NCBI GenBank assembly: GCA_041690595.1
Contig: JAWLHB010000019.1
Coordinates: 12,335-76,334, forward strand
Source of the DNA: Lentisphaeria bacterium
Lineage (GTDB): Bacteria > Verrucomicrobiota > Lentisphaeria > JABSQK01 > JAWLHB01
Reading direction: 5' to 3'
DNA: 64,000 bases
Every line of letters starts with the position of its first letter. Within the stretch, counting starts at the first letter, position 1. The notes under the pieces were generated by a model. It did not search any database. It saw only the letters and a program-made list of their open reading frames with translations, and was not told the DNA's origin. A program made the position numbers and the translations under genes. Shown here one piece after another: positions 1 to 64,000 of this stretch.

Positions 1-1011
1 CTGGTTGCGCGCCCGGGGGGCGTCGGGCCGGGTCATTTCGATCAGCCCGGCGGCCAGCGCCGGTTGGAGGTAGGAATAGAGGAAGGTCGGGCGGTGCGAA
101 AGACCAAGCTTCTCCATGATTTGCCTGGCGGAGAGAGGCGTCGCGTCCATCACGGCAAGAAGGCGGACAACTTGTTCGGTTTGTTGTTCGGTTACTTGTT
201 CGGTGGCGATGAGTTCCAGCAGGGCATCACGGATCATGGAGAGCATGAACTCGACGAAGGGATTGCACACGACCGCCTTGTTGCTGGCGTTCAGGGCGGC
301 GTAGTAGTCGGCCTGATGTTCGCCGGTGAGCGTCTCGACGGAGACGGCGGCAAACAGGGGATTCCAGCGGCTCAGGATGAGCGTCTGCCAGAGGCGGCCC
401 ATGCGGCCGTTGCCGTCTTGAAAGGGGTGGATGAACTCGAACTCGTAGTGAAAGACGCAACTGGCGATGAGTGGGTGCTCGGGGGTGGTTCTCAGCCACG
501 CCAGGAGATCAGCGACCAGAGCGGGTACGCGGTCGGCGGGGGGGGCAAGGTGGACGATTTCTTCTCCGCGCTGGATGCCCACACTGCCGGAGCGGAAGTG
601 GCCGGGTTCATCGATCAGCCCGGCCATGAGTATGCGGTGCGCTGCCAGCAGGTCGTCGCGGGAATGGTGCGACCACTCAGGCATGTGTTCATAGGCGACG
701 AAGGCGTTGCGAACCTCTTGAATCTCGCGGGGCGTACCAAGCACACGCTTGCCGTCCAGTACCGCGGTGACCTGTTCGACGCTGAGGGAATTCCCCTCGA
801 TGGCGCAGGAGGCCTGAACGGAACGGATGCGGTTGCCGCGCCGCAGGTGAGGCGCAACAGGACCGCTCGCGGCCCGCAATCGGCCCAGCGCTTCGCCAAT
901 CTCCTCGACCACGCAGAGCATGGCCGGGGTCAGACGGTAGGGCGGCGAATAATCTGAAGAGAGGATGGGGCTATCTCCCGACTTTCGCTTGTTGTGCTTG
1001 CTGGGCTTCAT
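1..1011 (-). CDS. Fic family protein (Fic/DOC AMPylation fold); the C-terminal winged-helix part continues past the left edge of the window
   Basis: The reverse-strand translation reads MKPSKHNKRKSGDSPILSSDYSPPYRLTPAMLCVVEEIGEALGRL... and contains the canonical Fic motif HPFQDGNGR (revcomp of about 403-438). The N-terminal YxPPY...L..ei..lg segment resembles a Fic_N region. There is no stop before position 1, which is why the gene is absent from the ORF track, which reports only ORFs closed by a stop. The start ATG lies at about 1011-1009. Confidence 0.75.
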   Translation of the reverse strand, partial: MKPSKHNKRKSGDSPILSSDYSPPYRLTPAMLCVVEEIGEALGRLRAASGPVAPHLRRGNRIRSVQASCAIEGNSLSVEQVTAVLDGKRVLGTPREIQEVRNAFVAYEHMPEWSHHSRDDLLAAHRILMAGLIDEPGHFRSGSVGIQRGEEIVHLAPPADRVPALVADLLAWLRTTPEHPLIASCVFHYEFEFIHPFQDGNGRMGRLWQTLILSRWNPLFAAVSVETLTGEHQADYYAALNASNKAVVCNPFVEFMLSMIRDALLELIATEQVTEQQTEQVVRLLAVMDATPLSARQIMEKLGLSHRPTFLYSYLQPALAAGLIEMTRPDAPRARNQ

Positions 1012-1035
1012 GAGCTAATCATGAGTTTCCTGGCG

Positions 1036-1050
1036 ATGCACGTTGTGCAT
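1036..1050. promoter_or_regulatory. perfect palindrome ATGCAC-GTT-GTGCAT between the partner gene and fic; candidate operator or internal promoter element
   Basis: Direct reading of 1031-1050 (tggcgatgcacgttgtgcat). The palindrome sits in the 83-bp gap upstream of the fic start. Confidence 0.3.
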
Positions 1051-1094
1051 GTAAAAGGAGCCGATATACCCGTTCCTGTGTGGAAGTGAGAATC

Positions 1095-1661
1095 TCAACC
1101 ATCCGCATTGGAGAGATGGATAGGAGAGGATGAGATGCAGTCCACCAAGGCGTGTTTTCTGGCAAGTTCATCGTTCATGACGATCACCGCGGGAACTGAC
1201 ATAGCCCAAGCTTTTACGGTTGGATGCAGCGATTTCTTCAATGCATCCTGAAGCGGTGGCAACCACGAATCTCGGTGCCCATTAATGATGAGAACAAGGC
1301 GAAAGTCGATTGCCGACAAATCGAGGCTACGATACGGCTCGGGCAACTCAGGGTATGTTTCTGGGTGCCGTTTCAGGACAGCCGCAAGCCCGAGTGATAA
1401 GGCGTTGCACAGCTTGTCTCGGATCTCCTCGATGAAACCATCGAAGCTTGGCTGTGTCTCCGGGCGTGGGCTGCTCGACTTCGCTTCGACAATCCAGATA
1501 CAGGGCGACTTCCCCATCTCTTGACGCAGAAGTAAAAACTCTGCAATCTGTACACCCTCCTGCACGTGCCTGTACGTCTCACTCGTCTCAATATGGAAGC
1601 AGAGAGGCGAAAGGTACGGCCCGAAGCTCATGTTCGACTCGGTGAAGCTGGTGGTCGTCAT
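1095..1661 (-). CDS. hypothetical 188-aa protein, partner of the upstream AAA ATPase (possibly a DUF4276/RloB-like Toprim-like or nuclease-like effector)
   Basis: The ATG overlaps the ATPase stop in an ATGA arrangement (tcATGAcg), indicating translational coupling. It carries acidic motifs HIETSET and IWIVEAK, and no signal peptide. Its 188-aa size and genomic context match the small partner proteins of split OLD/AbiL/PARIS-type ATPase systems. No family assignment can be made by eye. Confidence 0.55.
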   Translation of the reverse strand: MTTTSFTESNMSFGPYLSPLCFHIETSETYRHVQEGVQIAEFLLLRQEMGKSPCIWIVEAKSSSPRPETQPSFDGFIEEIRDKLCNALSLGLAAVLKRHPETYPELPEPYRSLDLSAIDFRLVLIINGHRDSWLPPLQDALKKSLHPTVKAWAMSVPAVIVMNDELARKHALVDCISSSPIHLSNADG

Positions 1662-2671
1662 GACAACGCCACCTCCACCTCCTCCTTGTAGAGCCTGATG
1701 GACTCGTCGATAATAGGGTTGTCAGGCATTCCCTCCTTCAGGTCCGCGCAGATCCATCCGCATTCTCCGGTGCACAAGAGCGGAACCGACATTTGCTTCT
1801 CCAACGCGAGCAAGTACAGCTTCTTGACCACGAAGTAGGAGTGGCTGGCCATGACGAATTGCACGCCCCGCCCCGCGAGTAAGGCGATGATGTCGAGAAG
1901 CTTCGAGATGGCCGTCGGATGCAGCGCCGCCTCCGGTTCATCGATGAAGACCACCGAACCGGTGTCGAGGTAGCGGTTGCCCAGCAAGGTGTCCAGAATG
2001 GCGATCTTCTTGATTCCTTCGGCTGTTGTCCCGATGGGGTACTTCTGGTTGCCCCTGCGAAATGTCCACCGAACGGCCGTTTCGTCGTACTCCACTCTAC
2101 CGCCAAGAATCTCTTCAAGCTTCTGACGAGACTGGGCAAACTCCGTGTAGTTCTTGCCCTTCTGGAGGGGCTGACGGAGCGCGCGGGCCAAGTCGAGATA
2201 GGTGTCATCGAAGCCGAACACCTTGTCCTGTTCGCGTGAGCGAAGGATGAGATGATGCAGGGAAAGCACCTCCTTGGCTGGCAGGAAGATGGAATTGCTC
2301 GACCGGGACGACACATGGTTCTCCAGCGTGGCGATTTGCTTGGTTGTGTCTTTCCCGAAGCTGAAGCGGAACTCCTGCTTGTCGAACTCCATGGCAAACG
2401 ACAGCGGCTCATCGGCCCCCTTGGTCACCAGATCGCCGATACGCTCAGGTTGAAATGTCCAGTAGAGTTTGTCCGCCAGTATCTCAGCCGCCAAGCGCTT
2501 GTCGTCCCCCCGCCGGTATTCCTCAAGTGTGCGCATGGCTGAGTAGAGGGCCTTCAGCAGAAAGGTCTTTCCGCTCGCATTGGCACCGATGATCAGGTTG
2601 ATCGGGCCAAGGCATGGCCACCCAACCTGGGTTAACGGGCCGAAGTTCTTCATTTCAAGTTTTGTTATCAT
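1658..2671 (-). CDS. AAA family ATPase, ABC/AAA_21 (AbiEii/OLD-like) type
   Basis: The N-terminus reads MITKLEMKNFGPL...LIIGANASGKTFLLKALY (Walker A). The C-terminus reads SVVFIDEPEAALHP...VMASHS (Walker B plus a signature-like H-loop). The start was moved from the tracker's TTG at 2764 to the ATG at 2671, which is preceded by GGAG (caggagaagcagaATG). Confidence 0.8.
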   Translation of the reverse strand: MITKLEMKNFGPLTQVGWPCLGPINLIIGANASGKTFLLKALYSAMRTLEEYRRGDDKRLAAEILADKLYWTFQPERIGDLVTKGADEPLSFAMEFDKQEFRFSFGKDTTKQIATLENHVSSRSSNSIFLPAKEVLSLHHLILRSREQDKVFGFDDTYLDLARALRQPLQKGKNYTEFAQSRQKLEEILGGRVEYDETAVRWTFRRGNQKYPIGTTAEGIKKIAILDTLLGNRYLDTGSVVFIDEPEAALHPTAISKLLDIIALLAGRGVQFVMASHSYFVVKKLYLLALEKQMSVPLLCTGECGWICADLKEGMPDNPIIDESIRLYKEEVEVALS

Positions 2672-3058
2672 TCTGCTTCTCCTGCAGACAAGTTCTTGGG
2701 GCCTGCCATATCGGTAACAATCGTTTCGACGGCCATGCGGACACGAGCGCGGTCGCCCGATCAATTCCAGTACGTACGGCGGGCTATGCTGGGGGTCCAG
2801 ATAATATTAGTTGTATCCAGATGGTGTCAAACTGCAAATGCTGAAGTATCGGGCTATACCGTGGGGCAAGGGGACGGTGGATTGGGCAGCGTCGAATCGA
2901 ATGGGAAAGTGCCTGTCTCTGGTTGAGGGTGGTGGTGCTTCTTGATAGGATGAGCGGGGACGAAGATGAGTGGAGGGCTTTTATGGCGGGTGGAGGTGGA
3001 GTAGATTAAGCGGGCGAGCGTGTGAGTGGATCTTTCTCAATGGAGGCGATATCTCAGG

Positions 3059-3502
3059 ATGATACAGATAACGAAGGTGGTGGAGTGGGACATGGGACAC
3101 CGTGTGCCAAACCACAAGAGCAAGTGCCGCAACCTGCACGGGCATCGCTATCGCATGGAACTGACGCTGGCGGGCGACCTGAATCAGCAGTCTGGGGCAA
3201 GCTCGGAAGGCATGGTGCTCGATTTCAGTGACGTGAAGCGTCACATGATGGAACGGGTGCATGATGTGCTGGATCATTCATTCATGTTTCATGAGGAGGA
3301 CGAGCTGCTGGTCCACCTGTTTGAGGAACACGCGACGGATGGCGGATTCCGTTACATTTCGGTTCCTTTTATCCCGACGGCGGAGAATCTGGCGAAATGG
3401 TGTTTTGACCAGCTCGAGGGCTGCTTTCCGCCGGCCATCCAAATCGTCCGGATTCGCATTTACGAAACGCCAAATTCCTGGGCCGACTATCTGCCCGACT
3501 GA
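3059..3502 (+). CDS. queD: 6-carboxy-5,6,7,8-tetrahydropterin synthase / 6-pyruvoyl-tetrahydropterin synthase family (QueD-like)
   Basis: MIQITKVVEWDMGHRVPNH...C.NLHGHRY.E matches the QueD/PTPS Zn-binding CxxxHGH and HxxxxH pattern. The start is at the ATG downstream of the tracker's GTG, with GGAGG 13 nt upstream. Confidence 0.75.
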   Translation: MIQITKVVEWDMGHRVPNHKSKCRNLHGHRYRMELTLAGDLNQQSGASSEGMVLDFSDVKRHMMERVHDVLDHSFMFHEEDELLVHLFEEHATDGGFRYISVPFIPTAENLAKWCFDQLEGCFPPAIQIVRIRIYETPNSWADYLPD

Positions 3503-3519
3503 CCCGGAAACTTTACCTT

Positions 3520-4374
3520 ATGCTTAGACTTGGCGCTCACATGAGCATTGGCGGCGGCTTCCACAACGCCTTCGATCGCGGCGAGACGACTGGCTGCGAT
3601 ACGATGCAGATCTTCACCAAGAACAATCGTCAATGGAACTCCGCGGCGATCACGGCGGAGCAGGTGGATGCGTGGCTGGAGCGACGGGCGACGAGCAGCA
3701 TCGCGCCGGTCTTCATTCACGGGATCTACCTGATGAACCTGGCATCGCCGACGGATTCCGTGCGGGAGCGCTCGATCGAGGCGCTGGTGGACGAGCTGGA
3801 GCGTGCGCACCTGCTGGAGTTGCCGTGGGTGATCATCCACCCGGGGAGTCATGGCGGCCTTGGCGAAGAGCGGGGCTTGCAGTTGATCACGGAAGGGGTG
3901 CTGCAGACGATCGAGCGGACGAAGACCTCATCGGTGCGGATATGCCTGGAGACGACGGCGGGGATGGGAACGTCGATCGGGTCGAAGTTCGAGCACCTGG
4001 CGGAACTGTATGCGCGCATCGACGCGCCGGAGCGGCTGTGCGTCTGCCTGGATACGTGCCACATTTTCTCGTCGGGGTATGCCTTCGATACGCCCGAGGC
4101 GTACGCGGCGACGATGGGGGAGTTTGACCGGATTGTGGGCATCGACCGACTTGCGTGTCTGCATCTGAATGACAGCAAGACGAAGTTCGGGCTCAACAAG
4201 GACCGGCATGAGCATATCGGCGAGGGGCATATCGGCCTTGAGCCTTTTGGCTATTTTCTGAACGATCCGCGTCTGGCAAAGGTGCCGATGGTGATTGAGA
4301 CGCCAGTGGAGAAGGACGAAGTGGCCGAGGACCGGCGTAACCTGGCGGCCTTGCGCGGCCTGATCAAAGCTTGA
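3520..4374 (+). CDS. nfo: deoxyribonuclease IV (endonuclease IV, AP endonuclease family 2)
   Basis: MLRLGAHMSIGGG... HPGSH ... LETTAG ... LDTCH ... and HLNDSK are typical Nfo/xylose-isomerase-like TIM barrel motifs. The length of 284 aa fits. Confidence 0.9.
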   Translation: MLRLGAHMSIGGGFHNAFDRGETTGCDTMQIFTKNNRQWNSAAITAEQVDAWLERRATSSIAPVFIHGIYLMNLASPTDSVRERSIEALVDELERAHLLELPWVIIHPGSHGGLGEERGLQLITEGVLQTIERTKTSSVRICLETTAGMGTSIGSKFEHLAELYARIDAPERLCVCLDTCHIFSSGYAFDTPEAYAATMGEFDRIVGIDRLACLHLNDSKTKFGLNKDRHEHIGEGHIGLEPFGYFLNDPRLAKVPMVIETPVEKDEVAEDRRNLAALRGLIKA

Positions 4375-4385
4375 ATAGGAGAAAA

Positions 4386-6260
4386 ATGATGAAGAGAATG
4401 CAACTGATGATTCTGACGATGGCGCTGCTGGGGCTTTTGATGATGCCGACCGGGTGCGGCGACGGTGAGAAGAAGGACCAGCCAACGGCGCCGGAGGTGA
4501 GGACGACGGCGGCTGATGCAGGGGAGATGGAGACGTTGGAGGTGGAACTGCCGGAGGGGACTCTCCTTTTTCCGGAGGAAGAGTTCGCGAAGGCGGTGGA
4601 TCCGCTGGCCAGCGCAAGCGCGCTGCGTGGAGGAACGCTGCGGATGTTCATCGGGCCGAACCCGAAGAGCCTGAACTATTACCTGGAGACGAGCACGCTG
4701 GCGGCAACGATTTTTCCGCTGATGTACGAGTCGCTGCTGAGCAGCAACCCGATCACGCTGGATGACGAGCCGGGGCTGGCGCGGAAGTGGGCGGTGTCGC
4801 CGGACAAGATGACCTTCACCTTCTGGATGGATCCGAAGGCCCGGTGGAGCGACGGGAGACCGATTACGGCGCACGATGTGAAGTATACGTTCGACGCGGT
4901 AATGGCGAATCCGAGCACCGGTGTGCATCAGGTCTATCTGGGGCGCTTCAGCGAGGTGAAGCTGCTGGACGACTACACGATTCAGTTCACGGCGGAGAAG
5001 GAGCATTGGAGCAATCTGCAGAGCGCGGGTGGCTTCATGATTCTGCCCAAGCATATCTGGGAGACCCGCAACTTCACGGAGATCAGTTTTGACTTCCCGG
5101 TAGTCAGCGGCTTGTACAGGATCGAGGAGTTTCGGGAGAATCTATCGCTGACGATGTCGCGGCGTGAGGATTACTGGGATCGGGAGTCACCCAACCTGCG
5201 CGGCAAGTACAACTTCGCGACGATCGTCTTCCGTTTTTATGGCGACCGCAAGAATGCGTACGATGAGTTTCTGAACCGCAATATCGATGTTTTTCCGGTG
5301 ACGACCGCGAGCCGATGGGCGGAAGAGGCGCAGGGTGAGCGCTTCGACAAGAACTGGGTGGTGAAGCAGGCGATCTATAACTACAACCCCATCGGCTTCC
5401 AGGGCTTTGCGATGAACATGCGGCGGGAGCCGTTCCGGGATCGGCGGGTGCGCCAGGCGATCGCGCATCTGATCAATCGGCGCAAGATGAACAGCACGCT
5501 GATGTACAATGCGTACTTCATGCTGAGTTCGTATTATCCGGATCTGTATACGCCGGAGATTCCCAATCCGAACCCGCTGTACGAGTTCGACAAGGAGCAG
5601 GCGCGGGCGCTGCTGCGGGAGGCCGGCTGGGTGATCAATCCCCAGACGGGGCTGCTCGAAAAGAATGGGCGCTCCCTGACTTTCGAGATCCTGACCCGCG
5701 ATTCGAGCACGGAACGCTTCCTGGCGATCATGCGGGAAGACTTCAAGGATGTAGGTATCGCCTTCAAGACGGTGCTGAAAGACTGGTCCGCCTGGATGAA
5801 GGACATGGACGACTTTAACTATGACATGACGTGGGCGGCGTGGGGCGCCGGAGTTCTGAAAGATCCGGAAGGCATGTGGAAGAGCAGCGAGGCGGAGCGG
5901 GTTGGCGGCTCGAACATCACGGGCTTCAAGAGCGACAAGGTGGATGAATTGATCGAGGCGCAGCGGACCAATTACGATGTCGGAGAGCGGCATGACATCG
6001 TGCGCCAGATCGACCAGCTGGTCTATGCGGAAGTGCCCTATGCGCTGCTGTGGAATCTGAACTATCAGCGGGTGCTGTACTGGAACAAGTTCGGCACCCC
6101 GCCGCAGGTACTGAGCAAATACGGCGATGCGGATTCGCTGATCGCCTACTGGTGGATCGACCCGGATACCGACGCCGACCTTGACTACGCGATCGAGAGT
6201 GGAGCATCGATGCCGAAGATGCCGTCGGAAGTACATTTCGACGAGGTGTTCAATCCTTGA
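4386..6260 (+). CDS. ABC transporter substrate-binding protein, family 5 (peptide/oligopeptide, YejA/OppA-like) lipoprotein
   Basis: Lipoprotein signal MMKRMQLMILTMALLGLLMMPTGC. The family-5 solute-binding-protein length and motifs are present. AGGAGA precedes the ATG at 4386; the tracker start at 4371 is a TTG. Confidence 0.85.
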   Translation: MMKRMQLMILTMALLGLLMMPTGCGDGEKKDQPTAPEVRTTAADAGEMETLEVELPEGTLLFPEEEFAKAVDPLASASALRGGTLRMFIGPNPKSLNYYLETSTLAATIFPLMYESLLSSNPITLDDEPGLARKWAVSPDKMTFTFWMDPKARWSDGRPITAHDVKYTFDAVMANPSTGVHQVYLGRFSEVKLLDDYTIQFTAEKEHWSNLQSAGGFMILPKHIWETRNFTEISFDFPVVSGLYRIEEFRENLSLTMSRREDYWDRESPNLRGKYNFATIVFRFYGDRKNAYDEFLNRNIDVFPVTTASRWAEEAQGERFDKNWVVKQAIYNYNPIGFQGFAMNMRREPFRDRRVRQAIAHLINRRKMNSTLMYNAYFMLSSYYPDLYTPEIPNPNPLYEFDKEQARALLREAGWVINPQTGLLEKNGRSLTFEILTRDSSTERFLAIMREDFKDVGIAFKTVLKDWSAWMKDMDDFNYDMTWAAWGAGVLKDPEGMWKSSEAERVGGSNITGFKSDKVDELIEAQRTNYDVGERHDIVRQIDQLVYAEVPYALLWNLNYQRVLYWNKFGTPPQVLSKYGDADSLIAYWWIDPDTDADLDYAIESGASMPKMPSEVHFDEVFNP

Positions 6261-6338
6261 GGCGGATGTATGTATAGTAGGAGAGTCGTCTCCCCGACCG
6301 CTCTTTCGATACCCCCAACCTTCTGACTGCCGTACCGC

Positions 6339-7364
6339 ATGCAACGCCTGGACTACTTCATCAAACGCCTGCTGCTGATCGTGCCGACCTTCATCGGCAT
6401 CACGCTGGCTGTCTTCATCCTGATCCAGTTCGTTCCCGGTGGTCCGGTGGAGCAGCAGCTCGCGCAGATGCGCGGGGCGGGGAACATCGGTGGGGCGAAT
6501 GTGCAGGCGATTGCGGAGGAGCAGCGGGAGGCCCTGATGAAGGAGTTCGGCTGGGACAAGCCGATCCTGGTCCGCTACTGGGACAACATGGTGGTCAACA
6601 AAGCGGCGCTGACGATGCATTCCATCCAGTACCGCGAACGGACCACCTGGGAGCTGATCCGGAGCCGCTTCAAGGTGTCGCTGATCTTCGGCATCACTGG
6701 CTTCGTCTTGACGTACCTGATCTGCATTCCGCTGGGCATCGCCAAGGCGTTGCGGGACGGGGGGGCTTTCGACATTGCCAGCAGCATCGTCGTCTTCACG
6801 GGTTATGCGATACCCGCCTTTGCCTTCGGGATGCTGCTCAAGATGTTCTTCACGGGGACGGTGGAAGGCTTCTGGGACTTCTTCCCGGTGGCTGGCTTCA
6901 CCTCGCCACACTATGCGGAGTTGAGCGCGTTGGGAAAGGTCAAGGACATCGCGTGGCACATGTTTCTGCCGGTGCTCTGCTACATGGTCGGCAACTTTGC
7001 GGTGCTGACGCTGTTGATGAAGAATTCGCTGCTGGAGCAGATTGGCAAGGACTATATCCGGACGGTGCTGGCAAAGGGTGGCTCATCGCGTCGGGCCATC
7101 TGGGGGCATGCGCTGCGGAACTCGATGATTCCGATTGTGACGGGCATTGGTGGCATCATGACGGTGATGTTCGCCGGATCGGTGCTGATCGAAAAGGTTT
7201 TCGAGATCCCGGGCATGGGGCTTCTTAGCCTGGAGGTGATCGTAAACCGCGACTATCCAACTTTCATGGCGATACTTTCTCTCACCTCCATCCTTGGCCT
7301 CATCGGCAATATCGTGTCCGACATGGCTTATGTGCTGATTGACCCGCGTATCAATTTCGAATGA
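6339..7364 (+). CDS. ABC transporter permease (OppB/YejB-like)
   Basis: MQRLDYFIKRLLLIVPTFIGITLAVF, multiple TM segments and the EAA-like region are characteristic of OppB-type permeases. Confidence 0.85.
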   Translation: MQRLDYFIKRLLLIVPTFIGITLAVFILIQFVPGGPVEQQLAQMRGAGNIGGANVQAIAEEQREALMKEFGWDKPILVRYWDNMVVNKAALTMHSIQYRERTTWELIRSRFKVSLIFGITGFVLTYLICIPLGIAKALRDGGAFDIASSIVVFTGYAIPAFAFGMLLKMFFTGTVEGFWDFFPVAGFTSPHYAELSALGKVKDIAWHMFLPVLCYMVGNFAVLTLLMKNSLLEQIGKDYIRTVLAKGGSSRRAIWGHALRNSMIPIVTGIGGIMTVMFAGSVLIEKVFEIPGMGLLSLEVIVNRDYPTFMAILSLTSILGLIGNIVSDMAYVLIDPRINFE

Positions 7365-8983
7365 AGCTTCCCCGGATCTTCAAACTCAATCCGATCACCC
7401 ACAAGCGATTGCGCCGTTTTCGGCAGCGGAAGCGCGCGTACTGGTCGTTCTGGCTGATCCTGGTCATCTATGGGTTGAGCCTGGTGGCGGAGTTGTGGGT
7501 CAACAGCGTGCCGCTCTATGTGCGATACGAGGGGGTCTCCTATTTTCCGGCGCTCAAGTCGCTCTTCGGCGGAGTCTATTCGGAGGATATCTTCACCGGT
7601 AGCGGGCTGGCGTCGCGGACGGATTACAAGATGCTGGAGCAGATGCCGCGGTTTGGTTCCACGCCGGGCAACTTCATGATCTGGCCAGTCGTGCGGAGCG
7701 GTCCGCACGAGATCTTTACGGACGAGAAGCTGCGGCTGCCCGAGGAGGTGACGGTGATGCTCACGCCGGCAACGCAAGTGGGACGGGTCAACATCGACCA
7801 GGTTGACAAGGTGGTGCGGGCGCTGAATGCGGAATGGTTCTTCAGGGCAGATACGGCAGCGGAGGTGATCGGCGAGACCTTTACCGAGCATTGGCCGTTG
7901 CCGGGCGCGATTCGGCAGGGGCTCCAGAAACGGTTCAGCAACCAGCCCGCGGAGGCAGTCAGTCACGTGGTCGCCAATGATGCGGGCCAGGAAATCGAAC
8001 TGCAATTGTCTCCTTATGCGCCGCGCATGGAGCCGCCGGAGTCGGTGCGCATCACGCTGCGCGAAGTGGCCGATTCGCAGTTGACGGAGCGGTTGGTATT
8101 TGATGGAGATGGGGAGATTATCGAGGGTGAGTCGGGGACGCGGTGGCAGGCGGCGAGCGACGATCAGCGTAAGACGATCCGGGAGGCAGTGGCCAAACGT
8201 GCCGACGGCATGCTGATCGGGGATATGAGCATCTTCATCAACGGGGTCAACCTGCGGGTCGACTTCCAGAAGGAAGACTTTCGGGTCCCCTTCCGGCCGG
8301 TTCGGGGGCATTGGCTGGGTATCGACCATTCGGGGCGGGATGTTTTCGCGCGCCTGGTTTACGGGTTGCGCATCGCCATGAGTTTCGGCTTGCTGCTGGT
8401 GATTCTGACGATGATCATCGGGGTGGCGATCGGGGCAGTACAGGGCTACTATGGCGGGCTGCTTGACATCAGCGCGCAGCGGCTGATCGAGATCTGGAGC
8501 GCGATACCCTTCCTTTACGTGATGATCCTGCTGGGTTCGATCTATGGGCAGAGCTTCATGCTGCTGCTCGGGGTCTACGGCGTCTTTCACTGGATCGGGA
8601 TCTCGTACTACATGCGAGCAGAGTTCCTCAAACTGCGGAAGGAGCCTTTCGTGGAAGCCGCGCGATGCATGGGCATCCCGACATGGAAGATCCTCTTCAA
8701 GCATATACTGCCGAACGGGCTGGTGCCGATCATCACCTTCTTTCCCTTCTCGCTCGTGGGGGCGATCGGCGTGCTGACCGCACTGGACTATCTTGGCTTC
8801 GGGCTGCCGCCGGGAACGCCAAGCTGGGGTGAGCTGCTGGCGCAGGCGCAGGACTACAGCTACGCGTGGTGGCTGGTTCTCTATCCTTTTCTCATCCTCT
8901 TCATCACCATTCTGCTCTGCGTCTTTGTCGGTGAGGGCGTACGCGCCGCCTTCGATCCGCGCCGCTACTCACGCATGCAATAA
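7361..8983 (+). CDS. ABC transporter permease (OppC/YejE-like, long periplasmic N-terminal extension)
   Basis: ATGA overlap with the upstream permease. The C-terminal TM bundle resembles OppC, with a 300-aa N-terminal extension as in YejE. Confidence 0.85.
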   Translation: MKLPRIFKLNPITHKRLRRFRQRKRAYWSFWLILVIYGLSLVAELWVNSVPLYVRYEGVSYFPALKSLFGGVYSEDIFTGSGLASRTDYKMLEQMPRFGSTPGNFMIWPVVRSGPHEIFTDEKLRLPEEVTVMLTPATQVGRVNIDQVDKVVRALNAEWFFRADTAAEVIGETFTEHWPLPGAIRQGLQKRFSNQPAEAVSHVVANDAGQEIELQLSPYAPRMEPPESVRITLREVADSQLTERLVFDGDGEIIEGESGTRWQAASDDQRKTIREAVAKRADGMLIGDMSIFINGVNLRVDFQKEDFRVPFRPVRGHWLGIDHSGRDVFARLVYGLRIAMSFGLLLVILTMIIGVAIGAVQGYYGGLLDISAQRLIEIWSAIPFLYVMILLGSIYGQSFMLLLGVYGVFHWIGISYYMRAEFLKLRKEPFVEAARCMGIPTWKILFKHILPNGLVPIITFFPFSLVGAIGVLTALDYLGFGLPPGTPSWGELLAQAQDYSYAWWLVLYPFLILFITILLCVFVGEGVRAAFDPRRYSRMQ

Positions 8984-8992
8984 GGAGCTCTC

Positions 8993-9988
8993 ATGCCCGA
9001 CCTGATTACCATCGATGATCTGCGTGTCTCCTTCGTACTGGACGAAGGGGTGGTGCGGGCGGTGGATGGCGTCTCCTTTGCCATCCGCCAGGGAGAGGTG
9101 CTGGGGCTGGTGGGGGAATCCGGCTGCGGGAAATCGGTGACGGCGATGAGCATGCTGCGCCTCATCCCCCAGCCGCCGGGGCGCATCGACGGCGGCAAGG
9201 TCATGTTTGGGGGCCGAAACCTCCTCGAGCTGCCGCTGGACGAGCTGCGCAAGATCCGGGGCAACGACATCAGCGTCATCTTCCAGGAGCCGATGACGGC
9301 CCTTTCGCCGCTGCACCGGATCGGCCGGCAACTGGTGGAGACGTTGCGCATTCATCAGCCGGATCTGAGCAAGAAGGAAGCGTGGCAACAGAGCGCCGAC
9401 TGGCTGCGGAAGGTGGGCATTTCGGATGTGACGGATCGCCTCTACGCCTATCCGTTTCAGTTCTCCGGGGGCATGCGGCAGCGCGTGATGATCGCCATGT
9501 CGATGATGCTGCGCCCGAAACTCATCATCGCCGATGAGCCGACGACGGCACTGGACGTGACGATTCAGGCCCAGATCTTCGAGCTGATGCTGGAGATGAA
9601 GGCCGACGACATGAGCCTGCTGCTGATTACCCACGACATGGGGGTGATCTGGGAGATGTGCGACCGGGTGATCGTCATGTACGCCAGTCAGATCGTGGAG
9701 CAGGGCAGGGTGAAGGAGATCTTCGAGTCGCCGCGCCATCCGTATGCGGAGGGGCTGCTGGCGGCGGTGCCGCGCCTGACGGGCAGCGCCGGCAAGCGTC
9801 TGTCGACGATTCCGGGGCAGGTGCCGTCGGCCATGAACTATCCACCGAACGCGTGCCGCTTCTGTGACCGCTGCCCCTACGTCTTCGATCGCTGCCGGAA
9901 GGAGGCGCCTCCGCTGTATCATCTGCCGGATGGCCGTCGCGCCCGCTGCTTCCTCCGCGAGAAGGATGCCATCACCCCACCGGAATGA
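8993..9988 (+). CDS. ABC transporter ATP-binding protein (OppD/DppD-like, single ATPase with oligopeptide C-terminal domain)
   Basis: Walker A GESGCGKS, signature FSGGMRQR and Walker B LIIADEPT are present. The C-terminal CRFCDRCP segment matches the oligopeptide ATPase C-terminal domain. AAGGAG precedes the ATG. Confidence 0.85.
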   Translation: MPDLITIDDLRVSFVLDEGVVRAVDGVSFAIRQGEVLGLVGESGCGKSVTAMSMLRLIPQPPGRIDGGKVMFGGRNLLELPLDELRKIRGNDISVIFQEPMTALSPLHRIGRQLVETLRIHQPDLSKKEAWQQSADWLRKVGISDVTDRLYAYPFQFSGGMRQRVMIAMSMMLRPKLIIADEPTTALDVTIQAQIFELMLEMKADDMSLLLITHDMGVIWEMCDRVIVMYASQIVEQGRVKEIFESPRHPYAEGLLAAVPRLTGSAGKRLSTIPGQVPSAMNYPPNACRFCDRCPYVFDRCRKEAPPLYHLPDGRRARCFLREKDAITPPE

Positions 9989-10024
9989 GGGGAGGCAGCC
10001 CTGCCGACCCCGGGCAGATAAGGA

Positions 10025-12541
10025 CTACTGCGTCAACGCGGCCTTCGCCTCAAGGATAAGCGCGGCAATCTGCCGCCGCCTTGCTTCGAGCAGGTTCGGA
10101 TCCTTGGTCCAATCGAAGACTGAGGAGATGATCTCCGGCTCCAGGACCAGCGCGGTTTGCAGGCGATGACGGAGGTCAGTATGGGATGGCTGCTTCAGCT
10201 GGCCGAGCAGGTCAGCGAGGAGGGCCAAATACTCGTAGTCTTCAAGACCTTTCCGCACATTGGCCAGACGCATGCCGGGAATAATCGTGAAGTCTGGGCC
10301 GGGGTAGATCAGGGTGCCACTCCCTTTCTCCTTGCCATCGGACCATGTGGAGGCGGGCCAGCGCGCCGCTGGTTCTTTGCCGGTATTGGCATCGGGAACG
10401 GCATTGAGCATGAAGATATAGAAGCCGTCGAGCTGGTATTTCCACGCCATCCATGCGTGGATGCGCAGGGCGATGTAGGGGCGATGGTACAGGCTGAATG
10501 GCGAGTAGTGGTCCTCGGTATGGCGGGTGGTGTGGGAGACGCTCCCATCTGGATTCTCGCGGAACTCGATGCAACTGTACGCCCATAGCTTTTCGCCATG
10601 TTTCTCACGCCGTTCCAGCATGGCCGCCATGACCTCAGGGCGATCGAGCTGTTCGAGATGGGGAGCCCACCCATCGATCATGCCGAGCGCATTCTGGCCA
10701 TTGACTTCCTGGGTCGGGTACTGACCGAAATTGAGCAGTTGCAGATCCGGCACCAGCTCCCGGAAGAAGCGGTGGTGGCGTAACATCTCCAGGTAGCGTT
10801 CTCCGCCCGGTTCATCGAACAGCTCATACCAGGCATTCTCATTGATGCCAAGCTCCTTGAGGTGGGCAACATAGGCGATCAGGAAGTCCCGATAGAGGCG
10901 GTTTTCCCGGTATGGCATCTTCTCCAGCGGTACCCAACCTTCGCTCAGTGACGGGAGACAATCCGCCAATGGCATCTGCTTACCGCTTGCCCGGTCGATG
11001 ACGGTGGTCTTTGGGTTATGCAGGTATCGGGTCCAGCCGGAGTTACAGCTCAAGGCGCTCCAGAAGGCGGTGGTGCCGTTCGCCAGAGCGTTCCTTACAT
11101 ATTGATCATAGGTGTTCCAGTCGAAGCTGAAGCTGCCATCGGCTTCAGCGTAGATGGTCACCTGCCTGCAGAGGGTGATCCAGTCGCATGGGAAAGAACT
11201 GATGCGGTATCGGCCAAGGAGCGCGGCATGTTGCGCATGCAGCTCGGGGGTATAATCCATACGTCCATAGAACTTGCGCCAGTTGCTGGGCGTCCACCAG
11301 AATTCATTGGCGATGGAACTGGTCCTGGGGATGTCAAAGCCGTATGACTGGACGGTGATGGGGAGCGTGATCGACTGACCGTTGGCGGTCACCGTGACGC
11401 CGCCGTTGAAGAGGCCCGCGGGTGTGCCGCCTGGGAGCAGGAGATCGACCCATACCGCGGCCAGGTTGCCTGCCTGAACGGCAAATGGCGCTGCCGGCAG
11501 GAGGGGATCGGGTTCCTGGGCATGGCTGTAGTTGAGCGCGAGCCAGGGTTGGGGATCCTCAAGGGTTACATGGCCTACCCGAAACCACTTACAGTTGGCA
11601 GTCGGGATTGTCACGTCACCTGGCCCGCGCAGCTCCGAGAAGGTCACCTCGACTTCGGTGAGATCGGTCCAGAATGGAATGACGGCCAACTGAAAGGAGC
11701 CATACTCATTGCCCGCAAGAGCGAGGGCTATGGGCGTTTCGGGCTGCCCCTCGTACAGGGTGTCAGGATAGAGTTTGTCGCTTTCACTGGCAACTCCCAG
11801 CGTGTAGGAGCGGACAGGTTCGCCGCTGCGTGCCGGATAAAGGCGCGCCAGATGCAGGTCGCGGCGCAAAGCCTGTGGATCTGCATCGGGCTGAAGCAGG
11901 CGTTGGACGATGGCCGCGAAGTGGGGGTGGTTGTTAGTGGCCAGCAACGGCCGGGCGGCGATCCGTTCCTCTTCGGTTAGTGGTGCCGCCGCTGGGCCTG
12001 CATCCTGCTGGTCGGGAGGGGGCGCCAGTGCGAAGCTCACATCTCGCACCCACATGGTGCCTTCGGCCACGGCATCCGGCCGATGGATGCAGTATGGGCC
12101 GACGATGACGGTGGCAAAGGCGGCATTGGCGGGAGCGGTGACGATCCTGCTGAATGGCACGAACTCCGCATCATAGCCACCATCGATCGCCATGGTATAG
12201 TCGATGCCCCGCTGCTCTTTGTCCCTCCACTGGATGGCCATCTTGAAGTAGAATGAGGCGAGCTGTACCCGCTTCCAGCACTGAAGCTCATACTGCTCCC
12301 CGCTCGTCACGGGAATTGTTTGGGTCAACTGATGAGCTTGCGCACCGTCGGTAAAGCGGACCGCATCCTGATCCCGACTCAGCTCTCCCTCGCGCAGGGC
12401 ATGATCCCAGGGTCGCCAGTGGGCGGGTAACGGAGAGTCGGCCGGCCAGTCGGCGAACGTACCGTTCTTCAGCAGATTATCGCCCAGGACGTTGGCGGCA
12501 CAGCAAATGCTGAGGAGGAAGGGAAGGATGGGCCTAAACAT
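10025..12541 (-). CDS. secreted putative glycoside hydrolase (N-terminal CBM4/9-like beta-sandwich; DUF4091/GH123-like catalytic region suspected)
   Basis: Signal peptide MFRPILPFLLSICCAANVLG. NLLKNGTFADWP...W is a CBM-like start. The tracker start was moved by 67 codons to the first Met followed by a hydrophobic signal. It lies 17 bp downstream of the DUF4838 gene in the same operon. Confidence 0.45.
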   Translation of the reverse strand: MFRPILPFLLSICCAANVLGDNLLKNGTFADWPADSPLPAHWRPWDHALREGELSRDQDAVRFTDGAQAHQLTQTIPVTSGEQYELQCWKRVQLASFYFKMAIQWRDKEQRGIDYTMAIDGGYDAEFVPFSRIVTAPANAAFATVIVGPYCIHRPDAVAEGTMWVRDVSFALAPPPDQQDAGPAAAPLTEEERIAARPLLATNNHPHFAAIVQRLLQPDADPQALRRDLHLARLYPARSGEPVRSYTLGVASESDKLYPDTLYEGQPETPIALALAGNEYGSFQLAVIPFWTDLTEVEVTFSELRGPGDVTIPTANCKWFRVGHVTLEDPQPWLALNYSHAQEPDPLLPAAPFAVQAGNLAAVWVDLLLPGGTPAGLFNGGVTVTANGQSITLPITVQSYGFDIPRTSSIANEFWWTPSNWRKFYGRMDYTPELHAQHAALLGRYRISSFPCDWITLCRQVTIYAEADGSFSFDWNTYDQYVRNALANGTTAFWSALSCNSGWTRYLHNPKTTVIDRASGKQMPLADCLPSLSEGWVPLEKMPYRENRLYRDFLIAYVAHLKELGINENAWYELFDEPGGERYLEMLRHHRFFRELVPDLQLLNFGQYPTQEVNGQNALGMIDGWAPHLEQLDRPEVMAAMLERREKHGEKLWAYSCIEFRENPDGSVSHTTRHTEDHYSPFSLYHRPYIALRIHAWMAWKYQLDGFYIFMLNAVPDANTGKEPAARWPASTWSDGKEKGSGTLIYPGPDFTIIPGMRLANVRKGLEDYEYLALLADLLGQLKQPSHTDLRHRLQTALVLEPEIISSVFDWTKDPNLLEARRRQIAALILEAKAALTQ

Positions 12542-12558
12542 GGTCTGCTCCTTTATGT

Positions 12559-15261
12559 TCACTGGCCGAAAACGAGCCAACCGCGGGAGTCCGGCTCCTT
12601 GTGGGCGGCCGGCGAGGGAAACCATGTACGGCCGCTGAAGCCGCCGCTGCCGAGATTGCGTACAAGGTTGATCCGCAGGTAGCGATGGTCGGTCGGCAGA
12701 AGCCCGAGCTGCCGCAGGTCGATCTTGAGTTCCGCCTGCCATGCGTCCGCGTCCTCCGTAATGGCATGGGCGGCCATTGCCTGGGGCGCGTCACCGATAC
12801 TGCCGCCACCACTCTCCATGAAACCGCCGCCGAAAGCGGGTATTGCCTGATAGTACGCGAGCTTGTCTCGCTCCACTCCGGGTTGGTCGGCATTGAGGAA
12901 GAGTTCGATGCTGGGGTACTGGAAGGCGCGGCTGCCATCCTTTGGCAGGCAGCGCGGCTGGGCCGCCAGGTCCGCCTGTGGGCAGCGCACCGCGACATAG
13001 AGGAAACGATCATCGTGGGCGAAAGCCATCGACGTCCTGGTATGTGGATCCTCGACGGCACTCTGCCAGTTGAACCATGGGTGCTGCTCTACCCATTGCC
13101 AGATCGGTTCATCGAAGTTGCCGTCGATGGTCGGCGGGTTCTGCGTGCGCGGTGCCATAACGATGCGCGACGCCATGGCGCGGAGGCTTTGCAGGCGTCG
13201 CTGTTGTGCCTCGGTGCGGGATACTCCCGGCGGGACCACCGCCATCAACGCCTGTTGTGCGGCAGCGATCAACTGCTCTTGATCCGCGACTCCTTCCGCC
13301 AGCAGGTCGGCAATGCGTTTGCCGGCCGTCTCCAACACGATCTTGCGCACAGCCAGGCCGCAGCCGTCAAGCAGGATGGTGGGTCCATGAAACCTGGTGT
13401 GGTCCGCGGCCATCATCCGCTGGGTGAACTCGAGCACGTCAACGGGGTCGAGGTTGTCTTCACCTTCCAGAAGGGCGGCCATCAGCTCCGCCGGTCCGGC
13501 GCCATTCCACTGCCGCTCATTCAGGCCGGTGTACGCATGATAGGTCTTCGATGCGTACTCGGTGAGCTTGAAGGTGGAGGCAAAGTACTCGATACGTTGC
13601 CGCACGATGTCCTGGGTTGCCATGGCGCGGGCCTCACTGAGAAGCTGCTGGCAGTGGGCGACGTCCTCTGGTGGAAAAAGCAGCAGTTGGCAGGACTTCT
13701 GCCACAAGCCGAACTTGTTCTGCAGGTCGAGTGGTTCAGCCTTGCCTTTCCACGGAATATACTGGGTGATGCCCGACAGGCGCCCGGCATTGTTGACGCG
13801 CATCCGCTCCAGCGTCTGAAAGTAGCGGATCATGGGCGCGGCGGCTTCCTCGAAGACTGCTTCGCACCACCGGCGGGTAAGGGCATCGACGTCGGCTTCG
13901 GGATTCCACAACAGCTTCTCCAAAATCCAGACCTTCGGTCCATCCATACCCCAGCTGGCATTGATCTCGCCGAAGAAGGCGACCTGGCCACTCCGCGACT
14001 TCCCGGCGACATGCCGAAGATAATCGGCCATATCGTGCGAGTAGAGCATGGGAATGGCGAGGCTGGCACCATAGAAGTACTCGTACACGCCGATCTGATC
14101 GACGCGATCCAGCCAGGCGTCGGTAATCTCGAGGTAGGTGCGGCGGACTTCGGGGTCGAACCAGGTGGAGCGGGTGGCGCAGAGAAAGGGCATGATGTTG
14201 CGCTCCACCGCAATGTCACGTGGAGGCAAGTCGCATCTGGCATAACCGAGCGTGGTGATGATCCTGCCAGGATGGCTCTGCTGGATGGCTACGGCAACCT
14301 GATTGAGGAAGCTGTACCAGCGCTGACTCTTGCTGCTGTCGACCGTGCAGCCGGCAATCGCGATGGCGGGCCCGTCGAGCGCCTGGCATTCGGGGCATTC
14401 GCAGAAACCGCCATCGGTCATACCCAGGCTGAACGACTCTGCCTGTGGATGCTGGTCGAAGTACTGCCGGACTTTGGCGATAATGATGGTAACCACCTCG
14501 GGATTGGCGATGCAGGGCGCCTGTTCGTGCCCGGAATCGGTGATCTTGCGCTTGCCGTCGACCATGGGGAAGTATTCTGGATGTGTCTGGCCGAACTCCT
14601 TCACCGGGATCAGGGTCTGGATGGTGTGCGAGGCCTCGAAACGGCGTTGCTGCATGGGCGTGCGCCACGGGATGGTTCCCGCGCACCAGCCGCGGCCTGC
14701 CTTACCTTCGGCGTTGAAGGCCCAGAAGCCGCGGTTCTTGTAGACAGGCGATTCCAAGCGTGTTTCCACCGGAATGCGTACCGTCGCATGCTTCGGCACC
14801 ACGAGTCCCAAGCGGTGCGGAAAATAGGCGTCCACGCCAAGATACTCGCGCAGAAAATCGTACTGAGCCCACGCGGTCGTCTCCGCGGTGGCTCCGACCA
14901 GTACCACAAAGGTGGGGTACACGGCGACGATGTAGTCGTCGATGCTCATCGTTCGCAGACGCTCTCCGAACAGCTGTTCCGCACGACTGGTGCGCCCAAC
15001 GAAGATCGCGTAGGGCATGGTTGTCTCATCGTAATCCTTCTCCGCGACGCTCTCCAGTCGCCGGCCCGTGGACTGCTCGACATACGCCTGCAGCAGATTC
15101 TTTGGCCCCTCGTACGGCCAACCGGGAGTGAGCACATCGCCGACGATGACGGCCGCGATTTCCCCATCCACCAACGGAAAAGTCTCCGCGGCGTGAACGC
15201 CCGCCGCCAACACCAGCGCCAACGCCATCATCCTCATTCTTTTTCCGCCACCGGTCTTCAT
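12559..15261 (-). CDS. DUF4838-family secreted protein with C-terminal CBM9-like domain
   Basis: Signal peptide MKTGGGKRMRMMALALVLAAGVHA. The GT..AxYxFLE..LGV.xYFP, HPEYF, C.ANPEV and CxCxxC blocks are shared with the paralog at 32734..35145. The C-terminal PTIDGNFDEPIWQ...FLYVAVRCPQADL segment is CBM9-like. Confidence 0.55.
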   Translation of the reverse strand: MKTGGGKRMRMMALALVLAAGVHAAETFPLVDGEIAAVIVGDVLTPGWPYEGPKNLLQAYVEQSTGRRLESVAEKDYDETTMPYAIFVGRTSRAEQLFGERLRTMSIDDYIVAVYPTFVVLVGATAETTAWAQYDFLREYLGVDAYFPHRLGLVVPKHATVRIPVETRLESPVYKNRGFWAFNAEGKAGRGWCAGTIPWRTPMQQRRFEASHTIQTLIPVKEFGQTHPEYFPMVDGKRKITDSGHEQAPCIANPEVVTIIIAKVRQYFDQHPQAESFSLGMTDGGFCECPECQALDGPAIAIAGCTVDSSKSQRWYSFLNQVAVAIQQSHPGRIITTLGYARCDLPPRDIAVERNIMPFLCATRSTWFDPEVRRTYLEITDAWLDRVDQIGVYEYFYGASLAIPMLYSHDMADYLRHVAGKSRSGQVAFFGEINASWGMDGPKVWILEKLLWNPEADVDALTRRWCEAVFEEAAAPMIRYFQTLERMRVNNAGRLSGITQYIPWKGKAEPLDLQNKFGLWQKSCQLLLFPPEDVAHCQQLLSEARAMATQDIVRQRIEYFASTFKLTEYASKTYHAYTGLNERQWNGAGPAELMAALLEGEDNLDPVDVLEFTQRMMAADHTRFHGPTILLDGCGLAVRKIVLETAGKRIADLLAEGVADQEQLIAAAQQALMAVVPPGVSRTEAQQRRLQSLRAMASRIVMAPRTQNPPTIDGNFDEPIWQWVEQHPWFNWQSAVEDPHTRTSMAFAHDDRFLYVAVRCPQADLAAQPRCLPKDGSRAFQYPSIELFLNADQPGVERDKLAYYQAIPAFGGGFMESGGGSIGDAPQAMAAHAITEDADAWQAELKIDLRQLGLLPTDHRYLRINLVRNLGSGGFSGRTWFPSPAAHKEPDSRGWLVFGQ

Positions 15262-15288
15262 GCCATGCACCTCCGTTGGTTGTAGCCG

Positions 15289-15930
15289 TCAGTTCACTTT
15301 CAGTATCGTAGCTGGCCGCAGATTGATGAGGGTGCCGGCATGCCCGTCGGCATACCCCAGCGTATGCCGCACTCCCCCATGGTGGGGCGACGGGAAGAGG
15401 TAGGGGCTGCCGACCGCGGCTTGGTTGTCCACCCAATAACCAGGCCAAGTACTGCCCATGGTGGTGCTGGCATCGAGCACGAGCACATTCGCGTCCGCCT
15501 GCCGCAGCCCGGGAAGCTTGTGCAGCGCAGTCCCGAGTCCGCCCAATACCGTGCGATTGGCCACGTAGTTGAGCTGCCCACCATAACTATTGGCGTTAGC
15601 TGGGCACCAGAAGCTGCTCCGTTTGCCGTACTTCGGCCCCAGATACGGCAGCAGCGCTCCACTGTTGCCTGGCCAGGCGACAAACCAGACCGGCGGACCA
15701 AAGACCGGCGGCAGGAAATCGTCATTTTCGTCAGCGTAGGTCAGCATGGCGAGGCTCACCTGCTTCAGGTTGTTCAGGCAGGTGGTGCCGCGCGCCGCAT
15801 CCCGCGCCTTGCTCAGCGCCGGGAGCAGCATCGACGCCAGAATCGAAATGATCGCCACAACGACCAGCAGCTCGATGAGCGTGAACAGATAGCGGTGAGA
15901 TCTTACCGGGCCGCGGAACTGGGGCTGCAT
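15289..15930 (-). CDS. DUF1559 prepilin-type N-terminal cleavage/methylation domain protein (H-X9-DG family)
   Basis: [27 protein letters not shown] is a pseudopilin N-terminus. The C-terminal [15 protein letters not shown] is the H-X9-DG signature. AGGAGA precedes the ATG. Confidence 0.8.
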
Positions 15931-16113
15931 GGTTTTCTCCTGTGCCTTTTCGTGAATGCTTTCGCTGCCGAAGGTAATGCAATCCTTCCATTAGATCGTT
16001 ACAACACTACAGAATACAGTTGCTTTGGCGATTATCCAAACCGTCTGCAAGAAAAAAAATCCGCCTCGCTTGTCATTGGCGATGCTCGCTGGCCTGGGAA
16101 ATAAAATTCTCTC

Positions 16114-16141
16114 TTGTAGAAAGAGAAAATGTATGTATATT
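16114..16141 (+). promoter_or_regulatory. AT-rich putative promoter (TTGTAG-N16-TATATT) directly abutting the ATG of the DUF4143 ATPase, with an imperfect inverted repeat TTCTCTCTTgtagAAAGAGAAA
   Basis: The only AT-rich patch in this region (16100-16148) is 'gaaataaaattctctcttgtagaaagagaaaatgtatgtatattatcttttATG'. The -10 element ends about 8 nt before the start codon, so the mRNA may be leaderless. Confidence 0.3.
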
Positions 16142-16148
16142 ATCTTTT

Positions 16149-17480
16149 ATGGAAAGTGAATTCAAAGGAACTATACGGTCCAAGGTTATCGATGGACTGG
16201 GGATGGCCATCCCGGACTATACCCGGAGGGATGTGCATCTGCCCGGCGTGCGCGGGAAGGCCATGGCCGTGATCGGGATGCGCCGGAGCGGCAAGACCAC
16301 CTTCATGTGGCAGTGCCTGGCCGATAGATTGAGTGCCGGAACTGACCGCGAAGCTCTGCTTTTCTTCAACTTCGAAGATGAGCGGCTGGCGGGCATGACG
16401 GCGGCCGATCTTCGGTGGGTGGTCGAAGAATACTTCGCGCTCCACCCGGAGCGGCGAGACCAGGCGGTAGTGACCTTCTTCCTGGACGAAATCCAGGTGG
16501 TGCCGGGATGGGAAGCTTTCGTTCGACGACTGATGGACACGGAGAAGATCGAGCTGTTCATCTCGGGCTCTTCGGCCCGCCTGCTAAGCCGTGAAGTGGC
16601 CACCAGCATGCGTGGCCGGGCGATGGAAGTGCTGGTGCACCCATTCTCGTTCCGCGAAATGTTGCGCCACGTTCAGGCCGAACCCGACAGACCTTTGTCC
16701 CAGGTGGGGAAGGCGGGGCGCTCGGTCATCGAGAAGCACTTCCGCACTTACCTGGCCGAGGGAGGGTTCCCCGAAGCCCAGGGGCTGGCCCCCCGCGACC
16801 GCACGGCACTGCTTCGCACCTACGTTGATGTGGCCATCCTGCGGGACGTGATCGATCGACATGGGGTGACCAACACCGCCGCCCTTCGCTGGTTGCTTCG
16901 CCACCTGCTTGGCAATCCGGCCTCGACGTTCAGCGTGGAGAAGTTCCACCTTGCACTGAAATCGCAGGGGCTGGCTGTCGGGAAGAACACCCTCCATGAA
17001 TACCTTGCCCATCTCGAGGATGCATTTCTGGTGCGCACTGTCTCCCTGCACACCGCTTCCGAGCGGCAACGGATGGTCAACCCGCGCAAGGCATATCCGG
17101 TCGATCCAGGGCTTATACCGATCTACGAGCGTGCGGGTCGCGCGAATCTGGGGCGTGCCCTGGAAACGGTCGTGCTGCTCGAACTGGAGCGGCGAGGATG
17201 TGAGATTGGCTACGTACGAACGAGCGAAGGCTACGAGGTGGATTTCCATGCCCGCGATCCCGATGGCCACGTGTGGCTGATCCAGGTATCTGCCGAGATC
17301 CGTGATCCGACAACCTGGCAACGCGAAATCCGGGCCCTGGCCAGCGCGGCGGAAGCCTACCCTGATGCAACTCCTCTTCTCCTGACAGCTGACAGCCAAC
17401 CGCCGACTGAGGCGTTGGCGCCGCGCTTCGTGTGGCAATCCGCCGCCTCCTGGCTGCTGGGAGAAGCGGTAATGGCCTGA
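16149..17480 (+). CDS. ATP-binding protein, AAA superfamily (AAA_14 + DUF4143 type)
   Basis: Walker A AVIGMRRSGKTTFM and Walker B VTFFLDEIQ are present. The C-terminal region is typical of DUF4143 orphan ATPases. The start was moved to MESEFKG. Confidence 0.75.
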   Translation: MESEFKGTIRSKVIDGLGMAIPDYTRRDVHLPGVRGKAMAVIGMRRSGKTTFMWQCLADRLSAGTDREALLFFNFEDERLAGMTAADLRWVVEEYFALHPERRDQAVVTFFLDEIQVVPGWEAFVRRLMDTEKIELFISGSSARLLSREVATSMRGRAMEVLVHPFSFREMLRHVQAEPDRPLSQVGKAGRSVIEKHFRTYLAEGGFPEAQGLAPRDRTALLRTYVDVAILRDVIDRHGVTNTAALRWLLRHLLGNPASTFSVEKFHLALKSQGLAVGKNTLHEYLAHLEDAFLVRTVSLHTASERQRMVNPRKAYPVDPGLIPIYERAGRANLGRALETVVLLELERRGCEIGYVRTSEGYEVDFHARDPDGHVWLIQVSAEIRDPTTWQREIRALASAAEAYPDATPLLLTADSQPPTEALAPRFVWQSAASWLLGEAVMA

Positions 17481-17492
17481 CAATGACGCGCG

Positions 17493-18593
17493 TCAGCACA
17501 CGGTGGCGAGGCGGCGAGCGGTCCAGACGTGAACGTCGTCGACCATACGGCGTGAGGCTTCATCGGAGGAGGTGTTGATGATCATCATCAGGCCACGTGG
17601 GTCGAGGTTGTCAATGAAGAACTCGGCATCTTCGGCCTCAACGCAGCTGATGAAGAGACGTTTGCCGGCCGCCTGGATCTTGCGCATGTTGTCCAGCCCC
17701 TGCCGGAAAGGCGGGCTGTTGGGATCATGACCATACTGGATGAGGTCGATCTCATCTACGGCGAGCAGATTGTCCAGATGCAGATGGCAACCGTCGTGCC
17801 AGTGCAGGACGGTACGTTCCGTATGGGCCGCCATGACTTGCAGGGCCGGCAGGAAGACTTCGCGATACATGGTGGGCGAGAGGTTGATGGCGATATCGTC
17901 CTGAACGGTGCCCATGGGCCGGTCGCTCCAGACAGGCATCCAGTTGGCAGCACCGTCATTGGCGGCGGTGACCTGTGGGCGCACGAGGTCGAACGCGCGG
18001 TTGCACTCGTGGGCAAGGCGGATGGCGAAGTCGCGCATGCGGTCGGGCTCTTCGATGGTGGCGATAAGGAAGTTCTCGGTGCCCATGAGGGTAGAGATCC
18101 AATCCGCCGGACCGCCGAAGTCGGTCATGGCCAGTTGGCGCACGCCGGCACAGCGTTCAGAGAAATAGGCAAGGGTATCGAGATGGATCTTCCAGTAAGG
18201 GTTATCCTCCTCGAAATGTACGCGGTCGGCCTGGTCAAGGGAGTCCATGACGGGTTCGTGCCAGACAGTATCGGCGCCGAACTGGGGGCGTCCGCCGCAG
18301 AAGCCGGCGAAGACGTTGGGGCCATAGGAGGGGGTGAGGTAGCGGAAGAGGTCGGCGTACCAGTTCCAGCTTGTGCGGCGCCACCGGGAGAGCTGGTAGA
18401 ACTTCTCGGGGTTGCAGTACTTGCCGTCGGACTGCTCCAGCATCCATGGTGCGGGGGGGGGCTGGTGCGGGTTGGGATTCTGCACATGGGCGATGATCGC
18501 CTCATCGCGGAGCTGCATGTCCCAGAAGGCGCGGTAGCGCTCACGAAGTTTTGGCCAGTTGGGGATCTCGGAGTAGGAGAATGGGGATGCCAT
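17493..18593 (-). CDS. uroporphyrinogen-decarboxylase (URO-D) family-like protein
   Basis: ...INLSPTMYREVFLPAL... and VLHWHDGCHLHLDNLLAVDEIDLIQYG resemble the URO-D/MtaA-family blocks (SPexfrefvlP; ilHiCG...vdvl). It has no signal peptide. It is the last gene of the lyase operon. Confidence 0.45.
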   Translation of the reverse strand: MASPFSYSEIPNWPKLRERYRAFWDMQLRDEAIIAHVQNPNPHQPPPAPWMLEQSDGKYCNPEKFYQLSRWRRTSWNWYADLFRYLTPSYGPNVFAGFCGGRPQFGADTVWHEPVMDSLDQADRVHFEEDNPYWKIHLDTLAYFSERCAGVRQLAMTDFGGPADWISTLMGTENFLIATIEEPDRMRDFAIRLAHECNRAFDLVRPQVTAANDGAANWMPVWSDRPMGTVQDDIAINLSPTMYREVFLPALQVMAAHTERTVLHWHDGCHLHLDNLLAVDEIDLIQYGHDPNSPPFRQGLDNMRKIQAAGKRLFISCVEAEDAEFFIDNLDPRGLMMIINTSSDEASRRMVDDVHVWTARRLATVC

Positions 18594-18615
18594 GGATCTG
18601 CCTGCGGTCGTTGAG

Positions 18616-21600
18616 TCAGTGGCGTTCGAGAACAAGGGGACCAAAGGCACCGGCGGTAAAGGGCTGGGAGCTTGTCCACTCGCCCGCCACCTTCGTTCCG
18701 GTGTCCGGGCAGATGATCACCTGATGGCGCTGGCCATTCTGTTCGACGTAGCGCACGGCAATTCCTCGCCCGGTTGGTGCACCGTCCACAAGAAGCGGCA
18801 GCTGCTCGAAATCGCGCAGCCGCGGCGCGTGGCCGGTATAGGGCTCCAAGATAGTGAGGAGTGCGCCGCTTTTCGCGTGGATCCGACGAATAAGTTTCGG
18901 GGCCATGAAGTCGGAGCGGTCCTCGGGCTGGGTACGGTTCAGTTCCAGGCGGGTGTAGCCGGCGGCATCGATGTCGCCCGTCATGCCTTTCCAGTCGGAT
19001 ACCACATGTGGCGCGTTAACGCGCAGGAGAACGCCCGGGTCGCCAACGGCAAGCTGCGTCAGACGCATCCTGGCATCTGGCTTGGCCAGATTGTCCCACT
19101 CGACATGCAGCCACTCCGGCGGCACTGCACTGGCGGGATCTTGCAGGCTGGCATAACCGGTCGGGTTACCCTGGCTGTTGGTCTCGGTGCCGAGCGGCCG
19201 GTCCAGCGGCTCGAACGCGAGCGACGAGTGGAGGGTGCCGGCGTTGCTGTAGACCATGTCGTAGTCGTGGGCGGTCGCGCTGTCGAAGAGGTCGAAGAGG
19301 AAGATCAGCCCGTCGTAGAGCATGACGGTCCGTGTTATGGCGACGCCCGGATAGAGGGCCGTCGAGTAGAGAACCGCCCCCTGCACCGGTCCCTCGTCGA
19401 CGAATTCCCGCAGTTCGCATGGGATCTTGAACTGATCCCGGCCATCGACCAGGAGGGTGTTCTCGTGGACGGCGTGATGGCGTCCGCGGCTGCCCTGCTT
19501 CTGGGACATGGTCTGGCCAAGCGCCCACCATTCGAGATGAAGGTTGTCGTGATGACCGTGGCCGAGTTGCGGACCATAGGGAAGCGCGGCCCAGAGCTGG
19601 CGGTCGCCCGTTCCCTGGTTGAAGACAAGGAGGCCGTAGTCGGGGAAGTTGTAGCTGCCCGTGAAGGGAGGTGGGTTGCCGCGCGGGATATTGTCGACCC
19701 CGGCAAAGAGCACGTACCCTTTGGCGAGCACGGCGTTTCCGCCCTGACGCCCGATGCTCTCCCATGGGGTCAGCCAGCGGCTCTCCTGCCATTCGCGGAA
19801 CATGCGTCGCTGCACGCCGTTGATGCTATCGAGATCACCATACCAGGCGTAGCTCAGTTCCATGTGGTCCTCCAGCCGAAGGCTTACCGATGCCCGCGCG
19901 TCGCCCAGGCTGGGAGAGAGCCCGTCGGGATTGAGCCATTGCTGAATGGCGACGGCGTACCGCCTCAGGCCGGGGACCGGCTCCGTCAGGTCGATGCCGG
20001 CGTTGCGATAGGTTTGGAGCACCGGCATCCAGGCCATCATCACGGGCTCCATGTACTGGCCGGCCATGTAGTTGAGGCCATCGGGAAGCATGGTTGCCTG
20101 CAAGGCGGGCAGAGCGCCCATCCGCGGGTCGCGGAGGACGTAGCCGAGCATGTTGGCGTCGCCGCTGAGCAGGCCGACGGCCAGGCCGGCCTCGTTGATG
20201 CGGTGATGGCCCGTGTTGATCATGCGAAAGCGATTGACGGCCATAGCTTGAAGCTCTGCCAGCAGTGCATCCCGATCAGTCGACGCGAGCGCCCCCGAAT
20301 CCCAGATCAGGTCCAGCGAAGCCGCCATCTGATGCAGCCAGCCGCACTGGGAGAAGTAGTTGCCGACCTTGTAGGAGCCCTTGGTGTTGAAACGGGTGAA
20401 CTGCAGAGCCCCGGGGGCGAATGCATAGGGATACGTGGGGAGCACCCGGGCATAGTTGCCGAGAGCCTCGGCTGCCTTGTCGAGGTACTTGCGCTCACCG
20501 GTCAGTCGCCAGGCTACGGCCAGATCGAGGATGTTGCCGCCGCGGTTGAAGCTGATCGTGTGCCCCGGGCGTGGCGCCTTGTCGTTGCCCCCGGCGGTCC
20601 ACCAGTATCCGCTCTCCTGATAGCGCCATCCTCCTTCCGCTCCCGGTTCCAGACGTGGACTGAGCATCTTGCCGCAGGTGAGGCACTGATAGCGCCAGAT
20701 CGCCTCGGGGGTGGTCACCTCGTGAAGCTCGGTCTTGTCGCCGCAGACAGTGCACTGCCTGTCCCCCGGCTGCTCTTCGCGCGGCTCATAGGCGGGCAGC
20801 TCCGTAGGCAGGGTCAATGCGTGGTCAGCGCGCTTGATGTACCAGTCGGAGGCGCTCTTGGCCCATCCCCACTTGCCTCGGCGCTCCTTGGCCCTGGCAA
20901 ACTGCTCGCCGGTGGCGAAGAGATAGGGATGCTGTGGCGTGGCATGCGGCACGGTGGCGAGCAGATCGAGCGCGAAGGCCAGCTCGGGGGCTCCGTTCGG
21001 GATGACGCGCAGGCGCACCCGCTCGCTCCATGCCGGCGGGAGTCCCTCCCGTGCCGCCGCGGGCAGCGTCAGCGTCACGGTGGCGGTTGATGGTTCTTTC
21101 GGGTCAATCGTCATACTCGCTTGCGCCAGCTCGGCACTGAAGTGCGTCAGCGTCGATTCATCCGCCACCAGCTCGACCGGTACGGCTTCATCGCTCTGGT
21201 TACGCAGGATCAGGTCATAGGTGTAGCGCACCCCGCCATCCGGCAGCTCCTCGCACGTGCCCCAGTGCTGGTAGAGATCGGCGATGCAATCGACTTTCAC
21301 CGGATAGCGGATGACGCGGATGTTGTCCATGTAGAGGCGCAGGGTCTGGCCCGCATCGGCCGCGCCATTTACGTTCAGGATGAAGGTCGGCTCGTCGCGG
21401 CGATAGGTGCCCGCCCAGTTGTTCTCGGAGGCATGCATGCCTGCGACATCCGTCACCCACTCCTTCGGACGATAAATGTCGTCGATCTGGTAATAGAGGC
21501 CGAGGTAGCCGCCGAGAAATGGCCACTTGCGGATATCGGTGCTGATGTTGACGCCGCCGCCTTCGACGCGAAAATCGAAAGCCAGAACGTCATAACTGTC

Positions 21601-21864
21601 GAGGTCGAGCGAATTCTCCGGAAAGGTGGTGAGCGTCCAGCTGAACTGGCCCCCTTGGCCAAGATCGAAGAGCAGGCAGGTGCGACCATCCGCGTCGGTG
21701 ACGGCTTGCGGAACGAGGGTCCCCTCCCATTCGGCGGGATCGTCCATGGCACTGATGACCCCATACCCGTCGGCGCCGATAGCGGTGCCGCCGACGGCCA
21801 GGGAGAGGACGAGAAGGAGAAGGGCGTGCGGAAGCTTCATCTGGTGTTGACCTCGGTTGATCAT
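18616..21864 (-). CDS. secreted alginate-lyase/heparinase II/III-like polysaccharide lyase family protein with an N-terminal beta-sandwich domain
   Basis: Signal peptide. KWGWAKSASDWYIKRA is an alginate_lyase-like block. LGHGHHDNLHLEWWALGQ is the Hepar_II_III GHxHxD block. ATGA overlap with the upstream LamG gene. It is a paralog of 25374..28595. Confidence 0.7.
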   Translation of the reverse strand: MINRGQHQMKLPHALLLLVLSLAVGGTAIGADGYGVISAMDDPAEWEGTLVPQAVTDADGRTCLLFDLGQGGQFSWTLTTFPENSLDLDSYDVLAFDFRVEGGGVNISTDIRKWPFLGGYLGLYYQIDDIYRPKEWVTDVAGMHASENNWAGTYRRDEPTFILNVNGAADAGQTLRLYMDNIRVIRYPVKVDCIADLYQHWGTCEELPDGGVRYTYDLILRNQSDEAVPVELVADESTLTHFSAELAQASMTIDPKEPSTATVTLTLPAAAREGLPPAWSERVRLRVIPNGAPELAFALDLLATVPHATPQHPYLFATGEQFARAKERRGKWGWAKSASDWYIKRADHALTLPTELPAYEPREEQPGDRQCTVCGDKTELHEVTTPEAIWRYQCLTCGKMLSPRLEPGAEGGWRYQESGYWWTAGGNDKAPRPGHTISFNRGGNILDLAVAWRLTGERKYLDKAAEALGNYARVLPTYPYAFAPGALQFTRFNTKGSYKVGNYFSQCGWLHQMAASLDLIWDSGALASTDRDALLAELQAMAVNRFRMINTGHHRINEAGLAVGLLSGDANMLGYVLRDPRMGALPALQATMLPDGLNYMAGQYMEPVMMAWMPVLQTYRNAGIDLTEPVPGLRRYAVAIQQWLNPDGLSPSLGDARASVSLRLEDHMELSYAWYGDLDSINGVQRRMFREWQESRWLTPWESIGRQGGNAVLAKGYVLFAGVDNIPRGNPPPFTGSYNFPDYGLLVFNQGTGDRQLWAALPYGPQLGHGHHDNLHLEWWALGQTMSQKQGSRGRHHAVHENTLLVDGRDQFKIPCELREFVDEGPVQGAVLYSTALYPGVAITRTVMLYDGLIFLFDLFDSATAHDYDMVYSNAGTLHSSLAFEPLDRPLGTETNSQGNPTGYASLQDPASAVPPEWLHVEWDNLAKPDARMRLTQLAVGDPGVLLRVNAPHVVSDWKGMTGDIDAAGYTRLELNRTQPEDRSDFMAPKLIRRIHAKSGALLTILEPYTGHAPRLRDFEQLPLLVDGAPTGRGIAVRYVEQNGQRHQVIICPDTGTKVAGEWTSSQPFTAGAFGPLVLERH

Positions 21865-24800
21865 GGGGTGACAGGAAAGCGTGCGGCAGCTTCGAGGGAG
21901 GAGGACAGGTGCCGGCCTGAGACCCGCCAGCTGCCCGCGAGCGCCGTTGTGGGCAGGCGCAGGCGAACCGTCGTCTGGCCGTCCGTCAGGCGATAGATGG
22001 CGGTAGCATCCAGTGGCTGACCATCGGGATCGATAATCTCCAGCCGCACCCCCTGGCGTCCCTGCAACGGTTGACCATCCGCCCCGAGCAGGCGAATACG
22101 CAACTCGGCGATCGCTCCGGGTCGGGCATCGGTGGGGCAGTCGAAGAGCAGTTTCGTGGCCTCTCGCGGATAGATGGCCAGAACCGCCGCAGCGCCCGGA
22201 TCGAGGGGCAGGTGCAGGAGCAATCTGCCGTCGGCGTCGACCTCCGGCATGAGCCGGCGCCCCGCCCGCAGATCGTAGATGACCGCCTCTGGACTCTCCA
22301 GGAGCGAAAGCGTGATGGTCTGCGCCACCCCGACATCCTCCAGCTTGCCGCTGAGCTGACGGACCCGGCCCGCTTCCTTGAATTCCTGCATCTCGTCGAC
22401 AATGTCGGAGCCGATATCTTCACCGCTAAGGTTGCCGGCGATGCTGGCCTCGCTCCACTGGTTGTTGATGGCAAAGACGAAGCGGCTTCCAGGCAGCTCC
22501 TTACTCAGGACGATAGCCTGCCCCTTTTCCAGGCGGGCGTGGGGTTGCAGCTTTGGCCGGAACTCCTCCACCCAGGCGGCACAGGCATCCGCGTCGATGC
22601 TGAATGCCATGCCCTTCCGCTCCGCCGCGATCAGGGGAGCCACGATATCGGCCTCGAAGGCAGGCGATGCCTGGTTATCGAGGATCAGCGTGCCTCCATT
22701 GCCGCGCCAGGCCTGCACGGCCGCGTCGACAGCGGCCATCTGGTAGCGCAACCCGGGAATGTAGAGGTGTCGATAGTGCTGAAGCTCGCCGCTCAGCACC
22801 CGATCCTCATGGAGAAAGTCCACCTGGAGGTCATGATTGGCAAAGAAGCTGGTCACGTCATAGACGAGGCTTCTGTAGGCGTGCCACCACTCGTCATGCC
22901 CCCGCCCGAGCTGATTCGTCTCCGGCATCAGCACGGCGAGATCTGCACGCCGCAGCGGCACATTCCCAACGACCGGGCCCAGGCGTGACAGCTCCGCGAT
23001 GGTGGCCTTGATCCGTTCGGTGCTGCCGGGGCGCAACTGCTCGTGCTCCGCCCAATCCTTCTGCCACCAGCCAAAGCAGCGGACCTCGTCGGCGGGCATG
23101 GCCAGCCCAGTCCACAGGAAAGCGGCGGCCATGTCGCCACTAGGCGGAACTGGGCGTTTCTTCTCGTCGTCCAGATAGATGGCCGGGGAAAAATAGCAGT
23201 GCCCAGTCAGGGGATAATAGGCTTTGCCGGTGGCCTGGGCGGCGGCCAATCCCTGCTTCCAGACGACCATCATGGGGGCCGGGCTGTTGGCGTATCGCCA
23301 GTTGCTCAGCGTATCCGCCCAGGATGCATAGTAGTGCCGGGCCGGTTCCTGGATCATCCGCACCCATGGCGCGGCAGCATGAAGGCGATCGGCCAGTACC
23401 GCGCTGGACAGATTCATGCCATCGCCCTTGTTCATCAGCCACTTGACGTACCGCAGCGGCGCATGATCGTCTGGAACGATACCCGTTTCAGCGAAGGCCG
23501 TGAGGTCGACCTTGGGGCGCACCGCCAGATCGCCCCAGCCGTCCTGTGGCGGGAGGAGCGGCTCCTCCATCGCCAGCTCCGCCTTGAGGGAGGCGAGCGC
23601 GGCCGGCGAGAGATGAACGTCATCGGTGCCGTGCCCTTCGCTGTTGTGAATGCAGGAGATTACCCAGGGAAAGGGTTGTACTGCCTGCGCCAGCCGCGCC
23701 GCATCCGCCCGTGCCAGAGTCAGGTGCTCCGGCGTAGCGGGATGCGGTTCGATGCGGATGTTCCGGAAGTTGACGGAAGCGCGCAGGCCGTGAAGGGCGA
23801 CGAGGTTCAGGTAGTCGGCGCCATGGTTGCGACTGTCGATCACCCCCAGCCCGATTTCGCTCGCCCATTCGAGATCGGCCACGGAGCCCGGCGATCCCCA
23901 GTTGCCGATGGGAAAGCGATCCCGCGCCTCGGCCGGCACAATTCGCACGGGCCACGGCCATCGCTTCGTCGTCCCGTCACTCCGGCTCAGGAGGATGGCC
24001 CCATCCATCGTGCCCGGTGCGTAGCTCCACGGCTCCAGATGGAGGTGAACGGCGGCCCCTTCCGGTTGCCGGGAAAGGCTAGCCGAGGCCCCCGGAATGC
24101 CCGTCAGTTCGACCGTGAGGTCTTGGGGCACCGCCCCCTGCAATGGCAGCACGACGGTTACCCCCTCCTCATCCCTCCGGAAGACATAACGCGCCGGCGG
24201 AGTCATCCAGGGACCTTCGCCCAGCCCCTCGCCGGTCACCTCATCCGGGGTGATTGATTCATTGTAGAAGTGCAAATCGCGGATGGCGCCGCCGACATTG
24301 CGGGCGCGCGGATTGTGCGTCCCGATCCACACCCGGTAGCCCATTCTCTCGCGATCGGGGCGGGCCTTCATCTCGCTGCGCCCCACCAGCTCGCCATCGG
24401 CAAAGACGCGCGCCTCGCTCTCGTCCCACGCGAAGAGGAGGTCGTGCTCCTGTCCGTCCGCGAGAAGCTGCCGCAGCCTGGGAGTGCGAACGGTGGTCCC
24501 CCCTATCCACGACTGGTCGATCAGCATCTCGAGGTCGCCCTGCCAGAAGCTGCCGACGAAGAGTATCGTTCGCTCGCCGCTGATGGGCGAGCCCGGCAAC
24601 TCGTCGAGCTGGAGCTTCAGGGCGACCGCCCCCTGCGTCCACTCCATGGGCAGGAGCGTTGCCGGCAACGTCGGGGGACGTGCCGTCCGTACCGTACCGC
24701 CCGGCATCCATGGGGTTGGCGTAGTCTGAAAAACGGGATAATCTCCCCATGGTTCGAGCTGCAGGCCGGCGAATTCGATTGCTCCTTCGCTCCGGATGCT

Positions 24801-25340
24801 CAGTGACGCCGTGCCCTTCACCTCATGGACGGCAAAGGGAAGGCGTACGCTGAGGCGCTGCCACTCGTTGGTGGCGGCAAGCTCTTCCCATGCTTCCGCT
24901 TCCGCGGCCTCATCCGCGGCAGGCACCCAGGCAAGGCTCATCTCCACCGGCACGCGGGCCCCCTTGGCGGCTCGCGCGTAGACGCTGAAGAGGAGACCGA
25001 AGCGGCCTGGTGCCGCCATCTGCTCCTGGAACTTGTGCTCAACCGGCACCGGCGGACTCTCCCACGCCTGTGCGCCATCGAGCGTCATCGGCCGGAGGCG
25101 ATCGTCGCTGCCTGCCACCGCTTCCGGGAGGAAGTTGCGCCCGGGCAGGGGCATGTGAAGCGCGTAGCCGCCGTTCGCCTGGCTGCTTACGGCCTGATCC
25201 GGCAGCATGACCTCATGCCACGCCAGTGAATTGACCACCATCACCAGCCGATCCGCCCGCACCTCGATGCGCGCAACCGGTTCCGCCCCGAATGTACAGC
25301 TGGCAGCCAGCAAGAGTAGAGACCATCTCAATCCACGCAT
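21861..25340 (-). CDS. large secreted protein with a LamG/ConA-like lectin domain and a glycoside-hydrolase-like region
   Basis: Signal MRGLRWSLLLLAASCTFGAEP, with AAAGGTGA upstream of the ATG. LFAWDESEARVFADGELVGRS is laminin-G-like. At 1159 aa it sits in the operon between the two lyase paralogs. Confidence 0.5.
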   Translation of the reverse strand: MRGLRWSLLLLAASCTFGAEPVARIEVRADRLVMVVNSLAWHEVMLPDQAVSSQANGGYALHMPLPGRNFLPEAVAGSDDRLRPMTLDGAQAWESPPVPVEHKFQEQMAAPGRFGLLFSVYARAAKGARVPVEMSLAWVPAADEAAEAEAWEELAATNEWQRLSVRLPFAVHEVKGTASLSIRSEGAIEFAGLQLEPWGDYPVFQTTPTPWMPGGTVRTARPPTLPATLLPMEWTQGAVALKLQLDELPGSPISGERTILFVGSFWQGDLEMLIDQSWIGGTTVRTPRLRQLLADGQEHDLLFAWDESEARVFADGELVGRSEMKARPDRERMGYRVWIGTHNPRARNVGGAIRDLHFYNESITPDEVTGEGLGEGPWMTPPARYVFRRDEEGVTVVLPLQGAVPQDLTVELTGIPGASASLSRQPEGAAVHLHLEPWSYAPGTMDGAILLSRSDGTTKRWPWPVRIVPAEARDRFPIGNWGSPGSVADLEWASEIGLGVIDSRNHGADYLNLVALHGLRASVNFRNIRIEPHPATPEHLTLARADAARLAQAVQPFPWVISCIHNSEGHGTDDVHLSPAALASLKAELAMEEPLLPPQDGWGDLAVRPKVDLTAFAETGIVPDDHAPLRYVKWLMNKGDGMNLSSAVLADRLHAAAPWVRMIQEPARHYYASWADTLSNWRYANSPAPMMVVWKQGLAAAQATGKAYYPLTGHCYFSPAIYLDDEKKRPVPPSGDMAAAFLWTGLAMPADEVRCFGWWQKDWAEHEQLRPGSTERIKATIAELSRLGPVVGNVPLRRADLAVLMPETNQLGRGHDEWWHAYRSLVYDVTSFFANHDLQVDFLHEDRVLSGELQHYRHLYIPGLRYQMAAVDAAVQAWRGNGGTLILDNQASPAFEADIVAPLIAAERKGMAFSIDADACAAWVEEFRPKLQPHARLEKGQAIVLSKELPGSRFVFAINNQWSEASIAGNLSGEDIGSDIVDEMQEFKEAGRVRQLSGKLEDVGVAQTITLSLLESPEAVIYDLRAGRRLMPEVDADGRLLLHLPLDPGAAAVLAIYPREATKLLFDCPTDARPGAIAELRIRLLGADGQPLQGRQGVRLEIIDPDGQPLDATAIYRLTDGQTTVRLRLPTTALAGSWRVSGRHLSSSLEAAARFPVTP

Positions 25341-25373
25341 TTCGATCACCTTTCAGTTGGTTTGAGCGGTTGG

Positions 25374-28300
25374 CTATTCCGCCAGCCCCATGGGCGTGGC
25401 ATTGAAGGACGCTCTCGTACGAATCCCGCCATACTCCTTGATGCCCGCCGACGGACAGATCATGATCAGATGCACCAGGCCGTCGATGACCATTCTGTAT
25501 GCCACCCCCTCCGGGGCCTCGACCAACGCACCATCGAGCCGCAAGTCCACTGGCTCCACGCTGGTAATGCGGGACTCTCCACGACAGGGCTCGAGAAAGC
25601 TGAAGAAGGCTGCGCGCTCACCCTGGCGTCGAGCGATCAGCATGGGGCCGCGCAACTGCGTCTTGACGTCTTTCGGGAAGGGCTTCTCTTCACGGTAGAC
25701 TGCGGCAGGATCGGCGACCAGTTGCGACCAGCGCGTATCCAGAGGACCCTCAGCCAGGAACAATTCGGCGGGGTTTCCGGTATCGGCGGCGAGGAAGAGA
25801 CGCACCTGCACCTCTTCGCCGGTCTTCAGCCCGTCCCACTGCACCTTCAGGGGGGAGGTCAATTGGGCGCGCCGAATGTCGGTCAGGGTCGCATAGCCGG
25901 TGGGCGCGCCGTGGAAGGAGGGAATCTCACTGCGTTCACTGCCAAGCGCTGGCGCGGGAGCGGCGTCGAGGTCGGTGATCATGCGTCCGGCGTTTTTGTA
26001 GACGAAGTCGTAGGTATGGGTCCCTTCGGACGAACTCAGCCGATCGAGGAAGAAGATGAGGCCATCGTAAAGCATCACCGTGCGTTCGACGGTGGTACCC
26101 GGGTACATGCTATCGTGCACGACCACTGCCCCCTGAACCGGGCCCCGGCCGGACCATTCGGCGACTCGTCCGGCGACATTGCGCTGATCCTGCTGGTCGA
26201 CGAGCAGGGTGTTGTGGGTGACGGGGTGGCTCCACCACGGGGCGCTGCACGCGGTGGCATAACCACCTCCCTTCTTGGTCATCTTCTGCCCCATGGCCCA
26301 CCACTCCACGTGCAGCTTGTCGTGGTGGCCATGCCCGAGAGGTCTGCCATACGGCATGGCCAGCCAGAGCTGCTTGTCACCGCTTCCCTGGTTGAAGATG
26401 AGGATGCCATAGTCATGATAGTCTCGGGAGAATCTGGTCATGTCGGGCTTGTCGCGGGGAATGGTTTCCGCTCCGTAGAGCAGGACCGGCGAGAAGCGGG
26501 TGACGCGGGGAATCTCCTCCCAGTTCAAGCCAGGCCGCCTCTGCCAGGTGGCAAAGAGGCTTTCCTGCAGGGGAAGGGCCATGCGCGGGTCACCGAACTT
26601 CGCGTATCCCTGTTCGAAATACCAGAGAATGCTCGCCTCTCTGTAGCTGACCCAGGTGCTGTCGCCCAGATCGGGCGAATTGCCCTCAGGATCGGCCCAT
26701 TCGTACCATGCGGTGAAGAAGCCGCGCAGTTCTTCGCTGTAGAGGTTGATGCCGGCATTGTCGTAGCGGGCGACGGCAGGGAGAATGGTGCTCATGAGCG
26801 GCACCTGGTACTGAGGGGCCATGTAGGACATGCCATCCTTCAGCATGTGCGCGGCGAGGTACTTGCGAAAGCCGAATTCACCTTCCACGATGAAGGCGGC
26901 GAGGGGGGCATCGTCAGCCAGAAGGGCATATCCGCCGGCAAACTCGTTGACCCGGTGAACCATGTAGTTCTCCAGCCGCAGGCGGTTGTGGATGATCGGT
27001 CGCATCACCTTCTCCAGGAAGTCGCGCCGCTCCGTCTCCGATAGGCAGTTGCTGTCCCAGATCAAGTCGAGGGCGTCGGCCATTGCCGCGCACCAGCCGA
27101 ACTCGGGAAAGAAGTTGCCGACGCGGCTGGCCGTCTTGCTGTTGAAGATGGAATAGGCCTCGAGCCGCACCACGGGATAATCCGGCACCACCCGAATCGC
27201 GGCGCGAAAGAACTCGGCGGCCTTCTCGGCGTACTTGCGGTCACCGGTAAGTTGCCAGGCAAGCGCGAGGTCGACGATGGTCCCGTTGGGCGAAATGGCA
27301 AAATTCTGCCCCACGGGCTCCTCCGCCGGCACGCGGTAGTCGGCCCACCAGGCCATGCTGCCTGGAGCGCGCAGCTCCCATTTGGGGCTCAGCATCTGGC
27401 CGCATGTCAGGCACTGGAAGCGGTCCAGCGAGATCGGGTCGGTGACGGTGTAGAGCTTCGTCTCGTCCTTGCATGCGGGGCAGATGCGGTCCTCGGCAGC
27501 TTCCGGACGGGGCTTGGCCTCGGGCAGGTTGGTGTCATAGCCCATGACCGTCTCGGCCCGGGTGATGATCAGATTCGCTCCCTGCTTTGCCCATCCCCAT
27601 TTCCCGATCCATCCTTTTACCGCCGCCAGGTGAGCGGAGGTTGTGGAGAGGCAGGGATGAGGTGGCAACTTGTGTGGCACGGCTGGCCACAGTTCCAGGC
27701 CGTAGTCGCTGTCCACCACGCCGGGGATGTCGAAACGTATACCGCAGATCTCGTGGTAAAGCGGCTTGAGCATGCCGCGTGCCGACGCCGGCAGCGTGAT
27801 CGACACGGGGAATATCTCCGTCGCTCCGGCCGCCATCTGGCGTTCCGCGTCTGCCGTCTCCAGGACGAATTGCTCCAGCCTGCTCCCGTCCACGCGCATC
27901 CGAACCGTCTGCTGCACCGATGACCGATTGGTGACTTCCAGATCGTAGCGGTAGGTCACCGAACCGTCGGCATGATCGACACGCTCGCCAAACTCCAGGA
28001 AGCGATCGTCGATGTCGCAGGCAACATGAATGAGCCGCCTGACGAAGCGGACATTGTCGAGGTAAAGCCGCACATCGTCATCGTCTGCCTTGGCGTAGAT
28101 GCTGAAGTCGAAGAGTTGCTGTTCTGGATCGAAGCCGCCGCGGATGTTCTCTGCTTCCCGGAGGTTGACCACCTTCTCCGTCCACTGGTCGGGATAGACA
28201 AAGGTATCCTTGAGCGGGTAGTACTCGAGCATGAAGCCGCCCAGAAAGGGCCACTGCCGGATGAGATGATCCAGCGTCACGCGCCCACCGTGGACCTTGT

Positions 28301-28595
28301 AGTCGAACTTGATGATGTCGTAGTCGCTGAGCTGGATTCCTTTGGCGGCGAACTCCCTGAAGCGAACTTTGAACTCGCCGCCCTTGCCCATGGCGATCAG
28401 CATGGCCTGCGTTCCTTCGGATGCATCTTCAGTCGCTTCAAAGGGGCCTTCCCAAACGGAGAGATCTTCCATGTCCGACAGGATGGCCACATGGGGCTGC
28501 TCGGCGGCGACCAGGACGCCCGCCAGAGCGAGAAGCACCACGATCCTGTGTGCACCCCTCGAAAGTGCCCGCGTCGCGCTGATCGGCTCAGCCAT
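25374..28595 (-). CDS. secreted alginate-lyase/heparinase II/III-like polysaccharide lyase family protein (paralog of 18616..21864)
   Basis: Signal peptide from MAEPIS...VVLLALAGVLVAAEQ. GKWGWAKQGANLIITRA and LGHGHHDKLHVEWWAMGQ are collinear with the paralog, including the CxxC-X22-CxxC insertion. Confidence 0.7.
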   Translation of the reverse strand: MAEPISATRALSRGAHRIVVLLALAGVLVAAEQPHVAILSDMEDLSVWEGPFEATEDASEGTQAMLIAMGKGGEFKVRFREFAAKGIQLSDYDIIKFDYKVHGGRVTLDHLIRQWPFLGGFMLEYYPLKDTFVYPDQWTEKVVNLREAENIRGGFDPEQQLFDFSIYAKADDDDVRLYLDNVRFVRRLIHVACDIDDRFLEFGERVDHADGSVTYRYDLEVTNRSSVQQTVRMRVDGSRLEQFVLETADAERQMAAGATEIFPVSITLPASARGMLKPLYHEICGIRFDIPGVVDSDYGLELWPAVPHKLPPHPCLSTTSAHLAAVKGWIGKWGWAKQGANLIITRAETVMGYDTNLPEAKPRPEAAEDRICPACKDETKLYTVTDPISLDRFQCLTCGQMLSPKWELRAPGSMAWWADYRVPAEEPVGQNFAISPNGTIVDLALAWQLTGDRKYAEKAAEFFRAAIRVVPDYPVVRLEAYSIFNSKTASRVGNFFPEFGWCAAMADALDLIWDSNCLSETERRDFLEKVMRPIIHNRLRLENYMVHRVNEFAGGYALLADDAPLAAFIVEGEFGFRKYLAAHMLKDGMSYMAPQYQVPLMSTILPAVARYDNAGINLYSEELRGFFTAWYEWADPEGNSPDLGDSTWVSYREASILWYFEQGYAKFGDPRMALPLQESLFATWQRRPGLNWEEIPRVTRFSPVLLYGAETIPRDKPDMTRFSRDYHDYGILIFNQGSGDKQLWLAMPYGRPLGHGHHDKLHVEWWAMGQKMTKKGGGYATACSAPWWSHPVTHNTLLVDQQDQRNVAGRVAEWSGRGPVQGAVVVHDSMYPGTTVERTVMLYDGLIFFLDRLSSSEGTHTYDFVYKNAGRMITDLDAAPAPALGSERSEIPSFHGAPTGYATLTDIRRAQLTSPLKVQWDGLKTGEEVQVRLFLAADTGNPAELFLAEGPLDTRWSQLVADPAAVYREEKPFPKDVKTQLRGPMLIARRQGERAAFFSFLEPCRGESRITSVEPVDLRLDGALVEAPEGVAYRMVIDGLVHLIMICPSAGIKEYGGIRTRASFNATPMGLAE

Positions 28596-29604
28596 GAAGG
28601 ACCTCGCTGATTTCGCGCAGCATGAAGGTAAGCTGGCCCGCATCGACGACTCCCGAAGGCCGTACGTCTTCGCCGAAGGTGACTCCGGTCACCACATGCA
28701 CGAGTCCATCCACCGGAGAACGAAACTCCTCTACCAGCGAGAGATCGTCCAGGCTCCACAATCGCCCCAGCAGCTGCCCTGCCGCAACCTTGTCACCGAT
28801 CTGCACCAGCGGCTCGCAGAGCCCGCAGCGGGCGCTGTGCAGCTCGTGATGCTCCCCGACGACGTAGTACTCGTCCGGCAGTTCCAGTGGTCCTGGCCAC
28901 ATCCCCAGGTGCTTCATGACGTTCCAGATACCGCGCTCGCCGACATCCACGATGGCGGGATTCAGCTCGTTCTGGGGCGCCAGTTCCACGGTCATGTTGG
29001 GGATACCATGGCGCTCCGAATGCACCTGAAACATGCCCGGCATCGTGCTCTGCCCAGGCTCATGCAGATCGTTCGCGCGAATGCCGAAGGCGAGCAGCAG
29101 ATCGCGCCACTGCTTCCCGACCCACGCCTGACTCTGCGACGACCACCCATGCAGATCGATGATCGCATCCGCATGCCGCCCATAGCGCTCCCACACCAAC
29201 TCCGTGACCTGCCCCATCCACGTATCGGAATCCTGGCCCCAGACCCGGTTCATGTTCCAGACATTCTCCAAGCCCCGCCTGTAACGGCCAAGCTCATTGG
29301 GATAATCCTGCTGCCGCATCCAGACGGCGGGCGGATTGAGCAGGGGAAGCATGATCAGCGTTCCCTTCAGCTTCGCCGGATCGAGGGCGTTGAAGAGCCG
29401 CGCAATGGCGGCAATGCCATGCAGCTCGCGGCCATGCTGGGCCGCCGTCACCAGCAGGAGCGCGCCCTCCTCTCTGCCCCGTGCCATGAGGACCGGCAAC
29501 TCCGGCCGGATGCCCTGCCGCGCCACCTCCGGGCTGATCGAAAAGCGTACCTTGGCGTCCCGTTCGCAACTGCCGGCCAACGCCGCTTCCATCTCCTTGT
29601 TCAT
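28588..29604 (-). CDS. succinylglutamate desuccinylase / aspartoacylase (AstE/AspA) family zinc deacylase
   Basis: QHGRELHG and AIIDLHGWS resemble the family's metal-binding HxxE and H blocks. GAAGAGGG precedes the ATG. It overlaps the upstream lyase start by 8 bp. Confidence 0.65.
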   Translation of the reverse strand: MNKEMEAALAGSCERDAKVRFSISPEVARQGIRPELPVLMARGREEGALLLVTAAQHGRELHGIAAIARLFNALDPAKLKGTLIMLPLLNPPAVWMRQQDYPNELGRYRRGLENVWNMNRVWGQDSDTWMGQVTELVWERYGRHADAIIDLHGWSSQSQAWVGKQWRDLLLAFGIRANDLHEPGQSTMPGMFQVHSERHGIPNMTVELAPQNELNPAIVDVGERGIWNVMKHLGMWPGPLELPDEYYVVGEHHELHSARCGLCEPLVQIGDKVAAGQLLGRLWSLDDLSLVEEFRSPVDGLVHVVTGVTFGEDVRPSGVVDAGQLTFMLREISEVLHG

Positions 29605-29626
29605 ACCCTCTTCACTCCCTTGAGTA

Positions 29627-30952
29627 TTAAGCTACCGCGTGCGCGAAACCACCGCCGCGTACACCGAATTGATCCACAAATCGACGATTGGCCATGTGCC
29701 GAAGCTGCAGGCCACGCAACGCATCCAGAATCCCCTCCCGCGCCTCCGCCATGGTTGCCGAACCGGCCAGCACGTCCGAGAGGAGTACCCACAGCACCGG
29801 CCGCAGTTGGCGCAGTAACGGCGGCTGGCGAAAGCAGCAGCGCTCCAGCCCGAAGGCAAAAACCTCATCGCCAGCCACCGGGTGCTGGAGGCTGGTGTAG
29901 CGGGCAGATGCCAGCACGGGATAGCCGTGGCGCGTCCGGCCGATCGCCTCCTGTGCCGACGGCTCCACCAGGCTCTCGCAAATTTCGAAGAGACGGCCCG
30001 GCGAGGGATGATCCCGGCCCACCAGCAGCGACTCCGAAAACGGGATGCCCGACCACGGTGATCCCGCTGGCAGCGGCACCACCTTGACCGGAAAAACCAG
30101 CTTTTCGCGCGCTTCATGGTAGACGACCGTCTGCCGGCACACGATGCGAAAGAGCGCCTTGCCCGTGCCGAAATCCCGCATGCCACCAGCAATCAGCTCC
30201 GCGAGAACCTCCAGCGCCTGCCGCACCGCCTCCGTCAGCCCCTCCTCGCCATGATCGTACATCAGGATCAGGTGCATGATCATCGTGTTGTAGAACGCCG
30301 GATCCAACAGTGCCGCACCATCCTCCCGTTCCGCCAGCTTTCGGGCCATCTGGAACATGCGCGGAATGTCGAACGCTCCCCCCGACTCTTCGCCCAGTTC
30401 ACCAAGCAGCGCGAGGTTGACCTGCATGCCCCCTGCCGATGCCAGCACCGGCACTCCATAGTACCGGCCCGCGTTGCGATGGATTTCCAGCGTCTGTGCA
30501 GAAATGCCGGGATTACCCCGCAGGCGCTCCACCAGCTCATCCGGCAACGGCATGAACCAGCGCTCGTAGTCGTGCGGCAGCGACGTCGGTGTCATCATGA
30601 TGTCGCAACGACCGATGACCGCCTCCGCCGACTCCGTCTGCAGGAAGTCGAACGATTCGCCAGGGAAACGCTCCCGCAGATGTCCCATCATGACCTCGCG
30701 CACGGCTTCGCAATGGCCGCTGTAGATGCGGATTGGAGCCGCGCGCTGCACAATCTGGGTCACGCGGCGCGGACGTCGCAGGATGAGCCCGTCCTCCTCC
30801 AATTCCGTCAGCGCCCGGCGCACCGTCATCTGGGTCGTACCGAACTCCCTGGCCAATTCCCGTTCCGAGGGCAAGGTCGTGGCTTCGTGCTGGCGGATGC
30901 GCTCCCGAAGCGCCTCCGCGATCGCCGCGTACTTGGCGTTGGCTTTGGTCAT
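29627..30952 (-). CDS. GntR-family transcriptional regulator with a large C-terminal ligand-binding domain
   Basis: N-terminal wHTH LPSERELAREFGTTQMTVRRALTELEEDGLI. The start was moved to the ATG preceded by GAAGGTGAAG. Confidence 0.7.
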   Translation of the reverse strand: MTKANAKYAAIAEALRERIRQHEATTLPSERELAREFGTTQMTVRRALTELEEDGLILRRPRRVTQIVQRAAPIRIYSGHCEAVREVMMGHLRERFPGESFDFLQTESAEAVIGRCDIMMTPTSLPHDYERWFMPLPDELVERLRGNPGISAQTLEIHRNAGRYYGVPVLASAGGMQVNLALLGELGEESGGAFDIPRMFQMARKLAEREDGAALLDPAFYNTMIMHLILMYDHGEEGLTEAVRQALEVLAELIAGGMRDFGTGKALFRIVCRQTVVYHEAREKLVFPVKVVPLPAGSPWSGIPFSESLLVGRDHPSPGRLFEICESLVEPSAQEAIGRTRHGYPVLASARYTSLQHPVAGDEVFAFGLERCCFRQPPLLRQLRPVLWVLLSDVLAGSATMAEAREGILDALRGLQLRHMANRRFVDQFGVRGGGFAHAVA

Positions 30953-30986
30953 GGCTTCACCTTCTGAGCTATAGCAGGCTCGATCA

Positions 30987-31757
30987 TCAATAATTGGCGC
31001 TCCAGATGTGCGGTTCGGTATTGTTGCGCGCATCCCAGACATAGGTGTTCAGAAAGTAGGAGCCGTGACCGTCGTAAGCGGCAATATTGGCGCCGCGGCC
31101 GCCGTGATGGTAATTGATGAAGTTGGCGATCTTCTCGGCCCGATTGGTGAAGGCGCTCTGGCTGCTGCTCGACCCATCCGGCTCTCCCGCCTCGAAGAGG
31201 TGGATCTTGTCGGATGGCTTGAGGATGGAGCCGAGACGATGTGCCACCGTCCAGCCGCCTGCCGGCTCGGCCACAAGGGCGCTGGCATTGCGCACGTACC
31301 CCGCCCCGTCATAGCCCGTCGCCGTCTCGTAAATCCCAAAGTTGGCCAGTCCATTCATCGTGTAGTGCGCGCCGTAATTCCAGATCGTATAGCCATAGCG
31401 GTCGTTGACATTGCTGGTCTCGCGTCCCACTTCCGGGCAGAGCAGCGCCTTCTTGGCATTGACGTACTCCAGGTCGTGCAGCAGAGCCCGCCACGGACTC
31501 TTCATGTAATACTTCCCGCTCAGATCGGTCCAGGTGGCCGTCGGCAACAGAAAGTCGTCGTTGTCCCCCATGTACAACGCCGAGCCCATCACCTGCTGGC
31601 GCACATTCGAAAGACACGAACTGCGCACCACCGACGTCCGCGCCTTCGCCAGTGCCGGAAGCAGCATGCTAGCCAGAATCGCGATAATCGACACCACGAC
31701 CAGTAATTCGATAAGGGTGAAGAGCCGGTGTCTCTGTCGCGGCGACGTCAAGTTCAT
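30987..31757 (-). CDS. DUF1559 prepilin-type N-terminal cleavage/methylation domain protein (H-X9-DG family)
   Basis: [26 protein letters not shown] and the C-terminal [18 protein letters not shown] are present. AGGAGA precedes the ATG. It lies 34 bp upstream of the GntR gene on the same strand. Confidence 0.8.
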
Positions 31758-32116
31758 AACACTTCTCCTGGTTAGCGTGTATAAAGAGTCGCTACTTGAT
31801 ATATAGCAGTTGCGGCGTCGCCTTGCAAGCGCCATCCCTGAAAATGTCGTTTCCGAGCGGCGAAATGCCGTGTGGAAAGTTGACCGAGCCAACCTCCGCG
31901 CGGCTTGCTCTCGACCGATTCGATTCATTCGACTTCCATGCAGTCGCGGCTACGGAATGCCCCCTGGGAAGGCCGCTGGGCTGAGCAGGGCGCTTCCTTT
32001 ACGTAATCTTCAACAAACACGATTGTATGGGCTTTCGGAAGACGCTAAAGTGGTTCTGTGCAGTACAGCTCCTGGCACAATGGCCGGCTTTCCATCCCGA
32101 ATCCATGGTGATCCTC

Positions 32117-32737
32117 ATGCGTACCAGAAAACCATTCACGCTGATCGAACTGCTCGTGGTCGTGGCCATCATCTCGGTACTTGCTTCGATGCTGCTGCCG
32201 GCACTCGGCCGCGCCCGAAGCGCGGCACGGGCCATCGACTGCAAGAACCGCCTCCACAATGTCATCCTCGCCACCGTCGTCTACGCCGGCGACTATGATG
32301 GCTGGTCCATGGACAGCACCGGCGGCTGGTACAATCCCCTCAGCCAGACCGGCTACATTCCGACGGATCTGACGCTGGTTCGCTGCCCCATCTGGTCCCC
32401 CTCCGGCCCCGGAGACGCAGGCTACACATCGACCTTCAGTTCCTACGGCATTCGCCGCATCATCGACGGCACGAATCGCCATCATCCTCTCAAGCGGGCG
32501 GATAACTCATCCGATTACCTGCTCTTCGTCGACTCCATTTCGTTGCAGAGCAGCAACGCCTATTATCTCACGCAGCGCTCCTATGTCTATGGCAACGACG
32601 GCCAGTTCCTGCAGCAGGCGCATTGCCGCCATCGCCGGCGAGCCAATGCCGCCTTCCTCGACGGCTCGGTGCGCGACGTTGGGCAGAAGGACCTTTTCGG
32701 CTACGCATGCCCCAAAGTGTATGTGGAGGTCGAATGA
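32117..32737 (+). CDS. DUF1559 prepilin-type N-terminal cleavage/methylation domain protein (H-X9-DG family)
   Basis: [26 protein letters not shown] and the C-terminal [16 protein letters not shown] (H-X9-DG) are present. The stop overlaps the start of the next gene in an ATGA arrangement. Confidence 0.75.
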
Positions 32738-35145
32738 TGCGAATGTCACTGATAGGGGCGACTCTGCTATGCGTGTGGGGAGGCACCATGACGAACCATG
32801 CGGCTGAACTCATCGTCGAGGGTCGAAGCGACTACCGGATCGTCCTGCCGGATGAGTCCACGCGGCTCGTCTTTCCTCCAGGCGCCACGACTCACTACGC
32901 GGCGGACTTCCTCAATCAGTACCTCGAACAGATGACTGGTTGCCGACTCCCGGTGCTCAGCGAGAGCGAATCGACTGGAGATTCCCCGACGATCTACATC
33001 GGAGCCACCCGGCACGCCCGCGACACGATCGGCGACCTCTCGCAACTGGCGCCCGAAGCGCTCGTCATCAGGACGCTCGGACGCGACCTGCTGCTCTGCG
33101 GAGAGACCACCGCCGCCGGTCTCGACCGGGGCACCCTTTTTGCCGTCTACGAGTGGCTTGAACGTGCCGCGGGTGTCCGCTGGTACTTTGCCGACGAAAG
33201 CTGGTATCCGGCCGGCTTCGGAAAAGTGGTGCCGCGGCATGACGTGCTGCGTTCAGGCGAATTCGAAGTCGTGCAGGCGCCCGTGAACCGCCGCCGTGAA
33301 GGTGGCCTCAGCTACTATTCCGGCTCTATCGAACAGCAGGCGAAGTGGCATCCCGTCCTGCGCTTCGGCAGCTCCATCCCACACGGCAACGCCAATCATA
33401 CGCAGGTCACCTGGACCGATCTTTACGGCGAAAGCCACCCCGACTACTTTGCCGTCACGTCCAGCGGCCGGCGTCAGATCAACTTCCGCTACAAGCACCG
33501 CAGTTACGTCTGCCTGACCAATCCCGATGTGCTCGAGCAGATGCTTGCCAATGTCGAAGAGGTGGATCGCAAGGGGACAACGGGACTCTTTCCCGCCGGC
33601 GCCACTCCCGATGCCACCCACGTCTATTTTGCCTGCAACGATGGTCTGACCCCCCAGAGCGCCTGCCACTGCGAAAGCTGCCTCCCCTGGCATCGCCCGC
33701 AAGCACCCACCGGCGGCCAACTCAGCGAGTGGTTCTTTCAGTTCGTAGATCGCTATGCCACCGCCATCCAGGAGCGCTGGCCTGGCAGGCGTCTGGCCGT
33801 CCTCGCCTACGGCCACTATCGCGCGCCGCCAACGGAATCGCTGCTCCCCGACAATGTCGACGTCACCTTCGTCGGCCCCCCCGTCCAGTACCTGGGCGAT
33901 CCCGCCGAATATGCGCGCTGGGATGGCTGGCTCGACGAATGGTATCGCCTCGTCGGCGAAAACCGTCAGCGCCTCAGTTGCTGGATGAACATCGTCAGCC
34001 CAACCCGGTACACCTCCTGGGTTCCATTCATGTATCCGAACCTTCTGCAGCGGTGGCTGCTTGAACATAAGGACGAAACCGAAGGCTATTTCATCAATGG
34101 GCTCAACCTCTACTTGCGGCGGCTGGGCGTACAGGGCACCCATGGCGGCATGCAGACCTTTCCCATGGTCTGGCTGCAAAGCCGGCTCCTCTGGAACCCC
34201 GATCAGGACGCCGAATCCCTGATCGCACACTATTGCGACGACCTGTACGGACCGGCCAGCCAGGCGATGCAGGAGCTTTATCGCCACATCGTCGCCCGCT
34301 GGGAAGGGCTCTATCAGGGGGAGATGAATATGGCCGAGATCGACTTCATCCACACCGTCCGCTATCCGCCTGAACAGGTGGCTCACTTCCGCCAGTTGCT
34401 CGATGCAGCCCTCCAGGCTGCCCCGGAAGAGTCGATATACCGGCAGCGCATCATTTTCTGGCGGGATCGCATCTATTCCTTCTTCCTTCAGGAGAGCGAC
34501 GACTATCATTACTGGGCTGGCCGCCTGCCCAGCTACCTCTGCTATCGCGTTGCCGAAGCGCCGAACCTCGATGGCGACGCCAACGATCCATGTTGGCGAA
34601 ACGCACCCCCCATCCGCCTCGCCCGCCGTCAGTGGGGCAAGCCCTCCGACCGTGAAACCACCATCCGCATGGTGCACGACAACCAATCCCTTTTTATCCT
34701 TGCACACATGCACGCGCGTGCGACCACTCCCTTGGCCGACGAAGAGCTACGTTTCCAGGTTGCCCGAGTCCTCGACCCAGTGCTTCAGCAGCATGCTCCC
34801 AACATCGATCGCGAGTGGGAAGCTTTCCGTGAGGTCCGCTTCCGCGCCAATGGCGAGATGCTCACGTACGGTGGCTTCAGCGATGTCGCTCACTCTGTCG
34901 TCCAGCAAGACGACGAGATCCTCACCATTGAAGCGCGCCTTCCGCTATCCGCTCTTTTTCCCGACGAAAAGAGCGGCGGTGGCCGACAGTTGCGCATCCA
35001 GCTCATGCGCTACTGGGGCATCTGGAACCGCTACGACCTCTGGTCTCCCACCCTCTCGCACATTTCCGATTATCCCACCTACCGCTTTGGCGTGCTGCAG
35101 CTGATTCCCGACGTTCACCTGCAAGACACAAAAGCCGACGAGTAA
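32734..35145 (+). CDS. DUF4838-family secreted protein with C-terminal CBM9-like domain (paralog of 12559..15261)
   Basis: Signal [25 protein letters not shown]. The blocks [34 protein letters not shown] and CHCESC are collinear with the paralog. The C-terminal [18 protein letters not shown]...LFILAHMHA segment is CBM9-like. Confidence 0.55.
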
Positions 35146-35287
35146 GCGCCCGGCCTGGACTGCACGGGGCAAACCTGATCGGTTCCCGCGTCTCCGCATA
35201 CAGGTCTTTTTCGTGCAGAAAGATGCCGTCTTGGCAGCATGTCAAACGGTGGTGCATGGTGCCTGCATTTAAATCAAGAATATGCAC

Positions 35288-35315
35288 TTGCATTCAGGAA
35301 TCGTGTGCATATACT
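35288..35315 (+). promoter_or_regulatory. sigma70-like promoter TTGCAT-N16-TATACT for the RRM RNA-binding protein gene
   Basis: cacTTGCATtcaggaatcgtgtgcaTATACTatg sits in an AT-richer patch about 190 nt upstream of the ATG. It is embedded in a cluster of six TGCA(T) motifs. Confidence 0.5.
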
Positions 35316-35502
35316 ATGCGTCATGTCGTGCATCCTCGGCGGCAGTACAAGCGATCTGGTGTGAGCCTAGGTTCCTTTGGAGCGTGAGATTCTACCTGCA
35401 CTTGGCGCATTCCGAAGGAGGCCGAAAGGCCCGGTGGCCCATCATGGTGGGGCCAGGGGCATCCGTCAACTAGTAGTCTCACAAAAGGAAACGTAACACA
35501 CC

Positions 35503-35901
35503 ATGGGTAAGAAACTGTTTGTCGGCGGACTGGCTTGGGCCACCACGGACGAAACCCTCCACAATGCCTTTTCACAGTTCGGCGACGTCGTCGAAGCAAA
35601 AGTCATCACCGAGCGCGAGACCGGGCGTTCCCGCGGCTTCGGCTTTGTCTCTTTTGACGACGACGACAGCGCGGATACAGCGGTCCGCGAACTCGATGGC
35701 TCCTCCCTCGATGGCCGCACCATTCGCGTGAACGAAGCTCGCGAACGCGAGGACAGCGGCGGTGGTCGCAGTAGCGGCGGCGGCGGCGGCTATGGTCGCA
35801 GCGGCGGCGGTGGCGGCGGCGGCGGTGGTCGCAGCAGCGGCGGTGCCGGCGGCTATGGCCGTGGCGGCAGCGGCGGCGGCGGCGGTCGCGATCGTCGTTA
35901 G
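35503..35901 (+). CDS. RNA-binding protein, RRM domain with glycine-rich RGG/GGYG C-terminal tail
   Basis: KLFVGGL (RNP2), RGFGFVSF (RNP1) and the (GGG)n-R/Y tail are present. AAGGA lies 10 nt upstream of the ATG. Confidence 0.85.
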   Translation: MGKKLFVGGLAWATTDETLHNAFSQFGDVVEAKVITERETGRSRGFGFVSFDDDDSADTAVRELDGSSLDGRTIRVNEAREREDSGGGRSSGGGGGYGRSGGGGGGGGGRSSGGAGGYGRGGSGGGGGRDRR

Positions 35902-35952
35902 TGCTCGCTTGAGCATTCGGGCAGCTTGATCTCAATCTGCCCACTCTTTCGA

Positions 35953-35993
35953 CAGCGCTTTCATGGGCCAGTCCCGGAAAGCGCTGTTTTTTT
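35953..35993 (+). terminator. rho-independent terminator of the RRM protein gene
   Basis: CAGCGCTTTcatgggccagtcccggAAAGCGCTG followed by TTTTTTT. Confidence 0.65.
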
Positions 35994-36111
35994 GCCCTTG
36001 TGGCCGCCTCTGCGCGGTCCCTCAAGACGATCCTGGATGCGCACGCCAGCGTGGATGAACACCATCAGCCGGCATGCTCTCCCGTTCAGCGAAGCTTCAG
36101 ATGGCTTTCGC

Positions 36112-37488
36112 TCACTTCTTCTTGTCGCCGGTATCCATGCCCAGCGCGGCAAGCAGGAAGGAACCCTGGTTGTTGATGCTGGCCATCGCGTCTTCCATGC
36201 GGGCAAACTGCTCCCAGAGCTGATCCTCCAGCCTGAGAATGCGGGCATCGATCTTGTCCATCTCGTCGTACATATCCGTGATGCTGGTCTGCATGTTGGT
36301 CGTTCGGGCCACAATGCTGCCATCGATGGGAGAGGTGAGGCTATTGAGGTAGCCATCCAGTTTGCGCGCAATCCCCCCTTCATAATCACGGAAGAGATCT
36401 TCAACCAGCGCGAAATTGTTGGTCAGGGCGTCTTCCAGTTTGACGCTGTCGGTGATTGCGAGCCGATTGTCGCGGCTCTCGGTCCAGATGCCGATCGTCT
36501 GAAGGCTGTTGAAGGCTTGATCGAGGGCGCCTGGATCGGTCACTCGGTTGGTGACGAAGGCGCGACTCTTCTGCTGTAGCGCGACGGCGAGGTTCTCCCC
36601 CTGAAGCAGACCGCGGCTGATCGCTTCGTCTCCCTCCGAGAGGGTGACCTTGGTTTGCTCTTCGGCCGCCTGCATCGTGCTGTTGTAGGTGGCGATGAAA
36701 TCATCGATCATGCCGCGGATAAAGGTCGTATCGTGAGAGACGGTAAGCGTCGAATCGCCGGTGGCGGTGAAACTCAAGGTGAGGCCATTGACGATGGAGC
36801 TCAGGTTGGTGTTGGCGGAACTGTCGATCGCAATGCCATCGATCGTAGCGCTCAGGTTGCGAGCGGCTTGCAACTCGTTCTTGACCAGGTCGCTTGCGTC
36901 CAGAATCCCGAGGCTCTTCAGGACGCCGCTGGCTCCGTCGGCAAGGCTGATCTGGGTGTCGCCCGTTTCCTGGCGTTTGATGACGAGAGAGCTGTTGATA
37001 ATCGTTGCCGATACCTTGTCGCCGGTTGCCATGTTGGCGGAGGCGGTATTGATCTTGTCCCGGATGCTGCTGAGTGTATCGGTGCTCTCGACGGTGATCG
37101 GTTGCCCGCCAATGGTGAAATCGCCGCTCAGGCTGAGTGCCTCCGCAGTCGAAGCCTGAGGGTCGCTGGCAAGGCGATGGGAAGCGGCAAGGTACTCCAC
37201 ATGGATGTCATACGTTGCCGGGTCGGCGGCAACTGTTGCCGTGGCGCCGACGATGCCGCTGCTCCCGGCCGCCACGCTCATGCGCTGCCAGTTGCTGTAG
37301 GAAGTCAGCGCCTGCGTCTTGCTGTAGAGGCTGCTGACCGCGGCATCCAGTTGCGTCCACGCCGCCAGCTTGTCCTGCGTCTCCGCAACCTTCGTTTCGA
37401 GGCGATATTTTGGGATACGCTCTGCCTCGAGCAGGGCCTGAACAAGGGCTTCGGTATCCATCCCTGAAGCAATGCCGCCCATGCGCAT
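36112..37488 (-). CDS. fliD: flagellar filament capping protein / hook-associated protein 2
   Basis: GIASGMDTEALVQALLEAERIPKYRLE is the conserved FliD N-terminus. A C-terminal coiled coil is present. GGAG lies 10 nt upstream of the ATG. Confidence 0.8.
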   Translation of the reverse strand: MRMGGIASGMDTEALVQALLEAERIPKYRLETKVAETQDKLAAWTQLDAAVSSLYSKTQALTSYSNWQRMSVAAGSSGIVGATATVAADPATYDIHVEYLAASHRLASDPQASTAEALSLSGDFTIGGQPITVESTDTLSSIRDKINTASANMATGDKVSATIINSSLVIKRQETGDTQISLADGASGVLKSLGILDASDLVKNELQAARNLSATIDGIAIDSSANTNLSSIVNGLTLSFTATGDSTLTVSHDTTFIRGMIDDFIATYNSTMQAAEEQTKVTLSEGDEAISRGLLQGENLAVALQQKSRAFVTNRVTDPGALDQAFNSLQTIGIWTESRDNRLAITDSVKLEDALTNNFALVEDLFRDYEGGIARKLDGYLNSLTSPIDGSIVARTTNMQTSITDMYDEMDKIDARILRLEDQLWEQFARMEDAMASINNQGSFLLAALGMDTGDKKK

Positions 37489-37578
37489 ACCGTCATCTCC
37501 CAGTTGTGTGTGGAGGTTTGTTCAGCCAGACTTCTTCATTCCGTCGTGTCGCAGAAAGAGTGCCAGGTGCCAAACGCA

Positions 37579-37612
37579 CACGAGGCACACCGCGGTTGCG
37601 GGGTGCCTCGTG
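37579..37612 (-). terminator. stem-loop (10-bp perfect stem CACGAGGCAC/GTGCCTCGTG) 25 nt after the flagellin stop; weak terminator or attenuator before fliD
   Basis: Perfect inverted repeat read directly from the sequence. The downstream tract (UGCGUUUGG) is only moderately U-rich, so partial read-through into fliD is plausible. Confidence 0.35.
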
Positions 37613-37636
37613 AGGTTATTGCCGTCCGGCGTTGTC

Positions 37637-38578
37637 TTAGCCGATCAAGCGGGTGGCGGCGGCGGGCAGCTGCCCAGCCTGCGCCAACATCGCATTGCCG
37701 ACCTGGCTCAGAATCTGGAACTTGGCCAGTTCCGTCGACTCGCGGGCCATGTCAACGTCGCGGATCTTGCTCTCGGAGGCACGGATGTTGTCCTCGTACG
37801 CCAGCAGGCCGGACCGCGTGTTCTCGAGCCGGTTCTGCTGGGCACCAACCTTGGCACGGCTGTTGGCGATGTGCTCGATCGCCTGCTGCACCTTGCCGAT
37901 GGCATCGGTCGAACCGACACTCATCTTCGAACTGTCGATGACGCTGGCCCACGATACGGTCGTGTGGGTCGAGGTCAAGACCGCATGGTTGGTGCTGTAG
38001 GTGTAGCTGTGCACGGTGCCGATGGTGGCAGTGTTGGAGACCTGAAGATTCTCAAGACTGAGGTCGATCGTCTGATTGACGTCAGCCCCCACCTGCAGCT
38101 TGATTTTACCGGAACCAACACCATCGCCGGCGACCGTCGCCTGCCCGTTGCCACCGCGCAGCAGGTAGAGACCGTTGAACTTCGCCGCGGACGTGCTCTT
38201 CGACGTAACGCGAGAGATTTCATCCTGCAGCTCCTTGAACTCAGTCTGGATATTGCCCTTGTCGCCAGAGGTCTTGGTCCCGTCCGACGCTTCCACGGAC
38301 AGCTCGTGCATACGACCGAGCATGTCGTTGACCTTCTGCATCCAGGAGTCTGCCGTCTGGAGCAGCGACAGACCATTTTCCACGCCGTTACGCGCCTTCG
38401 AGGTACTGCGGGCCTGGCTGCGCATCTGCTCGGAGATGGCAACGCCTGCCGCATCATCCTTGACCGACTTGACGCCGCTGGAGAGGCGGCTCATCGATCC
38501 GCGCAGCCCGTTCAGGTTTTGCGTGTAGCTGGAGAAGACGTTGAACGCGGTTGTATTGTTGTTGACGTACAGAGACAT
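37637..38578 (-). CDS. fliC: flagellin
   Basis: The conserved N-terminus MSLYVNNNTTAFNVFSSYTQNLNGLRGSMSRLSSGVK and the C-terminal AQQNRLENT...LSQVGNAMLAQAGQLP are present. AAGGAG precedes the ATG. Confidence 0.9.
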   Translation of the reverse strand: MSLYVNNNTTAFNVFSSYTQNLNGLRGSMSRLSSGVKSVKDDAAGVAISEQMRSQARSTSKARNGVENGLSLLQTADSWMQKVNDMLGRMHELSVEASDGTKTSGDKGNIQTEFKELQDEISRVTSKSTSAAKFNGLYLLRGGNGQATVAGDGVGSGKIKLQVGADVNQTIDLSLENLQVSNTATIGTVHSYTYSTNHAVLTSTHTTVSWASVIDSSKMSVGSTDAIGKVQQAIEHIANSRAKVGAQQNRLENTRSGLLAYEDNIRASESKIRDVDMARESTELAKFQILSQVGNAMLAQAGQLPAAATRLIG

Positions 38579-38749
38579 GGTGTAACTCTCCTTAGTTTGT
38601 TCTGCCGACTTCCTTGTCGGCGTTTGCGCGTACCTCCGGGAACCTCACCTCCCAGACTGGTGGCTCCGCTTCCGCGAAGCTTTCCCTGATGCTGACCCTC
38701 CTTCGTTTCTGGTTCTCGATCCGCGGCCACTTGCCGCCTCACCCACCAT

Positions 38750-38777
38750 TTATCGGCCGACATCGCCAACTCTTTAG
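38750..38777 (-). promoter_or_regulatory. sigma-28 (FliA) promoter TAAAG-N14-GCCGATAA driving flagellin
   Basis: The revcomp of 38741-38780 reads cggcTAAAGagttggcgatgtcgGCCGATAAatgg, a near-perfect class III flagellar promoter consensus. The resulting leader of about 160 nt contains several A(N)GGA motifs. Confidence 0.7.
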
Positions 38778-38883
38778 CCGCACCATGGAAATTTCTTCCC
38801 GGCCCCCAGCCCACGACTTCCAACTCCTTCAAAAGCCGCTCCCGCGAACCACTGATTGTCCCCGATCTCCACCTTGTATCGGA

Positions 38884-38892
38884 CAAATTCAG
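38884..38892 (+). promoter_or_regulatory. possible extended -10 promoter (TGgTATAAT) upstream of the 39175 gene
   Basis: ttcTGgTATAATaagc was read directly. There is no good -35 element, which is compatible with an extended -10 promoter. It would give a 5' UTR of about 275 nt. Confidence 0.25.
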
Positions 38893-39174
38893 GGGTAATT
38901 TCTGGTATAATAAGCATGCGGTCGTTGCCGATGAGGCGCAGCGGCACCAGGCCCGCGTGCGATCCGCTTCGCAGCCTGTATGGCTTCAGCAGTATTGATT
39001 TTACCTTTCTCGATGGTCCAACCGCTTCCCGGCGGTTGCGCGAAGCACGTGTCTCAGCAGCTTCCTCATCCGGTATGACCTATCTTCGCTGACTATTAAT
39101 CTGGCGCCACCTTCGATGCCGAGTGCTCGAAGTGGCCAAACGTGTAGTCTCCAACGACAATCAGGAGGGCATAG

Positions 39175-40326
39175 ATGAAACGACTGTCTCAATCCTCATT
39201 CGGCTTCGCGGTCTTTTTCTGCTACATCTTCGCCTCGCTTGTTGCGCAGGCAGAGAGCCGCTTCACCTATCAGGGGCGTCTGGAGAACGGCGGTACTATA
39301 GCCACCGGCACGTACGATTTTCGCTTTGCTCTCTATGATGCGGCCACCGCGGGAAACCAGATAGGCGTACTCATTCCAATCGAGGATGTGGCCGTTGTTC
39401 AGGGTCTCTTCACTGTCGACCTTGATTTTGGGCAGAGCAGCTTCACTGGAGCGGCCCGTTGGCTGGAGGTTGCGGTGCGGCCTGCTGCCGAAACGGGCGA
39501 CTATCAGCTCCTGGCGCCGCGCCAGCCCCTCACCGCCACCCCCCACGCACTCCTTGCCCTCGCCGTTGCCGAAAATGCGGTGACCGGGGCCCAGATAGCC
39601 GACGCCAGTATCACCTCGGCGGATCTTGCGGACGGCGACGGTTCGGGGATCGATGCCGATCTGCTCGACGGCCTCGACTCCTCCGCATTCAAGCGCCGCC
39701 ACAAGGGGGCCGTCATCCGCTGGGCCGTCTTCGATACCTGTCTTAATGAAGCAGGTTGGGCCCTGGATAATCGCCCCGAACTGTTCGGCGGCATCCCACC
39801 AAGCACGTGGAGCAACAATGGCGGCAGAGCCAGCGCGATGAGCAGCGACAAAGAGCAACTGACGACGCTGCTGAACGCCAAAGCCTATGCCGGTGCCAAC
39901 GCCGTTGTCTATATCCAGCAATACATGGCCTACTACAGCTCCAACAGTGGCAGGCATGTGGTCGCGCTCTTCAGAATCAGGAATACCACCCCGAACGCCA
40001 TAGCCTGGCGCCCCTATTTCTACTACACTGCTTATTCGAGTTGGAACGAGAGCGCCAGCGTCGCGTTGAATGGCACCGACATCTGGTATTACACAGGCAA
40101 CACACCCTATCCCGCGACGGCCACTACCGTGATCAACCTCCCGGCCAACCGCACCAGTACGGTCATCTTCGCCGTCGGTTCAAGCGCCCCCTTCGTACCC
40201 AGCGGCACAACCGGAATCATGGTGCGGCATGTCGCGCTGGCCTTCTACAACAACAGCCTGGCTCTGCCCGAGGGTCTCGAGTATGTTGACGATCTGGACA
40301 CCGCCACGGGGGGGTGGGAGCAATGA
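39175..40326 (+). CDS. secreted hypothetical protein, translationally coupled to the giant adhesin gene
   Basis: Signal peptide MKRLSQSSFGFAVFFCYIFASLVAQA. CAGGAGGG precedes the ATG. The stop overlaps the next ATG (cAATGAta). Confidence 0.55.
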   Translation: MKRLSQSSFGFAVFFCYIFASLVAQAESRFTYQGRLENGGTIATGTYDFRFALYDAATAGNQIGVLIPIEDVAVVQGLFTVDLDFGQSSFTGAARWLEVAVRPAAETGDYQLLAPRQPLTATPHALLALAVAENAVTGAQIADASITSADLADGDGSGIDADLLDGLDSSAFKRRHKGAVIRWAVFDTCLNEAGWALDNRPELFGGIPPSTWSNNGGRASAMSSDKEQLTTLLNAKAYAGANAVVYIQQYMAYYSSNSGRHVVALFRIRNTTPNAIAWRPYFYYTAYSSWNESASVALNGTDIWYYTGNTPYPATATTVINLPANRTSTVIFAVGSSAPFVPSGTTGIMVRHVALAFYNNSLALPEGLEYVDDLDTATGGWEQ

Positions 40327-43300
40327 TACTTCGGACGTACATGATGCTGGTGATTGGCCTGCTTGCCGCCGCGGTTCTGGACGCCTCGGAAGTATCCTGG
40401 TATAGTAGTGATGCTGGCACCGGCACCATCGCCACCGGTGGCGATTTCACCCTGTGGGGCAGCATTGGACAGCCTGATGCTGGGAGCATGAGTGGTGGCG
40501 ATTACACCGTGGCAGGTGGCTTTCTGGTTGGGGCGGATCCAGCGGTTACGGAGCTTTCCCCCCGCATCCCCGTCTGGGCCACGGACACGGATCATACGGG
40601 AAGCGCGGCATGGATGGCAAATGGTACTGGCGCGGAGCCCGCCGCGAGCGGCCATGTTGTCCCTTCCTACCTGGTCGGCATCGAAGGCTATCGCGCCTAC
40701 TATTATCTGGCGTCGCGCGACTATGATGGCATCGACCCAGCGTCGCCAGGCGCCGTGCGTGGCAAACCGGCCATCATCGGCTTTCCCGCCTTCTCCCAGG
40801 CCTTGGCCGATGGCGGCTGGACTGTCGAAGAGCTCACCGTGACCTATGGCCTCCTCTCCCTCGGTGCCGATCTTCAGGATCAGGACTGGTGGGTCGAAGG
40901 CACCCGCGAGTACCGCAAGTACCAGGCTGTCGCGCCGGAAACCTCCTTCACCATCTTCCTCGCGGATCAACCGCTGGTCAGTGGCCGAATGCCCCCTTTC
41001 ACCTTCGTCATCGACTATTCCGGGCCGACCATCAGCGGCATTCTTGAAGCGGTCGCCATTCTCGATGCTTCCGCTGATCAGCCCGCGGCCGTTCGCACGG
41101 TTGCCGCCGCCCTCCTGGCCGACTGCGGAGCCGACCACGGCCTGCGCCTGGTCTTCGACTCCATTCAGTCTCCCACCCAAGTCGATTTCTCCGCCAATGG
41201 CCGCGAGGGTGGCTTCTTCATTACCCAGAGCGGTTATCTTGAGCGGATCGAGTTGCCGGCCACCGGCGAGATTGCCGGCACCGTCTGGGAAGATACCAAC
41301 GCCAATGGCAGCCGCGACAATGGCGAACCGGGCGTCTGGGCCGTCACCGTCTACCTCGATACCAACAACAATGGCGATTTCGACCCCGGCGAACTGAGCA
41401 TGTCAACCGCCGAAGGTGCCTATGCCTTCACCGGTCTGCGCCCCGCCGACTATGTCGTTCGCCAGATTCTCCCGGAGAATCGTCTGCAGAGTTACCCTGC
41501 TGACGGCGCGCCCCAGCTCGTCTACCTCACCGCCGGCCAGCTTGCCCATGGTATCGACTTCGGCCAGGCCCTGCCTCCCAACCGGCCACCGGTGGCAGTA
41601 GTCGGGGGCCCCTACATCCTCACGACGGGGCAGACCCTGCTGCTGTACGGAAGCAACTCCTACGACGCCGATGAGGAATACGGTCACGACGGCCACATCA
41701 TCACCTCCTACGGCTGGGATCTGGACGATGACGGGCTCTTTGATGAGATCGCCTATCCGGATGCCGAGATTTCCTGGCAGGATCTGGTAGCGCTCCTCGG
41801 CGGCACCGTAACCTACGATACCCCTCTCCCGATCCACCTGCGCGTGCAGGACTCCGCCGGCGCCTCCAGTGTCGCCACCACTACCCTGACCATCTACGAT
41901 TCCCTGCCCATTGCCGCCATGACCATCACCCCCCAGCAGGCGGCGCCCGGTGAATACATCCTCTACGATGGAAGCAGTTCCAGCCACATGAGCCCCACGC
42001 GCACCAATGTCCAATGGGCATGGGATTTCGACGGTGATGGGCAGGTCGACGCCCTCGGCCCCGTTCAGCACCATGCCTACGATCGCTTTGGCACCTACCG
42101 GGTCACCATGACCGTTACCGACGATGCCGGCTACTCTGCTTCGACCAGCTCCAACGTCTATGTCACCAAAGGCAACCATCCGCCTGTCGCCGATGCCGGC
42201 GGTGCCTATGTCATTAGGGTGGGCGACGAGCTGCTCCTCGATGCTTCCGCCTCCTACGATCCCGACCAGCCTTTCGGCGATGACATCGTCACCATCCGCT
42301 GGGATCTGGACGGCAACGGCGCCTACAACGACGCCACCGGCGTCAGCCCGCTGATCTCCTGGGACGACCTCCTGGCCATCGTTCCGGATTCGCTCTATCC
42401 GGCCAACCCCATTACCGGCTTTCCGCACGTCACCGTCGGCGTGCGGGTGACCGACAGCATGGGCCTCTCGGCTGTCGCCACGACCTCGTTGACCATCTAT
42501 CGCTCCGAACCGATCGCTTATCCTCATGCTTCCCAAGCCATCGCCGCGGTAGGCACCCCCATCACCTTTGACGGCGCCGCCTCCATGCACGGCGATCCCG
42601 CCCACCAGCTCGTCGCCTACGAATGGGACTTCTCCTTTGACGCCGCCGCGGGCTTTCTGCCGGACGCCGCAGGCGTCAAGATCGAGCATGCCTTCGCAGA
42701 GCCCGGGGTGAAGCTGGTCGCCCTGCGCGTTACGGACGACTTGCAGCAAACCGCCATCGCCACCCTCACGGTGACCATTATCGCCGAGCCGCCGGTTTCT
42801 CTGGTGGTCGCGCCCGCTCCCGGGACGCGCCTGCCCACCGCGGCCCCCTTCACCATGCTCCTCACTTTCTCTGAACCGGTCTATGGACTGGAGGCGCTCG
42901 ACTTCGCGCTGACCGGAACCGCCGCCGCGACCGCCCTTGTCGGCTCCCCCGTTACCGTCGATAACATGGTCTGGCAGCTTCCCGTGAGCGGCCTCCGGGA
43001 CGGCGTGCTGACCGTGAGCATCATCGGCGAGGTACTCGACGCCACTGGCGCCGCCCTCGTCGTGGCCCCGGCTTCCTGGCATTACGTGATCGACTCCCAG
43101 CCGCCAATCCTCGTTGCGCGCCGGCTCGGCCAACTGGGCATCGTGGGTGAGGCCAACACCGTGCTGGAACTGCAATTTTCGGAAGCGGTGCGCGGGCTGG
43201 AAGCCACGGATTTCGTCCTCTCCGGGCCGGCTGCCATCGGCGCGTCCGTCGGCATGCCCGTCACCTCCGGCGGCGTCGAGTGGTCCGTCCCTCTCCACAA

Positions 43301-46300
43301 TCTGAGCCCTGGTGAACTCACCGTCACCATCGCTCCTGATGCGGATGACATCGAGGATCTCACCGGTCACGACCTCCAGGCGCTCCACTTGCCGCTGCAG
43401 TGGACCGTTGTCGTGGAACTGGCCCCGCCCCGCGTGCTGGCGCATCAACTGACGACGAACAACCTTGGCTGGTGCTACGACATCACCTTCTCACGCGCGA
43501 TCACCGGCTTCGATCTTCAGGACGTCTCCGTGGAGGGGCCTGCCGTCGTCGGTCACCCGTATCATCTTCAGGGAACAACCTGGCGTCTACCCTTCGGCCC
43601 CTATGACCGGGGGCTCATCACCGTCTCCCTCTCCGGCACCATGGTCGATGCCGCCAATCTCCAGGTGGAGCCGTACAACTGGTCGATCGACTGGCAATGG
43701 CAGAGCGGCCAGTGCGCCGGCGGGGCAGCGCCTGCCTACGAAGTATGTGACGGAATCGATAACGACTGCGATGGCGCGACCGATGAAGATCTCAGCCCGG
43801 TCGCCACCAATGCCGGCCGCTTGTCCGGCTCCAGAATCAACCAGAGCGCCGTTACACTCCAGCTTCACTTCAATACTCCCGCCCAGGATATCGATGCCGG
43901 CGATCTCATTGTCGCGGGCACTGCCGCCAACGGCGTCACCGTCATCGGCCCCTCCCATGGATCAGGACAGCAGACCAGCTACACCATCTCCGGCCTCCGA
44001 GACGGAAGGCTCTTCCTGACCTTTGCGCCAAACGCCTATGACGTCTTCGGTGGTTGCATGAATGGTATGCTCGGTGAACTCGATTCCGTTCCTCCCCTCT
44101 ACGTCGCCTATTCCATTGACCTGACCCGGCCGGAAGTGCTGTCGGTTGTGCCGGACGCTGGCGCTACCGTCACCGAAACTGAGGTGGCTATCCAGTTCAC
44201 CTTTTCCGAACCAGTGACCGGGTTGGCGCCCGACTCCCTGATCCTCTCCGGCACCGGCGCCATCGCGGCCCAAGTCGGACAACCTTCGGAGATCAGCGGC
44301 ACCATCTGGACCTTCCCCATATACGGACTGCGCCGCGGTGAACTGCAGGTCGAACTCGTCGCCACCGCCATCAGCGACCTCGCCGGCAATGCCCTCCTGC
44401 CCCCTGCTTCCACATGGAACTATCAGCTCGATCTGCCGGAGACTCTCTCCTTCCTCCTCTCGGAAAGCGCCATTGCGGTTCCCGAGGGGGAAAGCCGCGC
44501 CATCAACATCAAGCTCTCTGGTCCACCCATCGATACCGTGACCGCCGACATCTCCCGCCTCGCCGGCGACAGCGACCTCCAGGCAGCCGCCTCCAGCATC
44601 TCCTTCACCACTATTACCTGGGACGATTGGCAGCCCATTACCGTCAGTGCACAGGAAGACAATGACGATACCGCCGACGATGCGGCCAATTTCCAGATCA
44701 CCCAGACCACCGGCAGCAACCCGGTCAATGCCAGCTCCTTCACCGCTACGACCATCGATGACGACATCCTCCTGACCGTCATCTCTGGAACAGGCGGAAC
44801 GACAATCCCGGCCATACCGACGATCGTCGATACCAACGACGCCATGCCCTTCCCTCTGCTGGCCGAGCCGCTGCCCGGTTACCGCTTCGATACCTGGCTG
44901 TCCACCGCCGGGCTCCTTGGCAATGCCACTCAGTCGGCGACCACCATCTCCACCTCTGTCGACACTACCGTCACTGCCATCTTCGCGGTGGACACCCTGC
45001 CCGACTGGACCGACCCATCGGGGTTTGCCAACTCCATGCAGCTCTATGCCCAGGTGACCCTCATCCCCGACAACGTGCCGATCCAAGCCGATGGTTCGCT
45101 TCTGGCCGCTTTCCGAGATGGCGTCTGCCGCGGCGTCGCCCCCATTGATTCCGGTCCGACCGGCCCTACCTGGTCTCTCCAGATCTTCAGCAACGAGTCC
45201 AGCGAATCCGACTTCTCCCTTCAGGTATGGGATGCCGCCACCGGCTGGACCCATGACCTCGCCGAACGCTTCGACTTTGTTCAGGACTACAGCTGGGGAA
45301 CCATCCTCGCCCCTCAGCAACTGACCGCCGGCGTGGTGACGCAGACGATTCCCCTCGTGTCCAACTGGAACTGGATCAGCTTCAACATCCTTCCTCCGGG
45401 CGCCGCCACGGCGGACGTGCTGGCCAGCCTCAGCCCCCTGGACAACGACGTGATCAAGGGCCCCGACGGCATTGCCACCTACGGCGCCGGGCAATGGTGG
45501 GGGTTGCAGAACCTGCGCGGTGGCGTTCGCTACCTGCTCAAGCTTCAGGATCCCGCGCCGCGACCATTGTCGGTGACGGGGCTTCCGGTTCCCGTTGATC
45601 CATTGCCGCTTGTGGCCGGCTGGAACTGGCTTGGCTATACCCCCCAACTGCCGATGCAACTCCAGACTGCCCTCGCCAGCGTTACCCTGACGGATAACGA
45701 CGTCATCAAGTGTCCGGCCGGGATCGCCAGCTACGCAAGTGGACAATGGTGGGGCACGCTTGACAGCATGGAGCCCGGCGTCGGCTATCTGCTCATGGTC
45801 AGCACCCCCAGTGTGCTCAATTATCCGGGGGCCCAATCCGCTGCCCTCGCCGCTTCCTCCCGCGCGGCCTCCGCCGGCCCAACTCCCACCGGTTACGCCA
45901 ATTCCATGATCCTTTACGCTCAGGTCCTGCATGGCGGCAGCCTGGTCGAGGCTCCCGGCAGCACGCTGACTGCCTGGCAGGGCGAGACCCTCCGTGGCAC
46001 CGCCACCCTCGACGACGGCCCCGCCGGCAAACTCTTCATGCTCCAGATCTTCAGCAACCATCGACGTGAAGCAGGCCTCACGCTCAAGCTCCAGCATGGC
46101 GCCTCCGGGGAGACCATCGACCTTCGTGAGACGATCACCTTTACCATGGACGGCACCGTCGGCACCCTTCAGGCGCCCCTCCGTCTCCATGCCTGGCAGC
46201 CCCCTCCGCCCCAGACCCGGAACCTCGTCTACGCCCTCTCCGTACGCGGTACCCGGCACGGCAGTCAGAACGGCCCCTTGACTGGCAACGGCTACCTTGT

Positions 46301-47225
46301 CCTCAACCTGGAGGAAACCCGCGCAGCCGCCCTCATGACCTGGGACAACGGCGCCACGCAGCAGCTCACCTTCTCCCGCTCCGATGGTACCTGGTACACT
46401 GCCGACATCGGGCGCAACTCCCTCTGGGTGCTCAACCTCGCGGAGGTGAGTGCTGCCTTTGGCTATGCGCAGCTGATCGGTGGCGAGACAACCCGCGACG
46501 TGACCGTCGGCGAGAAGCTCGCCATGCCCATCGCCCCCCGCTTCTCCGGCCCATGGCGAAGCGGCGACGGCCAGAGCGTCGCCATCGGCGAGATGGTCGC
46601 GCGTCTGCGACTCGATTCCACCATCGCCGCCAACAGCCGCTCGCTGACGGTCGATGAACTCCTCGTCGAGCTTGCCGGCGGTGCCCCCGCCGAGCGGCCG
46701 GAAGCCACGGTCGACCTTCCCCTCTCCGTCGATTCCGGCGGCCAAGGCATCCTCTGCTACTCCATGGCGTGGCAGCGCCTTGAGGCGGGCAACGGCGAAC
46801 TCCGCCGCCAGCATGGTGCCGGCTATCTGCTCCTCGACCCGGCCTCCGGCGAGCTTCGCCTGCTGCGCGCCTGGCGCGAGGGAACCCGCCGGATGTACAC
46901 AACCGAAAGCTGGGGCGGCAGTGAACGCTTTGCCATCCCCCTCCAGGTCGGTCCCGCTTCCGTGCTCGTCGTCGGCGGCCGCGAAAGCAGCGATGCCGGC
47001 CAGAGCTTCAGTTTCCTCCACGGCCTCGATCGCGACCCTGACTCCGCCATTCTGCCTCCCCATCTCAGCGGCAACTACTGGTGCCACGCGGATGGGCTGT
47101 ACACGCAGAGTACCATGACCTGCACCATCAACGCCATCAGCCTTGCCATCCGAGACGAAGGTCTGAGCCTCGATGATGCCTTAGCCTGGCTCGAAGCGAT
47201 GCTCGGCGATTTCGAGAAGCAATAA
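40323..47225 (+). CDS. giant secreted multi-domain adhesin-like protein (SdrD-B/Cna-B-type, several PKD domains, Big-like repeats, Cys-rich DxDxDG-type metal-binding motif)
   Basis: Signal MILRTYMMLVIGLLAAAVLDA. GTVWEDTNANGSRDNGEPGV..VTVYLDTNNNGDFDPGE is Cna-B/SdrD-like. WDFDGDGQVDALGPVQHHAYDRFGTYRVTMTVTDDAGYS is a PKD repeat. CDGIDNDCDGATDED is also present. Total length 2300 aa. Confidence 0.8.
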   Translation: MILRTYMMLVIGLLAAAVLDASEVSWYSSDAGTGTIATGGDFTLWGSIGQPDAGSMSGGDYTVAGGFLVGADPAVTELSPRIPVWATDTDHTGSAAWMANGTGAEPAASGHVVPSYLVGIEGYRAYYYLASRDYDGIDPASPGAVRGKPAIIGFPAFSQALADGGWTVEELTVTYGLLSLGADLQDQDWWVEGTREYRKYQAVAPETSFTIFLADQPLVSGRMPPFTFVIDYSGPTISGILEAVAILDASADQPAAVRTVAAALLADCGADHGLRLVFDSIQSPTQVDFSANGREGGFFITQSGYLERIELPATGEIAGTVWEDTNANGSRDNGEPGVWAVTVYLDTNNNGDFDPGELSMSTAEGAYAFTGLRPADYVVRQILPENRLQSYPADGAPQLVYLTAGQLAHGIDFGQALPPNRPPVAVVGGPYILTTGQTLLLYGSNSYDADEEYGHDGHIITSYGWDLDDDGLFDEIAYPDAEISWQDLVALLGGTVTYDTPLPIHLRVQDSAGASSVATTTLTIYDSLPIAAMTITPQQAAPGEYILYDGSSSSHMSPTRTNVQWAWDFDGDGQVDALGPVQHHAYDRFGTYRVTMTVTDDAGYSASTSSNVYVTKGNHPPVADAGGAYVIRVGDELLLDASASYDPDQPFGDDIVTIRWDLDGNGAYNDATGVSPLISWDDLLAIVPDSLYPANPITGFPHVTVGVRVTDSMGLSAVATTSLTIYRSEPIAYPHASQAIAAVGTPITFDGAASMHGDPAHQLVAYEWDFSFDAAAGFLPDAAGVKIEHAFAEPGVKLVALRVTDDLQQTAIATLTVTIIAEPPVSLVVAPAPGTRLPTAAPFTMLLTFSEPVYGLEALDFALTGTAAATALVGSPVTVDNMVWQLPVSGLRDGVLTVSIIGEVLDATGAALVVAPASWHYVIDSQPPILVARRLGQLGIVGEANTVLELQFSEAVRGLEATDFVLSGPAAIGASVGMPVTSGGVEWSVPLHNLSPGELTVTIAPDADDIEDLTGHDLQALHLPLQWTVVVELAPPRVLAHQLTTNNLGWCYDITFSRAITGFDLQDVSVEGPAVVGHPYHLQGTTWRLPFGPYDRGLITVSLSGTMVDAANLQVEPYNWSIDWQWQSGQCAGGAAPAYEVCDGIDNDCDGATDEDLSPVATNAGRLSGSRINQSAVTLQLHFNTPAQDIDAGDLIVAGTAANGVTVIGPSHGSGQQTSYTISGLRDGRLFLTFAPNAYDVFGGCMNGMLGELDSVPPLYVAYSIDLTRPEVLSVVPDAGATVTETEVAIQFTFSEPVTGLAPDSLILSGTGAIAAQVGQPSEISGTIWTFPIYGLRRGELQVELVATAISDLAGNALLPPASTWNYQLDLPETLSFLLSESAIAVPEGESRAINIKLSGPPIDTVTADISRLAGDSDLQAAASSISFTTITWDDWQPITVSAQEDNDDTADDAANFQITQTTGSNPVNASSFTATTIDDDILLTVISGTGGTTIPAIPTIVDTNDAMPFPLLAEPLPGYRFDTWLSTAGLLGNATQSATTISTSVDTTVTAIFAVDTLPDWTDPSGFANSMQLYAQVTLIPDNVPIQADGSLLAAFRDGVCRGVAPIDSGPTGPTWSLQIFSNESSESDFSLQVWDAATGWTHDLAERFDFVQDYSWGTILAPQQLTAGVVTQTIPLVSNWNWISFNILPPGAATADVLASLSPLDNDVIKGPDGIATYGAGQWWGLQNLRGGVRYLLKLQDPAPRPLSVTGLPVPVDPLPLVAGWNWLGYTPQLPMQLQTALASVTLTDNDVIKCPAGIASYASGQWWGTLDSMEPGVGYLLMVSTPSVLNYPGAQSAALAASSRAASAGPTPTGYANSMILYAQVLHGGSLVEAPGSTLTAWQGETLRGTATLDDGPAGKLFMLQIFSNHRREAGLTLKLQHGASGETIDLRETITFTMDGTVGTLQAPLRLHAWQPPPPQTRNLVYALSVRGTRHGSQNGPLTGNGYLVLNLEETRAAALMTWDNGATQQLTFSRSDGTWYTADIGRNSLWVLNLAEVSAAFGYAQLIGGETTRDVTVGEKLAMPIAPRFSGPWRSGDGQSVAIGEMVARLRLDSTIAANSRSLTVDELLVELAGGAPAERPEATVDLPLSVDSGGQGILCYSMAWQRLEAGNGELRRQHGAGYLLLDPASGELRLLRAWREGTRRMYTTESWGGSERFAIPLQVGPASVLVVGGRESSDAGQSFSFLHGLDRDPDSAILPPHLSGNYWCHADGLYTQSTMTCTINAISLAIRDEGLSLDDALAWLEAMLGDFEKQ

Positions 47226-47254
47226 TCGTCAGCATGGCAGGCAGCGGGTCGCGT

Positions 47255-47278
47255 GGCGTGCTATGGTAGCGCCTTTTT
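47255..47278 (+). terminator. probable rho-independent terminator after the giant gene
   Basis: GGCGTGCTatggtAGCGCC followed by TTTTT; the stem is imperfect, with one bulged T. Confidence 0.4.
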
Positions 47279-47311
47279 CGCATGCATCACCCGAAGTGAG
47301 GAAAGTCCCCG

Positions 47312-48622
47312 GTGTCCACTCCCGATAAAGTCGTCGACGTCACCATCGATCCCGCCAGCCTCGCCAATGTGGCTCCGGGAACTGGCAATCTGCCCGAGCG
47401 CCTTGAGCACTTTCACGACCTCGCCCTGGGCATGTTTATTCACTGGGGGCTCGACTGCCTCCTCGGCACCGTCCCCAGCCACTGGATGATCGGCGCCGAC
47501 CCGCGTCTCGTCGACCGCTTCATCCACGAAACGCCCGGCCACTTCGCCCCCGGCGACTTCGATGCCCACCGCATCGCCCGGCTCGCCCGCCAGGCCGGCA
47601 TGCGCTATGGATGCTTCACCACCAAGCACCATTCCGGCTTCTGCATGTTCGACACCGCCACCACCGACTTCAACGTCATGCGCACGCCCCACGCACGCGA
47701 CGTCGTCCGCCAGTATATGGAAGCCTTCCGCGAAGTCGGTGTCCCTCCGGGACTTTATTTCTCGCCCCTCGACTTCCTCTGGTGCCATCAGCGGAAGAAA
47801 CTCCTCCACTTCATGACTCCCGACGTCGTTCCCGCCGGTAATCCCGACCTCATGGGCTACAATCTCGCCCAGATGCGCGAACTGCTCTCCAACTACGGCC
47901 CCATCGAGATGCTTTTCCTCGACGGTCCTCCCGAGCAGCTCCGCGAACTCGCCTGGCAGCTGCAGCCCGAGATCGTCGTCACTCGCGGCGCCATGGAGAC
48001 CCCCGAACAACACCTGCCCGACACCGCCCTCCCCGGCGTCTGGGAAGCCTGCTGCACCATTGGCGATGGTTGGAGTTACAAGCCCACCAACGACACCGTC
48101 AAGAGCGGCACCGATCTGATCGAGATGCTCATCCGCACGCGCGCCCTCGGCGGCAATCTTCTGCTCAACATCACCCCCGATACCGAAGGGCGCATCCCCC
48201 TCGAACAGGAGCGCGTACTCCAGGAACTCGGGACTTGGCTCTTCTTCAACGGCGAGGCCATCTACAAGGTCCGCCCATGGAAGGTTCAGCGCGACGACAA
48301 CATCTGGTATACCCAGTCCAAGGACGGCCAGACCGTCTACGCCTTCGTCACCGGCGAACCATGGCCACACGGTCATTTTGGACGCAAGACCGTCATCCTC
48401 CCCAGCGTCGTCACCACCGAACGCTCCACTGTCGCCATGGTCGGGCAGAACGGCCTCGCCCTCGAGCACAGCCCGGAAGCCGATACCGAGACCCGCTGGC
48501 AGCAGCACGAGGATGGTCTCCACATCGATGCCCTCCGCACCTATCGTCCCTACGACAACCGTCGCTGGCCCAACCCCGTCGCCTTCCGCATCACCCATGC
48601 CGGCGTCGCCAACGGCCGTTGA
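47312..48622 (+). CDS. alpha-L-fucosidase, glycoside hydrolase family 29
   Basis: FIHWGLD...FTTKHHSGFCMFDT is the GH29 signature. The start is GTG, with GAGGAAAG 6 nt upstream. It has no signal peptide. Confidence 0.8.
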   Translation: MSTPDKVVDVTIDPASLANVAPGTGNLPERLEHFHDLALGMFIHWGLDCLLGTVPSHWMIGADPRLVDRFIHETPGHFAPGDFDAHRIARLARQAGMRYGCFTTKHHSGFCMFDTATTDFNVMRTPHARDVVRQYMEAFREVGVPPGLYFSPLDFLWCHQRKKLLHFMTPDVVPAGNPDLMGYNLAQMRELLSNYGPIEMLFLDGPPEQLRELAWQLQPEIVVTRGAMETPEQHLPDTALPGVWEACCTIGDGWSYKPTNDTVKSGTDLIEMLIRTRALGGNLLLNITPDTEGRIPLEQERVLQELGTWLFFNGEAIYKVRPWKVQRDDNIWYTQSKDGQTVYAFVTGEPWPHGHFGRKTVILPSVVTTERSTVAMVGQNGLALEHSPEADTETRWQQHEDGLHIDALRTYRPYDNRRWPNPVAFRITHAGVANGR

Positions 48623-48700
48623 TACGCGGAGACGCGGGGGCCCGATCTCGACAGCCTCCTCAGCAGCCGCAGGTCGCCGCTCAGGGAGCGCGGCGATGCT

Positions 48701-49474
48701 TTATCGGCGGTCGGCGGGGGGATGGCGTTCGCCGGTGGTCTGGTCCACTTTGACGCGCCAGAGGTAATGGTCGCCTTCACCGGGAACTGATGGGGACTTG
48801 AAGTGCTGGGCAAGGGTGCGGCGCCACTGATCGGTGCTGTTGCCGCCCGTGCGATGCGGCGTTTTGCTGTGGTGAAAGGTGACGCTCCCGCGCCGAAGCG
48901 GACAACAGATGTCCGGCGACGCTGCCTCGTCGACCGGGCAGGTGATCAAATCACTCTTCACACCGGGGGGCTGATGGTGCGGGAGGATGCCGAGCTTATG
49001 GCCGCCATCCGCGAAGTGCATGCAGCCACGCTCGTCGCCGACGTCATGAAAGGGCAGCCAGCAGGTGATCCCCTTATCGTCGAGGTTGCGGCCCCAGTAG
49101 GCTTCATCCTGATGCCAGGGGGTCGGCTTGCCGATGCCGGGTGGCTTCGCCAGAAACTGGTCGTACCAGAACGCCATCGGCTCTCCCATCAGTGCCCCGG
49201 CGAAGCGGGTGGCCCACTGCCGCATGGGCAGCTGCTCGATCGCGGGAAAGAGCGGTGTGAGCTTCGCCTGGACGATGTAGAAGGTGCGCTTCTCCCGGCT
49301 CTCCCCCTCGGACCAGGCCCAATCCTTGGCCAGCTCTTCCTTCCTCTCCAATACCTCCTGGCCCCATGCCTCGAGCTGGTCGATCTCCTCCGGATCGATC
49401 ACCTGCTCGACCACCAGATAGCCGTGCCGGTTGAAGAAGCGCAGTTCATCGTCAGTCGGGTCGCGATAGTACAT
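48701..49474 (-). CDS. phytanoyl-CoA dioxygenase (PhyH) family Fe(II)/2-oxoglutarate oxygenase
   Basis: PWHQDEAYW (HxD), ...HFADGGHKLG... and RGSVTFHHSKTPHRT contain the facial-triad and 2OG-binding blocks. Confidence 0.8.
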   Translation of the reverse strand: MYYRDPTDDELRFFNRHGYLVVEQVIDPEEIDQLEAWGQEVLERKEELAKDWAWSEGESREKRTFYIVQAKLTPLFPAIEQLPMRQWATRFAGALMGEPMAFWYDQFLAKPPGIGKPTPWHQDEAYWGRNLDDKGITCWLPFHDVGDERGCMHFADGGHKLGILPHHQPPGVKSDLITCPVDEAASPDICCPLRRGSVTFHHSKTPHRTGGNSTDQWRRTLAQHFKSPSVPGEGDHYLWRVKVDQTTGERHPPADRR

Positions 49475-49536
49475 GGGGGCCTGCCTTTGCCATCATGGCG
49501 GAAGTCGTTGAGAGTGAGGTTGGCGGGGGGGCGGCA

Positions 49537-52425
49537 TCAGCCGGCCAGCACCGCCCGGGCATGGCGGGCGAAATGGCCCCGGATATCCCGCGCATACTCG
49601 TGCAGGATGGCTTCGCCAAGGCCGTCCGCATCGCCGCAGCGGAAGAGCGCCCGCGCCAGGACCAGCTCGCGCAGAGCCAGGTTGCGCGTCGTCGTATCCG
49701 TGTCGCTGGGGGGAATATTCCCCAGCTCATCGTCCACATCGTCCCACGAATGACCGCGTATGCCATCCATCTTCAGCAGCCTGGCGAGCGGCTCCCGCCA
49801 GATCGCCCCACCGGTCTTCTCGCAGAACATGCCGATGGCGCGATGATGCGAGAAGGCATCCTCGGGACCGAGCTGGCCCAGCTTCTCGCGTACGGCGGTG
49901 GTTGCTTCCGCGGCGCTGACCATGGCGAGGCAGACAATCGCATCGTCCTGCGGGCTCAGCGAACGGCCGAACTGCCCCATACCCGTATAATTCCATCCCT
50001 CGTCCCATGGGCCGGCGATGACCTCGATCAGCGTTGGAACGCCGCGTGCGTCGCCGAGAATCGCCAGCAGTTTCGCCAGCGCCACCTGTCGGTCGCCCGG
50101 TTCCGCGTGGGCATAGGCCCGGCGCAGATGCGGAAGCGCCCGATCGGGATGCGCCAGCACGATTGCCAGCTCGCCGTAATCGTCGAGATCCGACTGGGCG
50201 GCGGCCTTTACCCGCTTGTCATCGACCGGGAAGGAATCGTCATGCGTCAGGGCTTCTTCCGGCAGGATCCGCAGGTCCACAAGGCGGCGGCGCAAGCGGG
50301 AAAGATCGATGTCGCGGATCTCGCCATCGTGGGAGAGGGCCATGGCCGCGGCCAATCCGCAGGCGTAGGCATGGTTCTGCACGTCCGGCTGCATGCGCAG
50401 AACGGGCATCACGTCGCGATGGGCGCTCAGCGCCAGCCCCGTCACCAGGATGCCGGAGACCTCCCGCGGCATGAAGCAGCCGATGGGGACCAGCGCGTCG
50501 ATGCTCTCGCGGTCCGGCGGCTTGACCAGGAAGAGCGGATGGATGGTGAAGCCATGCGTGTCGTAGTTGCTCCGGCCCAGGCAGATGCTGTCGGACCAGG
50601 TGCGATGCGCGTAGACGTCGAGGGGAGTGACCCAGGTTTCGCCGAGGATCTGCCGGCGCTCGCGCGTGTCGACCATCTGCGCCATGTCGAAGCAGCGGTT
50701 GAAGCGTCGCCGGCCGACGGTGAAGGCGCGGGTGGAATCAAGGATGTCGGCGTCTTCGATGAAGGTATAGTCGGTGTTGGTGTAGTCTGGTCGCAGGGGG
50801 CGGTAGGGAAGGCCGGCGCCCTGGACGGCCATGTGATCCCCGCCGGTGGTGGTGAAGGGGGCTCCCGCGGCCGCCGCGATATCCGCGTTGCCGGTGCAGT
50901 CGAGGACCGCCTTGGCGTGCACGATGCCGTACCCCCAGGGGGTGGCGACGACGATTCCGCGCAGCTTGCGTCCCCGCATCACCGCGCCCGTGGCGACGCT
51001 GCCATACCAGGCGGTGCCGCCTTTGCGGCGCAGCTCCTGGCGCAGCCATTCACTCTTGTGCTCCGGATTCCAGCGCCCCTTCTTCGGCGTCCCGGTCTGC
51101 CCAAGCTCCGCCACGCCACGATCCACCTCGCCCGTAAAGCCGTCCCGGTAGCCATGATAATAGATGGAGATGAAGCCCAGTGTGCCTACGCCGCCAAAGC
51201 CATGCAGGTATTCCACCACCAGACTCCTGGCCCCTTCGCCCGCCGCGGCGATGCCTGCCGGCGCACCGCCCGTGCCGCCGCCCGCCACCACCACATCCAT
51301 CTCCGCCAGAATCGGCAGCAGGCAACCCGTCGCATCGATCGTCGGCAGTCGCTCGTCTGCATAGCGATCCATGCGCAGAGGCACCCGCACATCCAGATCA
51401 CTGACGCCGATCGAATCGGCAAGCTTTACCTTGCCGGTCACCGTCGTGGCGGCAGCCATCTGCGCCGCCGCCTGGCCGATCCGCGCACCCAGCGCCACCC
51501 CGGCCACCGGCGTCAACAGCTGCTCCGCCCAGGCGCGTGGCACATCCGCGCAGCCGCTCAGTACCCACAGCCGCTCATCCCGCCCGCGGCAGCAGTCCAG
51601 CTCCAGCCCTTCCGCGCCCGGCCATTCCCCCTCGCCCGTCGTGCGCCCTACAATTGGATCAGGCGAGACGTAGAAGAGTCGGTCGCTGCTCCAGATCTGG
51701 TCCCGGTGCCAACTCCGGTCGCGTCCCACCTGCTCCGCCTCCGCAAAGCTCTGGGGGGTGCCGTCGGCCGCCGGCAGTTCGAAGCTGTAAAGGAAGGCAT
51801 CGAAGGTGCCGTTCTGCGCCTTGCCGCGCTCCTCCACCTCGATCGTCAGCGGCCGCGCCATGGGGACGCCGACATCGCCGGGGTCATTTTCGGCGCGATG
51901 GCCGATGACGATTCGCTCGAAACGCAGGGTATCCACTTCCCAGGGGCGGAAGTCCATGCCGGTCAGACGCGCCGCCAGTGCCCGCGGCGTGGCATCGATG
52001 ATCGTTTTGGCCCGAACCGCGAAGCGCCCCGAGCGGGTGGCGAAGATCAGCCCCGCGAGTTGACCCTTTCCATCTCGCAGCGCTCCAGCCGGATAGCAGC
52101 CGAAGAGAAACTCCGCCCCTGCCTCCAGCATGGCCCGATCGAGACTCTCCTTCACCTGCATGGGGCGCGCCACCACGACCTCGCGCCCCGCGTCAGCCCC
52201 GAACATCTCCCGCACCAGTGCCGGCACTTCGCCATCGACAGGGTCCAGCCACAAGCGTCCCGTGGCGCAGATATCCTCGCCGAAATAGGTCTCCATCGCC
52301 CCCACAAAGACACTGGCGCCGGCGCGCCTGGCGCTGATTGCCGCGCTTACCGCCGCGCTGCCGCCGCCGGCTATCACCACATCCACATCGTGAATGATCG
52401 GTACCTGGTTCATCCTGTCCATCAT
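49537..52425 (-). CDS. FAD-dependent oxidoreductase with two tandem PF12831-type (FAD_oxidored) modules
   Basis: The first dinucleotide-binding site is VDVVIAGGGSAAVSAAISARRAGASV and the second is MDVVVAGGGTGGAPAGIAAAGEGARSLVVE. Each half ends with a ...IDATGxADIAA... type block (TIIDATPRALAARL; VLDCTGNADIAAAAG). Confidence 0.75.
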   Translation of the reverse strand: MMDRMNQVPIIHDVDVVIAGGGSAAVSAAISARRAGASVFVGAMETYFGEDICATGRLWLDPVDGEVPALVREMFGADAGREVVVARPMQVKESLDRAMLEAGAEFLFGCYPAGALRDGKGQLAGLIFATRSGRFAVRAKTIIDATPRALAARLTGMDFRPWEVDTLRFERIVIGHRAENDPGDVGVPMARPLTIEVEERGKAQNGTFDAFLYSFELPAADGTPQSFAEAEQVGRDRSWHRDQIWSSDRLFYVSPDPIVGRTTGEGEWPGAEGLELDCCRGRDERLWVLSGCADVPRAWAEQLLTPVAGVALGARIGQAAAQMAAATTVTGKVKLADSIGVSDLDVRVPLRMDRYADERLPTIDATGCLLPILAEMDVVVAGGGTGGAPAGIAAAGEGARSLVVEYLHGFGGVGTLGFISIYYHGYRDGFTGEVDRGVAELGQTGTPKKGRWNPEHKSEWLRQELRRKGGTAWYGSVATGAVMRGRKLRGIVVATPWGYGIVHAKAVLDCTGNADIAAAAGAPFTTTGGDHMAVQGAGLPYRPLRPDYTNTDYTFIEDADILDSTRAFTVGRRRFNRCFDMAQMVDTRERRQILGETWVTPLDVYAHRTWSDSICLGRSNYDTHGFTIHPLFLVKPPDRESIDALVPIGCFMPREVSGILVTGLALSAHRDVMPVLRMQPDVQNHAYACGLAAAMALSHDGEIRDIDLSRLRRRLVDLRILPEEALTHDDSFPVDDKRVKAAAQSDLDDYGELAIVLAHPDRALPHLRRAYAHAEPGDRQVALAKLLAILGDARGVPTLIEVIAGPWDEGWNYTGMGQFGRSLSPQDDAIVCLAMVSAAEATTAVREKLGQLGPEDAFSHHRAIGMFCEKTGGAIWREPLARLLKMDGIRGHSWDDVDDELGNIPPSDTDTTTRNLALRELVLARALFRCGDADGLGEAILHEYARDIRGHFARHARAVLAG

Positions 52426-52600
52426 GCTCTCCCTGGTTGGCTGACGCTGAAAAGGTGCCTCTCAATGTACGCCCGCCTCGCCCCTCCCGCCAGTGCCCAT
52501 TGCCGCGGATTGTCACGACGCGGCAAGTCATTAACGGACGCGGAATCACGGAGACACAGAAGTGCGGAGACACAGACAACCAGACAGCCCTTCTCACGGG

Positions 52601-52670
52601 GCTCGATATCGACGGATTCGACAGAATCGATTTGCTCGATCAAGTCGATTCCTTCGATCACCTTCGACAG
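52601..52670. repeat. seven-unit direct repeat array with 9-bp period and conserved core TCGAY
   Basis: gctcgatatc gacggattcg acagaatcga tttgctcgat caagtcgatt ccttcgatca ccttcgacag. The T of each TCGA core falls at 52609, 52618, 52627, 52636, 52645, 52654 and 52664, with one extra core at 52603. It lies in the gap between the hydrolase stop and the FAD-oxidoreductase start. Confidence 0.7.
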
Positions 52671-52800
52671 CCTCCCCAAGGCAGCTTGTCGGTCGGGAGT
52701 GCGGCTCAGTGGGAGCAGGTGCCACAGAGGTCTCAGAGGTCGCTGAGGTAGACTCTTAATCTTGCCGGTGGTCTCCAGCTCAGGCCGCGTTTGGTCGTGC

Positions 52801-53862
52801 TCAGCCAAGCAGCACGTAATCCGCCGGGTTGGGAACGCGCAGGTGGTTGCAGAGTTCCGCCAGCGAGACCGGCTGCGTCGCGACCTCCACCTCGCTCCCG
52901 TCGGCGAGCAGGATGCGGGCGCTGCTTGCCGTGGGCGCGTGCAGGTGGAAGGTGTTGCGGGTGAGATCGTAATCGAGCAGGGCCACGTGATCGATCGAGG
53001 GGAGCCGCACGGTGAATCGCCGGGTGCAGAGATAGCCGGCGACGACGAAGCGTCCACGATCGGGCAGTACGGGCATGGTCCGGTGGGCGGCCAGGTGTGC
53101 CGAGATGCCGTCGTTACGGGCTGTCTCCTGCTCGTCGGTAATGCCGCCGTAATGGCCGCTGGCCCCGACGCCGGGCAGATTGAGCAGTTCGAGCAGCTCG
53201 GCTTTGCCATGGGCGTGGAGTGCGTCACGATAGGCGGTGGCCTGTTCATACTGAACGCGGTTGTCGAGTTCGCCGTGGACGATGAAGAGCGGGATCATCA
53301 GGTTCATGGCCGTGGTGCGGCCACCCCGCGAGAGGTAGGCTTCGGGATTGTTGGTGGGGTTGCCGCCAATCCAGCCGGCCCCTTCCAGCTCATCGCGAAA
53401 CTCGCCGACGGTGTCGTGCGCATGCCACAGGGCATAGTCGCTGATGCCACATTCGCAGACGGCTGCCGCGAAGAGGTCGGGGAACTTGCCGACCATGCCG
53501 AGGACGTTGCCACCGCCGCCGCTGCCGCCCCAGAGCAGGGGGGGGACCTGCGCGTCGATCCGCTCTCCGAGGATCTCCCGGGCCGCCGGGATGGCATCGA
53601 CCGCGTCCCAGAGCTCGGCCCCATTGGCATCGGGCTTGCCGGCGCTGTCACCGCGACCGCGCATCTCGGGCTGCACCAGATTGTAGTTGCCATGCCGGCA
53701 GGGCTGGACATTGTCGGTGTGGCCATGTTTGACATTGCCATGCCAGCCGTGCATGTGGATGAGCAGCGGTGCGGGCGGCGAAAGGGCAGGCTGGAAACGG
53801 GCATAAAGTAGCAGAGCGTCCTCGAAGGTCGAGGGATAGCTGGCATAGAGAGCGCCGGTCAT
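52801..53862 (-). CDS. alpha/beta hydrolase (dienelactone hydrolase / S9 peptidase-like esterase)
   Basis: The HMHGWHGN oxyanion region, the LWGGSGGGG nucleophile elbow (GxSxG) and a C-terminal His block are present. The start is uncertain: the tracker M at 53940 is an alternative to the internal M at 53862. Confidence 0.6.
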   Translation of the reverse strand: MTGALYASYPSTFEDALLLYARFQPALSPPAPLLIHMHGWHGNVKHGHTDNVQPCRHGNYNLVQPEMRGRGDSAGKPDANGAELWDAVDAIPAAREILGERIDAQVPPLLWGGSGGGGNVLGMVGKFPDLFAAAVCECGISDYALWHAHDTVGEFRDELEGAGWIGGNPTNNPEAYLSRGGRTTAMNLMIPLFIVHGELDNRVQYEQATAYRDALHAHGKAELLELLNLPGVGASGHYGGITDEQETARNDGISAHLAAHRTMPVLPDRGRFVVAGYLCTRRFTVRLPSIDHVALLDYDLTRNTFHLHAPTASSARILLADGSEVEVATQPVSLAELCNHLRVPNPADYVLLG

Positions 53863-54006
53863 GAGGTGTCTCCAGATGAGAGTGGTTTGGAAGAGCGAGA
53901 CTATAGCACCGCGCCGTCCATCCGCACAGTAGTCTTGCAATGGAGGCGTAGGAGCCTATATTCAGCTTCCTCACGCTGCAACTTCACTGTAAGCCCGGGC
54001 CTGTCC

Positions 54007-55179
54007 ATGCCGGAAGCGACTCTCGACGTCACTGTCGTTATCCCATGCCTGAACGAAGAGTTGACGCTCGGCGGCTGTATTGACGCGGCCCTTGGCGGTA
54101 TCGCGGCGGCCGGCCTTCGAGGAGAAGTGATCGTCTCGGACAATGGCAGCACCGACCGCTCGATTGCCATTGCCGAGGAGCACGGTGCCCGCGTGGTCCC
54201 TTGCCAGCGGCGGGGCTACGGGAACGCCCTGCGGACGGGGTTTGCCGCCGCCAAAGGGGAATGGATCGTCATGGGCGACGCGGATCAGTCCTACGATTTC
54301 GGTGAGATACCCCGCTTTCACGAGCAGATCAAGGCCGGCTACGAGCTGGTGATGGGGACGCGGCTGAAGGGGAAGATCGAGCGTGGCGCGATGCCCTGGC
54401 ATCATCGCTGGATCGGCAACCCGGTGCTTTCGGGCATCCTGCGGCTGCTCTTCCGCTGCCCTGTGTCGGATGCTCACTGTGGGCTTCGCGCCTTCCGGAA
54501 GGATGCCATCGAGAAGCTGGACCTGCGCACGACGGGCATGGAGCTTGCGAGCGAGATCGTCATCAAGGCGTGCAAGGCGAAGCTGCGGATAACGGAGATC
54601 CCCATCACCCTGCACAAGGACAAGCGCGACCGGCCGCCCCATCTGCGCTCCTTCCGCGACGGCTGGCGTCATCTCCGCTTCATGCTCCTCCTCGCTCCCA
54701 ACTGGCTCTTTCAGATACCCGGCCTCACGTTGATGGGCATAGGCGCTGCGCTCCAGGTCTGGCTCTTCCAGGGGCCGCGCACCATTCAGCACATCACCTT
54801 TGACGTGCATACGCTCTACTTCGGCATGAGTTTCATCATCCTGGGCTACTTCATCGTTCTGATCGGCCTCTTTGCCAAGGTCTTCAGTTTTACGGAACGC
54901 TTTCTGCCCGACAGTACACCCACCATGTATCTGGCCACGCGCTTTCACATGGAGCAGGGGCTGGTAATCGGTTTCCTTCTTGGCCTGACCGGCCTGGTGG
55001 GCATTCTCTGGGTGGTCGTGCAGTGGGGGCAGGGCGGTTTCGGCGAACTGGACGTCACGGTGACCATGCGCCCGATTATTGTCTTCGGCACGTTACTTTG
55101 TGTTGGCGTGGAGACTTTTTTCGCTTCCTTCTTCCTGAGCATGCTCGGTATTGGCCGGGATACCTATATCGGGAATTGA
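54007..55179 (+). CDS. glycosyltransferase family 2, polyprenyl-phosphate sugar transferase type (ArnC/GtrB/DPM1-like) with four C-terminal TM helices
   Basis: VVIPCLNEE...SDNGSTD...GDAD (DxD) is followed by hydrophobic segments LLLAPNWLFQIPGLTLMGIGAALQVWLF, FIILGYFIVLIGLF and LLGLTGLVGILWVVV. Confidence 0.75.
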   Translation: MPEATLDVTVVIPCLNEELTLGGCIDAALGGIAAAGLRGEVIVSDNGSTDRSIAIAEEHGARVVPCQRRGYGNALRTGFAAAKGEWIVMGDADQSYDFGEIPRFHEQIKAGYELVMGTRLKGKIERGAMPWHHRWIGNPVLSGILRLLFRCPVSDAHCGLRAFRKDAIEKLDLRTTGMELASEIVIKACKAKLRITEIPITLHKDKRDRPPHLRSFRDGWRHLRFMLLLAPNWLFQIPGLTLMGIGAALQVWLFQGPRTIQHITFDVHTLYFGMSFIILGYFIVLIGLFAKVFSFTERFLPDSTPTMYLATRFHMEQGLVIGFLLGLTGLVGILWVVVQWGQGGFGELDVTVTMRPIIVFGTLLCVGVETFFASFFLSMLGIGRDTYIGN

Positions 55180-55295
55180 CCGATCTGGTGTGGCAATGCC
55201 CATTTGTGGCACTAGAGCGGCTATACTAAAGGAGCAGCATCCGCCTCGTCCCAGATGCGCACATGAACCACTCCATCAGAAGGTGAGCTTTTTCC

Positions 55296-56237
55296 ATGGC
55301 CAAGGTAGTTCTTGTAACCGGCGGCGCCGGTTTCCTCGGTTCCCACCTGTGCGAACGACTCCTGCGCGACGGCTGCGAAGTCCTCTGCGTCGACAACTTC
55401 TTCACGGGCCAGAAGCGCAATGTCGTCCATCTGCTGGATGATCCCTTTTTCGAGGTGATCCGCCACGACATCACCTTTCCCCTCTTCATCGAGGTGGACG
55501 AAATCTTCAACCTGGCCTGTCCGGCAAGCCCTATTCACTATCAGCGCGATCCGGTGCAGACCACCAAGACGAGCGTGCACGGGGCCATCAACATGCTGGG
55601 CCTGGCCAAGCGGCTCGGTGCCCGCATCCTTCAGGCGAGCACCTCGGAAGTGTACGGCGATCCCTTCGTGCATCCACAGGACGAAAGCTACTGGGGCAAC
55701 GTCAATCCCATCGGCGTTCGCAGTTGCTATGACGAAGGGAAGCGTTGCGCGGAGACCCTCTTCTTCGACTACCATCGCCAGCACCATGTGGCCATCAAGG
55801 TCATCCGCATCTTCAACACCTATGGACCGCGGATGAGCATGCAGGATGGGCGGGTGATCAGCAACTTCATCGTGCAGGCCCTGCGGGGAGAGCCGATCAC
55901 CATCTATGGCGACGGCAGCCAGACTCGCTCCTTCCAGTATGTCGACGATCTCATCGAAGGGATGATCCGCATGATGGCCAGTCCCGCCGAGTGCACTGGC
56001 CCCGTCAATCTGGGCAATCCCGAGGAGTACAGCATCCGGCAACTCGCCGAACTCATCATCGAACTGACCAACTCGTCTTCGGAGCTGGTCTTCCACGAGC
56101 TGCCACAGGACGATCCCAGGCAGCGCCGGCCCGACATTTCGCGTGCCGCCGAGCTGCTTGACGGATGGAAGCCCTCGGTGCCCGTGCGCGAGGGACTTGC
56201 CAGGACCATTTCCTTCTTCGAAGAGCTGCTCGCCTGA
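55296..56237 (+). CDS. UDP-glucuronate decarboxylase (UDP-xylose synthase), SDR family
   Basis: [46 protein letters not shown] and the length are highly characteristic of UXS/ArnA-C-terminal-type decarboxylases. Confidence 0.85.
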
Positions 56238-56394
56238 ATCAATGGCCTCCATCCTCTTCCAAAGAGGCAGAAAATGCCCTATAGTACTCCGGACAGGATG
56301 GGTCGGCGGGCTGGTGGTCGTGTATCATGGGGGAATCCTCAGCAATCTGATGACGCATGTTTTTCGGTCCATTTGAAGGGGTGTGGAGGCTAAC

Positions 56395-59300
56395 ATGGAT
56401 TTCATCAGCATAGAGCGAATCGAGCCGACGGTCTGCATTCGCCAGGGGTTAGGCTCGCTGGAACAGCGGATCGATGTTGTTCTGGTCAACAGCAGTGAAG
56501 AGACGGAGGTGATTCTCGCGGCCAATGGGCAGGAGCACCAGCTTGTCTGTCCTCCCGGAGAAAGCACCACCGAACTCTTCCAGCCGCTGCCGCGGAACGA
56601 CGATTCGCTGACCGTGGAGGTGCGCAGCGCGGAGCGGGTGCTGGGCTATGCCCAGTGCGCCTGGCAACCACCTCGTCGATGGACCGTCCACGTTGTCCAA
56701 CTCTCCCATCACGATGCCGGCTACACGGATCTGGCCTCGCAGGTACTTCTCGAGCAGGACCGGTGGCTGGATCGTCTCGTCGACTTCTCCAGGGAGACGG
56801 CGGACTATCCGGAGGCGGCCCGCTTTCGCGCGGTCATCGAGCAGGGATGGTCGCTGCTGCACTACCTGCGCCGTGCCCCCGAGGAGCGGCGTCATGGCCT
56901 ACTGGAGCTGTTGCGGCGGGGCGACATCGAAGTCAGTGCCCTCTTCGGCAACATGGTCACCGAACTATGCGATGACGAGACGCTGATTCGCGCGCTCTAC
57001 TCCGTTGCCGAGCTCTCGCGGCAGCATGGCTTCCGTGTCCGCACCGCCGAGCACAACGACATACCCGGTTTCTGCTGGGGGCTGAGCGAAGCGCTGGTCG
57101 ATGCCGGGGTGGAGATGTTTTGCCCGGGACTGCCCACCTACTACAACTGGGGCCATGACTGGCCCTCCTTCTGGGACGATGCCGCCATCTTTGGTCGCAA
57201 GGATGTCCCCGGCGCCTTCTGGTGGCAGACGCCGGCCGGCAAGCGGCTGCTTGTCTGGTGCAACAACCGTGGCTGTGGCGGTTCAAGCGATCCCGCCATG
57301 CCCGATCTTCCTCGCTGCCTGCGCAGCTACGAGCTGAACGGCTATCCCGGCAATCTCCTGCGCTGGCCGGTCGTTGGGGCCTCGCGCGACAACTCCCCCT
57401 ACATTCGCGGCTTTGCCGACACGATAAAGGGCTGGAATGAGCGCTGGGAATGGCCCAGACTCATTTGCAGCACCAACAGCCGCTTCCTCGACGACCTGCT
57501 ACCCACCCTGCCGGAGGATCTGCCCGTGCACCATGGTGGGCTGCCCGGCCAGGATTATCCCAGCGGCGCCATGTCGACCGCGCGTGCCAGCGCCACCGCG
57601 CGTTATGTGCAGGCGGGGCTGCCGGTGGCGGAACAGCTCGCCTGTACCGCCATGGCTCTTGCCGGCCACACCGTCAACCGCAGCCGCCTGAACGCGGCAT
57701 GGGAAGCGCTGCTCTGGCATTGCGAGCATACCTGGGGATATCACTTCCCGGCAGGGCCAGTCGCCCGGACCGCCGAACTGGAAAAGGCCGTGCATGCCCA
57801 TCGTGCCGACGCGCTCACCCAGGAGATCGCCAACAAGGCCGCCGCCTGCCTCGCCGATTCTGTCCGGCTCACCCGCGACGCCATTCATCTCGTCGTCTTC
57901 AATCCCTCCCCATGGCAGCGCACCGACCGCGTGCGACATCCGCTGCGCGAAATCGACAACTGTGGCGGCGAGCTGGTCACCCGCCTGGCTGGGGAGCAGG
58001 AGCCGGGAGCGATGTTGCGCCCCGCGATCCTGAACAACCGCTGGCCGGTGCATCCACCCCTGGATCTCGCCGCCGGACACTTCCGCCTCATCGATGTGCA
58101 GAGCGGGGCGACCGTTCCCTTCCAAGTGCTGCCCGTGAGCGACGCCCTGGGTGATGTCGTCGATGCGGCCCAGAGGGTAGGTCTCGGCAGTGGCACCAGG
58201 CGGCTCGGTCACTTCGATGAACCGCTGGGGCTGGCGCACGATCTTTGCTTCGTCGCCAACGACGTTCCCGCGGGCGGCTGGCGCACCTACCGCATGGAAG
58301 CTGATCAGGCCTCACCGTCCACGACCTACCTTCGCCAGACCACCCTCGAAAATGCCCACTATCGCATCGGCGTGCAGCCGGAGACCGGAACGATTCGCTC
58401 GATTATCGACAAGCAGGTCGAGCGCGAACTGGTGGCCTCCTATGCTGAATACCCTTTCGGCTCCCTGATTGTCGTGGATCCCCAGGGACGCGCCCACCTG
58501 AGTGCGCTGACCGCCATCCATCCCATGGAGAGCGGTCCCGTCCTGAGCCGCCTTCGTCTGGAATACGCAGCCCCCGGCCACCCGCGCATCCAGTTGACGC
58601 TGGTGCTCTGGCATGACCTGCCGGTGATCGAGATCGCCGCCCATGTCCTGAAGGCGCCAGACCCCCTTTTCAGCGTGCATCTCGCCTTCACCTTTGCCAT
58701 CGCCGGCGGGAGGTTTACCGTCGACGAGGCGCTGACCACCATCGACCCGGCGCACGACCGACTTCCCGGCGCCTACCTGAACCGCCTTGCCTGCCGCAAC
58801 TGGGTCCGTCTTGGCGACAGTACGTCGACGCTCTACTGGTCCAGCCTCGACTCCCCCATCTTCAGCCTGGGACGCCTCTGGCCGAGCCGCATGTCGCCGG
58901 CACACACATGCGTCGTCGATGCGCGTTACAGCGTCTCTCCGCAGGTGCCGGAGGATCTGGCGGGGGGAGCCATCTTCTCCACCCTCTACATGAACAATGT
59001 CGGTACGAACTTCGCCGTCTCGCAGGAAGGAAGCTGCCTCTTCCGCTATGTCATTGCCAGCACCGCCGCCGCTTCCGTTCACCCCGACACCTGCAATCGC
59101 TTTGGCGCCAGCGCCAGGCATCCGCTGACCGCGATCTATACCCGGCATGAGGGTAACCGTACGCTCCCGCCAACCTCTCCGTGGCTGCAAATCTCCGATT
59201 CATGCATCCAAGTCGTCACCCTTAAACCCGCCCTCGACGGCAATGGCTTCATCCTGCGTCTGCGCAACAGCAGGAAAGAGCCGGTGAGCGCCGGTATCCG

Positions 59301-59454
59301 CTTCGTCGGCAGCCCCCTGCAGTGGGTTCAGCCGGTCAGCATCACCGAAGCTCCCCTCGACACTCCGGAGTTGCCGCTGGAAGGTGACGGCTTCAACGTC
59401 ACTCTGGGGCCGCGCGACATTCTTACCCTGCGTGTCTGCCTCCCGCTGGACTGA
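56395..59454 (+). CDS. glycoside hydrolase family 38 (alpha-mannosidase)-like protein
   Basis: VHVVQLSHHDAGYTDL resembles the GH38 N-terminal HSHxDxGW block. The 1019-aa length and multi-domain layout fit GH38. GGAGG precedes the ATG. It has no signal peptide. Confidence 0.5.
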   Translation: MDFISIERIEPTVCIRQGLGSLEQRIDVVLVNSSEETEVILAANGQEHQLVCPPGESTTELFQPLPRNDDSLTVEVRSAERVLGYAQCAWQPPRRWTVHVVQLSHHDAGYTDLASQVLLEQDRWLDRLVDFSRETADYPEAARFRAVIEQGWSLLHYLRRAPEERRHGLLELLRRGDIEVSALFGNMVTELCDDETLIRALYSVAELSRQHGFRVRTAEHNDIPGFCWGLSEALVDAGVEMFCPGLPTYYNWGHDWPSFWDDAAIFGRKDVPGAFWWQTPAGKRLLVWCNNRGCGGSSDPAMPDLPRCLRSYELNGYPGNLLRWPVVGASRDNSPYIRGFADTIKGWNERWEWPRLICSTNSRFLDDLLPTLPEDLPVHHGGLPGQDYPSGAMSTARASATARYVQAGLPVAEQLACTAMALAGHTVNRSRLNAAWEALLWHCEHTWGYHFPAGPVARTAELEKAVHAHRADALTQEIANKAAACLADSVRLTRDAIHLVVFNPSPWQRTDRVRHPLREIDNCGGELVTRLAGEQEPGAMLRPAILNNRWPVHPPLDLAAGHFRLIDVQSGATVPFQVLPVSDALGDVVDAAQRVGLGSGTRRLGHFDEPLGLAHDLCFVANDVPAGGWRTYRMEADQASPSTTYLRQTTLENAHYRIGVQPETGTIRSIIDKQVERELVASYAEYPFGSLIVVDPQGRAHLSALTAIHPMESGPVLSRLRLEYAAPGHPRIQLTLVLWHDLPVIEIAAHVLKAPDPLFSVHLAFTFAIAGGRFTVDEALTTIDPAHDRLPGAYLNRLACRNWVRLGDSTSTLYWSSLDSPIFSLGRLWPSRMSPAHTCVVDARYSVSPQVPEDLAGGAIFSTLYMNNVGTNFAVSQEGSCLFRYVIASTAAASVHPDTCNRFGASARHPLTAIYTRHEGNRTLPPTSPWLQISDSCIQVVTLKPALDGNGFILRLRNSRKEPVSAGIRFVGSPLQWVQPVSITEAPLDTPELPLEGDGFNVTLGPRDILTLRVCLPLD

Positions 59455-59458
59455 CGGC

Positions 59459-60496
59459 TCATCGCTCGCGGGGAAAAGCCTCCAGCAGGGGCGTCATCAC
59501 CTCGCGGTCGAAGTTGTCCGCCATGAGCAGAATGCCGTCCCCGTTGGGGTGGCACTGATCCAGCGTATAGGTGGCAATTTCGTCCAGGCTGAAGACCTTC
59601 AAGCCGTTCGTGTAGAGCAGGTGACGATCGCCGGCTTTCCGCAGGCGAACCTGAACATCCGCAATCGCTTCGCGCATGGCGCCGATCGTATAGTCGACCC
59701 GGTTGGGCGTCGTTTCATGGGGTGGATAGCCGATTGGCGAGACCAGGCCGACAGGGGTCTGCTCATGTTTCTCGCGGATGATTTGCACCAGCCCCATGAC
59801 TGCCGCCGGAAAGGTGCGCGCGCTCAGCGAACCGCTCACCGTGTTGATTCCCACCTTCAGCGTGATGTAGTCGGCGGGCATATCCCGAATCATCATGGCC
59901 ACCAGCGGATCCAAGTGACACTGGCCCCCGTATCCGAGGCTGGTCAGGTTGAGCCCGTGGCGCCTGGCAACGATGGCGGGCCAGATGCGCGACGGGCCAT
60001 GCGCGCGGACACAATGGGTCAGCGAGCTGCCGTACGTGATCCACCTCGGCCGCACGTCGTCCACCGCCCGAGCATCGGCCTTGCCCGCTGTTTCCAGCCC
60101 CGTCACTTTCATGCCCACGTGCTGGGGCAGCCACAGCTCCACGATCTTTTCCCCTTCGGGAAGCTGCTCGAAGGTGACGCTTTCCCCGCCCGCGCCGACG
60201 CCTTTGCTGGCGACCAGCTCGCCGTCGATCGTCAGGTCAAAGATGTAGAGGTGCGAGGTCTCCGGCCGTTCGAGCGGTGGCAGCGGCTGAAAGTGCAGGG
60301 TCAGGGATGAGCTGTCCGTCAGAAAGCGCAGGCGAACGCCGCTGCAGTGCTCAGCGGCGTTGAACAGACCGTCATTCGGAGATGGAAAGAGGTGCCGACG
60401 GGAGCAGGGCAGGCGCCATGGCTTCAGGTAACCGTCGCCCTTTTCGATCTCGACCGCACCCTCGAACCAGCTTTTGTCCAACTCGATCTGCCGCAT
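59459..60496 (-). CDS. SGNH/GDSL-family hydrolase with an N-terminal beta-sandwich
   Basis: ITYGSSLTHC (block I, GxSxT-like) and the C-terminal DQCHPNGDGILLMA (block V, DxxH) are present. The start was moved to the ATG preceded by GGAGAGG. Confidence 0.55.
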   Translation of the reverse strand: MRQIELDKSWFEGAVEIEKGDGYLKPWRLPCSRRHLFPSPNDGLFNAAEHCSGVRLRFLTDSSSLTLHFQPLPPLERPETSHLYIFDLTIDGELVASKGVGAGGESVTFEQLPEGEKIVELWLPQHVGMKVTGLETAGKADARAVDDVRPRWITYGSSLTHCVRAHGPSRIWPAIVARRHGLNLTSLGYGGQCHLDPLVAMMIRDMPADYITLKVGINTVSGSLSARTFPAAVMGLVQIIREKHEQTPVGLVSPIGYPPHETTPNRVDYTIGAMREAIADVQVRLRKAGDRHLLYTNGLKVFSLDEIATYTLDQCHPNGDGILLMADNFDREVMTPLLEAFPRER

Positions 60497-60557
60497 ACCG
60501 CCTCTCCTGTGTGATGGTGTTGGCTTAAGCTGCCTCGCCTTGTCGTCATGTGCAAGA

Positions 60558-60974
60558 CTACTCGACGGTTTCCGATTGTTTGGGCGGCACCATCCCTGCT
60601 TCCGGCAAATGGCGCCGAATGTGGTCCATGAGCTGTCTGGGCGTGATCGGCTTCGAGAGATAGTCCGTGCAGCCAGCCAAGCGAGTCTTTTCATTCCACC
60701 CGCCGAAGGCGTGGGCCGTCAGCGCGAGTATCGGCAGTTCCTCGAAGCCCGGGAGCTCTCGCAACTGGCGCGTCACCTCCAGGCCGTCCATCCCCGGCAG
60801 TGAAATGTCCATGAGGATCAGCATCGGTACCTGCTCCTGGCACCAAGCCAGCGCATCTTCGCCGTTGCTCTTGACGACGGACCGCAGGTTCATGTGATTG
60901 AGGATCTTGGCCGTCAGCTCGCTGTTGACTTCATTGTCCTCAACGATCAGGACGACGTTCACGGGCTCTGCCAT
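60558..60974 (-). CDS. single-domain response regulator (CheY-like receiver)
   Basis: [10 protein letters not shown]...[13 protein letters not shown]...ALTAH...K contains the phosphoacceptor Asp and the conserved T and K. It overlaps the 3' end of the hybrid kinase gene by about 35 nt. Confidence 0.8.
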
Positions 60975-63900
60975 GCTGGTTCTTCTCCATAGTATCTTGG
61001 ATGGCCTTCATCAGCACTTGCGGTTTCAGACCGCACTTCCGCAGGATATGTTCGATCTGCTCCGTCAGGTGGCCGAGGAGGGAATCCTGGGGATCCGCAT
61101 TCGAGATCACAATCACGGGCACCTGCGCGAGTTCGGCTTCGTTCCGCATGACCTGGAGCAGCTCCACGCCGTCCATCTCCGGCATCATGATGTCGAGCAG
61201 CGCCAGGTCGGGCCGGTCTGCCCGCATGCCCTGCAGCGCCGCGCTCCCGTTCGCATATTCGCTGATGCGGCAGGGACGGCCGCGCAGCAGACGCCGCAGA
61301 AGCTGCCGGTCGTCCGCATCGTCGTCGACGATGGCGATATGGACGCGGTCCGGCCCGAAATGATGGTGCACGATCTCCAGCAACTGCTCGCGGTTAACCG
61401 GTTTCGCCAGGTAATCAGTCGCCCCCAGGGTCAGCGCCAGTTGCCGATGGTTCATCATCGAGATGACATAGACGGGGATCTCGGCGGTGGCGGGATCCGC
61501 CTTCAGGGAGCGGAGTATCTGGAAGCCATCGCGATGCGGCATCATCAGGTCCAGAAAAAGCAGCTCCGGCTTCAGGATGCGAATCTGATCCAGCGCCAGG
61601 CGCGGATCGTGACAGCGGTGGACGTCGATATCGAGGTGGCTGAGCTGCTTGCGGATGACTTCCGTCACCGCCTGATCATCGTCGATCACCAGGACGCGTG
61701 GCCTGTTGCCGGGCGGCATCACGTCGGCACAAGCGCCGGCCGGCTGTGGCACCACACCCGGCTGCCCGAAGCAGAAGCGCGGGATCTCCAGCGTAAAGGT
61801 CGAACCCACATTAAGGGTGCTCTCGACCAGGATGTCGCCGCCGTGCATCCAGGCCAGCTTGCGCGCGATCGTCAGGCCGAGGCCAGTTCCACCGTACTTC
61901 TTGGTCGTGGAGCTGTCCGCCTGGGTGAAGATTTCAAATATGCGCTGCAGCGCTTCCGGCTTCATGCCGATGCCCGTATCGCTGACCGAGATGCTGACCC
62001 GCGCGTCGCTGGTACGCGCCCGCACCGTGATGTTGCCCCGGTGGGTGAACTTGGTGGCATTGCTGAGCAGGTTGAGGAGGATCTGCCGCAGCTTCGCCTC
62101 GTCCGCATGCACGGTCACGACCGGCGGATCGGGAAGATCAAGTACGAGATTCACTCCCTTCTCGCGTATGAGCGACGCCACCGTCGCCACGCAGCCATGG
62201 ATGGTCGGCACCAGGTCGAACGATTCGCAGTGCAGTTCCGCGCGCCCCGCCTCAATCTTCGACAGATCGAGCACGTCATTGATCAACTGCAGCAGGTTCT
62301 GGCCGGCATCGGCCACCTTCTGCAGGCTGCCGCGCTGCTCCCCGTTGAGCGGACCGTCCAGGCCGTCGAGCATGCACTGCGTATACCCGATGATCGCATT
62401 CATCGGCGTGCGGATCTCATGGCTCATGTTGGCCAGAAACTGCGACTTGGCGCGATTGGCCTCTTCCGCCTGCTCCTTCGCTTCGATCAGCTCCGCCTCC
62501 GCTTTCTTTCTCCGGGTGATGTCACGGACAATGCCGGTAAAGAGGCTCGTCTCGTTGAGCCGCACTTCGCTGACGGATATCTCCATGGGAAAGGTGCTGC
62601 CGTCGCGCCGCCGCCCGCACACCTCGTTGTTACTGCCGATAACGTGGGCCACGCCGCTGCTCAGGTACCGTTGAATGTAATGCCCATGCTCGCTGCTATG
62701 CGGCTCCGGCATCAGCAGGCTGACGTCTTTTCCTTCGATCTCCGCCGCGCGATAGCCGAACATCTTCTCCGCCGCCGAGTTGAATGAAAGGACGATGCCC
62801 TGCGCATCGATGCTGATGATGCCGTCGGCCGCCGCATCGAAGATGGCCTGCAACCGCTTCTCGCTGGCGCGCAACGCCTCCTGCGCCTCATGCCGCTGGG
62901 TCACATCCTCCACAGTAGCGACATGGCCGATGATACGTCCCTCGTCGCGCATCGGCGCCGACTTCGCCGCACAGAGCAGCACCCGCCCGTCCGGGCGCTG
63001 CATGCGAAACGAATCTTCGTACAGCTCGCCTTGCCTGGCAGACGCATACCATTTCTCCGCGACGCGTTCCTGATCCGCCGGGTGGATTGCCGCTATCCAG
63101 CCGCGACCCTGCGCCTGTTCCGGGCTGATCCCGGCCATTTCCAGCCACCTGCGGTTGGTATAAATGGCCTCCCCCGCGGCATCCGTCACCACGATGCCCA
63201 TAGGCGCGCTGTCGCTCACCGTGCGAAACTGCGCCTCCATGCGCCGTCGTGAGCGCTCGCTCTCCTTCTGCGCGGTCAAGTCGGTGGCAATCCCCAGGTA
63301 GCCGCTGATACTGCCGTCTCCGCCCCGCATCGCCGTCACCGTCAGGTTCACGGGAATGCGCGTTCCGTCCCGGTGGATATAGGTCCATTCGCGTTCGGCG
63401 GAGGCGCCATGCCGAACCGAAGCGACAAAAACCTCGAATCCCGGTGGGATTTCCTCTCCAAACTGCTTGCTCAGCTCTGCGGCTCTGCTGGCAAGCTCCT
63501 CCGGATCGTGAAGGGTAAGCGGCGTGGCCTTGCCGACCAGCTCTGCTTCCTTGTAGCCAAGAAGCCGTTCCGCCGCCCGGTTGAAGCTCTGGATGATGCC
63601 TTCCGGTGTGGTCGAGATGATGCACTGCACCGCGCTGCTGAGGATCGCCTGCCGCATCTCGGCCAGCGCCTTCAGCCGCTCCTGCGTTCTGCGCCGCGCG
63701 CTCACATCCACCACGCTGCCGACGAAGCCGATCAGGCGCCCCGTGCGCTCCGCATCGCGAATGGGCTCCAGGCTCAGATCGTTCCACCAGGTCTGCCCAT
63801 CGCGGCGCCGCGCCAGCATCACCAGGCGGCAGGGCACTTCGGCCGCGATGGCCGCCTCCACCTCGTCCATCTCCGCGGATCCGCCTTCACCCTGCAGCAG

Positions 63901-64000
63901 GCTCAGTCTCTCGCCGATCGCCTCCCGGGCGGTGTAGCCGGTGATCCTCTCGAAGGCCGGATTGACGTACGCAATGGGGTTTCCCGGGCGGGTGGGGTCG
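60940..64000 (-). CDS. hybrid sensor histidine kinase / response regulator with multiple PAS domains (partial; the N-terminus lies beyond the right edge)
   Basis: There are at least five PAS/PAC-like repeats, then HisKA ([17 protein letters not shown]), HATPase ([19 protein letters not shown]) and two receiver domains (VLVIDDD...FLDLMMP; IAIVDDD...[11 protein letters not shown]). The tracker M at 63870 is internal to a PAS domain, so the ORF continues past position 64000. Confidence 0.8.

Follow-up and report, generated by a model that had tools for sequence, protein, structure and literature searches.

A predicted two-gene HEC-02 anti-phage cassette and a probably separate class II Fic gene in a Lentisphaeria bacterium

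On the minus strand of the 64,000-nucleotide stretch of Lentisphaeria DNA analyzed here (the window), positions 1095 to 2671 most probably constitute a two-gene HEC-02 anti-phage cassette, and the Fic gene that adjoins it is a separate neighbor, not a component of HEC-02. We put the probability of this reading at about 85%. Judged from sequence, the two genes, for an ABC-type ATPase and a 188-amino-acid partner, are classified as an ordinary copy of an already catalogued two-gene system. HEC-02, or Hma-embedded candidate 02, combines an ABC ATPase with a NERD-like nuclease carrying a (D/E/Q)xK motif (Payne et al., bioRxiv 10.1101/2024.01.29.577857). Its tested form, from Dickeya dianthicola NCPPB 3534 (WP_024108366.1 and WP_024108365.1), reduced plaquing in Escherichia coli, for which both genes were needed (bioRxiv 10.1101/2024.01.29.577857).

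Layout of the locus

Three co-directional minus-strand genes occupy the left edge of the window, and each is a real gene with strong homologs. The ATPase gene (1658..2671, 337 aa) and the partner gene (1095..1661) share 4 nt, the TGA of the first and the ATG of the second overlapping as ATGA. The partner stop is followed by an 83-nt gap (1012..1094, 48% GC) and then by the Fic ATG. The Fic gene (1..1011) is truncated at its 3' end by the left edge of the window, and relatives suggest that approximately 5 to 25 residues are missing. The first-pass annotation had correctly described the gene positions, the ATGA overlap, the 83-nt gap, and the motifs it quoted. On the minus strand at 2801..2830, approximately 130 nt ahead of the ATPase start codon, TTGACA, an 18-nt spacer, and TATTAT form a promoter-like site (11/12 matches). 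This site, recognized solely by its fit to the consensus, would suit a pair transcribed from a promoter of its own. The right flank of the pair consists of housekeeping genes, namely queD, nfo, and a peptide ABC transporter. Within the window there was no tRNA or Rfam match, and a search for insertion signatures (flanking repeats, tRNA, integrase) returned only short repeats at chance level.

The arrangement can be read as one functional unit of ATPase, partner, and Fic in this lineage, with Fic co-transcribed as a second effector or regulator. The genes are co-directional, just 83 nt separate partner from Fic, and a search of that gap for terminator-like or promoter-like sites called none, so that read-through co-transcription is possible. 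At 1036-1050 the gap contains a palindrome, ATGCACAACGTGCAT, that is perfect and unique; the RNA fold of the whole spacer does not reach significance (z -1.2). As set out below, gene neighborhoods, base composition, and the Fic protein itself all stand against a single unit, and we regard it as very unlikely.

The ATPase and its small partner

The ATPase matched the PADLOC model PDLC04214, "HEC-02A," over essentially its whole length (E 6.9e-160, 530 bits, residues 1-336 of 337 on model positions 1-337 of 338), and further PADLOC matches were obtained with PDLC04213 (1.2e-60) and PDLC04146 (3.2e-44). In Pfam it matched AAA_21 (E 1e-24) and also AAA_15. The Walker A motif GANASGKT (residues 29-36, K35), the Walker B/D-loop VVFIDEPEAALHP beginning at residue 240 (D244, E245), and the H-loop SH at 276-277 (H277) are all intact. 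Since homologs align from residue 1, the start is taken as the ATG at 2671 and not the TTG at 2764.

The partner matched PADLOC HEC-02B along its full length (E 2.3e-64), and HEC-02B models were its sole PADLOC matches. The earlier expectation of a split ATPase-plus-effector anti-phage pair is thereby borne out, and the PADLOC search suggested at that stage did return defense-type models, HEC-02A and HEC-02B, for the two genes. In its structure model the partner has a restriction-endonuclease, or PD-(D/E)xK, fold. Its conserved residues, E41 and E59-A60-K61, include the putative catalytic ones, E41, E59, and K61. The protein is classed as a NERD-like PD-(D/E)xK nuclease with the (D/E/Q)xK motif that marks HEC-02, and we predict that it is the effector. 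A search of IMG/VR viral contigs for a relative of the nuclease found none.

The first-pass annotation had instead likened the pair to PARIS, AbiL, and AAA_21+DUF4276 systems, in which case the partner would be of TOPRIM or OLD type. Some of the ATPase evidence points that way, namely the Pfam matches to AAA_21 and AAA_15 and secondary PADLOC matches to AriA (6.5e-25), AbiLi (7e-16), PD-T4-4_A, and NsnB. However, the E values of the AriA- and AbiLi-type matches are over 100 orders of magnitude higher than that of the HEC-02A match. For the partner, which had no Pfam or NCBIfam match at all, the proposed Pfam comparison with DUF4276, RloB, and DUF4435 gave nothing: neither these families nor TOPRIM were matched in either collection (with no Pfam match to DUF4276 or RloB at E up to 1), and AbiLii was not matched in PADLOC. 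An identity with any of these systems is refuted by the family and fold of the partner, and we leave it almost no probability.

Boundaries, composition, and selection

The nearest relative of the pair comes from a metagenome and shows 86.5% nucleotide identity, with 91% amino acid identity in the ATPase. It lies inside a type I restriction-modification (R-M) operon in which the downstream gene is HsdR and no Fic gene is present. Nucleotide homology to this relative covers only positions 2687..1131 of the window, stopping at the edges of the pair and ending inside the partner gene, which argues against a unit that extends into Fic. Between the two copies, dN/dS is 0.12 for the ATPase gene and 0.19 for the partner gene, indicating purifying selection on both.

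Base composition divides the three genes rather than uniting them. The window as a whole has 62.3% GC and the pair 55.7%, a value that no 1577-nt segment elsewhere in the 64 kb reaches, the lowest having 57.5%. Fic, at 63.2%, is at the window norm and differs from the pair by 7.5 points. Of the low-GC three-gene block perceived at first, and of the suggested comparison of positions 1-2700 with the rest, what holds is therefore the low GC of the pair, which is the window minimum; Fic is typical, and queD, one of the genes with which the block had been contrasted, itself has only 54.7% GC. The proposal of horizontal acquisition stands for the pair, which looks horizontally acquired because it combines the lowest GC in the window with a nearest relative in a different genomic context.

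Gene neighborhoods of the pair and of Fic

Linkage was counted in 80 genome loci, a sample out of roughly 660 homologs. In all 80 the ATPase gene is directly upstream of the partner gene, with the same start/stop overlap geometry. Fic shows no such linkage. Among the 76 HEC-02 loci with a called downstream gene, Fic was the adjacent gene in none; the gene in that place was HsdR-type in 10 or 11 loci and diverse in the rest. A Fic-like match within 10 kb occurred in only 5/80 loci, never adjacent. Conversely, HEC-02 was found in 0/80 loci of Fic relatives (47 to 85% identity), the nucleotide homology with those relatives is limited to the Fic open reading frame, and neither queD nor nfo lies near the close ones. 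The first-pass annotation had proposed that Fic might be the effector of a system not yet described and had made this depend on conservation of the trio as a unit. The neighborhood survey it recommended gives the opposite result (0/76 and 0/80 loci, and no Fic gene beside the closest relative of the pair), so the trio is not conserved and the proposal falls. In the tested HEC-02, moreover, two genes suffice.

Fic might still have joined the HEC-02 cassette in this lineage, by read-through from the promoter of the pair, as a second, AMPylating effector or as a modulator of the pair. We give this very little credence. If true, this lineage would have a three-gene variant of its own that conservation analysis could not reveal.

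A different account of the juxtaposition is that HEC-02 and Fic are independent passengers of a larger defense island or type I R-M locus beyond the left edge, brought together by a shared integration hotspot and not by pure chance. Both families are often found beside type I R-M genes, with Hsd matches in 17 of the 80 HEC-02 loci and likewise in 17/80 Fic loci (43 of the Fic loci span 6 kb or more, and 13 of these have an Hsd match). One locus, L004, holds an HEC-02 pair and a Fic gene, 53% identical to the one described here, 5.6 kb apart in a single type I R-M island. Against this, there is no Hsd-type gene across the whole 64-kb window, the right flank is made up of housekeeping genes, and the GC content of Fic is typical of the host. 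We consider a shared island possible but on balance unlikely.

The Fic protein

The Fic protein matched the Pfam families Fic (1e-20) and Fic-like_C (1e-22), corresponding to a Fic core and a winged-helix domain. Its active-site motif, HPFQDGNGRMGR, at residues 195-206 (H195-R206), has the full form HxFxDGNGRxxR, and the sequence SCAIEG at residues 68-73 (S68, E72, G73) is an N-terminal inhibitory motif of the form (S/T)xxxE(G/N). In the Fic classification of Engel et al. 2012, class II reportedly comprises proteins with HxFx(D/E)GNGRxxR and an intramolecular N-terminal (S/T)xxxE(G/N). Both motifs of a class II Fic AMPylase, the active-site and the N-terminal inhibitory one, are present in this Fic. 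A close relative is PDB 4RGL (E 1.5e-123, residues 17-336), which its depositors labeled a Fic protein.

In PADLOC the Fic protein matched SoFic (1e-40, positions 24-282 of 361) and PDC-S04. SoFic from Shewanella oneidensis is a single-gene anti-phage AMPylase, and Fic proteins can thus be anti-phage effectors (PMC12249575), which, with these matches, is also what speaks for Fic as part of one unit with the pair. The placement of the inhibitory helix within Fic itself speaks against it. Orthology with SoFic was rejected, the protein scoring 52 bits against the NCBIfam SoFic equivalog NF046030, with its cutoff of 550, and matching the SoFic structure in the PDB over the Fic core only (E 4e-10). 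For an E. coli Sofic, a small downstream antitoxin, AS1, has been reported (PMC12249575). Among the 70 relatives of the Fic gene whose loci had enough flanking sequence, no conserved antitoxin or partner was detectable downstream.

We conclude that Fic is, on its motifs and domains, predicted to be a self-contained, self-inhibited class II Fic AMPylase encoded by a single gene, and it may be a stand-alone defense or toxin-type gene. As a fallback, the first-pass annotation had offered a toxin-antitoxin (TA) module docked beside a defense pair. A separate module is indeed favored, but as a single-gene, self-inhibited class II Fic and not as a two-gene TA system.

Proposed function and significance

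If the main reading is correct, the ATPase and the 188-aa nuclease would be translationally coupled through their 4-nt overlap. On the model of the tested HEC-02 and of other ABC-ATPase defense pairs, the ATPase would serve as the sensor or regulator that restrains the nuclease until infection. The nuclease, through E41 and E59-x-K61, would then cut nucleic acid and phage replication would stop; its substrate, the division of the pair into sensor and effector, and the activity of this particular copy are inferred. The cassette would be mobile as a discrete two-gene unit with varied landing sites, often inside type I R-M operons; here it lies between queD and Fic.

With this locus HEC-02 gains a further example, and much the same cassette occurs within a type I R-M operon of one metagenome as well as between queD and Fic here. 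The locus has little significance beyond annotation, and a Fic gene adjoining a defense pair should not be taken as a new system. Of modest interest is that the PDLC04214/PDLC04221 subfamily is far from Dickeya HEC-02, the sole tested representative found. Phage defense by this subfamily is extrapolated, because the tested system is only a distant relative, and the subfamily may differ from the Dickeya system in trigger or substrate.

Comparison with known systems

The Fic protein resembles the class II proteins 4RGL and SoFic in its full Fic motif, N-terminal inhibitory helix, and C-terminal winged-helix domain. It differs from an E. coli Sofic in that a small downstream gene like AS1 is not conserved among its relatives. 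The pair shares with PARIS (AriA/AriB) and AbiL (AbiLi/AbiLii) an ABC/AAA_21-type ATPase coupled to a small nuclease effector immediately downstream. However, the effector in those systems is of TOPRIM/OLD type (DUF4435, RloB, or DUF4276), whereas the partner here is of the PD-(D/E)xK type.

The closest likeness is to HEC-02, in which the gene for an ABC-type ATPase (approximately 340 aa) precedes that for a NERD-like PD-(D/E)xK protein (approximately 170 to 190 aa) bearing an ExK motif. The subfamilies differ, the Dickeya ATPase and nuclease being best matched by PDLC04146 and PDLC04145, respectively, and the pair here by PDLC04214 and PDLC04221. The two ATPases are 28% identical. BLASTP gave no significant match between the partner and the tested Dickeya nuclease, and the two are related at the profile level only (hhalign E 4e-4, probability 35%; PDLC04221 versus the Dickeya partner, 4e-5). 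The first acidic residue is E41 in the partner and D in the Dickeya nuclease. Finally, HEC-02 pairs are often embedded in modification-based defense operons, whereas the pair described here lies between queD and Fic and not inside an Hma or R-M locus.

The ATPase and its partner belong to the HEC-02 family

Three co-directional minus-strand genes occupy positions 1-2671 at the left edge of the window, and the layout and motifs quoted for them in the first-pass annotation are all present in the sequence. The ATPase gene (2671..1658; 337 amino acids, ATG start, stop at 1658) is followed by the gene for a 188-amino-acid partner (1661..1095), whose ATG lies within an ATGA shared with the ATPase TGA. 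After an 83-nt spacer comes a Fic gene that starts at 1011 and exits the window. Every ATPase homologue aligns from residue 1 of the version beginning at 2671, and AGGAG stands immediately 5' of that ATG, so we place the start there. A strong match to a sigma-70-like site, TTGACA-18-TATTAT, is found upstream on the same strand (2830..2801). The ATPase carries GANASGKT at residues 29-36 and VVFIDEPEAALHP from residue 240, and the Fic protein carries HPFQDGNGRMGR at residues 195-206. The ATPase and partner genes are intact, with their catalytic motifs kept.

A Pfam search assigned the ATPase to AAA_21 and AAA_15 only and gave no match for the partner; NCBIfam likewise returned nothing meaningful for the pair. 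In PADLOC-DB, the ATPase matched the HEC-02A model PDLC04214 over its full length (E 6.9e-160), as did the partner the HEC-02B model PDLC04221 (E 2.3e-64). These profile matches make the pair a HEC-02 family member by PADLOC's definition. The earlier proposal of a defense pair made of an ATPase and a small partner thus stands as to a defense-type family, but HEC-02 is a system type already catalogued and validated experimentally in one distant representative. It consists of an ABC ATPase and a NERD-like PD-(D/E)xK protein with a (D/E/Q)xK motif, was discovered embedded in Hma systems, and decreases coliphage plaquing in E. coli, where both genes are needed (Payne et al., bioRxiv 10.1101/2024.01.29.577857). 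The ATPase also matched AriA, AbiLi, PD-T4-4, and NsnB models in PADLOC, but the E values were over 100 orders of magnitude poorer than for HEC-02A.

The nuclease assignment of the partner was checked independently of PADLOC, using a homologue alignment and an AlphaFold model. Across 37 homologues, E41, E59, and A60 are invariant and K61 is at least 90% conserved; the model built from that alignment has a pLDDT of 88.4.

The Fic gene is independent of the pair

A survey of species-representative genomes yielded 80 loci with relatives of the partner at 49 to 62% identity, and every one of them has the ATPase immediately upstream with identical overlap geometry. By tblastn, Fic adjoins the pair in none of these loci, and a Fic-like match falls within 10 kb in only five. 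A full-length Fic of the window Fic's subfamily occurs in just one, a locus from a Desulfuromonadales MAG (L004), 5.6 kb from the pair and past hsdR. The next downstream gene is of HsdR type in 10 to 11 of 76 loci and is otherwise diverse, housekeeping genes included; upstream neighbors are just as diverse. Reciprocally, neither HEC-02 gene was found in 80 metagenomic loci with Fic relatives (47 to 85% identity), 47 of them with at least 2 kb upstream, and homology to the window ends within the Fic ORF. The trio is therefore not conserved as a unit, a result that the first-pass annotation had itself listed as speaking against its proposal, and the novel three-gene system is not supported; the gene beside the pair is an independent class II Fic.

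The 83-nt spacer gave no call for a terminator-like or promoter-like site, and its fold is unremarkable. Transcriptional read-through from the pair into Fic is possible, which by itself is no evidence for functional coupling. The spacer also holds a perfect 15-nt palindrome, ATGCACAACGTGCAT, at 1036-1050, some 25 nt before the Fic ATG. This palindrome is found nowhere else in the window (chance expectation, 0.01), has no T-run after it, and could be an operator.

Base composition separates the genes as well. The pair has a GC content of 55.7% against 62.3% for the window, and every other 1577-nt window of the 64 kb lies above it (minimum, 57.5%), whereas Fic, at 63.2%, is at the window norm. 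Within the trio, the lower GC described previously thus holds for the ATPase and partner only, which sets a pair of foreign appearance apart from a Fic of host-like composition. The adjoining queD-like gene (3026-3502), formerly taken as a GC-rich comparator, is itself at 54.7% GC (GC3, 0.68), so that low GC extends over roughly 1012 to 3500, exceeding the HEC-02 cassette.

Restriction-modification neighborhoods and the closest relative

The adjacency of Fic and HEC-02 may reflect common island or hotspot biology, since both families are frequent neighbors of type I restriction-modification (R-M) genes. Matches to hsdM, hsdR, or hsdS occur in 17 of the 80 HEC-02 loci and 17 of the 80 Fic loci; of the 43 Fic loci spanning 6 kb or more, 13 have such a match. 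The window Fic's subfamily may be another R-M-associated passenger. However, no Hsd gene lies within the 64-kb window. That window also contains no tRNA gene and no Rfam family at the gathering threshold. The sole locus with both families is L004, where positions 6358-19310 form a type I R-M island. Besides hsdM and the HEC-02 pair, this island contains two Schlafen/AlbA_2 proteins, one of which bears a Fic-like_C domain, together with hsdR, a Fic sharing 53% identity with that of the window, an Mrr/HARE-HTH endonuclease, and RhuM.

The closest relative of the HEC-02 pair, from JGI metagenomes, shows 91% (ATPase) and 77% (partner) amino acid identity. It is flanked on one side by hsdS, Abi_C, DUF6978, and DUF1828/DUF1829 genes and on the other by hsdR and then a GmrSD gene. 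At the nucleotide level, its homology to the window is limited to 2687..1131 and so to the two genes of the pair, both of which are under purifying selection (dN/dS, 0.12 and 0.19). Divergence between window 1095-2671 and locus L081 (3709-5258) is uneven, with a dS of 0.35 for the ATPase and 0.74 for the nuclease, and the two nuclease genes are unrelated over their final ~12 codons. The pattern is a hint of recombination inside HEC-02 or of an exchange of its modules.

The Fic protein

The Fic protein comprises a Fic core and a Fic-like_C winged helix by Pfam, and PDB 4RGL aligns to residues 17-336 (E 1.5e-123). In class II Fic proteins, the inhibitory helix lies within the same chain. We take the window Fic to be of this class, given its complete HxFxDGNGRxxR and an N-terminal inhibitory SxxxEG at residues 68-73. 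Orthology to SoFic was rejected: the score for the NCBIfam equivalog, 52 bits, fell far short of its cutoff of 550, and PDB SoFic matched the core only (E 4e-10). Matches were nevertheless obtained to PADLOC's broad SoFic model and to the PDC-S04 models. SoFic-type proteins have been reported to be single-gene abortive-infection defenses, one of which has a small downstream antitoxin (PMC12249575); no conserved downstream ORF was found among the window Fic's relatives.

Proposed mechanism and comparison with the Dickeya system

Judging from the HEC-02 family and other ABC-ATPase defense pairs, the ATPase would most likely sense an infection cue and then release or activate the PD-(D/E)xK nuclease, which would cleave nucleic acid. 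The remaining value of the locus lies in the HEC-02 mechanism and in the putative defense role of this subfamily.

The A and B labels are swapped across the HEC-02 models of PADLOC-DB. The Dickeya ATPase best matches PDLC04146 ("HEC-02B") and its nuclease PDLC04145 ("HEC-02A"), whereas in the later models (PDLC04213-PDLC04230) A is the ATPase and B the nuclease.

Defense activity of the window pair's subfamily is extrapolated, because the tested pair, from Dickeya dianthicola, is only a distant relative. The two pairs differ in their best-matching HEC-02 model sets, and the ATPases are 28% identical. The nucleases give no BLASTP match to each other but align by profile, which places the Dickeya WLIEVK over WIVEAK of the window partner.
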